In this document: positions 1-44,718 of the stretch, piece by piece
Layout: the number at the start of each line of letters is the position of its first letter
Position numbering within the stretch: position 1 is the first letter of the stretch
Made by a program: the position numbers and the translations under genes
The notes under the pieces: model-generated
Seen by the model: only the letters and a program-made list of their open reading frames with translations
Told to the model about the DNA's origin: nothing
Database searches by the model: none
From: Phycisphaerae bacterium
GTDB taxonomy: Bacteria > Planctomycetota > Phycisphaerae > UBA1845 > Fen-1342
Reading direction: 5' to 3'
Assembly (NCBI GenBank): GCA_963675745.2
Contig: CAXXWX010000011.1
Coordinates: 1-44,718 of the forward strand
Length of the DNA stretch: 44,718 nucleotides

Positions 1-1032
1 GGCGCCGGCGAGTTTCGTGAAGAGGCCCTGTGGCTGCTCGGGCCCGACGCCGCCGACAGATTCGATCGGCTGGCATCACGATCCCCCGAGGTCAACGACA
101 AACCCCACGACATCAGCGGCCACTACACCTGGCGCGGCGGCTGGACCGAACAGAGCGAGTTTGTGCTGTTCCGCTGCGGGCGCTTCATCCTGCACGCGCA
201 CTGCGACAACCTGGAGGTGCTGTATTCGGCCGGCGGCAAGGACTGGCTGGTCGATCGCGGCACGTACATGTACAACGATGACTGGCACTGGCGCACGTAT
301 TTCCGCCACTCCAGCGGACACAATGTCGTGTTGGTTGACGGGCGCGGCGCGGCCATCGCGCACCGTGCGTTCCGCTGGCTCCAGCGCCCCAAGTCCACGT
401 TCTTCAAATATCACGCCGATGAGCGGTTCGGCTTCGCCGCGGCCACGAGCCAGGCCTTCGGCCATTTGCGTCCGCGCGTGCATCATGCGCGTTGCCTGCT
501 GCTGAAGAGGGGGCGGTATCTGCTGGTGCTGGATTCGTTTGACGCGCATGTCGCGCACAGCTATTCGCAACTCTGGCACATCGCGCCGGGGCACGACGTG
601 GTGCTGGATGGTCCGTGCGCGGCGCGGACCACCGATCCACACGGGGCGAATCTGCACGCGTGCGGCCTGGCGTCAAACGGTGCCACGGCGCACGTAGCTG
701 TCGGCGAGACCGACCCGATCCGCGGCTGGCACAGTCGCGTGTACGGCCGCAAGGAGCCGGCGCCGACGCTGACGTTCACGACGCGCTCCGCCGAGCCCAC
801 TATCATGGTTGCGCTGTTTGCCACCGTGGCCGAAGCGAGTAAGCGACCCGCGCTGTCGCTGACCTTCGACGCCGACTCACCGGCGTGGGGCAAGCACGTG
901 CTCGTAAGAGCGTGCGGTCCGGGTTTTGACGATCAGTTGTGCTTGCCGAATCCGGGGCTGCTGACGGCGCGGCGCTTTCCGGCTGATCTGTTGTGGGTCG
1001 CAAGCGAGGGCGATAAAGTCCCGATATTGTGA
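1..1032 (+). CDS. Heparinase II/III-like protein, 5'-truncated by window edge
   Basis: Frame is open from base 1 (GAGEFREEALWLLG...SGHYTWRGGW) into ORF 163..1032. Motifs HAHCDNL, LVDRGTYMY, YFRHSSGHNVVLVDG are typical of heparinase II/III C-terminal domains in polysaccharide loci. Confidence 0.85.
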   Translation, partial: GAGEFREEALWLLGPDAADRFDRLASRSPEVNDKPHDISGHYTWRGGWTEQSEFVLFRCGRFILHAHCDNLEVLYSAGGKDWLVDRGTYMYNDDWHWRTYFRHSSGHNVVLVDGRGAAIAHRAFRWLQRPKSTFFKYHADERFGFAAATSQAFGHLRPRVHHARCLLLKRGRYLLVLDSFDAHVAHSYSQLWHIAPGHDVVLDGPCAARTTDPHGANLHACGLASNGATAHVAVGETDPIRGWHSRVYGRKEPAPTLTFTTRSAEPTIMVALFATVAEASKRPALSLTFDADSPAWGKHVLVRACGPGFDDQLCLPNPGLLTARRFPADLLWVASEGDKVPIL

Positions 1033-1100
1033 CAGCCGTCGGCCGCGAGCCTGGAACCGCTCCCGGCCGGGTTTGACCTGCGCTGTAGGAGTCTGTCTCG

Positions 1101-2342
1101 ATGCGGATCGCGATTCTCACACAGTATTTTCCGCCGGAGATGGGCGCTCCCCAGGCCCGGCTCAACGAACTCGCAATCCGCCTGCGCGCCTGCGGCCACA
1201 AGATCACCATCCTGACCGCCATGCCCAATTATCCGACCGGCAAGGTCTTCAAAGACTATCGCTGGAAGATCTTCAAGCGCGAAGAAATGAACGGCATGCG
1301 CGTTATACGCACATGGATTCTGCCGTCAAAGTCGCAGAATCTGCTGGTGCGCCTGGTCAGCTACATGTCGTTCGTGTTTTCGTCACTGCTGCTGGGTACC
1401 TGGTTCGTTGGCAAGCAGGATCTGCTGGTCCTGGAGAGCCCGCCGCTCTTCCTCGGGATGGCGGCCGCCCCCATGTCATGGTTTACCCGGTCAAAACTGG
1501 TCATGATGGTCTCCGACATCTGGCCCGATGTCGCCGTCCGCATGGGTGACATGATCGGCGGCAGCCAGGTCAAGATACTCGAGGCCCTCGAGAGCTGGTG
1601 CTATCACCGCTCGGCGTGTGTAGCGCTCACGAATCCCGGAGCCGTTGAACAGGTCAAGTCGCGCTTCCCGAAAATCCAGTGCAGTGTCATCTCGAACGGC
1701 GTCGACACCGAGTTCTTTCGGCCCGAGCTGCGCAGCGAGGAGATTCGCGCTGATTTCGGCATTCGGCCCGGCCAGTTCGCGGCGGGTTATTGTGGCCTGC
1801 ACGGGATCTTCCAGGGGCTGGAGGTGGTTGTCGAAGCCGCCCGGCTTTTGCGCGACCGCGACGATATCCGATTTGTCATGGTTGGCGACGGCCCGACCAA
1901 GGAAGGCCTGGTCAAGCTCGCCGGCGAGTACGGCCTGAGCAACATCGAGTTTCATTCCCGCCAGCCAAAGGACCGCATGCCCGGGATTCTGGCCAGCATG
2001 GATGCCAGCCTGATACCGCTGGCCGCTTCGTTGCCCGGGACGATGCCTTCCAAGATGTACGAGGCCCTGGCCGCGGGGGTGCCAGCGATCGTCACCGCCG
2101 GTTGTGAGGCCGAGCAGCTTGTGAAGCGCTACGACGTCGGGCGGCTCTTTGAGGCCGGCAACGCGCAGCAGGTAGCGGATGCCGTCCGCGAACTGGCCGA
2201 CAATGAGGATATTCGCGCCAGAATCCGAGCAAATGCGCTCGAGCTCGCTCAGCGCTTTGATCGCGGCAAAATCGCGCAGCGCACCGAACGCATCTTGCTG
2301 GCCGTTCACGCGCGTGAGCCAGTTCCGCAGGTAGAATGGTAG
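1101..2342 (+). CDS. Glycosyltransferase family 4 (WbuB-like)
   Basis: MRIAILTQYFPPEMGA, PNYPTG, DIWPD, VISNGVD, PSKMYEALAAG. Confidence 0.92.
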   Translation: MRIAILTQYFPPEMGAPQARLNELAIRLRACGHKITILTAMPNYPTGKVFKDYRWKIFKREEMNGMRVIRTWILPSKSQNLLVRLVSYMSFVFSSLLLGTWFVGKQDLLVLESPPLFLGMAAAPMSWFTRSKLVMMVSDIWPDVAVRMGDMIGGSQVKILEALESWCYHRSACVALTNPGAVEQVKSRFPKIQCSVISNGVDTEFFRPELRSEEIRADFGIRPGQFAAGYCGLHGIFQGLEVVVEAARLLRDRDDIRFVMVGDGPTKEGLVKLAGEYGLSNIEFHSRQPKDRMPGILASMDASLIPLAASLPGTMPSKMYEALAAGVPAIVTAGCEAEQLVKRYDVGRLFEAGNAQQVADAVRELADNEDIRARIRANALELAQRFDRGKIAQRTERILLAVHAREPVPQVEW

Positions 2343-2397
2343 ATAGCGACGCCGATACCCGGCGCGCCGTCGCTCTCGACCACCAGGACACCGAACC

Positions 2398-3063
2398 ATG
2401 CCCAAGCAATTCGATCCCGACAAAATCGAAATCCACGAGATGCGCCGTGAGGAGATTGGTGAGCTGGCGCGCTTTCATGAGGAGATGTTCCGCGAGTATT
2501 TCCTGACGGCGCTGGGACCCACGTTCCTGTACCGCTTCTTTCGCGAGTTTCTCTATCACCCGACCAGCCACGCATTCCTGGCCCGCGACAAGGCGAGCGG
2601 GCGCATCGTCGGCTACGTCGCCGGCGCCGGCGACACACAGCGGCATTTCCGCTTGTTCTATCGCCGTAACGCCGCGTTGTTTATCCCCTTGCTCGTGTGG
2701 CGATTCTTCGTGAACTCGATGGTGCGGCAGAAGGTGTGGCGGCGAACGGCGCACCTCAAGACCGCGCTGCGCTCGCTCTTGCCGGGTCAAAAGGGCGGAT
2801 CGAAGCCCATCAGCGACACGGGCCCGCAGAATCTATGCCAGGCGCGCATGCTGGGGCACGCCGTCGATCCCGAGTATCGCGGCGGCGGGGTCGCGGCGGC
2901 GCTCGTCGATGAGTTCATGATCTACTTCAAACGCGACGGCTTCGATCGCGTTGGGCATTCGACTCAACCAACCAACGCGCGTACCATCGGCTTTTACAAG
3001 AAGATCGGCTGGAGAATCGTGCACCAGAACGACACGGGCGTCTGGTTCGAAAAGGAAACCTGA
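2398..3063 (+). CDS. GNAT family N-acetyltransferase
   Basis: Acetyl-CoA motif AVDPEYRGGGVA and NARTIGFYKKIGW. Confidence 0.85.
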   Translation: MPKQFDPDKIEIHEMRREEIGELARFHEEMFREYFLTALGPTFLYRFFREFLYHPTSHAFLARDKASGRIVGYVAGAGDTQRHFRLFYRRNAALFIPLLVWRFFVNSMVRQKVWRRTAHLKTALRSLLPGQKGGSKPISDTGPQNLCQARMLGHAVDPEYRGGGVAAALVDEFMIYFKRDGFDRVGHSTQPTNARTIGFYKKIGWRIVHQNDTGVWFEKET

Positions 3064-3068
3064 TTACG

Positions 3069-4226
3069 GTGGGCACCGATTTAGTCAGCATCTACCCGCG
3101 GGCATTCGCCGCCGCTTTCGGGCGCGAGCGTGCCTTCGGTTTCTGGAAAGGACGAGTGGCGCTCCATGCGTTGCTCAGGGGGCTCGGCATCGGCGAAGGC
3201 GACGAGGTCATCATACCCGGCTACACCTGCGTGATGGCCGTCAACCCGATCACGTACGTCGGCGCCAAGCCCATCTTCGTCGATATCGACCCCGTCACGT
3301 ACAACCTCGATCCCAATCTGATCGAGGCCAAGCTCACGCCCAAGACCCGGCTCATCATCGCCCAGCACACCTATGGATACCCGGCCGATATGGGCGCGAT
3401 CATGGACATCGCCCAGCGCAAGGGCCTGCCCGTGGTCGAGGACTGCTGTCTCGCGCTCGGCTCAAAATACAAAGGCCAGACAGTCGGCACGTTCGGCGTC
3501 GGCGCCTACTTTTCATTTCAGTGGAACAAGCCGTACACCAGCGGTCTCGGCGGCATGGCCCTGGTCTCGGACACGGAGCTCGCCGACAAGATCGCGGCCC
3601 TGTGCGAGCGTGAGCTTATTCAGCCGAGCGCCAAGGAAGTGGCGCTGCTCCGCGCGCAGCTTATGGTGTATCGCACAGTCATCTATCCGCGCACAACCGC
3701 TTTGGCCCAGAACCTCTTTAGATTCCTCACGAAGAAGGGCCTGGTTGTCGGCTCATCGTCGACCTGCGAGTTTCAACCGACGATGGAGCCGGATTTCTTC
3801 AAGGGCATGAGCGCTATGCAGGCGGCGGCGGGGGCACGCCAATTGCGCAAACGCGACCGCGCCGCTGATCACCGCAAACGGCTGACGCGCATATACGATG
3901 AACTGCTCGCCGAGTGCGGCTGGCCGCTGCCGCACTTGCCGAAGGACATCGACCCGGTGCTGGTGCGCTACCCGGTCAGAGTTCGCGATAAGGCCAAAGC
4001 GCTGGCGACCGCCGCCGGCCACTTCGTCGAGCTCGGCAGTTGGTTCGAATGCCCCCTGCACCCGATCGAAACGCCGCTCGAGGCCTACGGCTACCACACC
4101 GGCATGTGTCCCGAGGCGGACCGCGCCTGCAACGAAGTCGTAAACCTCCCGGTTCACCCGCGCGCCAGCGCCGCTACCGCCCGCCGCAGCGTCAAGTTCA
4201 TTACCTCGATCGGTCCGGCGGAATAG
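3069..4226 (+). CDS. DegT/DnrJ/EryC1/StrS PLP-dependent aminotransferase
   Basis: GDEVIIPGYTC, PIFVDID, VVEDCC, FSFQWNK (catalytic Lys), VNLPVHP. GTG start 5 nt after the GNAT stop. Confidence 0.92.
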   Translation: MGTDLVSIYPRAFAAAFGRERAFGFWKGRVALHALLRGLGIGEGDEVIIPGYTCVMAVNPITYVGAKPIFVDIDPVTYNLDPNLIEAKLTPKTRLIIAQHTYGYPADMGAIMDIAQRKGLPVVEDCCLALGSKYKGQTVGTFGVGAYFSFQWNKPYTSGLGGMALVSDTELADKIAALCERELIQPSAKEVALLRAQLMVYRTVIYPRTTALAQNLFRFLTKKGLVVGSSSTCEFQPTMEPDFFKGMSAMQAAAGARQLRKRDRAADHRKRLTRIYDELLAECGWPLPHLPKDIDPVLVRYPVRVRDKAKALATAAGHFVELGSWFECPLHPIETPLEAYGYHTGMCPEADRACNEVVNLPVHPRASAATARRSVKFITSIGPAE

Positions 4227-4508
4227 CGCCGCTGCCGCCGCAGCGGCTCCGGCGCAACCCCGCGTGCTGTAACGGCCGGCGCCCCGCCGGCCGCCGTACG
4301 CAGCGTGCACCACCTCGCATCGACAGCGCCATCCATGAGACCCCGCAGCCGTCGTCCCATAAACACCAGCCGCCGGGCACCTGTATGCCCGATGCGCGGG
4401 CGGAAACTCGGTTCAACCTTGAACTACGCAGCCGTCGCCGGTAGCCTCGAATGAACAATGCGGCGGGTTCTGGACGCCGCGGGCATAAACGCTGCTGAAG
4501 GAGCGTGT

Positions 4509-5561
4509 GTGAATCGGCTGTTGTCAGCCTGGAGTGCGGTAGGTGGCCATGTTGTGGTCAGCGTGACGGTGCTCGCGCTTGTCGGCCCGGGAATCGCGCA
4601 CGCGGCTGATCGGTCTGTCGTTGCCGAAGACTTCATGAGATCGACCTGAGGGTTCTGCATCTACGCCGGCCGTGCGCTCGGCATCATGATCGACGCCCAC
4701 CCTGACGACTTCATCGCCCTGCAAGTTCACGTCGGCGATGACTGGGACACGAGCTGGGGCTATGCGCGGATGCACGAGTTTTACGGCGCGCCGGGCACGC
4801 CGGACGTCTGGTTTGACGGCGTCACCCACGTTCTTGGCGGCGTGCTCGATCTCCAGGAGATGATTCGGCTCTACGAAGATGAGTACACGGCACGTCGGGA
4901 CGTCCCCACCGACGTAACCATGCAGTTGACCGCCACGCTCCTGCAAGAAACGACATATCGCGTGAGCGCCCGCATCTGCCTGGAGAGCGACGGCGCGGCC
5001 AAGGACGTGCGCGTTTATCTATGCGATGTACTCGACCTTTGGCCGACCGGCGGCGCGCACCATCGTAATGGCCTGCGCCGCGCCCCGTACGAGCAGATCA
5101 TCAACTTGACGCCGGGCGAGTGCGTGATCGTCAGCCACGCGTTCGAGTTTGACATGACAAGCTGGATAGAGCAGGAAGACATGAAGATCATCGCCTGGGT
5201 TCAGCAACCGCTCGCAAGCGGCCCGGCGGTGATTCACCAGGGCGCGCAAATGGCCTGGCCGTTTGCCCCCGACTGCAACTGCAACGGAATCCCCGATGTC
5301 AACGACATCGAGAGCGGATTCTCATCCGACAATAATGGTGACGGCGTCCCCGACGAATGCGCTTTCACAGCCGGCGACATGAACTGTAACGGCGCGATCG
5401 ACAACTCCGACATAGACGCCTTCGTCCTCGCGCTGACCGCCCCTGAGGCGTATGCGACGATGCACCCCGAGTGCAGCCGCCACCTGGCCGACTGTAACCG
5501 CGACGGCCTGATCAACAACGGCGACATCGATCCATTCACCGACCTGCTCGTAAGCCGCTGA
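4509..5561 (+). CDS. Secreted Omp28/thioredoxin-like protein with U-x-x-C motif (probable selenoprotein) and C-terminal dockerin-like domain
   Basis: AAGGAG RBS then GTG at 4509 and a signal peptide ending AHA. ORFs 4458..4649 and 4686..5561 are in one frame separated only by TGA 4647-4649, giving VVAEDFMRST-U-GFC. Downstream are LQVH, GTPDVWFDG, IIAWVQ, then DCNCNGIPD...DEC and GDMNCNGAIDNSDIDAF / DCNRDGLINNGDIDPF. Confidence 0.82.
4665..4682 (+). promoter_or_regulatory. Candidate bacterial SECIS hairpin
   Basis: GCCGGC-CGTGC-GC(T)CGGC: 6-bp stem with a bulged U. The apical loop has G at position 2 followed by U and begins 21 nt after the UGA. Confidence 0.5.
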
Positions 5562-5591
5562 CACGCCTCACGCAACGCCGCATAATAAACC

Positions 5592-5688
5592 GCAGCGTCC
5601 ACGTCAAGTAACGTCCAGGTTAAGTAGCGTCCACGCCACGTAGCGTCCGCGTGCAGTAGCGTCCGCCCCCCGAGTCGGACGTTTTGTT
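5592..5688 (+). repeat. 16-bp-period tandem GTAGCGTCC repeats ending in a GTAG REP-like hairpin with T-tract (possible terminator)
   Basis: Units start at 5592, 5608, 5624, 5640 and 5656. The last unit is GTAG-CGTCCG-N10-CGGACG followed by TTTTGTT. Confidence 0.8.
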
Positions 5689-5744
5689 TCTCAAGCCCGC
5701 GCGCTCACAGAGCCACGGCCCCCATCCCCGTTGGCCGGAGCCCT

Positions 5745-5824
5745 GTAGCGGCCTGCGCCTCGCAGGCCGTCGACGCGAACCGGCGCTGCCGATCGGCGGC
5801 GTCCGGCGAGGCGCCGGCCGTTAC
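5745..5824. repeat. REP doublet (REPIN-like), family GTAGCGGCCTGCGCCTCGCAGGCCG
   Basis: Copy 5745-5772 and inverted degenerate copy 5797-5824 (5 of 28 mismatches). The same unit recurs at 27438. Confidence 0.85.
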
Positions 5825-5908
5825 ACTGATTCCCCTGGCCGATTCGGCGTAACTTGGAATGACCGCCGAGCCTCACGCCGGGCTTGCGTGAGATCACAGA
5901 CGGCAGTC

Positions 5909-6460
5909 CTAAGAGGCGGGATCTTCTGGACTTTGAACGAGACTTGTCCGCGTCCTGCACTCGGGGCAGCGGCCGCTCGTATTGCCGGTGAGGTTGTAGC
6001 CACAGCGCTGGCAGTGGCCACGAGGATAGCCGTGGCCTGCACGGCGAAGGGCGATGATCATGATCACACCGGCGAGGGCGCATGGGCCGCCGATGGTCGC
6101 AGCCCAAATGGCGCCGCTGAGCGCGGCGACGGCGGGCCATGGCGTGAGCAAGTCGTCAGGCTCGTGCGGTTGAATGGCGTCCATCGTGTAGCCGACTACG
6201 CCGTGCAGCAGCACCCACACCAGCAGGCCGACGAGAAGCACGCGTGCGCGCGGGTGATACCAACTGGCGCCGAGGAAGAGGATCAGCGGAAGAAGGTAGA
6301 ACCGCAGGGGCGGTAGCGCGGACATGAAGGTGTAGATAACTAAATAGCCGACCACGCCGCTGATGATCGCCGCCGCCGCGTAGGCGATGAGCACAGGTAC
6401 GGCGCGGACCGGGCGGAGTCGGCGTTCGAGCCAGCGGGCCTGGGTGGTTCGGCGTACCAT
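5909..6460 (-). CDS. Membrane protein with C-terminal Zn-ribbon
   Basis: About four hydrophobic segments then GHCQRCGYNLTGNTSGRCPEC. Start placed at ATG 6460 (uncertain); the ORF extension to 6793 looks non-coding. Confidence 0.75.
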   Translation of the reverse strand: MVRRTTQARWLERRLRPVRAVPVLIAYAAAAIISGVVGYLVIYTFMSALPPLRFYLLPLILFLGASWYHPRARVLLVGLLVWVLLHGVVGYTMDAIQPHEPDDLLTPWPAVAALSGAIWAATIGGPCALAGVIMIIALRRAGHGYPRGHCQRCGYNLTGNTSGRCPECRTRTSLVQSPEDPAS

Positions 6461-6863
6461 GCCGACATTGTAATCCGCATCGGTAACCCCGACCGCCCAA
6501 GTAAGCGCACGCACGCCACTCGCTCGGGCCGTGCTTGCCGCCGGGATCATAGCGAATCCCCGGGGTTTCTGATCGAAATCAGCAGCCCCGGGCGGTACAC
6601 TCGGTCTGGGCGCCTGGAGGTGGGCCGCTTCGGCCGCAATCTGGCGCGCAGATGCGGAACGCCGCAACGTTGGGATTCCGCGAGTAGTCAGTTGCTCTCG
6701 TGGGCGGCCGCCGCGCAACTGAATCAACCGGCGCTGCCCACACCAATTCCGCCTGTTTGGGAGCATGGCCGGCCCCCGCCGCGATCGCGGCAATACATCC
6801 AGGGTCGCCGCTCCATGTGAATGTTGGGCTTACAAAACGGGTACGTGGAATAGGAGTCGGACG

Positions 6864-8456
6864 ATGTACTATCGACGAAGAGCCCGTCGCACCTGGTTGC
6901 CGATGGCCCTGGCCGCGGCAGGCCTGCTGAGCGTTATCATCATCGGCGGGTGTCCGCCGGCCGAGCAGGCTCAGAATGATGACGCCGACGATCCGGCGCA
7001 GATCGAGGCTGATGCGGATGAACTCCTGTCAGAGATTGAGCGGAGGATGCCCGATCCGAACGCCGTGCCCACCTATACCGTCGCCGGAGCCGAGGGGCCG
7101 CCCGGGGCACTCTTCGGCGTGGGTATGGGCAATACCACGATCGGCTGGGTGCTTGGCGACATGTACGCCGACAGCCTGCAAATCACCGGCGTAGCGCTCA
7201 CACGCGCCTCGGGCGGGATGATCCTGCAACAGGACATCCGTGAAGACGGCACCAGGTTCACGTTGCCCGCCGGCGATACGCTGGATATCGCCGAGAACGG
7301 CGACGGCCTGCGCATCACCATGCAGCTCGAGGCGACCGACCCGCCATCGGTGATCGTGGCCGACGTTGATGCGAACGGCGAGCTGACGATCAACGAGGCG
7401 GAGTCGATCGTATATCTCACCGCCACCGCCGACTACGACCCCTTGCGCATCAAGCCGTACGGCCCGAACCCACTCGCCGAGAAGGCGTTGACCTGGGAGC
7501 CTGATCAGGGCTGGTGCACCTATCTCGGTAACGAACTGGAGTGGATCCTCGGCAAGGGTTGCGAAGCGTACACGCTCGTAACCGGCAAGGCGCCGACGAT
7601 TGCGATTGATCGTCTGTGCGTTGCGACCTCGAATTTCATGGACGGCTTTCAAAGCCCTGACGACCCCGTCAATTTCCGCCGCGCGGTCGCCGGCATGAAG
7701 ATCACGATGTTGGCGATGTGTGAGTTGACCAAGGCGGGCTGGTCGGTGGCGCGCTTCTTCAAGGGCCTCTCGCCGTGGGAGCTCGCCTGCCACGTGTTCA
7801 CACTGGTGTCGAACGCGTCGGTGAGCTATGACGGTCGGACACTCGCCGATCGCGCTTGCGGACTCTGGGGAGTCGGTCCCGACGGCGTCGGCGCGGGGGG
7901 ATCCAGCGGCGACGGTGACCCGGGAGGCGGAGATGACGACCCCAACGACTCGTCGGATCCCGGCGGCACCGGCGGCGATACGATTCCCTTAATCGGCTCG
8001 CTCGAATACGTGTACTACGAGAACCGGTACTCCGAAACGGGCGACTACTCAGAGACCTACTACATCGGCGATGATGATTTCAACCCGCAGAACGCCGAAC
8101 TCCAGGTCTATGCACAGGGCGGCACGATGTATATCGATTGGGACGCCGGTGCCATCGACTGGCGCGGGCGAGAGGTGAATGTCGAGCGCGTGTCGGTCTA
8201 CGACGGTGATCCGAGCATCCTGTGTGCCGGCGAGGTGCTCTGGAGTGCAGATGTTGCCGCCGGCGCCGACGAGATCCAGCCGCCGGTGCGTTACGGCGAT
8301 TGCGCGCGTGGCGACCTGGTCTGCGACGACGCCCCGCTACCACTGGATCCGCCGTGTGGCGACCAGCTCGACGTGTACATCACCTGGTCGGTCGACTGGG
8401 GCGGCGGCATATCCAAGCAGTACCTGGCGGCCGCAAACGTGCGCATTATCGAATAA
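6864..8456 (+). CDS. Hypothetical lipoprotein
   Basis: AGGAG RBS, ATG 6864, basic N-terminus, hydrophobic stretch and IGGC lipobox. Acidic beta-rich regions, a Cys-spaced middle region and a Gly/Asp linker follow. Confidence 0.8.
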   Translation: MYYRRRARRTWLPMALAAAGLLSVIIIGGCPPAEQAQNDDADDPAQIEADADELLSEIERRMPDPNAVPTYTVAGAEGPPGALFGVGMGNTTIGWVLGDMYADSLQITGVALTRASGGMILQQDIREDGTRFTLPAGDTLDIAENGDGLRITMQLEATDPPSVIVADVDANGELTINEAESIVYLTATADYDPLRIKPYGPNPLAEKALTWEPDQGWCTYLGNELEWILGKGCEAYTLVTGKAPTIAIDRLCVATSNFMDGFQSPDDPVNFRRAVAGMKITMLAMCELTKAGWSVARFFKGLSPWELACHVFTLVSNASVSYDGRTLADRACGLWGVGPDGVGAGGSSGDGDPGGGDDDPNDSSDPGGTGGDTIPLIGSLEYVYYENRYSETGDYSETYYIGDDDFNPQNAELQVYAQGGTMYIDWDAGAIDWRGREVNVERVSVYDGDPSILCAGEVLWSADVAAGADEIQPPVRYGDCARGDLVCDDAPLPLDPPCGDQLDVYITWSVDWGGGISKQYLAAANVRIIE

Positions 8457-8615
8457 AGACCCGAGCGGCAGCGCCGCGCCGGCTTATGGCATCGGCGATA
8501 GTTGTGTTGCCGGGTGCCATGTCGATGGCTGTTCGCATCGACATGCAGTCCGCGGAAAGGGCCCCGTCGGTAGGTGCGAGATACGAATCTCGCACCAGCG
8601 GACGGATGCTGAAAA

Positions 8616-9122
8616 CGTGTGCCACTGCTCTTGAGCAGTGCAGTTCAGGTAGACAGGTCATCCACGCGAACATCAGCGTATCCCGGCACGTCCCATCTGT
8701 GACGGTCCTCGCATGGTCGCGTGCCCGGCGTGCGTGTGGGACAACGCCGCTTAACAGCAGAGGCACCCACCAGAGCCGATCCGACTTCCGCGGGTTCTTC
8801 GTAGCCGCAAGTGAAACATGCACGCGTAGCAGCACTGCTCAAGAGCAGTGGCACACGGCGATATCTGCCGCTAGAAATAGATGACTGTCCCTTGCCGTCC
8901 CAGAAATAGGTGACTGTCCCTTGCCGTCCCGTCCCTTGCCGTCCCGGCGCGGCGTGCGTGTGGGACAACGCCGCCTAACAACAGAGGCGCCCACCAGAGC
9001 CGATCCGACTTCCGCGGGTTCTTCGTAGCCGCAAGTGAAACATGTACGCGGAGCAGCACTGCTCAAGAGCAGTGGCACACGGCGATATCTGCCGCTAGAA
9101 ATAGGTGACTGTCCCTTGCCGT
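8616..9122. repeat. Composite repeat patch: REP palindromes plus a 173-bp direct duplication
   Basis: CGTGTGCCACTGCTCTTGAGCAGTGC at 8616-8641 with exact inverted copies at 8832-8857 and 9056-9081. Direct repeat 8726-8898 / 8950-9122. AGAAATAGRTGACTGTCCCTTGCCGT occurs three times. Confidence 0.92.
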
Positions 9123-9145
9123 ACGTGTCCCTCGTCGTACGCACA

Positions 9146-10921
9146 TTAGGGCGCGAAGGACTTCATTGCCGCCACGATCTCCGGCCCCTTGATTTCCTTG
9201 TTGCTCGAGCCCTCCCTGCGGTACGCCGCTTCGCCAACGAACGACAGCGCCGCTTGTTTCGGTATCCGGATGCGTACTACAGTAAGGCCGCCGGTAGTCA
9301 CCGGCTCCGTGTTAGCCAGTATGTCACCCTTCAGGGGCTCACTCAATCCGCAATTCTGAAATATGCTGACGATCCGCTGGACGTACTGCTCAAGCGATAT
9401 GTTTTGGATCGCCGCTTCTCGTTCGAGACCTACGATGTACCGGTCGCCGACCGCCTTAGCAGTGACTCCGTCGAGCGTTTCGATACGCTTCGCATCATCG
9501 TCCTTGTCAGCAACTCCTATGTAAATGAACCCATCAGCTTCCGGCCCAATGTTCGCGATGGCACAGACGGTTTGCACGAGCTTCAGCGGAAGCTCCGCGT
9601 CTTGATCCCTCGCCTCGTCTAGGCGGAGCAAGCCCTGTTTGAGCTCATAGCGGGGCGCCTCGATGCGCGACCTCCGAATGGCATTCTCCAGGTCAAGAAC
9701 GAGTGAGGGGCCATGGCCCAACGCTGGGGGCTCCTTCTTCACGAAATACCTTGCTATAAGCCCCTTCGTTAGATCAATATTCTTGGTACGGTTCTCCGTC
9801 GTTTCGTAATGGGCTCCCTTTGTGAGCTTCGTATCAAGTCCGTCAAGCGCCTTCAGGATCGCCCTGGCATCGTCCGGAGTCTCCTGCTGTCGCACGACCA
9901 AGTCAAAAAACGCCATGAAGATCGCGTAAAAGGGAGCCTTGATTGGATATGCCGTTCCCGGTCGTACTGTTTTTCGTAGGTAGTTGCGATCCGGTGAGAC
10001 CGCCTCTATGACCTCGCGTAGCACAGAAAACGTCGCTTTGATCTCATATGCAAGGCGATCCTCACCATAGGACACAAGGCACTGCTCCAAACGCTTGCCG
10101 TCGTCGGAGTCGGAGTCGTATAGAATGTCGAGGAGCTCCTTGCTCATGGCGAGTGGCGCCTCAAGCAGGACAGACGCGGCGATATCCGCAAGTGTCTGCT
10201 CGTCCTCGCTTTCCTTGACCTGCTTTACAGAGAGGATTCCCTGTTTGCACCATGGCGTATCTTCTGCCGTGATCCCATATCCGTGCGGCTCCTTGGCAGA
10301 TTCGACACTGATTTCTGGCATGTCGGGTAGAGGTACTATGTCCTTCGACACGTCACCGCGAATCTCGCAGGCTAGCGAGCGAATTAGTGAACTGAATCGC
10401 GTCGTAACGCCAGCCTGTCGCTGCTCCTGTGCGCTAAGTTGGCGGCCGTTGGCGTTGATCCGCCCAAAGACCTCAGTAACAGCCGTGGAATCGGAAGTGG
10501 GGTAGACGGTGATTGCAAGTTGATAGTCAAGGACGGACGATCATTCACGCTGTGATAGGAATGGACCATCCGTCTGAGCCGTGAAAACGCCCTTCTCTGC
10601 AAGCTGGCGTGCCCTGGCAAATTCCCGAACGTCGAAGTATTTGTCGTCGATAGCGAACCCGTTCTCAATGAAGCCGAATACGGCATTGAAGCGCTGAATG
10701 CCGTCTATTATTTCATAGCTCTTCGAACCGCCGGCGTTTGGTCGCTCTGCGAGTAAGATCAGAGGAATGGGAAAGCCCCGAAGTATGCTATCGATGAGGC
10801 GCTGTTTCTCCTCAATCGACCACACGAGCTTACGTTGATAGCGTCTGTTGACCAGAAGGCGCCCGTCGCGATATTCGCCGTATAGCGTCTGTACGCTCTT
10901 GCCCTGCGGTACCACGGACAT
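9146..10921 (-). pseudogene. DUF262 (GmrSD-like) plus C-terminal Schlafen/AlbA_2 protein, interrupted by in-frame TGA at 10543-10541
   Basis: GAGGAG RBS and ATG 10921. DUF262 motifs VNRRYQRKLVW, IDSILRGFPIP, IIDGIQR; after the TGA the same frame gives VFGRINANGRQLS. C-terminal ELKQG...CAIAN...GFIYIGVAD is AlbA_2-like. Confidence 0.8.
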
Positions 10922-11142
10922 TCCGCACTCCTCGTGTGGCAACTGCCGCATTCACTGGTCGCTGGGCGCGAATCGCGCAGCGGCTCGCGGAGGTGCAGTC
11001 TGATGGTGAAACGAGATCGTAGCACAACATGACCGGGCAGGCTACTGCGCCGGAACCTACAGGGCCGCAGCGTTCGGGCGGAGTTGCTGGGAGTCCCTGC
11101 CGTTTGATGGTGCTGATCGCGCGACGACAGACGGCGCGAACG

Positions 11143-12846
11143 CTATGGTCTCACCGCCCGCACGCAATCAATCACCGTCCCGTCCACCCATTTGATCGCG
11201 GCGATGATTTGGTCGCTTAGCTTTGGCTTGGCCGGCGGGCCGCCGCACATTTTGTCTACTTCCGCTTTGATCTCTTCGATCGGGCGGATGGGCAGGCCGC
11301 TACCTTTGGTGGCGTCGAGCAGATCCTGGCGGCGGGGGTTGATGGCTATGCCGCGTTCGCAGACGACCACGTCTATAAGCTCGCCGGGGCCGACCAGTGT
11401 GGTCACCTCATCGACAATCACCGGGATGCGGTCGCGGACGGCCGGGATCGGCAAAATCACGCAACGGCCGTGCAGGCAGTTCTGCCAGCCGCCGATGCCG
11501 TGCAGCAGTTGACCGTCGGAGTGGGTCACGACATTGGCGTTGAAGTTGACGTCGACTTCGGTAGCGCCAAGCACAACCGCGTCGAGAAAGGTCGCGAAAC
11601 AGCCTTTGCCGTGCCAGTTGTAGCTGGTGAAGGGGCTGGTGTTTTGATGGGCGGCGTTCTCGCGCATGCTGCGCACGCCGTCGAGGTCGAACGTCTGCCC
11701 GTCGAGGATGTAATCGGTAAGGCCCTCTTCGAGCATCTCGACCAGATACTTGGTGCTGCCGCCGCGGACGAAACGCGCCTTGACGCCGGCGTCTTTCATC
11801 ATCTCCTTGAGATAGATCGCGAAAGCGAGCGACGTACCGCCGGCGCCGGCCTGGAACGAAAACCCGTCGCGCATGATGCCCGCGTCACGAACAAACTTCG
11901 CGGCGAGCTCGGCGATCAACATGCGGTCCGGGCTGCGCGTGAGCTGCGTCGTACCACTGACGATCTGGGCCGGCTCGCCGATTTTCTCCAGCACGACCAC
12001 CTGATCGACGTTGTTGCCCTGAAGCTGCCACGGGATGCACGGGAACGGCACAAGATTGTCCGTCACGGCGATGACGTGGTCGGCATAGAGCGAGTCAACC
12101 AGTCCAAACCCGAGCAGGCCGCACGCCGACGGCCCGGTGACGGCGTTCGCGTTGCCGAATGGATCGCACGTGGGGCAGGCCAGCACCGCAATGTCGATGT
12201 GGATCTCGCCGTCCTGCACGGCCTGCCAGCGCCCGCCGTGCGAACGCAATACACCCATGCCGCGCATCTTGCCCGTCGAGCAGTAATTGCCGATCGGTCC
12301 GTTCATCGAGCCTTCGACATGGTGAAGAACGCCCGAGTCGAGGTGCTCGATCAGCGGCTCGTGGCAGGGAAAGCATGCGCTGGGAAACCAGATCAGATCC
12401 TTGACGCCGAGTTCGGCGGCGGCCTGAAACAGCGGCACGGCGACGCGATCGCCGTTGCGAAAGTGATGGTGCGAGCTGATGCGCATGCCGTCGCGAATGC
12501 CGGCGTTCTTCAGCGCCACCTTCAGGGCTTCAACGGGAGAGTCGCAGCGTTTGGCACGGCCGGGAATCGGCGCTGTGCCACTGCTCTCGAGCGGTGCTTC
12601 CTGCGCACCGGCGGATTCGCACTGACCGGGAGCAGTGGCACACGTTGGCGCCCCATCGCGCATCGGCTGATACGACACAACCTTGTTCCCGTCTCGTGGA
12701 TAGTCGTTGCACGACCGGACGCGCGGGGCGGCCTTGTTGCCGGTCGGGGTAAACTTGCCGACGCCTTGAAAGGGAACCTGCTCCTGACCGTTGACAACGC
12801 TCGGGACCATGCGTCCGGCGGCGTTCTTGACGAGTTTGGTTGCCAT
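11143..12846 (-). CDS. citF: Citrate lyase alpha chain / citrate CoA-transferase, with about 48-aa REP-containing insertion
   Basis: GIRDGMRISSHHHFRNGD, LRSHGGR, GPSACG, FSFQAGAGG, ATEVDVNFNANV, ERGIAINP, DGTVID. Confidence 0.93.
   Translation of the reverse strand: MATKLVKNAAGRMVPSVVNGQEQVPFQGVGKFTPTGNKAAPRVRSCNDYPRDGNKVVSYQPMRDGAPTCATAPGQCESAGAQEAPLESSGTAPIPGRAKRCDSPVEALKVALKNAGIRDGMRISSHHHFRNGDRVAVPLFQAAAELGVKDLIWFPSACFPCHEPLIEHLDSGVLHHVEGSMNGPIGNYCSTGKMRGMGVLRSHGGRWQAVQDGEIHIDIAVLACPTCDPFGNANAVTGPSACGLLGFGLVDSLYADHVIAVTDNLVPFPCIPWQLQGNNVDQVVVLEKIGEPAQIVSGTTQLTRSPDRMLIAELAAKFVRDAGIMRDGFSFQAGAGGTSLAFAIYLKEMMKDAGVKARFVRGGSTKYLVEMLEEGLTDYILDGQTFDLDGVRSMRENAAHQNTSPFTSYNWHGKGCFATFLDAVVLGATEVDVNFNANVVTHSDGQLLHGIGGWQNCLHGRCVILPIPAVRDRIPVIVDEVTTLVGPGELIDVVVCERGIAINPRRQDLLDATKGSGLPIRPIEEIKAEVDKMCGGPPAKPKLSDQIIAAIKWVDGTVIDCVRAVRP
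12574..12644. repeat. Degenerate REP doublet inside citF
   Basis: TGTGCCACTGCTCTCGAGCGGTGC (12574-12597) and inverted GCACTGACCGGGAGCAGTGGCACACG (12619-12644); same family as 8616/8832/9056. Confidence 0.85.
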
Positions 12847-12967
12847 CTAGCTGTTTCCTGCGTGCCACTTCCCGGTTCGGCGCGAGCCCTGTCGCGCCCC
12901 ATTGGTAACAAGTCGCCACATTATTGCGTCAAACGCAGGATTTCGCACGAACGCCCCGACCGCCCGT

Positions 12968-12999
12968 TTCTGACTTCTGACTTCATGCTTCTGACTTCT
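12968..12999. repeat. Heptamer tandem repeat (TTCTGAC)n
   Basis: ttctgac ttctgac ttcatgc ttctgac ttct. Confidence 0.75.
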
Positions 13000-13016
13000 T
13001 CGCCCCCTGCGCGCGC

Positions 13017-13064
13017 AAAAAAGCAGCCCGCACCACCCGGGAGGAGTCGGTGGATACGGGCCGC
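13017..13064 (-). terminator. Intrinsic terminator of the sigma factor gene
   Basis: Minus strand GCGGCCCGTATCCACC...GGTGGTGCGGGCTGC followed by TTTTTT, about 50 nt after the stop. Confidence 0.8.
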
Positions 13065-13115
13065 ATCTGGCGATTCGCTAAGGCAGGTGTGTCATAACAC
13101 CTGTTGCCTGGCTCG

Positions 13116-14183
13116 TTACGCGGCGAGGACTTCCGCCTCCATCGCCGCGCGAAGTTTGTCCAGCGCCTTGTTCTGAATCTGGCGCACGCGTTCCTTGGTT
13201 ACGCCGATCAATTCGGCAACCTGTTTGAGTGTCTTCGAGCGAACGGGGCCGTCTTCGCGCGGGTCGCGGTTGAGATCGAAGCGCGCCTGCAAGACGCGCT
13301 GCTCAACACAGCTTAGACCCGCCGCGTTCAGCATCAGAACGGATTTTAGCCCGGTAACGCAATCATCAATGTCGTCCGCGCGGCGACGCTCAACACTGTC
13401 ACTTTTCTCGAGCGCGGGGTCATATTCGGTCGGGAAATGCGCCCGGTAGCGGGCGGATTTGGCCGACGAACTGGAGAAGCTGCTGAGAATCGCCCGGCAG
13501 GCGTATGTACTGAATTTGAAGCCCCGCGCGCAGTCGAACTTGTCGACGCTGCGCACCAGAGCGAGGTTGCCTTCGCAGATCAGGTCGGAGATGTCCACGC
13601 CGATGGTCCTGCTGCGCTTGGCCATGGCCGGCACGAGCGACAGGTTAGCTTCGACGATTCGCGTGCGTACGAGCTGCGCGGCCCGAGCCCACTTGATTAG
13701 TTGCCGCGCCGCGCCAGCCGTTAGGCGCCCAGCCCCACTATCTCTGACAACCCGCATGGCGCGGTAGCGGCAGTAATTCAGGCACATGAACAGTCGCTGC
13801 TCATCGGCGGCGGTCAGCGACTTCGTCGATGAAGCTGCGGGCACGCGCGGATCGCCGCCAATCACGGGGCGGGGATCGTCGTCGTCCTGCAACGGTCCCA
13901 GGAACAGCTTCTCGGCGTTGACCTTTGGAAACGCCTTGTTGTAGACGCATTCCATTGGTTCCGAGAGGACCTTCTCGAGAATTTTGACATCGCCGGCCGG
14001 CATGCGGCGTAATGTGCTTGGTATCGGCAACTTGGACTTCGGATCAAGCCTGCGCAGAGCGGCGCCGCGGGGCGGCGCCGCCTTTGCGGAGACGGTTTTG
14101 TCGGTTGCATCCGTTCGGCGTCGATTGCCCGCCGACGCCACCCGAGGATCACGCAGACCTTGTGTCCGTATAGCCTTGCTCAT
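13116..14183 (-). CDS. Sigma-70 family RNA polymerase sigma factor (alternative, RpoD/RpoS-like regions 2 and 4)
   Basis: IVEANLSLV, DLICEGNLALVRSVDKFD, GFKFSTYA, TLKQVAELIGVTKERVRQIQNKAL. AGGAG RBS. Confidence 0.92.
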   Translation of the reverse strand: MSKAIRTQGLRDPRVASAGNRRRTDATDKTVSAKAAPPRGAALRRLDPKSKLPIPSTLRRMPAGDVKILEKVLSEPMECVYNKAFPKVNAEKLFLGPLQDDDDPRPVIGGDPRVPAASSTKSLTAADEQRLFMCLNYCRYRAMRVVRDSGAGRLTAGAARQLIKWARAAQLVRTRIVEANLSLVPAMAKRSRTIGVDISDLICEGNLALVRSVDKFDCARGFKFSTYACRAILSSFSSSSAKSARYRAHFPTEYDPALEKSDSVERRRADDIDDCVTGLKSVLMLNAAGLSCVEQRVLQARFDLNRDPREDGPVRSKTLKQVAELIGVTKERVRQIQNKALDKLRAAMEAEVLAA

Positions 14184-14489
14184 GCTCTACTCCTGCCTTT
14201 CAAAGACGCTCCTCGGCGGGGAGCCGTACCGGTGTGGCCTGGTCGGCTACTCCCGCGCCAACGCCGTGGCGGAATCGAGACCAATCATGTGCTATTTCGG
14301 GTTAAATAAAATATCCCCGAAAGACCGGTCGCATCTCCGCTAGCGCCGGCAGAGCGACGAATATTGCTGGAGATTTTCAACCAACTGCCCATCAGGCGTC
14401 TCCACCTACGCTGATAGTCATACGCACTCGGAATCCCCTGGTTCGACGCCCCTGAATATAACTCGGGGTCGATTATGGGGCCCGAGAAT

Positions 14490-14508
14490 TAGTACTACAA
14501 TAGTACTA
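14490..14508. promoter_or_regulatory. Palindromic operator-like site TAGTACTA-N3-TAGTACTA
   Basis: Two self-complementary octamers 3 bp apart in the AT-richer divergent intergenic region between the sigma and TraB/GumN genes. Confidence 0.5.
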
Positions 14509-14771
14509 TAACCTAAGCCCGTCAGCTTGCCAACAGGTTTCTGAGAATATTATTGGCAAGAACCCTTAGCTGGTGTCGGACCGGGCTCTGGGCGTCCTGA
14601 GGGCGGTTGAGGCGGTTTGGCTGGCAGTTTGGCGTTGCGCAAGGCCAATAGACTGCGGCCGCCTCCGCGGCAGTCATGTTCCGATAACTATTGCGCTCGC
14701 CGCTTACGCCACTTCGCACTACACTGAGCAGCCAAACCTGCGACCCATCCCGCTCCTCGGAGGCAACACTC

Positions 14772-15806
14772 ATGGCGAATATGTTCTCACTGCCGCAAAC
14801 TCCGCTCCGCAAATACAACTGGTTGCGTTTGCTGGCACTGCCGCTGGCCTTCTTTCTGGTGCTCACGCCCGCATCGACCTACGCCGCTGAGAAGGTCAAA
14901 GGCACAACCAAGCCGCTGCTCTGGCAGATAGAGCGCGATCCGCCGGCCTACCTGTTCGGCACGATCCACCTGCCGGACAAGCGAGTTCACGCGCTGCCTG
15001 ATGTTGTCTTCGAAGCCCTTGATGGCGTCGACGCGCTCTACACCGAGCTCAAGCTCGACTCGATGGTGACGCTCAAGCTGCAAAACGCCGTCATGTTGCC
15101 GGGTAACAAGACCCTGAAAGACATGCTGCCGCGCGATGTATACGAACGTACGGCCCGGTATACCGAGGCCAAGGGCTATGACTTGAGCATGTTCAGCAAG
15201 CTCAAGGTCTGGTATGTCACCGCTCAGCTCGGCTTGCTCGACTATCTGGGTGAATTTGCCACCACACCGGCGCTGGACAAGCTGTTGTATGACCGCGCTG
15301 AAGCGGCCGGCAAGCGCCTGGGGGCGTTGGAGACGATTGAGCAGCAGGTCGAGGCGCTCGAGATTCTCGACGATAAAGAGCAGGTCGAAATGCTGAAGGA
15401 CACGCTCGACTATCTCGAAGCCGGTTTGAAGTCGGGCGAAGACCCGGTTCAGGAACTCGTGCGCGCTTACTTGTCGGGCGATCCGGAGAAGCTGGTCGAG
15501 GTCGAGCAGAAATACCTGGACCTGAACAACCCGATCCACAAGAAGTGGCTGAATGCGCTGATCACGGTGCGGAACAAGCGCATGGCCGAGCACATCGACC
15601 AACTCCTCAAAAAGCACAAGACGAAGTCATTCATGTTCGCCGTCGGGGCGCTGCATTACCCGGGTGACGATGGGCTGCTGAAGCTGCTCGACGCCGAGGG
15701 CTACAAGATCCGCCGGCTCACCGCCGACGACGCGGGCAAGCTCCCAACGGCCGATAAGGCCGAAAAGAAGCCGAAGGAGGCTGAGCCGGCCGAGGTGAGC
15801 CCGTAG
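14772..15806 (+). CDS. TraB/GumN (TIKI-like) family secreted protein
   Basis: GGAGG RBS, signal peptide ending TYA, LLWQI, YLFGTIH, LETIEQQ, RNKRMAE, FAVGALH. Confidence 0.9.
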   Translation: MANMFSLPQTPLRKYNWLRLLALPLAFFLVLTPASTYAAEKVKGTTKPLLWQIERDPPAYLFGTIHLPDKRVHALPDVVFEALDGVDALYTELKLDSMVTLKLQNAVMLPGNKTLKDMLPRDVYERTARYTEAKGYDLSMFSKLKVWYVTAQLGLLDYLGEFATTPALDKLLYDRAEAAGKRLGALETIEQQVEALEILDDKEQVEMLKDTLDYLEAGLKSGEDPVQELVRAYLSGDPEKLVEVEQKYLDLNNPIHKKWLNALITVRNKRMAEHIDQLLKKHKTKSFMFAVGALHYPGDDGLLKLLDAEGYKIRRLTADDAGKLPTADKAEKKPKEAEPAEVSP

Positions 15807-15932
15807 GGCGGTCCGCTCGACATGGGGGCATGGATGGATTGCGTGTCACATAGCGAGCGGGCGCGTCTATAATGGTGGCAGCGGCGGCGACCTCACTTCC
15901 ACCGCCGCGCCCGAGCCACAAGGGATACCGGC

Positions 15933-16808
15933 ATGTCAGGCCACCGCAATTGCCAGTGGTTGACCGCTCGGCTCCGCCGTGCCGAGGGCGGCCGGCATGC
16001 GTTTACGCTGATCGAGTTGCTGGTTGTCGTCGCGATAATCGCGCTGCTGATCTCGATCCTGTTGCCCGCGTTGCAGAATGTCCGTGAACATGCGACGCGC
16101 GTGAAATGTGCGACGAATCTGCGGCAGCACGGCGTGGCATGGACGCTGTATCTCAACGAGAGTGACGATCAGTTTCTGACACCGCCCTATACTCGGCTTA
16201 GCAACGGCAACTGGGTGGTGAATCCGCAACTCGTCTACCAATATGGCGGAAAGATAGTCACGGAGTACTGGGAAGAAATCGGCGGACGCAGAATCGGTGC
16301 GCGGCCACTGAACTTCTACTTCGGCCTCGATCCGTACGGCGTCAAAGTCGCCGAGATCTTCCATTGCCCGGGAGACAACGGCACAAAGGGCACCTGGGCC
16401 TTTGAGACGTTCCCCGATCTACATTCGGTGTACGATTACCAGGGGAATTCATATCCGCTAAACGGCTGGCTCGCCGGGATGTTCTCCAACTTCACCGGCG
16501 ACGCCGCTTATCTGGCGGATGTGTATCCGGATATATTCGCCGGGCGCAGGACGGCGTTACGTTTGGCCGAGATCGAGGTTCCCTCATCAAGCTATATCGT
16601 CAGCGCCGACCGCCAGTGGACATTTGCCAACCGTGAGAGCACGAATTACTCCGCATTATGGCACGGGGATGATCCGCGGCGCGTGAATACTCTGTTCCTC
16701 GATGGGAGCGTCGAGTTCGTGCGTTACGAGATCAACGTCGACCAGACATCGCGCTACAGCTACCGCACCAAGTGGGAACCGCCGCCTCCGCCCGAAGAGG
16801 GTGGCTGA
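15933..16808 (+). CDS. Prepilin-type N-terminal cleavage/methylation protein (planctomycete DUF1559-like)
   Basis: [39 protein letters not shown]...NTLFLDGSV. Confidence 0.9.
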
Positions 16809-17537
16809 CCGTTCGAATCTACGCGTTGGCCCTGATCCGCTTCCGCGCCGTTGGGCGTTGATCCACGCCTGGTGATGTGAAAGATGCGGGCTTTGAGCGT
16901 GCGCTTATCAATCGCGTCCGCTCGCGGGATCGGCTTGCACGTTATCGGCGTCGTCAGACAGTCCAGCGTTGCGTCACGAACCGCATCGACGAAACTGTCG
17001 GCACCACGCCGATTCATGTCGCTGAAATAGCCGCTGCCTCCGGGTGACAGACACGTGGCCAGCAGTGCGGCGATCGCGGGTTGCGCCGCTCTGGTGTAAG
17101 CGCAGTCCGCCGCGACGATCGTCGGGAAGTGGTCAGCGGGGGGATCGCGCCAATCCAGCAGCTTGACCTCATCCAGCCGTACGTCATTCAGCAGCGCCGA
17201 CGCCTGAATGAACGCCAGCGCATCTTCGTCGTAATCGCTGATGACGACGCGGTGGCCAAACAGTGCGAGGGCAAGGCCGGTGATGCCCAGACCAGCGCCA
17301 ATCTCCAACACCGGATCGATGATGCGCCGCGGCGGGGCCAGCAGGTAATCGGCCAGCGCTATCGGCGACCGGCCACGGCTGGGCCCAGTAGGGCATGTAT
17401 GCATCATCACGACGAGACTCGCGCAGGCGATCATTGGGACGCATCCCGAGCGGACTGGCCGGCCCGAGAACGCGCAGCGTGCGGCCGGCGATCGTGAATC
17501 GGTATTCGTGTGCGGCATGTCCGGCGATAGTCGACAT
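16760..17537 (-). CDS. SAM-dependent methyltransferase (Methyltransf_16/METTL21-like), frameshifted near 17363-17372
   Basis: One frame gives MSTIAG...MPYWAQPWP; a second gives IALADYL...[12 protein letters not shown]...SDYD...LDW...AADCAY. A single indel joins them. Confidence 0.75.
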
Positions 17538-17617
17538 GCGCCTGTCATAGCGGCGGCCAACGGGGATTGTCCAGAGGCCGACCGGCACATCGCGGTCAGC
17601 GCAGATTCCCTGCATCC

Positions 17618-17715
17618 GGGTGGCTGCAGGCGTCTCGCCTGCGTGGTCCCCAGGCGCATGGTCTCCTCACAGGCGAGACGCCTGTGCCACCCTTGGTTGC
17701 GCCACCCTTGGTTGC
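17618..17715. repeat. REP doublet (CAGGCGTCTCGCCTG core) plus 15-bp tandem duplication
   Basis: 17618-17642 and inverted 17668-17692; GCCACCCTTGGTTGC twice at 17686-17715. Confidence 0.8.
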
Positions 17716-17716
17716 G

Positions 17717-19726
17717 CTAACGCTTGGGCTCTGCGTACATCGCCTCGATATACGGGCGATAGGTCGGCCCGCAGTTGATCGTGCAGAACGGGTAGATGCC
17801 GTCGGCGGAGCTGTAGAGGATCACACAGCGGCGGATGCGCTCGGTATCGAAGTTGTAGCGGTCCATGAAGTGCATGCCCGCGGCCAGCAGCGTGCGGTAG
17901 TTCTTCTCGCCGGCCCTGCCGCGGCCCTTGCCCTTGTGCGTCATACCCTGGAGGGCGCGCAGAAACGTGAACGGGCCGATGCGCCGGTCACGCTCGGTCC
18001 AGCGATAGCTGCGCAGGAACGTCCAGACGATTTCGAGCTTGTCTTTCCAGTTGGCCAGCTTGTCGGGCCGCCGGGCCTCGATCTTCGCCGCCAGCTCGTT
18101 GAAGCCGCGGAAGAGCTTCATAGTGTCGAACAGTTTCGGGATCGGGATCGCCTGATGATCGGGGGTGACGAAGAAATAGGTGCCGAGCGAGCAGTCGCTA
18201 TGGCAGCTCACGCGCACCTTGGGCTTGCCGTCGAGTGTCTGCATGATGCGCGAGAGCGGCACGACATGGTTCAGCGGGAAGAAGTCGCGCTTGAGACTGG
18301 CCCCGCTGACCTTGGCGATATCATGGGCCATGTCACCCAGCGTATAGCGCTTGGCCTCGAGCTCCTCGTGGTCGATGCGGCCGCTGAAAGACACCGGCTG
18401 ATACGCGATGCCGGAGATGACGTCGGCGTTTTCGCAGGCGAATCGGAAAATGGGCCCAACCTGTTCCTGGCTGACGCCCTTCATCACCGTCGGCACCAGG
18501 CAGATTTTCAGGCCGACCTTGCGGCAGTTTTCGATGACTTGCAGTTTCTTCTCGATCAGCAGTTGTCCGCGCAGTTGGAGATAGGCGGCGTCGTCCACGC
18601 CGTCGAATTGAAGGTAAAGCGTGTGTAACCCGGCCTCGGCGGCCTGCTCTGCAAATTCCAGGTTGGACAATCGCAGGCCGTTGGTCGCGATCTGGACATG
18701 GGTGAAACCCATGTCGTTGGCCGCGCGGCAGAGGTCGAGAAAGCGCGGGTGGATTGTGGGCTCGCCGCCGGTGAACTGGACGGCCGTACTGGCGACCGGT
18801 TTCATCTGGCGCAGACTGCGCAGCATCTCGACGACCATCTCGTACGATGGCTCGGCAACATAGCCGGCCTGGTTCGCCGACGCAAAGCAGACCGGGCAGT
18901 TCATGTTGCAGCGATTGGTCAGATCGATCTGCGCCAGGCAGGCGGTGCTGTGGTGTTGGTTGCAGATGCCGCAGTCCGTCGGACAGGCGTGGCCGGCGGT
19001 GACGCGCGGATTGCTCACCCCGGCCTCGTCCTCCCAGCCGGTGGTCGTCATCCGCAGATACAGATTCACATCCGAATTGATCTTGTCACGAAAGTAGCCG
19101 TGTTCCGGACAGGTCTTCTCGATACAGACGGCGTTGTCTTTGACGAAATAGCGGCCCAGCAGCAGACAACTGCACTCCGGGCAGAGTGTTTCGACGGTGC
19201 GCGGCAGGCCGGTGAGGATCGGGCGCACCACAAAACCGCTGTAGGTCGTCTTTGGCTGGCGTTTCAAACCGTCGCGTGTCGGGATGTTCTTGACGAAGAG
19301 CACATCGAGGTGTTCTTCACGATACTGTGCGCCGTCCGGGCCGTCATACTCGAGGAATATCTTGTCTTCGTCGCGGTCGTACAGCAGGCGACCGGGCACG
19401 AGGCCGGCATACTCCTCGGAATACCATTGCCCTTCCCACGGCAAGCCGGCGATCCCCTTCTGCACCGGCGCGTATTTGCGCAGTCCGGCCTTGTACTGCT
19501 CCAGGGGCGTGCGCGCGTCGGCGGTGTCGACCGCCCGGCGCGAGATCTCATCAAGCGGTCGGTGCAAACAGCCGGAGCGCTGCACGTTGTCGCCACGCGG
19601 CGGGGTGTTGTCGGCCGGCCTCGCTTCATGCGCCAACGCGCCGAGCGTGCCATCCTGAGGTGGAACGTCGCCGATCCCGGCAGGTGGCGTGCTGGTGTCA
19701 GGGGGCGGCGTGTCAGCGCGAGTCAT
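17717..19726 (-). CDS. tes: Radical SAM tetraether lipid synthase (Tes / GDGT-MAS, MJ0619 family) homologue with N-terminal extension
   Basis: Rubredoxin-like LCPEC...KTCPEHG, auxiliary CPTDCGIC, radical-SAM TNRCNMNCPVCFA, QFTGGEPT, ATNG, YLQFDG, QPVSFSGR, HSDC, MHFMDRYNFD..R..RC.I.Y, PFC. GAGGA RBS before ATG 19726. Confidence 0.9.
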   Translation of the reverse strand: MTRADTPPPDTSTPPAGIGDVPPQDGTLGALAHEARPADNTPPRGDNVQRSGCLHRPLDEISRRAVDTADARTPLEQYKAGLRKYAPVQKGIAGLPWEGQWYSEEYAGLVPGRLLYDRDEDKIFLEYDGPDGAQYREEHLDVLFVKNIPTRDGLKRQPKTTYSGFVVRPILTGLPRTVETLCPECSCLLLGRYFVKDNAVCIEKTCPEHGYFRDKINSDVNLYLRMTTTGWEDEAGVSNPRVTAGHACPTDCGICNQHHSTACLAQIDLTNRCNMNCPVCFASANQAGYVAEPSYEMVVEMLRSLRQMKPVASTAVQFTGGEPTIHPRFLDLCRAANDMGFTHVQIATNGLRLSNLEFAEQAAEAGLHTLYLQFDGVDDAAYLQLRGQLLIEKKLQVIENCRKVGLKICLVPTVMKGVSQEQVGPIFRFACENADVISGIAYQPVSFSGRIDHEELEAKRYTLGDMAHDIAKVSGASLKRDFFPLNHVVPLSRIMQTLDGKPKVRVSCHSDCSLGTYFFVTPDHQAIPIPKLFDTMKLFRGFNELAAKIEARRPDKLANWKDKLEIVWTFLRSYRWTERDRRIGPFTFLRALQGMTHKGKGRGRAGEKNYRTLLAAGMHFMDRYNFDTERIRRCVILYSSADGIYPFCTINCGPTYRPYIEAMYAEPKR

Positions 19727-19851
19727 TTCAAGATCCTCTGGTCTCAATAACGGCGGGCCACCCATGGCAGCGCGGCTGGTACGGATGGGTGACCGTTGCG
19801 TGTTCTGGTCGGGCAGACAGGCCCGACGTTACAGGTTGCGGACGCCCGCTG

Positions 19852-21147
19852 CTACTTGAAGTAGTCCGGGTATACCCGCTGGTGTCTCTTGCGTTTCTGA
19901 TACGCCCGCGTGAGATCCAGGAAAATCTCGAGGTCGCGGTCTATGTGCGTGTTGATCTTATCAAAATACAGCGATCGAATCGGGATCCCGTCATGATCGG
20001 CGCTGACCGCCGGATAAACCGCCTCGGCGGTAATGCCATTCATGCACGTGAAAGGACTGATGTCGATGATTCCATCGGCGCCCTTGTCGTGCAGATAGAT
20101 CGCCTTGCCGACACTGAGTGTCATCTCGCCCAACGCCCCGCTCGCGGGCAGGTAGGGCTCGGCCCGCTTGAGCACCTCGGTGACGTCGTGGGGTTCCTCG
20201 TACCCCTTGAAATCAGCATGGGACGGAGCGGTTATCACGTGTTCGTAGTGGTGTTGAAACCGGTTCTTCAGCTTCAGCTTGAGCAGGTGGAGGTTGAGGT
20301 AGCCGCGCGTGCGGATCTGGTCGAATTCGCGCCACCAGTTGGTATACCACACCCACTCGGTCAGGTCCGAAAGCCAGCACTCGCCCCCCAGGTTCTCGAT
20401 CCGTCGTGCGGTTTCCTCGTTGGCGAATGTGTTCATACGGCAATAGATCTCGCCAACCAGGCCGATGAGTGGCCGGCCCTTTTCGTACTGAGCCGGCACT
20501 GATGAATAGCGCTCGCGCATCCGCCGCACGCAGTCGGCCAGTGCGGTGAGGCGCTGCTTGGTCGGCAGGTCGGGTGTTGCCAGAACGGTGCCAAACTGCT
20601 CGAGCGAGTGGTGAAAGACCTCGTCGGAATCACCGGCGGTGGCTTCGTACGGCCGGGTCTTGAGCAGATAGCGCGTGGTGAGGTCGGCACAAACGATGGC
20701 CATCCAGACAGTCTTCCTGAGCTGGGCGGCATGGGCGCCGATGCCGTCGTAACCATCACTCGTGGTGGGCGCGACAACGATGGCGTCGCCATAGCCCAGC
20801 TCATCGAGTTTCTGTTTGAGATATGGTGCATATTGCCCGAAGCGGCACGGGCCGTTGGCCATCGGCATGAAAAAGGCGTTTTTCCGCGGGTCAAACCCGG
20901 GCTGCTGGCAAACGCGCAGGAAATCACCGAGTGTGATCTTGTGCGGCAAGCACTCTTCACCGCTGCTGTGCAATCCGCCGATCTCGAGCGTTTCTTCGTC
21001 GGACGGCGGAGTGGTCACGCCGTTGACACCGACCGCCTGAAACGCCGACGCTGTCAGCCGGGCAGCGGCGAAGGACATCGGGGGGATGTAGAGCGTTCGT
21101 CCGGCAAGACTTGGTCGGCCGGTTTGCTCTTGCACGTCCGCCACCAT
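19852..21147 (-). CDS. plsR: PlsR-like Fe-S reductase (2-hydroxyacyl-CoA dehydratase-related), partner of the CoA-activase
   Basis: RTLYIPPM, GEECLP, GPCRFGQY, LLKTRPYE, VGEIYCR, PFTCMNG. Overlaps the 3' end of the activase gene. Confidence 0.7.
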   Translation of the reverse strand: MVADVQEQTGRPSLAGRTLYIPPMSFAAARLTASAFQAVGVNGVTTPPSDEETLEIGGLHSSGEECLPHKITLGDFLRVCQQPGFDPRKNAFFMPMANGPCRFGQYAPYLKQKLDELGYGDAIVVAPTTSDGYDGIGAHAAQLRKTVWMAIVCADLTTRYLLKTRPYEATAGDSDEVFHHSLEQFGTVLATPDLPTKQRLTALADCVRRMRERYSSVPAQYEKGRPLIGLVGEIYCRMNTFANEETARRIENLGGECWLSDLTEWVWYTNWWREFDQIRTRGYLNLHLLKLKLKNRFQHHYEHVITAPSHADFKGYEEPHDVTEVLKRAEPYLPASGALGEMTLSVGKAIYLHDKGADGIIDISPFTCMNGITAEAVYPAVSADHDGIPIRSLYFDKINTHIDRDLEIFLDLTRAYQKRKRHQRVYPDYFK

Positions 21148-24100
21148 CGCAGAATCCCTTTGCTATCGAGGTAGGCCTCACAGCGCGTCAACATGCCGGC
21201 GTCGTTCGAGTGCCCGTCAAACTGGAGCGTCAAGAACGGCTTGCCGGAGTGTCGGCGGATGAAGCTCTTGAGGAACGAGTCAGGTCCACACTTGAAGTTG
21301 GTCACGTAAATGATGTCGAGGTTCGAACGCGCACCGACCAGCCGGGCGGCTGCCAGAATACGTCGGCCGTAAGCCCAGTACATGTTCTCGTCAACGTCGG
21401 TTATGTTGATGTCGTCGAGCGGCAGGGCGTCAATCGGGATCACGTTCACGCCGTACAGTTCGCGCAGCTTGCGCGCCACCGACAGGCTGACACCACCGTC
21501 GTGCAGGTTGTACGGCCGACCGATCAGCACCATGCCGTGCTCGCCGGTGGCGTCGAGTTGGGCCAGCGCCGCCGCCCCCGCCTGCTCGTACGCGGCGCGG
21601 AAACGTTGATGAGCGGCAAGCCCGGCCTCGACCGCATCGCGGGCGCGGACCGTGCGAACGCCGAGGCTGTTCGCATGATCAACCAGCGTCGCGCGCACGG
21701 CGTCGTACCCGTCGTCAAAGCGCAATGAGGGGCAGAGGATGCGCCCCTGCCAGGATCTGAACGCCGGCGCCTGGCGCACGACGAACGGCAGGGTCATGCC
21801 CCACGGGCAGTAGAAGCTGTTTTGGGTCTCGTCATCGCGCTTGGCCGAGATCAGGTTGGGCACGAAGATGTGATCAACGCCGGCTTCAACCAGCTCCGCC
21901 ACGTGGCCGTGCGCGACGATGATCGGGAAGCACGGTTCGGCGACGGCGCTGTCCAAGCCCCTCTGCACCGTGGCACGGTTGGTTTCGCCCGATACGATGA
22001 CCCGGAATCCGCACGCGCGGAAGAAAGTGCGCCAGAGCGGCAGCAAATCCCACGAGTACATCGCCATGGGAATCCCGATGGTCCGCACGGCGTCCGGTGG
22101 GTCACCGCTGGCGTCATCCGCGTGCAGCAACTCGTCGCGCAGCTTGCCGAGATCCTGAATGACCGCTTGTTTGCCACTCTTCTGCTGCTTGCGGAATCGC
22201 TCGGAGCACTTGTCGCCCCAGTAGGTCTTGGAGTTCTCGACACTGAATTCCTGGATTGCACAGTGGTTGCCACACCCCGCGCACGTGAATTCGCGCAGGT
22301 GGTAATCCACCTGGTCGATGTCGTAGCCGCGAAAACGCGTGCCGCTGTGCGTCGTGCTCACTCGTTCTTTGGCAAGCAGGGCCGCACCGATCGCTCCAAG
22401 GACGGCGTTGTGCGGCGGAACGATAATCTCCTTGCCGGTGATAATGCTGAAGGCGGCGGCAACGGCCTTGTTGTACGCCGTACCCCCCTGGAAGAAAACG
22501 CAATCACCAATGTGCCGGCCACGGACGACGCGGTTGATGTAGTTGTAGCCGATCGAGTATGCCAGCCCGGCGATGATATCCTCACGCCGCGCGCCGCGCT
22601 GCATGCACGTGCCGACGTCACGCTCCATGAATACCGTGCAGCGCTCACCGAGCTTGATCGGTGCCCGTGACTTGAGCGCCTCGGCGGCGAATTCATCTTC
22701 GATTGCCACGCCCAGCTCGGCGGCGCGCTCTTCGAGAAAGCTCCCCGTCCCCGCCGCGCACGCCTCGTTCATCGTAAAATCGACCACAACCGTGCTGGTC
22801 GCATCGGCGCCTTCCGGTTCGAGGCTGATGAATTTGCTGTCCTGCCCGCCGATTTCGAAGATCGTGTCGGGTCGCCGGCCGAGCAGCTTGTCGCCGATGA
22901 ACGTGGCGCCGGTCTTGTGTGCGGTGATTTCGTCGTTGATGCTGTCGGCGCCGACGAGCTCACCGATCAACTCGCGACCGCTGCCGGTGGTCCCGACGCC
23001 GCGGATATTCACCCCCCAGCCCACCGCTTCCTCCAGCTCTTTCAGAATGCGGCCCACCACCTGGATCGGACGCCCCTCGGTGCGCGTGAAAATGCTGTGA
23101 ATGACGTCGCCGGCGTCGTCGATGAGTGACAGCTTGGTTCCAACCGAGCCGATATCCAGGCCCAGGTAAGCATCGAGCGGCGTCTTTTCGGGAAGGAGCT
23201 CGTAGGGCCGCTCGTGGTGATGCAGCACCTGCACGCGCTCGAGCGAGAGCGGCTGCGAGCGGGGGAACTCGTATGATTCTGAATCCGCGTGATGCGCCAG
23301 TTGTTCGAGTCGCTGGGCGAGATCATTCGCATCGCTATCGTCGTCGGCCATAGCCGCGGCGCCGATCGCACCCACCGAAGCGGCGCCCGCCGGGACAAAC
23401 AGCTCCTGGTCAGAAAGCTCGAAAACCTCGCGCAGCCCCGTTACGACAGCGCTGTTCTTTGACACGCCGCCGACGAACGCCACCGGCGGGACAACTTCGT
23501 GCCCTTTGACGACGGCGGATTTGAAATTGGTGGCGACGGCGTCACACAGGCCGTGCAGAACTTCGCCCGGGCCGTAGCCCTTCTGCTGCGCGTGGATCAT
23601 GTCGCTCTTGGCGAACACACTACAGCGGCCCGCGATCTGCGCCGCACGCTCTGTCTCGGCCACGATCGCGCCGATATCCTCGACCGCAAATTGCAGGCGC
23701 GCCGCCTGTTGGTCGAGGAATGCCCCGGTGCCGGCGGCACAATCGCCGTTGGCGCTGTAGTCCAGAATGCCAAGTTGGCCGCTGCCCGGATCAGGATCAA
23801 GGCGCAGATAGCGGCTGGACTCGCCGCCCATCTCAAACACGGTTCGCACGCGCGGTTGAATCAGATCGATACCGCGCGCACAGGCCTGAAACTCGTTACA
23901 GCTCTGGGCCGCGAGTTTCGTGGCGACCAGCACGCCCCCCGAACCGGTGCAAGCCACACTCGTGATGTCACCGGCGGGCACGACATGCAGCAACTCGTCG
24001 AGCAACGCGCGTACCGCATCGAGCGGCCGCCCGCGCGTGCGACGATATGTTGTTACCAGCACGGCGACGGGGGACTCGTCCGGTGTGGGTATGCATCGCA

Positions 24101-24215
24101 ACAACTCGCCGGCCCCCGGCCTGGCGAGCAGGCCGTCGACATCGCCGCGCTTCAGCACCAGCGCGATCTTCAGGCCGACCACACCGACGTCAATCCCCAG
24201 CTTCATGGATATCAC
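21054..24215 (-). CDS. plsA: PlsA/Ger-like CoA-substrate-specific activase (two BadF/BadG/BcrA/BcrD ATPase domains plus DUF2229)
   Basis: GIDVG / CAAGTGAFL / RCSVFAKSD; GLDIGS / EIGGQDSK / NEACAAGTGSFL / RCTVF; CAGCGNHC; EPCFP, GRPYN, FKCGPDSF, TRCEAYL. Start is GTG 24215 or ATG 24206. Confidence 0.75.
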   Translation of the reverse strand: MISMKLGIDVGVVGLKIALVLKRGDVDGLLARPGAGELLRCIPTPDESPVAVLVTTYRRTRGRPLDAVRALLDELLHVVPAGDITSVACTGSGGVLVATKLAAQSCNEFQACARGIDLIQPRVRTVFEMGGESSRYLRLDPDPGSGQLGILDYSANGDCAAGTGAFLDQQAARLQFAVEDIGAIVAETERAAQIAGRCSVFAKSDMIHAQQKGYGPGEVLHGLCDAVATNFKSAVVKGHEVVPPVAFVGGVSKNSAVVTGLREVFELSDQELFVPAGAASVGAIGAAAMADDDSDANDLAQRLEQLAHHADSESYEFPRSQPLSLERVQVLHHHERPYELLPEKTPLDAYLGLDIGSVGTKLSLIDDAGDVIHSIFTRTEGRPIQVVGRILKELEEAVGWGVNIRGVGTTGSGRELIGELVGADSINDEITAHKTGATFIGDKLLGRRPDTIFEIGGQDSKFISLEPEGADATSTVVVDFTMNEACAAGTGSFLEERAAELGVAIEDEFAAEALKSRAPIKLGERCTVFMERDVGTCMQRGARREDIIAGLAYSIGYNYINRVVRGRHIGDCVFFQGGTAYNKAVAAAFSIITGKEIIVPPHNAVLGAIGAALLAKERVSTTHSGTRFRGYDIDQVDYHLREFTCAGCGNHCAIQEFSVENSKTYWGDKCSERFRKQQKSGKQAVIQDLGKLRDELLHADDASGDPPDAVRTIGIPMAMYSWDLLPLWRTFFRACGFRVIVSGETNRATVQRGLDSAVAEPCFPIIVAHGHVAELVEAGVDHIFVPNLISAKRDDETQNSFYCPWGMTLPFVVRQAPAFRSWQGRILCPSLRFDDGYDAVRATLVDHANSLGVRTVRARDAVEAGLAAHQRFRAAYEQAGAAALAQLDATGEHGMVLIGRPYNLHDGGVSLSVARKLRELYGVNVIPIDALPLDDINITDVDENMYWAYGRRILAAARLVGARSNLDIIYVTNFKCGPDSFLKSFIRRHSGKPFLTLQFDGHSNDAGMLTRCEAYLDSKGILRWWRTCKSKPADQVLPDERSTSPRCPSPLPG

Positions 24216-24526
24216 CTGTTCTCCGGTTTGACCCGGTATAACCGAACAGCCAGAAATCGCAATGCGTCGTCCGGGCTAGACCGAACCCGTCGGAAAAGGT
24301 TTGTCGGCGGAGTCCCTTCCAGCCCATTTACGGTCACAAACTACCGAAATAATAGTCAGAGTTCAATTGCCACACGGGTGGCCGGCCAAAAACCGCCGGC
24401 GGCAGTCGCGTGATACGGCGCGGCTACTAAGGGTCATCCCCAATGCGCATGGTGGCCCGCCAGCGCGGAAGGTACTCTCGCGCCGCGACACGCGCGCATC
24501 AGCGTCGTCATTCAATTCGGACAGTG

Positions 24527-25855
24527 CTACGGGATCGGGCTGACTGTGGCAGGCGGATCGATACGGGGCGTCTTAACCAGCTTCGAAGCGGAGGGATACG
24601 CAACGGACGATTCAAACACGACACAGCCCACCTGCTCGGCCACGTGGTTGCGTTCCTTGTCGCGAACCTGATCCTCATCAATCGACAGGTAGAGATTAGT
24701 CGTGGTGGCGGCGGTCGTGCCGTGCGTCTGGGCCCACCCGCCATTGCCGCCGCGCATTCCGCCGAGACTGACAACGGCGATGTTTGGCTTCTGGTCGAAC
24801 TTATCGGCAAAGCTGTACGCATACGGCGGCTTGTCGCCGGCACCTTGGATCGCGGTAGGGCCGAGCAGTGCCTCGAACTCCACGCCCGCGATACTCCCGT
24901 GGCCGGCTTCGAAGACGATGTAACCGACGGTCTCCGCGGCGCGCGTCCGATCCGGATCCTCACAAACGGTCTTGCCTGTCCAGAGCGCTGTGCGGGTGGG
25001 TGGTTTGCGGCTGCGATTGTGACACCAGAACACGGACCAGTCGGCGTCGTTCTCAGTCATCACTTGTCCGATAACGACGGGGTTGGCATAGGCGTTCTCA
25101 TACACGCGCTGCTCGCCCACCCAGCTCGCCGACGAATCCGTCCGGTTTGAAGTGTACGTGTAGGCTTCACAGTTGACGCCCTCGATCGTCCAGGCGCCTT
25201 CTTCCATCACAATGTAACTGATGTGGTCCCCGCTCACCTTGCCACCGGACGGGTTAACCAGCCGCACGTCAAAACTCTCGGAACCGACGTTGCTGACGCG
25301 CGCTACTATTGGCGTTTTGTTCGAGTGATACCGCGCCGAGCAAACCACGACCGGACGGTTATACGTGTTGATGAGTTTGACGGTCTTCCGCTTGCTACTG
25401 CCCGTGACGGTGCCGGTCTCGAACTGGGCGCCACCAAGCACGAGCGGTATCTGCGTCCACCGAACGTAGGACACCGCCCCCGCTGACGCCTGACTGCGCA
25501 CGCGCGCCATGTCCTCACCGGGCCAGACATCGACCGTGAACGCCGCGCCCAGCAACTCGCCATCAACCGTGATCAACGGCGTTGTATCGAATGATGTGTC
25601 GTCTTCGGCGACCGACCGTGCGAGGCAATTGGCGAGATCGCTGTCGTTGCCGATCTGCCACAATGCCAGGTGCGTGCCCGCCATGGCGGCGGCCTCGGCG
25701 CGCAGCCGCTGCACGCCGGCCTGCTCGATGGAAATCTGCGCGGCGAAGACGCTCAGGCAGAGCGCCGAAAAAGCGGCGACTATGAGCAGTATCGCAATTG
25801 CCGAGATCAGGGCGGCGGCGCGACGGCCACGGCCCCGGGGCCCGCCGCGACTCAT
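24527..25855 (-). CDS. PilX/GspK-like minor pilin fused to three H-type-lectin-like beta repeats (putative tip adhesin)
   Basis: RRAAALISAIAILLIV N-terminus, RAEAAAMAG, and three repeats with PVV/PNIAVV...YIVMEEG / ETVGYIVFEAG / EQVGCVVFE. ATGA overlap with the upstream gene. Confidence 0.65.
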   Translation of the reverse strand: MSRGGPRGRGRRAAALISAIAILLIVAAFSALCLSVFAAQISIEQAGVQRLRAEAAAMAGTHLALWQIGNDSDLANCLARSVAEDDTSFDTTPLITVDGELLGAAFTVDVWPGEDMARVRSQASAGAVSYVRWTQIPLVLGGAQFETGTVTGSSKRKTVKLINTYNRPVVVCSARYHSNKTPIVARVSNVGSESFDVRLVNPSGGKVSGDHISYIVMEEGAWTIEGVNCEAYTYTSNRTDSSASWVGEQRVYENAYANPVVIGQVMTENDADWSVFWCHNRSRKPPTRTALWTGKTVCEDPDRTRAAETVGYIVFEAGHGSIAGVEFEALLGPTAIQGAGDKPPYAYSFADKFDQKPNIAVVSLGGMRGGNGGWAQTHGTTAATTTNLYLSIDEDQVRDKERNHVAEQVGCVVFESSVAYPSASKLVKTPRIDPPATVSPIP

Positions 25856-26445
25856 GGCCAACTCCCCAGCGGCAATTTCACCTGCCGCTCGTAGTCCTTG
25901 CGCTTGTAGGGCTTGGACGTGTCGGGCGGCGCCAGTTCGAGCAGGCCGCCGGCGAATTGCCGATCCGGCATGACCGCCAGCCCACCCCGCTTCTGTCCGG
26001 CGTCAACGTCGGTCCAACTGGCGCGAATCGCAAGGACCGCGTCAGTCTGCTGCGCATCTGGGTTGGAAACCCAGGTTCCATCGTCCAGGAGATATTGAAA
26101 GGTGAACGACTCGATCGGCTCCGCCAGCGACACGCGGTCGTCGTTCTGCCAGCGCTGCTCGAAGCTCTGTTTGTGGGCGCGCAGCTCCCAGTCACCCACG
26201 CGCAGCCGGTCAGCGCGCGCCTGGTCAAGCGTGGCATAGCCAGCCGGCGGTGACTTGTCGCGCCAGACCGTGCCCGCCACCTGCATCGCACGCACGCCGG
26301 CCATCCATTGAAGCGTAACGGTTTGCAGGTTTAACTCGGCCTGCTGGTACGAAGCCATCGCGCGCGTGGTCGGGATGATCGACGACGCGAACACCAGGCC
26401 CGCGATGGCGAGTGCCAGCACCATTTCCAGCAGCGACGATCGCAA
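25852..26445 (-). CDS. Minor (pseudo)pilin, PulJ/PilW-like
   Basis: SLLEMVLALAIAGLVF, LAEPIESFTFQY. GAGGTG RBS before TTG. Confidence 0.7.
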   Translation of the reverse strand: MRSSLLEMVLALAIAGLVFASSIIPTTRAMASYQQAELNLQTVTLQWMAGVRAMQVAGTVWRDKSPPAGYATLDQARADRLRVGDWELRAHKQSFEQRWQNDDRVSLAEPIESFTFQYLLDDGTWVSNPDAQQTDAVLAIRASWTDVDAGQKRGGLAVMPDRQFAGGLLELAPPDTSKPYKRKDYERQVKLPLGSWP

Positions 26446-26457
26446 CTCGACTGCACC

Positions 26458-26880
26458 TCAGTCAGACATTCCGGGTACGTCAGTAACAAAAGACTCGATG
26501 GTCAACGCCTGTCCGTTTGGCCCGCTGGTAATGATCCGCAGGCGCTTGATCCCCGAGCCCGGCTCGGCGGTGATGAAGTCCTTCGAACTCACTTCGCGGA
26601 GTTCTGTACGCCGCTCATAGCCGGTCAGCCCATCAGGGGCCTTTTCGTCGGGATACGCTTTACCGATGATGGCGTCATAACCGCGCGTGGGATCGGCGTG
26701 GGCGGCGAAAACCTCCCAGAGGCGCTCCGATGCCAGGTGCGTCAGGTTCTGCTGGACATAGGCCATCTCCTGTTGACGCACCGCGCCGCCGATCTGGATC
26801 AACAAAGGCGGGATCGCCAGACCCAGGATGACGATCGTCACGACCACTTCGATCAGCGATAGCCCGCGGCGACCGGTCAT
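26458..26880 (-). CDS. Minor (pseudo)pilin, GspI/PilV/MshD-like
   Basis: RRG|LSLIEVVVTIVILGLAI class III signal. Confidence 0.8.
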   Translation of the reverse strand: MTGRRGLSLIEVVVTIVILGLAIPPLLIQIGGAVRQQEMAYVQQNLTHLASERLWEVFAAHADPTRGYDAIIGKAYPDEKAPDGLTGYERRTELREVSSKDFITAEPGSGIKRLRIITSGPNGQALTIESFVTDVPGMSD

Positions 26881-27617
26881 GGCCAGCTCACCTCGCAGAT
26901 TCCTGATCCGGCGCTGATCGTGAGGATCGCGCCCGAACTGAAAGTGACTGTCTGATCCGCGCCCAGAACGTCTCCGCCCAGGTCAATCGGCATACCCGCC
27001 GCACTGAACCCCACGGCGCCGCCCTTTGCACTTGGAACCTTGCTGATGCCGAGCCCGGGAGCCAGCGCCTGCGCGTCGATCAGCCACGGCTCGTTGGTCA
27101 GGGGGTGATTAAGTGTGCTGGCGTCAATCGGGCCGCTGCTCGGCGTGGTCTCCTGCTGCAGCTCGTATGTGTTCTTGGCGGCATCGAAGGTACATAGTGT
27201 TCTCCGCCCGGAGAGCACCGCCAGGTGACGTGCATAGAGCACATCCGATCGCACGCGTCGCACCGCCGCCGCCGAGCGCCACTCGCCGGCGCCGCGCAAG
27301 CTGCCGACGGCAATGCCGGCCAGGATCATCGACAGCGTCATGACCGCGACCATTTCCATCAAAGTGAACGCACACCTGGCGGTCCCGCGCGCAAATCTCT
27401 CAGGTCGCCGGCCCGCAATGTAGCGCCGGCGCGCAATGTAGCGGCCTGCGCCTCGCAGGCCGTCGAACACCGGAAACGCCACCCCTGCGCGACGGCCTGC
27501 GAGGCGCAGGCCGCTACTGAGGCGCAGGCCGCTAGTGGGGTGCTGGCCGCTACTGAGGCGCAGGCCGCCGTTGAGGCGATGATCGTTACCGGGTTCACAC
27601 ACGAGGCTCGCGGGCAT
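26877..27617 (-). CDS. Minor (pseudo)pilin, GspH/FimT-like, with REP-expanded leader
   Basis: A|FTLMEMVAVMTLSMILAGIAV, VRSDVLYARHLA, VGFSAAGMP, TISAGSG. The ATG overlaps the upstream stop (TGATG). Confidence 0.8.
   Translation of the reverse strand: MPASLVCEPGNDHRLNGGLRLSSGQHPTSGLRLSSGLRLAGRRAGVAFPVFDGLRGAGRYIARRRYIAGRRPERFARGTARCAFTLMEMVAVMTLSMILAGIAVGSLRGAGEWRSAAAVRRVRSDVLYARHLAVLSGRRTLCTFDAAKNTYELQQETTPSSGPIDASTLNHPLTNEPWLIDAQALAPGLGISKVPSAKGGAVGFSAAGMPIDLGGDVLGADQTVTFSSGAILTISAGSGICEVSWP
27415..27570. repeat. REP doublet with partial copies, inside the pilin leader
   Basis: GTAGCGGCCTGCGCCTCGCAGGCCGTCG at 27438-27465, perfect inverted copy at 27490-27517, partial copies on both sides. 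Confidence 0.9.
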
Positions 27618-28492
27618 CAGCTTGCGGCTCCCATTGCCGCCGGCGCCGCTCGCACCGCGCCGGTTACGGTTATCTCAGTTGGCGGCGGCAACAGTCGATC
27701 GATCGCGCTGCGCACCGCGGCCGCATCGACCCGTTTCGCAAGCTCCAGATAGGCCACGTGCATGGAGAGGTGTGCCAGACGGTTGACCAGGCGGGGCACG
27801 CCGGCGGACCATTCCGCAATGACCTGTGCCGCTTCGTCTGTGAAGATCGGTTCGGACTGATTTGCGGCCGGCGTTTCAGCCGCCGTCGCCAGTCTGTGGT
27901 TGAGGTAATCTGGAATCGCGTTCGCCGTCAGCGGGCCGAGCGCTACGGTCGCAAACAGACGTTGCGACAGCCACTCGGGCCACCGCTGCGTCTCAGGCTG
28001 CGCGGCCCCCGCGAGCAAGACGCACGTTCGACATTGCTCGATATCCAGGTTGAGCAGCCAGCGCAGCGCTTCGAGCGTTTCACAGTCAGGATCGGCCGGC
28101 CACTCGTCGAGCATCACCACCAGCGCGCCAGTCTCGCCATCAACGTCGGCCGCGGCGCGCAGAATTGCGTCCATGGCCGCCGGTGTATCGGGCGCGAGCG
28201 TGTGCGTGAGGTGGTACGCGACACTTTGCAGCGGATTGACGCGCGCCAGAGCCACTTCGGGAACGAAGGAAACCAGATACTGCTCGCGCGGCAGCCGGCG
28301 GCGCAGGGCGCGCAGGATCAGCGTCTTGCCGCAACCCGCCTGTCCGTAAAGGGCCACCGGCTCTCCGCCTTCGCAGGCGGCATAGCTGACCGTGGCCAGC
28401 GCCTGCTCGACCGGCGCCGTGGCAAACAGGAACCGCGAATCCGGGCGGGCTTCGAACGGCGCGTGTTTCAGGCCCCAGTGACTCTGATACAT
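27617..28492 (-). CDS. ExeA/GspA/MshM-like AAA ATPase
   Basis: MYQSHWGLKHAPF, GQAGCGKT, VMLDE, YLNHRL, SAGVPRLVNRLA. GAGGAG RBS. Confidence 0.9.
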   Translation of the reverse strand: MYQSHWGLKHAPFEARPDSRFLFATAPVEQALATVSYAACEGGEPVALYGQAGCGKTLILRALRRRLPREQYLVSFVPEVALARVNPLQSVAYHLTHTLAPDTPAAMDAILRAAADVDGETGALVVMLDEWPADPDCETLEALRWLLNLDIEQCRTCVLLAGAAQPETQRWPEWLSQRLFATVALGPLTANAIPDYLNHRLATAAETPAANQSEPIFTDEAAQVIAEWSAGVPRLVNRLAHLSMHVAYLELAKRVDAAAVRSAIDRLLPPPTEITVTGAVRAAPAAMGAAS

Positions 28493-28506
28493 GATCGACC
28501 GCTCCT

Positions 28507-29727
28507 CTATTGCTTGAGCATCAGCGTGTTGGATTCCCACATCGGCAGGAATACGGCCAGCGCCACGCCCATGACGACGCTGCTGACCAGCAGTGTCAGC
28601 AGAGGTTCCAAGGCGGTCATCACGCGTTGGATGCGCACACGGATGACTTCCTCGTAGTGCTCCGCCGCCGCGCCCAGCGTCTCATCCAGTCTTCCGGTTT
28701 CCTCACCGACCGCGATCATCTGCTCCACCAACTGTGGCAGCGCCTTACCTTCGCTTACGGATATGGTCACGCTGCTGCCGGTGGCGACATCGCGGCGGAT
28801 CTTCCCGGTCAGGTCGCGCACGGGCCCCGGCATCAACATCTGCTCGATAACCTGAAGCGTCTCAATCAACGGCAGGCCGGACCGCTCCAGCAGGGCCAGC
28901 ATGCGCGAGAACTGGGTCACGGTTGAGAGGTAGTAGATTTCGCCCATCATCGGCAGGCGATTGACCGCGCGCCCGACCGCGCGCCGAAACGTCGGATTGG
29001 GACTAAGCAGCCAGATCGCGGCGATAACCGCCGCCAGTCCGCCGAGCAATTTCCAGGGGTGCCCGGTCAGCAGGTCGCTGGCGCCAATCAACACGCGCGT
29101 CGGCAGCGGCAGCGCGGCCCCGGATGCCTCGAATATCGACTGAAACTGCGGCACGACGCACGTGAGCATCACCACGCAGGCGCCGATCAGCGTCAGCACC
29201 ACGATGCCGGGGTACAGGAGCGCGCTGACGATTTCACGGCGCAGGCCGGCGCGACGTTCATAATACTTGATCAGCTCATCGAGCGATTCTGTGTGTACAC
29301 CGGCGGCCTCGCCGGCCCGAATCGTCCCCACGTAGAACGAGTCGAAGGTGCGCGGGTGGGCCGCGAGTGCCTCGGAAAGCGTCGTCCCGCGCTGAATGTC
29401 AGCGCCGATGCGGTCGAGCAACACGCCGTAGTTACCCTTTGCCCGCTGGCGCAGCAGGGCCAGCGTTGTCAGGATCGAAACGCCGCTGGCCAACATTACC
29501 TTCAACTGTCGCGAGAATTCGAGCAGCTCAGAGAGACGCAGGCGAATATTGGTGGTTCCGGCCGTGGCCCCGAACTTGTCCGTCGCGGATTTGACCAGCC
29601 GTGTCTTGAGCGGCAGCAGCGCGCGCTGTTCCAGCGCGCGGATGGCCTCGGCTTCCGAGGTGGCTTCGAGCAGGCCGGTCCGAACGTTTCCGCCGGCGTC
29701 GGCCGCCTGATAGGTGAAGCTCGGCAT
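28507..29727 (-). CDS. T2SS/T4P platform protein (GspF/PilC/MshG family)
   Basis: MPSFTYQA, FSRQL, GEAAG, ALLYP, VVPQF, MIAVGEETG, LEP, FLPMW. Confidence 0.93.
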   Translation of the reverse strand: MPSFTYQAADAGGNVRTGLLEATSEAEAIRALEQRALLPLKTRLVKSATDKFGATAGTTNIRLRLSELLEFSRQLKVMLASGVSILTTLALLRQRAKGNYGVLLDRIGADIQRGTTLSEALAAHPRTFDSFYVGTIRAGEAAGVHTESLDELIKYYERRAGLRREIVSALLYPGIVVLTLIGACVVMLTCVVPQFQSIFEASGAALPLPTRVLIGASDLLTGHPWKLLGGLAAVIAAIWLLSPNPTFRRAVGRAVNRLPMMGEIYYLSTVTQFSRMLALLERSGLPLIETLQVIEQMLMPGPVRDLTGKIRRDVATGSSVTISVSEGKALPQLVEQMIAVGEETGRLDETLGAAAEHYEEVIRVRIQRVMTALEPLLTLLVSSVVMGVALAVFLPMWESNTLMLKQ

Positions 29728-29730
29728 GGT

Positions 29731-31626
29731 CTAGTCCTCCACGCCGCAACACTGCTCGCGCGGTTGCAGCCAGCGCCTCAGCAGATGCTCGTAAGCGCCG
29801 ACGCTGAAGTCGGCGCGTCCGATCTCGGGCACTTCCGCCTGTCCGCGCGCAAGTTCCGCGGTGCGATACTGGCTGGGAAGCGGTTCAAGATCGCCGACGT
29901 CAAGCTGTCCGGCGACGCGCATGAGTTCCTCGATGGTCGTCAATCCCTGGCCGACCTTGTCGATTCCGTCCTCCTGAAGCAGGCGCATGCCGTCTTTGCG
30001 GGCCAGCGCTACCAGTTCGCGCTCGTTGGCACCCGCCGGTATCGCGCGGCGCATCTCATCGGTGATCACCAACAGTTCGTAGATTCCGGCTCGGCCACTG
30101 TATCCGGTGTTTGCACAGCGTTTGCAGCCCCCGGCTTGCATCAGCTCGCAGTCCTCCAGCAACGTGGCGGCTGACTGTGGCAATGCGGCCAGCGCCCGGG
30201 CGCGTGATTCGACCGGCCGCGCGCAATGCGGGCACAGACGCCGGCAGAGCCGTTGGGCCAGGATGCCCACCAGGGCCGACGAGACCAGGAAGTTGGCGAT
30301 GCCCATGTCGAGCAGGCGCACCGGGGCGGCGGCAGCGCTGTTGGTGTGCAGCGTGCTGAGCAGCAGGTGGCCGGTCAACGCCGCCTGGAGCGCGATTTCC
30401 GCCGTCTCCAGGTCACGGATCTCGCCCAGCATGATCACATCCGGGTCTTGACGCAGGATCGAGCGCAAGCCGCTCTGGAAGGTCAACCCGGCCTTGGGGG
30501 TCACGCCCACCTGTCGAATCTGCGGCAGGCGGATTTCGACCGGCTCTTCGAGGGTCACAATGCTCTGGCGGACCCGATCGATGCGTGTCAGCGCGGAATA
30601 AAGCGTGGTTGTCTTGCCGCTGCCGGTCGGGCCGGTGACCAGCAGCATGCCGTGCGGCAGGTGGATGAGCCGGTCGAAGGTGTTCTGGGTCCGCTCATCC
30701 ATGCCCAGCTCTTCGAGCGTGAGCAGGTGGCCACCGCTGTGGAGCAGACGCAGCACCACCGCCTCGCCGTCGGCCGACGGCAGCGTGGAGACGCGCACGT
30801 CCAGCTCTTTGCCGTCGATGGCCAGCTTGAAGTGGCCGTCCTGGGGCTTGCGGGTCTCGGCGATGTCCATGTGCGCGATCACCTTGATGCGCGAGACAAC
30901 CGCGGGCAGGAGCTCTTTGGGAGGCGCGGGCACTTCGCGCAACACGCCGTCGATGCGGAAGCGGATGCGCATGGCGTGTTCTTCGCCGTCGATGTGTACG
31001 TCGCTGGCCTTGCTGCCGGCGGCTTGGTCGAGCAGGACATTGACGAGCTTGACGGCCGGGGCGTCCGTGACGTCTTTGAGGATTTCCTCCCAGGCGATGG
31101 TGGCGGCACTCTTGGTGGCTTGGTGATCGGTAAAGCCGCCAAACGCCCATTCGATCAGGTGATTCAGGTCACGGTGGTTCGTGAGAACCTGGTCGACCTC
31201 ATAGCCGGTGTGCAGGCGGATCTGGTCCAGCAACGGCAGATCCAGCGGCCAGGTGACGGCCAGCGTGATGATGCGGTCGATCACGAAGAGCGGAAACAGC
31301 TCATGCGTGCGTATCCACTCTTCCGGTACCAGCAGGCGATTGTCGAGGTTGATGCGGAAGTCGCGCGGCTCGACGAATGCCAGTTCAAAACACTCGGCCT
31401 GGATGGCCGCCAGGTCGCGCTGCGTGACGCAGCCATGTTCGACGAGCCATTCGCCGGCTTGGCGCGGCTGGCGCCGACTTTCATTCCATGCGGACTCAAG
31501 GACCTCGGTTGTGACCAGCCCGGCTTGTTCGAGGGCCCCGATCCACGCCGGTTTGACGGCGGTCGAACCCTGAGAGGTTGCTGACACCGCCTTGCCGCCA
31601 GCCGTGGATGTGGTGCTGTTGCTCAT
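29731..31626 (-). CDS. T2SS/T4P assembly ATPase (GspE/PilB/MshE family)
   Basis: ASDVH, RFRIDGVL, PQDG, GPTGSGKTT, LRQDPDVIMLGEIRD, TGHLLLSTLHTN, CPHC/CKRC. Confidence 0.95.
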   Translation of the reverse strand: MSNSTTSTAGGKAVSATSQGSTAVKPAWIGALEQAGLVTTEVLESAWNESRRQPRQAGEWLVEHGCVTQRDLAAIQAECFELAFVEPRDFRINLDNRLLVPEEWIRTHELFPLFVIDRIITLAVTWPLDLPLLDQIRLHTGYEVDQVLTNHRDLNHLIEWAFGGFTDHQATKSAATIAWEEILKDVTDAPAVKLVNVLLDQAAGSKASDVHIDGEEHAMRIRFRIDGVLREVPAPPKELLPAVVSRIKVIAHMDIAETRKPQDGHFKLAIDGKELDVRVSTLPSADGEAVVLRLLHSGGHLLTLEELGMDERTQNTFDRLIHLPHGMLLVTGPTGSGKTTTLYSALTRIDRVRQSIVTLEEPVEIRLPQIRQVGVTPKAGLTFQSGLRSILRQDPDVIMLGEIRDLETAEIALQAALTGHLLLSTLHTNSAAAAPVRLLDMGIANFLVSSALVGILAQRLCRRLCPHCARPVESRARALAALPQSAATLLEDCELMQAGGCKRCANTGYSGRAGIYELLVITDEMRRAIPAGANERELVALARKDGMRLLQEDGIDKVGQGLTTIEELMRVAGQLDVGDLEPLPSQYRTAELARGQAEVPEIGRADFSVGAYEHLLRRWLQPREQCCGVED

Positions 31627-31997
31627 CCTTCCGCCTCCCGCGTGGCCGCCTGTTCAAGCACCTCGGAGAATTCCGAGTTGGCATCATCAAAACGCAGGCC
31701 CACCCCGTAACGCGGTTCGCGGTCCACCATCTGGACGTTCATCACACGCGCGGACAGGCTGCCGGCCGGTAATGTGCCCCCCGGCGGTATCTCCAACTCC
31801 ACCTGGGCGGCACGCGGCAAGTAAACCGGTACGACCACGAATGCCCCCCCGCGGCTCGCGTTCTTCAGGCGACCGGGAACCGATGGGCCACCGGTGGGCG
31901 CAACCTGCTTTCGGCTGCTCTCACGGATCACAAGTTGAACGCGAACGTCGATCGCACGGCGTTCGTATTGTCGGCGATGAGTAACGTGTTGAGCCAT
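31623..31997 (-). CDS. PilZ domain protein
   Basis: RRQYERR (RxxxR), NASRGG (NxSxxG), GVGLRF. Confidence 0.85.
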   Translation of the reverse strand: MAQHVTHRRQYERRAIDVRVQLVIRESSRKQVAPTGGPSVPGRLKNASRGGAFVVVPVYLPRAAQVELEIPPGGTLPAGSLSARVMNVQMVDREPRYGVGLRFDDANSEFSEVLEQAATREAEG

Positions 31998-32239
31998 CGG
32001 GCACCGGGCGTAGCTGGACCATGGGCCGAGACCAGGTCGGCTCCGGAGGATTCATCGAACGAATCGGACGTGGTGATTAGCAAGCCCACCGCAGTTATCA
32101 GACCAATAGGCGAAGCCCCGGATCATGCGTTGCCGGCGACGTCACATCGGACCTGCAAAAACGAAAGCGATCGCGTGCCCCACGTGCGGCGGTGGGTCAC
32201 GCGATCGCGGCAAGGAGTCCGGCGGACGCCGGTCAGCGG

Positions 32240-32638
32240 CTAGTCGCTGTAATAATCGTACGAATAGCCCGCGTCGTAATAACCGGCGTCCTGGTAGTAG
32301 TCGTTTGACTCGTAGTAATCCCAATGACCCGTCTGATCGTAATACTCCTGGTCGTAGTAGTTATCGTTGTAATAGTCGTCGGCGGACGGGTAGTCCGTGT
32401 AGTACTCATTGAAGTACGCCGGGTCGTCGAAGTAGACGTCGTTGTAACCCGTCGTGTTCCAGCCGGAGCCGGTCCCGGCGTTAGATCCGCCTGACCACCC
32501 GCCACCGTAGGGCGACGAACTCATGGCCGGCGCGAAGCTCGACGCCGCATTCACGGCGGTGGTGTACGGGTCGCAGCCCGTCGTGGCGCACAAGAGCGAG
32601 ATCAGCGTGACAGCGGCGAGTGAATGCTTGCGGGACAT
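32240..32638 (-). CDS. Small lipoprotein with Tyr/Asp-rich low-complexity tail
   Basis: GAGGAG RBS, MSRKHSLAAVTLISLLCATTG|C, tail with repeated YY dipeptides. Confidence 0.75.
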   Translation of the reverse strand: MSRKHSLAAVTLISLLCATTGCDPYTTAVNAASSFAPAMSSSPYGGGWSGGSNAGTGSGWNTTGYNDVYFDDPAYFNEYYTDYPSADDYYNDNYYDQEYYDQTGHWDYYESNDYYQDAGYYDAGYSYDYYSD

Positions 32639-32820
32639 GACTGCTCCTCGGTTGGGGGTCCTGCTCATGGTCCCGGTCACGACGACCGGTGCATCAGCTA
32701 TTCACGCCCCTCGGCCGGATGTGACAGACGGCGCCCAAAAAACAACCACGGCCGCCAAGGCGCGGGTGCCCCATGGCTTGCCACGGGGGACTGACCACAC
32801 TGCGAGTTGGAAAGCTATAT

Positions 32821-33918
32821 TCAGCGCCAGCGTGCCAGCAACTCACCGACGCGCGCATCGCCGTCGCCGGCGGCGATGCCGGCCAACAACTCGGCGGCAC
32901 GGGCGGTCTGGTCCAGGCGCGCGTGGCTCAGCGCAGCGAGCAGGCGCGCGTCGCGCTGGTTTGGATCGCGTTCAAGCACCCGCTGGGCCGCGGCCAAGGC
33001 CTCGGCGGGCTTGCCGCACGCGAGGCAGGTAGCGCTGAGGCCGAGTTGGGCCGCTCGATCGTCAGGGTGTGTGAGCGCAATGATGTTGTAGTTCTGCCGG
33101 GCATCTTCATACCGTCGCGCGGACACCTGGCATCCCGCCAGACGGTGCCGCAGCTCGCGTCGCTCATCGGTATCCGCGCAGTCAGCGATGAGATCACGCC
33201 AGAGGTCCGCGGCGCGCGCGTACTGGCCGGCGGCCTTACAGGCATCCGCCAGTCGGCGGCGTACCACGCGTGAGCCGCGTTCGGCGAGCGCCGCCGTGTC
33301 CCACTCGGAAAGCGCCCCATCGACATCGCCAATCTGTTCGCACAGCCGCGCCGCCAGCACGTGAACCGCCGCATCGCCCGCGTAAGCGCGGCGTTCACGG
33401 TTCAGCACTTCCGCGGCCTCTTGCGCGCGATCAGCGAGCACCAGCGCGTCAATCCACCCGCAGAGCGACTCGACGCTCGGCCGCCGTCGATACGCGGCCT
33501 CATACGCGGCGGCGGCCTGGGTGTTCTGACCCAGACCTTCGTAGGCGATTGCGCGCAAGTGGTCGTAGCCGTCCACCGGCAACGCCTCTGCTGGTACTTC
33601 ATCGAGTGTGCTCAGCGCTGACTCGTAGTGCCCCTCCTCAATCTCGACGCGTGCTTTGGCAAGGGTAACGCGCGGGTCCGGCACCTGCGCGATGGCTTCG
33701 AGCGTGCGCCGGGCGTTGTCAAACTTGCCGGCCGCCATGTGTTCGTCCGCCACCTGTAGCGTGGCGCCCACCCGTGCCCGGTCCCAGCGGGTCAACTTGG
33801 GCTCGCGCTGCTGCATGGACTGGCAGCCGCCGGCGACGAGAAGCACGCCCGTGGCGGCAACGAGTTGCAGCACGAGTGGCACGGTTGTGCGGATCTGACG
33901 TGGGGCGCTGCTGGTCAT
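32821..33918 (-). CDS. TPR-repeat lipoprotein (pilotin/MshN-like)
   Basis: VLLVAGG|C lipobox and TPR-like helices (GKFDNARRTL, GQYARAADLW, ERDPNQRDARLL). Directly downstream of the secretin. Confidence 0.8.
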   Translation of the reverse strand: MTSSAPRQIRTTVPLVLQLVAATGVLLVAGGCQSMQQREPKLTRWDRARVGATLQVADEHMAAGKFDNARRTLEAIAQVPDPRVTLAKARVEIEEGHYESALSTLDEVPAEALPVDGYDHLRAIAYEGLGQNTQAAAAYEAAYRRRPSVESLCGWIDALVLADRAQEAAEVLNRERRAYAGDAAVHVLAARLCEQIGDVDGALSEWDTAALAERGSRVVRRRLADACKAAGQYARAADLWRDLIADCADTDERRELRHRLAGCQVSARRYEDARQNYNIIALTHPDDRAAQLGLSATCLACGKPAEALAAAQRVLERDPNQRDARLLAALSHARLDQTARAAELLAGIAAGDGDARVGELLARWR

Positions 33919-33928
33919 GGTCTGGTAG

Positions 33929-35677
33929 TCACTCCGGTGTGTCGTTATTTCGTTCCAATTCCGCGTCAATCAACTCGCGCACCAGATCGTGCACAACACT
34001 CGAGTCGGGCTCGGCGGTGGCCCGCCCGGTGAGTTCAGTGCGTAGCCAGTCGGCTTCGATGAAGCGCGGATTCAGGGACAGCGCCAGATCGACATCCCAA
34101 CGCGCGCTGCCGAGGCGGCCCGCGCGTTGGTGCTCCAGTGCCCAGCCGTAGTGAGCCTGGGCCAGACGCTCGCGTCCCCACGGCATCAGGCCCCGGTGGG
34201 CCATGACGCGCCAGCGTTCGATCTCGCCGGCCATCCACTCGGCGGTTTCATGGCCCTGATCACCCTCGATGATGTGCGGGGTGATCAGCACGATGACTTC
34301 CTCGCGCACGGCGTTGTTGTTTTCCCCGCGGAAGAGCGGACCAATGAGCGGAAGATTGCCAAACCAGGGAATCTGGGTGGCGGTGGCACTGGTGACCTCG
34401 CGGAACAAGCCGCCGATCACCAGCGTGTGCCCATCCTTGACCAGGACGTTGGCGGTTACCTCGGTCGTGTCCTTGAACGGCAGGTTGTCGGGCGTGAGGC
34501 CGCCGCTGCTGTCCTCGGGGTGGATATCCATGCGGACATAACCGTCATCGCTGATGAACGGGCGAAAGAGAATCTGCGTTCCAGTCTCGATGAACTCGAC
34601 CGTTTCGGTGGCGACGGTTTCGGTGACCGTGGTCGTCAGATAGCCGTCCTGGCGTCCCACGATTACGCGCCCGGGTTGCTCGTTGACCGTGAGCACTTTG
34701 GGATTGGCCACAATTGTCAGATCAACGGTTTCTTCAAGGGCGCGCACAAACATGGCCACGTTGTTCGTGATCACCCCGAGGCTCAGTCCGCCGGGTGGCA
34801 CCTGCACTCCGAAGTCTGTCTCCAACGCGCCCAGCCCGTTGTCGAACTCCGGTTGCGGTACGTCCTGCGGCGTCAGATTGGTGCCGCCGGTGCTGGTGGC
34901 GTCGATCGTACGGAAGTCGATCCCGGCCAGGACGTTGAAGTCGATACCCAGCGCGTTGGTTTCGTTGAGCCGGGCGCGCAGGATGACCGCTTCGATCAAG
35001 ACCTGACGCGGGCGGACGTCAAGCCGGTTGAGCACCGCGGCGATCTCGTCGAGCACCTCCGGGAAATCGCGCACGACGATCAGCTCGCGCGACGCCCGGC
35101 TGCGACCGCCAAGACCGGCGTTCAGGGCCGCGTCAAAATCCTCCGCCGTAAGCGCCACCCCCTCGACCTTCGATGGTCCCGTGTTGGTGATCATTCCCTG
35201 CGGACCGAGCAGCGACGTGACGATCGGTACGGCTTCAGCGGCGGTAACATGGTTCAGTTCGAAGATGCGCAGCTCAACGGCGCGGTCGCTGTTGAGGATC
35301 GTGTCGCGTTCGGCGGCCGGACACACGCAGATCAGCTTGCCGCGCGGAAACCACACATAGCCGCCGGGCGTCAGCAGAGCGTCAAGCGCTTCGTCAAAGG
35401 TCACCTGGTACAAATCGCTCGTAATATGTGCGGTGACACTTTCGGACACGCTGATATTGCGCCGCGCCCGCTGGCTGAGCAGCCGCAATGCGTCCGGCAG
35501 CGGAATATCGCGCAGATGAATGTCCAGCAGCCCGGCCTCGTTGACCTGCACCTCCTGCCCGGTGAGCGCCTCAGGTTGGGCGTCGGGCTCAGCGTCGGGC
35601 TCGGCCACAACCTGGGCGTGTGTAAGTCCAGCGAGCAGAATCAGCGCCGCGGTGCCGAGGGTCAATCTGGGTGCCAT
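33929..35677 (-). CDS. Secretin (GspD/PilQ/MshL family)
   Basis: AGGAGGT RBS, signal peptide, PRQVLIEAVI, NPKVLTVN, VKDGHTLVIGGL, IPWFGNLPLIGPLFR, VLITPHII. Confidence 0.93.
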   Translation of the reverse strand: MAPRLTLGTAALILLAGLTHAQVVAEPDAEPDAQPEALTGQEVQVNEAGLLDIHLRDIPLPDALRLLSQRARRNISVSESVTAHITSDLYQVTFDEALDALLTPGGYVWFPRGKLICVCPAAERDTILNSDRAVELRIFELNHVTAAEAVPIVTSLLGPQGMITNTGPSKVEGVALTAEDFDAALNAGLGGRSRASRELIVVRDFPEVLDEIAAVLNRLDVRPRQVLIEAVILRARLNETNALGIDFNVLAGIDFRTIDATSTGGTNLTPQDVPQPEFDNGLGALETDFGVQVPPGGLSLGVITNNVAMFVRALEETVDLTIVANPKVLTVNEQPGRVIVGRQDGYLTTTVTETVATETVEFIETGTQILFRPFISDDGYVRMDIHPEDSSGGLTPDNLPFKDTTEVTANVLVKDGHTLVIGGLFREVTSATATQIPWFGNLPLIGPLFRGENNNAVREEVIVLITPHIIEGDQGHETAEWMAGEIERWRVMAHRGLMPWGRERLAQAHYGWALEHQRAGRLGSARWDVDLALSLNPRFIEADWLRTELTGRATAEPDSSVVHDLVRELIDAELERNNDTPE

Positions 35678-36002
35678 CCGCGTATTACCTCCTAGAAACG
35701 CCGGCGCGCGAACGCCGACATGAGCCGCCGGCGCCGTACGCAAGGGGACGCCATTATGTTTTCGGGCACTCGGTGGTCATCGCTTTATCGGGTCATCAGG
35801 CTGGTCGCCGAGCGTGGGCAGTCAGCGTCGCGGCACGACGGCGCGGGAATTGCGCGACCTCGTGCCCAAGCCCCCAAACGCAGGACAGCGTGCCGCGGCG
35901 TATGAATCGCGCGGCGTAGCCGGTACAATGCGCCGCCTGTTGGAAGCGGGCCGGAACAGCGCCCGCGAACGCACCATGCCACAAACACCAGGAGGACTGC
36001 TC

Positions 36003-37391
36003 GTGGCCGAGTTTGATCCGACGACGCGTCGCATGTTCCTGAAGGCCGCCGCCACCACCGGCGTCGCCTTGGCCGCCGGCTTGTCCGGGTGCGCCGGCCC
36101 CGGCCGGCGTGGGAGACGACCGGTCCCGCTGAAGCCGCGGGATACGTACGCCCCCGAAACCGACCTGTTGCGCGTCGCGTACATTGGCACGGGGGGCATC
36201 GGACGTTGGCACCTGGAAACCACGCGCGAGCTCGGCGTAACCTGTCCCTGCTACTGTGACGTCGACACCGCGCGCATGCAGACGGCCGCCGAGATGTACC
36301 CCGAAGCGCGCCGCTATCAGGATTACCGGGAGATGTTCGACCGCGAGCACAAGAACATCGACGCCGTCATGGTCGGCGTACCCGACCATCACCACTACCC
36401 GGCCACGATGATGGCGATGCAGCTTGGCAAGCACGTCTACACGCAAAAGCCGCTCACGCACACACCCTGGGAGGCGCGGCAACTGGCCAAGGCGGCCATG
36501 AAGTACGAGGTCGTCACGCAAATGGGCAACCAGGGCCACGCCGGCGAGGGTTGGCGCCTCGTATACGAGTGGATTCGCAGCGGCGCCCTCGGTCACGTCA
36601 AAGAGGCGTATAGCTGGACCGACCGCCCCATCTGGCCGCAGGGCATCGAACGCCCGGAAGACTCAGACCCTGTGCCGTCAACGCTGAATTGGGATGTCTG
36701 GCTGGGACCGGCCCCCGTGCGCCCCTACAAGAACGAAGTCTATCACCCCTTCCGCTGGCGCGGCTGGTGGGACTTCGGCGCCGGCGCGCTCGGCGACATG
36801 GCCTGCCACACAATGGACGGCGTCTTCTGGGCGCTCGAACCCGGCTATCCCACCTCCGTCGAGCCGATTGCCATGACGCCGGCCACGACCGAGTGTTTTC
36901 CGAACGCGTCCGTGGTCAAATGGGAGTTCCCCGCCAGTAACTGGCGCCTGGGCTTCACCGCGTATTGGTATGACGGCGGCTTGCTGCCCCAGATACCACC
37001 CGAACTCGAACTCAAGCGGTCCCTGCCGCGCGCCGGAAACCTCTTCCTGGGAACCAAGGCGGCGATGCTGATCTCCGGTGATTATGGCGAGTCACCGCGC
37101 ATCATCCCGGAAGCCAAAATGAAGGAGATCGGCAAGCCGGCCAAGACGCTTGAACGCAGCCCGGGCCACGCCGAGGAGTGGGTCATGGCGTGCAAGGGCG
37201 AGAAGCCGATCGACTTCCCGAAATCGCGCTTTGCATACTCCGCGCCGATGTCCGAGACGATTCTGCTCGGCAACATCGCCATGCGCATGGGCCGCCGGCT
37301 GGAATGGGACGGCGAGAACATGCGATTCACGAATGTGCCCGAGGCGGATGAGTTCGTATCAAAGACGTACCGGGAAGGTTGGCGGATTTAG
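36003..37391 (+). CDS. Tat-exported Gfo/Idh/MocA oxidoreductase
   Basis: AGGAGG RBS, TRRMFLK twin-arginine, IGTGGIG, PDHHH, YTQKPLT, QMGNQG, WDVWLGPAP, GDMACH. Confidence 0.93.
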   Translation: MAEFDPTTRRMFLKAAATTGVALAAGLSGCAGPGRRGRRPVPLKPRDTYAPETDLLRVAYIGTGGIGRWHLETTRELGVTCPCYCDVDTARMQTAAEMYPEARRYQDYREMFDREHKNIDAVMVGVPDHHHYPATMMAMQLGKHVYTQKPLTHTPWEARQLAKAAMKYEVVTQMGNQGHAGEGWRLVYEWIRSGALGHVKEAYSWTDRPIWPQGIERPEDSDPVPSTLNWDVWLGPAPVRPYKNEVYHPFRWRGWWDFGAGALGDMACHTMDGVFWALEPGYPTSVEPIAMTPATTECFPNASVVKWEFPASNWRLGFTAYWYDGGLLPQIPPELELKRSLPRAGNLFLGTKAAMLISGDYGESPRIIPEAKMKEIGKPAKTLERSPGHAEEWVMACKGEKPIDFPKSRFAYSAPMSETILLGNIAMRMGRRLEWDGENMRFTNVPEADEFVSKTYREGWRI

Positions 37392-37417
37392 CCGGTCACC
37401 GACCGTGGCGGCCGGAC

Positions 37418-37506
37418 AGAATGCTGAATGCCGAGTGCGGAATGCAGAAACCGAGAACGTGAGGCCATGGCGGTTTCCGCAATCTGCATTCTGCACTCTT
37501 CATTCT
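37418..37506. repeat. Inverted pair of heptamer arrays (NGAATGC / GCATTCT)
   Basis: AGAATGC TGAATGC CGAGTGC GGAATGC AGAAACC ... GGTTTCC GCAATCT GCATTCT GCACTCT TCATTCT. Confidence 0.8.
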
Positions 37507-37570
37507 TCACAACGAACCGACACAACGGCCGACTTGCACGTGCGGCCGCCATACATGGCCTGGAAGCATC

Positions 37571-38482
37571 ATGAAACCACTGCAACCATCGCGACGGGCG
37601 TTTCTTCAGAGTGGCATGCGCGTGGCCGCCGGGCTGACACTCGCGCCGACACTCGCCGCCGCAACGGCCGCACAGCGGGAAACAAAGATGAACAAGAAGT
37701 TCGAGATATCTCTGGCCGCCTGGTCGGTCCATCGCATGTTCTTCGCCGGCAAGCTCAAACAGATTGACATGCCCGAGTTGTGTCGCAAGCAACTCGACAT
37801 CGGCGGCCTGGAGCTGGTCAACAGCTTCTTCCCCAGCCCGCAATACACCTACTGCCAGGAATTGCTCAAGCGGGCCCGCGACCATGACGTCAAAATCCTG
37901 CTGATCATGTGTGACGGCGAGGGCGATCTGGCCCATGCGGACAAGGCCCAGCGCCGGCAGGCCGTCCGCAATCACCGCAAATGGCTCGATATTGCCCAGG
38001 TGCTCGGCTGCCACTCGATCCGCTGCAACATGGGCAACGGCCAACCCGGTGACCAGGACGCGATCAAACGCTGCGCCGACAGCTTCGCCGAACTCGTCGA
38101 TTATGCGCGGCCCGACAAGATCAACGTTCTGATCGAGAACCATTGGGGCTTGTCGTCCGATCCGGATTCGGTAATCGCCATGATCAAACGGGTCGATGAC
38201 CCCCTGCTCGGCACGTTGCCGGACTTCGGCAATTTCCCGCCCGAGACCGACCGCTACGAAGCCGTGCGCAAGCTCATGCCGTTCGCAAAGGCCGTGAGCG
38301 CGAAGTGCTATGAGTACGATGCCGACGGCAACGAAAAACGCACTGACTACGCGCGCATGATGCCGATCGTGCTGGAGGCCGGCTACCACGACTGGGTCGG
38401 CATCGAGTACGAGGGCCCCGACGACGACGAAATCGCCGGCTCAAAAGCCTGCCAGCAACTGCTGCAGCGGTTTCAGGCGTAG
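37571..38482 (+). CDS. Tat-exported sugar phosphate isomerase/epimerase (xylose isomerase-like TIM barrel)
   Basis: SRRAFL, ISLAAWS, LGCHSIR, IENHWG, LPDFGNF, SAK, GIEYEG. Confidence 0.9.
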   Translation: MKPLQPSRRAFLQSGMRVAAGLTLAPTLAAATAAQRETKMNKKFEISLAAWSVHRMFFAGKLKQIDMPELCRKQLDIGGLELVNSFFPSPQYTYCQELLKRARDHDVKILLIMCDGEGDLAHADKAQRRQAVRNHRKWLDIAQVLGCHSIRCNMGNGQPGDQDAIKRCADSFAELVDYARPDKINVLIENHWGLSSDPDSVIAMIKRVDDPLLGTLPDFGNFPPETDRYEAVRKLMPFAKAVSAKCYEYDADGNEKRTDYARMMPIVLEAGYHDWVGIEYEGPDDDEIAGSKACQQLLQRFQA

Positions 38483-38503
38483 CGGCGTTCGCCCCTGACC
38501 GGA

Positions 38504-39223
38504 TCACTTGTCCCGCAGCGCCGATTCGATGATCGGCGTCAGGACGCCGGTCCAGAGCTTGTAGCCGGTGCTGTTGAGGTGCAGACCGTCTTTGACGAAC
38601 AGCTCCTTGCGCGGCTTGCCATCGTCACCGAGCATCGGCGGTGCGATGTCGGCATAGAGCAGGCGATCATCATGCCGCGTGAGCTCCCGGATCAGCGCGT
38701 TGGCTTCGTGCATGCGACCCCATTGTTCCCAGCGGCTCAGGCTGGGCTTGATCGCGATGAAAATGACGCGCGTCGCGGGCAACTTCGCGCGGACCAGCTT
38801 GACGAAAGCCTGGTAGTCATCACGCACCTGCTCGGGTGATTTGCCGTCCGCGATGTCGTTGTCGCCGGCATAAAAGGCGATTACGCGCGGCTTGTACGGA
38901 AAGACGACGCGCGCGGCGAAATGGTTCACGTCGGATATGTGCGACCCGCCAAAGCCGCGGTTGATGACCCGCATGGTGGGGAAGTATTCGCGCGTGGCCC
39001 ACCCGCGGATGCTGGAACTGCCGACGAACAACACCGCATTATCGGCGAACGAATTCTGTCGGTCCCAGGCCTCGAAACGGCTGATTGCCTCCTCGAACCG
39101 CGCGGGGTCCGGATTGGGCGCAGCGCGACCGCCCGCAAATGCCAGGGGCAGGCCGACCAGGGCCAGGGCGATCAGACGCGTGGTGAGTGGGTGGAATCGT
39201 GGCAGCCGAATGGACCGTGACAT
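38504..39223 (-). CDS. SGNH/GDSL hydrolase
   Basis: FVGSSSI, NRGFGGS, YAGDND, DGLHLN; signal peptide. Confidence 0.92.
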   Translation of the reverse strand: MSRSIRLPRFHPLTTRLIALALVGLPLAFAGGRAAPNPDPARFEEAISRFEAWDRQNSFADNAVLFVGSSSIRGWATREYFPTMRVINRGFGGSHISDVNHFAARVVFPYKPRVIAFYAGDNDIADGKSPEQVRDDYQAFVKLVRAKLPATRVIFIAIKPSLSRWEQWGRMHEANALIRELTRHDDRLLYADIAPPMLGDDGKPRKELFVKDGLHLNSTGYKLWTGVLTPIIESALRDK

Positions 39224-39552
39224 GTTTCTACTCTCCCCGCCGAGGCCAATGCGAACAAGTGTTTTCCTGTGGTCGGCGACAGGCAAAGCGTCGCGGCGCC
39301 CGTTCGCCTTCGCAACACTCTAACACCCCGGTGGGACTTCGGGAATCACCTGGCGGGCTCTGACGCTGACCGTGCGTGTGTGGCGCCCAACAGGCCTCGT
39401 CGGTGGATCGCTGCCGCCGGCCACTGGCACCGCAGCGCGGGCCGGCGCATTTTCAATTCTTTCTTGACGGAATACCCGTGCGGGAAATAGGCTCTAGCTG
39501 GCCGGTTTGGCTCATTTGCGGCCAAGTGGCCCAGGTCGAGGATACAAAGGCG

Positions 39553-39840
39553 ATGCCAGCGGCGACGGCACAACCCGAGGCGCACGTTGATCGGCGCACA
39601 CATCAGCTCCCGCCGTTCCGGGTTTTGCTGCACAACGACGACGTGAATACGTTCGACCACGTCATCCTGACCATCCTGAATCTGACGCACTTGGCCTTGG
39701 AGGAGGCTGTGCAGCGCGCGCTGGAGGCGCACGAGACGGGTCAGAGTCTGCTGCTCGTCACGCACAGAGAGCGTGCCGAGCTCTACGTTGAGCAATTCCG
39801 CTCATGCAGCCTGACGGTCACCGCCGAGCCGGACGACTAG
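39553..39840 (+). CDS. clpS: ATP-dependent Clp protease adaptor
   Basis: PPFRVLLHNDDVNTFDHV, EAHETG, ERAELY. Confidence 0.92.
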   Translation: MPAATAQPEAHVDRRTHQLPPFRVLLHNDDVNTFDHVILTILNLTHLALEEAVQRALEAHETGQSLLLVTHRERAELYVEQFRSCSLTVTAEPDD

Positions 39841-39849
39841 CGCAGGCTG

Positions 39850-39884
39850 CCAATGCAGAGTGCAGAATGAGGAATGCGGAAAAC
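39850..39884. repeat. Heptamer array, same family as 37418
   Basis: CCAATGC AGAGTGC AGAATGA GGAATGC GGAAAAC between convergent clpS and glmS. Confidence 0.7.
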
Positions 39885-39926
39885 GGGCCGGAGGCCCATC
39901 CGCCGACCCGATAGCCAACTGCCCCC

Positions 39927-41753
<1,827 letters not shown>

Positions 41754-42006
41754 CCGCAGTCTCCTTCTGGTAACAGACGCCCTCACAAGCACGATCGGCA
41801 CATTGGGCCAAAGCGGTGAATCCGCCTGCCAGGACGTACGTGCCCGTCCGGCGTGTTGTGCGGCCCTTCGCCTTATTTTCTCATCCGCAACGCGAACCGT
41901 CACCCGATCAAGCCGATGAAAACTCGGAGCCTGACCCCGTAGCTCCCCGCCCAGCGCCGTTGTATGGACCGGGGATGACCACTAAGAAACGAGTGATACG
42001 AGCGCC

Positions 42007-42327
42007 ATGTCCCAGCATACCCTGATATCGCAACTCCTGCTCGAAGACGAAGACCTGCGCGACATCGTTGAGGAGTTCGTGGAGAATCTGAGCACACGCC
42101 TCGACGAACTGCGCCAGGCCTACGACAAGCTCGACTGGGAAATGCTGCGAATGTACGCGCACCGCCTGAAAGGTGCCGCCGGCTCCTATGGTTATCCGGA
42201 CATAAGCCAGCTCGGCGCGACCATGGAGCAGTGCTTTCGCAGCCATGACGCGACGAAATTCGATTCATGGATACAGCAGCTCAGCGACCTGACCGACGCC
42301 GCGCGTCAGGGGCTTCAAGACAGATAG
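42007..42327 (+). CDS. Stand-alone Hpt (histidine phosphotransfer) protein
   Basis: AHRLKGAAGSYGY. Confidence 0.9.
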   Translation: MSQHTLISQLLLEDEDLRDIVEEFVENLSTRLDELRQAYDKLDWEMLRMYAHRLKGAAGSYGYPDISQLGATMEQCFRSHDATKFDSWIQQLSDLTDAARQGLQDR

Positions 42328-42596
42328 CCCTCAGCCACACCCCCACTGATCGGTTGCCGCAGAGCTCCACGCGCGATCTGCCCCGCGTGGACGCCCACAA
42401 TCCTCCCCGCTATAAACGTGCAAGATCAGGCTGTCAGCGGGCCCGCCGCGCACACGTATGCGCGGACGCCATTGACCAAGCAGTCACCGGCACACCACGG
42501 ATCGAGGAGAACCGTCGCGGGATTGACCGGGAGTTGGCCCATGAAGACCTCGCGCGGATCGATAGTCTGTTTCCCGCAACCGGATACCAGCTCGGC

Positions 42597-43388
42597 ATGA
42601 CCACCAACGCGTTCTGGCGGGATAAGCACGTCATCATCACCGGCGCCAGTTCCGGCATCGGGTGGGCGCTGGCAGAGCATGTTGCCGGCTTGGGCGCGCG
42701 CCTCGGACTGACCGCCCGCCGCAAGGAGAAGCTCGATGAACTCGCCGCGCGCCTGCGGGCTCGCGGACACTCGGTCGTGGTGGCGGCGGCGGACGTGCGC
42801 GAGCTGGGTCTGGTGCGATCCGCCATTCGCGCGTTGGAGTGCGATCTTGGCCCGTGTGACGTGTTGGTCGCAAACGCCGGCACGCACCGCTACACACCGG
42901 GCAGCGATTTTCGAGCGGAGAGCTTCGAGGACGTCTTCAGCACCAATGTCCAAGGGGTTGTGAACGCGTTCGACGCGGTGCTCGGCGGCATGGTTGCCCG
43001 GCGGCGCGGTCACATCGCGGCCGTGGCCAGTATCGCCGGTGTGCTCGGGCTTCCCCACGTCGGGGCGTATTCGGCGAGCAAGGCGGCGTTGATCACGCTG
43101 CTCCAGAGCCTGCGCGTGGATCTGGCCGGCCACAATATCAACGTGACGACCATCTGTCCGGGGTTCATCGACACCCCCTTCATCGCCAGCCACGACCGCC
43201 GCGTATTGAAGTTCATGCTTTCAGCGTCAGAGGCGGCCGGGCGCATCGCCTGGGCCATCGCACGCGGCAAACGCGAATACTACTTCCCGCGGCGAACCTG
43301 GCTGCTGGCGCGGATCGCGCGGGCGTTACCGTTCCCGGTGTATCGCCGAGTTGCGGCGCGCGTGCCCCCGCCCCGCCAGGATTCCTGA
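42597..43388 (+). CDS. Short-chain dehydrogenase/reductase
   Basis: ITGASSGIG, VANAG, YSASK, PGFIDT. Start placed at ATG 42597. Confidence 0.92.
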   Translation: MTTNAFWRDKHVIITGASSGIGWALAEHVAGLGARLGLTARRKEKLDELAARLRARGHSVVVAAADVRELGLVRSAIRALECDLGPCDVLVANAGTHRYTPGSDFRAESFEDVFSTNVQGVVNAFDAVLGGMVARRRGHIAAVASIAGVLGLPHVGAYSASKAALITLLQSLRVDLAGHNINVTTICPGFIDTPFIASHDRRVLKFMLSASEAAGRIAWAIARGKREYYFPRRTWLLARIARALPFPVYRRVAARVPPPRQDS

Positions 43389-43539
43389 CGCGGGCCCGAT
43401 CCCCCACCCGCCGTGGCGGCGTTGCGCCAAGAGGCCTGCCAGATTGGCACGGCGGCCCACCTGAGCCTCTGCAGTAATCCGGCACCGTAATCCCTTGATT
43501 ACACGCGACTTAGATAAAAACGCCCCGCCGGCCCGCGTT

Positions 43540-43554
43540 TGGTATCGGCATTGC
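43540..43554 (+). promoter_or_regulatory. Candidate sigma-54 (-24/-12) promoter of dnaK
   Basis: TGGTATCGGCATTGC has exact GG-N10-GC spacing, 65 nt upstream of the ATG. Confidence 0.5.
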
Positions 43555-43610
43555 CTTTGTCAGTGACAGACGCGTTATGCGCCGGCATTGAGTGCAAGTG
43601 AGTGAACTAG

Positions 43611-44718
<1,108 letters not shown>

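Follow-up and report, generated by a model that had tools for sequence, protein, structure and literature searches.

Branched GDGTs (brGDGTs) are widely used as proxies of past temperature and pH, and both their producers and their biosynthesis are unsettled. The leading hypothesis invokes an ester-to-ether reductase together with a Tes homologue. Its basis to date is co-occurrence at the genome level plus a single cultured acidobacterium whose genes for the two do not lie together. Do three neighbouring genes of a Phycisphaerae bacterium bring these two activities together in one unit? The genes lie in the window, the whole 44,718-nucleotide stretch of contig CAXXWX010000011.1 that was analysed. 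We consider it probable, judging from sequence, that plsA-plsR-tes is a three-gene operon for membrane-lipid remodelling, which would convert glycerol esters to ethers and then couple the tails to give spanning lipids.

The original prediction described three adjacent, co-oriented genes, and the ORF list of the window contains all three of them, on the minus strand (Table 1). The public gene call for plsA is slightly shorter, with 1050 aa from an ATG at 24206. The plsR ATG falls within the conserved ...ILRWW codons of plsA, a layout that was identical in 7 of 7 orthologous loci compared. Because this 94-nt overlap is conserved, a programmed -1 frameshift fusing PlsA to PlsR was considered. Scans for transcription signals, which are uninformative for this phylum, found no sigma-70-like promoter sites where 2.2 were expected. 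Terminator-like sites numbered 3, against an expectation of 5.5, and none was intergenic in plsA-plsR-tes.

Table 1. Features of the plsA-plsR-tes locus, in coordinates of the window.
Feature	Position	Strand	Details
plsA-like gene (P0001)	21054..24215	-	1053 aa from GTG; fused double ATPase (activase) + DUF2229
PlsA ATPase domain 1	23346..24206	-	~residues 4-290; BzdQ/BcrD-type matches at 64-288
PlsA ATPase domain 2	22371..23165	-	residues 351-615; aligned to 4EHT, E 5.3e-26
Cys-rich linker between ATPases and DUF2229	22206..22283	-	C645-x2-C648-x3-C652...C670
DUF2229 (PF09989) domain	21426..22082	-	residues 712-930; 187.8 bits
plsA/plsR overlap	21054..21147	-	94 nt; plsR frame offset by -1
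plsR-like gene (P0002)	19852..21147	-	431 aa; predicted Fe-S catalytic partner
tes gene (P0003)	17717..19765	-	682 aa; radical SAM protein
N-terminal zinc-ribbon-like segment, accessory, of bacterial Tes	19286..19444	-	~residues 108-160
Tes/GDGT-MAS core	17729-19192	-	residues 192-679
Class I SAM methyltransferase (Methyltransf_16-like)	16760..17659	-	57 nt downstream of tes

The methyltransferase gene that follows tes is a neighbour outside the conserved unit. It was considered as a lipid methylase and rejected, as it is Methyltransf_16-like and no homologue of it lies beside tes in any of the relatives' loci (20/20). When the ORFs of 21 loci were clustered, only plsA, plsR, tes and shadow frames recurred in more than 6 loci.

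The PlsA-like protein contains two PF01869 domains followed by PF09989 (Pfam; E 1.6e-61 and 7e-54). This is the BBD architecture by which the PlsA/PlsR-Ger ester-to-ether reductases are recognised. The protein also matches TIGR00241, with 252.6 bits. Motifs DCAAGTG (from residue 158) and RCSVFAK (from 197) are found in the first ATPase domain, and EACAAGTG (from 484) and RCTVFME (from 525) in the second. Both domains retain two Cys that align where the activator of 2-hydroxyisocaproyl-CoA dehydratase has its cluster-binding Cys region. The Cys-rich linker may bind a metal or a cluster, and the DUF2229 domain, encoded by the sole DUF2229 gene that a profile search found in the genome, is the putative first half of a catalytic heterodimer. 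The closest PlsA-like proteins come from Phycisphaerae/Planctomycetota MAGs, which bears out the planctomycete origin suspected at the outset.

The PlsR-like protein matches no Pfam family, with DUF2229 below threshold (21.7 bits, cut-off 29.4). PF06050 had no match in this protein or elsewhere in the genome, which is 91% complete, in the profile search. The AlphaFold model has a pLDDT of 85.6 and Foldseek matches it to 6ENO, 3O3M and 8S02 (prob 1.0, TM ~0.45). The predicted fold matches catalytic subunits of 2-hydroxyacyl-CoA dehydratase, benzoyl-CoA reductase and double-cubane proteins, with HadB/C, BzdN/O and DCCP as fold-level counterparts. A genome of the same order has a fused frame of PlsA-PlsR type (a 1489-aa open frame at locus L116), with whose C-terminal part the protein shares 36% identity, and C66, C101 and C368 are invariant across 26 homologues. 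A classical 2-hydroxyacyl-CoA dehydratase system would have spoken against the original prediction, but the pair is not one, because it consists of a BBD protein plus partner in a genome where PF06050 had no match.

For the third gene, the match to the NCBIfam Tes family NF045702 reaches 474.6 bits (cut-off 450), covering residues 192-679 and positions 3-484 of the 486 of the profile. The genome-wide search scores the same protein at 475.7 bits. Against GDGT-MAS (PDB 7TOL) it aligns end to end, residues 188-677 with 22-504 (E 2.8e-111). Its Cys/His sets are C195/C198 with C219/H222, C261-x3-C265-x2-C268 and the radical SAM motif C286-x3-C290-x2-C293. Towards the C-terminus come C521, C525, C647 and C661, together with MHFMD at 631-635 and Y637. 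The Cys/His ligand sets do not vary among 10 planctomycete Tes and are aligned to 7TOL. The predicted identities of all three proteins, the partner by its fold, and every named motif of the Tes/GDGT-MAS order were recovered. In the zinc-ribbon-like segment, all four ribbon Cys are replaced in the window Tes (S116, Y119, G142, G145). From its homology, the reaction of this enzyme would be a tail-to-tail C-C coupling of two lipid chains.

The rest of the genome was also searched. PcrB/GGGPS (PF01884) had no match in the profile search, and an archaeal-type isoprenoid substrate route was rejected as unsupported. As the genome has a single DUF2229 gene and matches neither PF06050 nor PcrB/GGGPS, a CoA-dehydratase role lacks support, and so does an archaeal-type isoprenoid substrate. 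Among the 31 radical SAM matches listed and 29 other frames, none could be named as an Mss or Grs homologue; eight are of B12 type, below every NCBIfam cut-off.

Furthermore, the linkage is conserved in relatives, as the original prediction required. Tes is present in 18 of the 37 genomes of the window's own family, and the window-type PlsA in 17, all Tes-positive. The PlsA reductase had no match in the 19 Tes-negative genomes, so that Tes and PlsA are present or absent together in 36 of 37. In 13 of the 17, plsA/plsR adjoin tes on one contig, and 2 more are split only by contig ends (15), counts that come from relatives and not from independent samples. Such adjacency is far commoner than expected if the genes were placed at random in a genome of 5 Mb. 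Reductase and tes are unlinked in two family members (G009, G024), and PlsA-PlsR is found without Tes in four genomes of the order (G040, G041, G057, G058). Therefore, the coupling is not obligatory.

The only family genome with Tes and without the window-type PlsA (G026) has a different BBD gene, 26% identical, directly upstream of tes. The same arrangement, a different BBD gene directly upstream of tes, is seen in two genomes of the same order (G053, G047). Directly downstream of tes, 4 relatives of the order carry a radical SAM/SPASM gene, which matches no NCBIfam family above cut-off. Its only close homologue in the window genome is 68% identical, shows frame changes and is cut by the end of another contig, C15. 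One relative (G015) has a Peptidase_C1 gene between plsR and tes, and another such gene lies beside the SPASM fragment on C15. These two peptidase genes were rejected as orthologues, being merely 26% identical.

Outside the phylum, 3 of 23 acidobacterial loci have PlsA/PlsR at 46-54% identity adjoining tes, with the genes in a different order. Pairs from Bryobacteraceae and another Acidobacteriota MAG are 46-51% identical to the window-type PlsA/PlsR. Bryobacteraceae is presumably the family of the brGDGT producer Solibacter usitatus. No PlsA/PlsR was found beside tes at any of the 42 loci from archaea. The split-type PlsA of both phyla fall on the same side of a branch with 99% SH-aLRT support, with a fused paralogue of the same order apart. 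A FastTree phylogeny places the window Tes within a planctomycete clade, separate from the archaeal one.

In the mechanism we propose, the fused double ATPase of the PlsA-like protein, with a bridging Fe-S cluster, would use ATP to drive a low-potential electron into a catalytic heterodimer. This heterodimer would be formed by PlsA's own DUF2229 domain and the PlsR-like protein, and would act on phospholipids, reducing their glycerol esters to ethers (alkyl or alk-1-enyl). The radical SAM enzyme Tes would join two acyl or alkyl tails at their terminal carbons, yielding membrane-spanning lipids of a diabolic-acid or brGDGT-like kind. The substrates, the order of the steps, the ether type and the final product, be it a tetraether, a mixed lipid or a tetraester, are what we infer. 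Gene identities, origin and linkage in the original prediction stand, while its product, a brGDGT-like tetraether or macrocycle, was pure inference and overstated.

We also raise, tentatively and with some doubt, a bolder version. The split PlsA/PlsR subfamily beside tes in Planctomycetota and Acidobacteriota could be the missing ester-to-alkyl-ether reductase of brGDGT synthesis, and the three-gene operon alone could make ether-linked spanning lipids from diester phospholipids. If true, a major source of the brGDGT climate proxies of low-oxygen waters and sediments, the Phycisphaerae, would have gone unrecognised.

The same genes might also make another product, a reading that we regard as rather unlikely. 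PlsA/PlsR would then form vinyl ethers (plasmalogens) and Tes ester-linked iso-diabolic tetraesters or mixed lipids, and not brGDGTs. The split layout of the pair, which is that of the Clostridium perfringens plasmalogen operon and not of the fused Ger, speaks for it, and according to PMC11868695 homology cannot separate alkyl from alkenyl (vinyl) ether formation. Tes alone is likewise reported to give tetraesters in Koribacter (Chen 2025 per PMC13023045). On the other hand, the acidobacterial pairs with which the window-type pair clusters are Tes-linked and come from Bryobacteraceae, the presumed family of the brGDGT producer S. usitatus.

It is very unlikely that the BBD/PlsR pair, instead of reducing lipid esters, serves to reduce the clusters of Tes, as an ATP-driven donor of low-potential electrons or a repair system. 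Tes carries several conserved Cys/His metal and cluster motifs and needs reduction, a ferredoxin gene adjoins an archaeal tes (PMC8941075), and two unrelated BBD lineages both lie beside tes. However, DUF2229 and the PlsR-like fold make up a complete catalytic D-component pair, beyond a mere activase, and the BBD/PlsR pair occurs in four genomes of the order that have no Tes. In E. coli, BBD homologues form ethers by themselves (PMC13159169).

Lastly, it is extremely improbable that the adjacency is meaningless, with the activase pair a relative of fermentative 2-hydroxyacyl-CoA dehydratases or aryl-CoA reductases and tes a chance neighbour: the public annotation of the PlsA-like protein (“acyl-CoA dehydratase activase”) and its best solved-structure matches by sequence (HAD activators and benzoyl-CoA reductase subunits) point that way, but the lack of a PF06050 match in the genome, a BBD architecture in place of HgdC plus HgdAB, the adjacency in the family, which recurs both outside the phylum and with another BBD lineage, and the joint presence or absence all argue against it.

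A lipid-remodelling operon thus remains our preferred reading. The operon, the joint gain and loss across the family and the recurrence, both outside the phylum and beside a second reductase lineage, give independent guilt-by-association support to the reductase-plus-Tes hypothesis. At 6.5 kb, plsA-plsR-tes can be expressed as it stands, and it offers a compact candidate gene set for ether lipids that span the membrane in bacteria.

The gain is incremental, as the pathway idea and planctomycete homologues of Tes and Ger/PlsA are already published. A PlsAR plus Tes pathway to brGDGTs, with Grs homologues, was proposed in 2022 for S. usitatus (Halamka et al. 2022, PMC10087280). Planctomycetota, with homologues of Tes, Grs, Ger and Mss, have also been put forward as sources of brGDGTs (PMC11868695, PMC13023045), which tempers the initial statement that environmental producers are poorly known outside Acidobacteria. 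The BBD architecture is reported to be conserved in all alkyl-ether producers (PMC13159169), and a 2026 preprint describes bacterial Tes activity as not experimentally validated (10.64898/2026.06.23.733905). Bacterial gms genes cluster with tes or mss (Garcia et al. 2024, PMC11214058), and the same source states that, where genomes of Acidobacteria and Planctomycetes have Gms homologues, it is mainly Tes that they encode. We found no printed statement of plsA/ger-tes adjacency in the literature searched, with subscription journals and SI Fig. S15 of PMC11214058 lying outside it.

Compared with the 2-hydroxyacyl-CoA dehydratase and benzoyl-CoA reductase systems, which have a separate single-domain activase and two PF06050 (or Bcr B/C) subunits, the pair of the window does not fit, since its activase domains are fused in tandem to DUF2229. 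Compared with the tes-gms clusters (PMC11214058), the window operon has no radical SAM/SPASM gene, the candidate being found downstream of tes in the 4 relatives.

The archaeal Tes/GDGT-MAS (MJ0619, PDB 7TOL/7TOM) shares with the window Tes the radical SAM motif, the second CxxxCxxC, the CxxC/CxxH, the C-terminal Cys and MHFMD. The window enzyme differs by an extra N-terminal extension of ~190 aa, which in relatives carries a second CxxC...CPxCG ribbon. Its substrate is likely fatty-acyl and not isoprenoid, in keeping with the lack of a PcrB/GGGPS match, and its gene has a reductase as neighbour, unlike the 42 archaeal loci.

By architecture, C. perfringens PlsA/PlsR and the Ger of Thermotoga maritima and Desulfatibacillum alkenivorans have a BBD part and then a second catalytic part, the latter being predicted in the window from the fold of its partner protein. 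The C. perfringens proteins are split in two genes, like those of the window, whereas Ger is fused. C. perfringens PlsR matches PF06050 (PMC10087280 supplement Fig. S10), while the window PlsR resembles this family at fold level only. The window reductase is linked to tes, in contrast to the organisms of these reductases, which have no tes; for T. maritima the lack of a Tes homologue is stated in PMC13159169. A further parallel is S. usitatus, for which joint action of these two enzyme systems has been proposed and where PlsAR shows the same domain pattern, a BBD protein with a Pfam-less partner (PMC10087280 supplement Fig. S10). Its homologues carry locus tags far apart (PlsAR, Acid_0922/0921; Tes, Acid_5929; PMC10087280), whereas the window holds them in one operon in another phylum.

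The window corresponds to contig C11 of a genome of 5.2 Mb in 28 contigs, 91% complete. The original prediction had described three co-oriented genes for a double ATPase with DUF2229, its partner and a radical SAM protein, and all three were found as minus-strand open reading frames with the corresponding domains and families.

Coordinates of the three genes and of other features of the window
Feature	Coordinates	Strand	Description
plsA-like ORF, 1053 aa	21054-24215	minus	two BcrAD/BadFG ATPase domains + DUF2229
plsR-like ORF, 431 aa	19852-21147	minus	fold-level match to catalytic subunits
tes ORF, 682 aa	17717-19765	minus	NF045702 match
Tes zinc-ribbon-like segment, residues about 108-160	19286-19444	minus	listed with loci L107 and L108
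Type II secretion / type IV pilus-like cluster	26458-35743	minus	secretin, TPR protein, T2SS E ATPase, T2SS F, AAA protein, prepilin-type N-methyl protein
Schlafen AlbA_2-domain protein	9146-10351
CitF-like gene	11143-12846		citrate lyase alpha / CoA transferase

The PlsA-like protein matches PF01869 (E 1.6e-61) and PF09989 (E 7e-54), and its public gene call starts three codons later (1050 aa). Both ATPase domains have intact paired Cys motifs (DCAAGTG and RCSVF in the first, EACAAGTG and RCTVF in the second) that align with the 2-hydroxyisocaproyl-CoA dehydratase activator, and a C-x2-C-x3-C...C linker lies C-terminal of the second. This is the only DUF2229 protein in the genome. The PlsR-like protein has no above-threshold family in Pfam or NCBIfam, and a sequence search of solved structures gave no relative. 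An AlphaFold prediction made from 26 homologues (pLDDT 85.6, pTM 0.88) matches catalytic subunits of the double-cubane cluster protein (6ENO, 7YYL), (R)-2-hydroxyisocaproyl-CoA dehydratase (3O3M) and benzoyl-CoA reductase BzdNO (8S02), with Foldseek probability 1.0 and TM about 0.45. Cys66, Cys101 and Cys368 are invariant among the 26 homologues. By homology, the double ATPase would serve as an electron “activase” of BCR/HAD-superfamily type, driven by ATP, with DUF2229 and the PlsR-like protein as the predicted catalytic pair.

Tes is the joiner of lipid tails. The genome's single copy exceeds the cut-off of NCBIfam NF045702 “tetraether lipid synthase Tes” (474.6 bits against 450), and residues 188-677 align with M. 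jannaschii GDGT-MAS (7TOL, E 2.8e-111). All the Tes motifs named in the original prediction are present, and are invariant in ten planctomycete homologues. Planctomycete Tes has an extra N-terminal CxxC...CPxCG zinc-ribbon-like segment, whereas archaeal Tes is without it. The segment is retained in nearly all of about 25 compared sequences covering the region. All four ribbon Cys are replaced in the window's Tes (S, Y, G, G) and in one same-genus relative (G003), and are retained in another (G001). The end branch of the window's Tes is longer than its sister's (0.28 vs 0.12). In a FastTree of 98 rows, arbitrarily rooted, restricted to loci with a best HSP above 420 residues and including one paralogous copy (L102), the 27 planctomycete rows form one clade (100) with a Krumholzibacteria sequence as sister (99). 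Another clade consists of 18 Acidobacteriota rows, and a further one of 43 rows (100) is almost wholly archaeal, with 42 archaeal sequences and one titled Bacteroides.

As for the layout, plsR overlaps plsA by 94 nt (21054-21147) in the -1 frame. Its ATG lies inside the last conserved plsA codons (...ILRWW), 9 nt past AAGGGA, and beyond it the plsA frame continues as a poorly conserved tail ending at a TGA. All 7 orthologous loci that were compared share this layout; the split may have a frameshift origin, or the overlap may permit occasional fusion. The plsR-tes spacing is 86 nt, and 57 nt downstream of tes lies a class I methyltransferase gene, which is absent at this position in every relative examined. 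Scans for consensus promoters and terminators gave no useful result. The secretion or pilus-like cluster lies just upstream of the operon, and a 568-aa ORF with no family match overlies the CitF-like gene on the opposite strand.

We searched for Tes and the PlsA-like protein in the genome and 60 relatives, and mapped 30 stretches around the matches by tblastn, taking at least 60% identity as window-type PlsA. Within the family (37 genomes, including the window's own), Tes is present in 18 and window-type PlsA in 17. All 17 PlsA-bearing genomes have Tes, and the 19 genomes that lack Tes gave no PlsA match. The order plsA-plsR-tes is found on a single contig in 13 family genomes. G015 has an inserted 797-aa Peptidase_C1 and lectin-like gene in its plsR-tes interval (L012 8770-11163). 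In G001 and G003 nothing but contig ends, falling at plsR or shortly past it, parts the genes; in G009 and G024 they are truly apart. The sole family Tes genome without window-type PlsA, G026, has a different protein with two PF01869 domains and PF09989 (BBD; 26% identical, 1401 aa) directly upstream of tes, an arrangement shared within the order by G053 and G047. Among other genomes of the order, G045 retains plsA-plsR-tes, in G037 and G051 the genes lie on different contigs, and G040, G041, G057 and G058 have plsA-plsR with Tes absent. Five of the order's genomes carry a paralogue of fused PlsA-PlsR type (41-43% identity), with open frames of 1445-1540 aa; where Tes is also present, the two lie on separate contigs.

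Other neighbours recur near tes. G045, G053, G060 and G037 have a radical SAM/SPASM gene immediately downstream; its homologue in the window's genome (68% identity; contig C15, 484502-485282; L148 6449-7283) is truncated by the end of the contig and shifts frame near residue 317, so that it is a pseudogene or else reflects misassembly. A ferritin-like gene lies shortly downstream in three relatives (L009 14285-14761, L012 4291-4908, L015 13062-13625), and could be tied to the iron demand of Fe-S enzymes or be there by chance.

Beyond the relatives, a Tes-alignment scan with one genome per species gave 587 confirmed loci. Among the best 80, a BBD or PlsR-like gene is found in the fetched flanks of tes in 2 of 7 from Planctomycetota (1 of 3 where both flanks reach 5 kb or more), 3 of 23 from Acidobacteriota (2 of 14) and 0 of 42 from archaea (0 of 31). 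Two Bryobacteraceae MAGs have plsA-plsR and tes divergent, and a third acidobacterial MAG has tes-plsA-plsR. In a quick IQ-TREE of 27 BBD proteins, split-type PlsA from both phyla falls on the same side of a 99% branch, separate from the order's fused paralogue and from a distant Tes-adjacent BBD lineage. Taken together, two unrelated BBD lineages, in at least three gene orders, put a reductase beside tes.

In terms of function, PMC13159169 reports that BBD proteins of the PlsA/Ger kind convert ester to ether bonds, C. perfringens PlsA/PlsR giving vinyl ethers and Ger, expressed anaerobically in E. coli, 1-alkyl ethers. We consider it somewhat probable that the operon is a lipid module making ether bonds and membrane-spanning chains. 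The main rival, in which the ether type (alkyl vs alkenyl) or the end product differs and is not a tetraether, appears rather unlikely; neither property is readable from sequence (PMC11868695). The genome (91% complete) has no PF06050 protein and no PcrB/GGGPS match, which leaves both a role as CoA-dehydratase and a substrate of archaeal isoprenoid type unsupported. The genome also has eight B12-binding-type radical SAM genes (L123, L133, L135, L137, L138, L140, L141, L142) on contigs C27, C15, C5, C13, C4 and C1. All score below every NCBIfam cut-off, and are candidates for Grs/Gmm-like lipid methylation or ring formation.

Finally, we compared the operon with published work. Zeng 2022 lists 456 bacterial Tes homologues and suggests a brGDGT role (PMC8941075). 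Halamka 2022 proposes a PlsAR, Tes and Grs route for S. usitatus (PMC10087280), with genes Acid_0922/0921 and Acid_5929 (supplement Fig. S10), which are therefore non-adjacent. For 684 Black Sea Planctomycetota MAGs, Boukhchtaber 2025 reports Tes in 110 and Ger in 53 of them, and Phycisphaerae with Tes and GrsA (PMC11868695). PlsA, PlsR and Tes are attributed to Planctomycetaceae (PMC13023045), and Garcia 2024 describes bacterial gms genes clustered with tes or mss (PMC11214058). The literature searched, which covers part of the journals, held no statement of plsA/ger-tes adjacency. The original prediction of a brGDGT-like lipid operon is plausible as a pathway, with such a lipid as its putative product; the idea itself is not new, the operon being a further case of a candidate pathway already in print. 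Conserved synteny strengthens the reading of plsA-plsR-tes as a candidate ether and spanning-lipid module.
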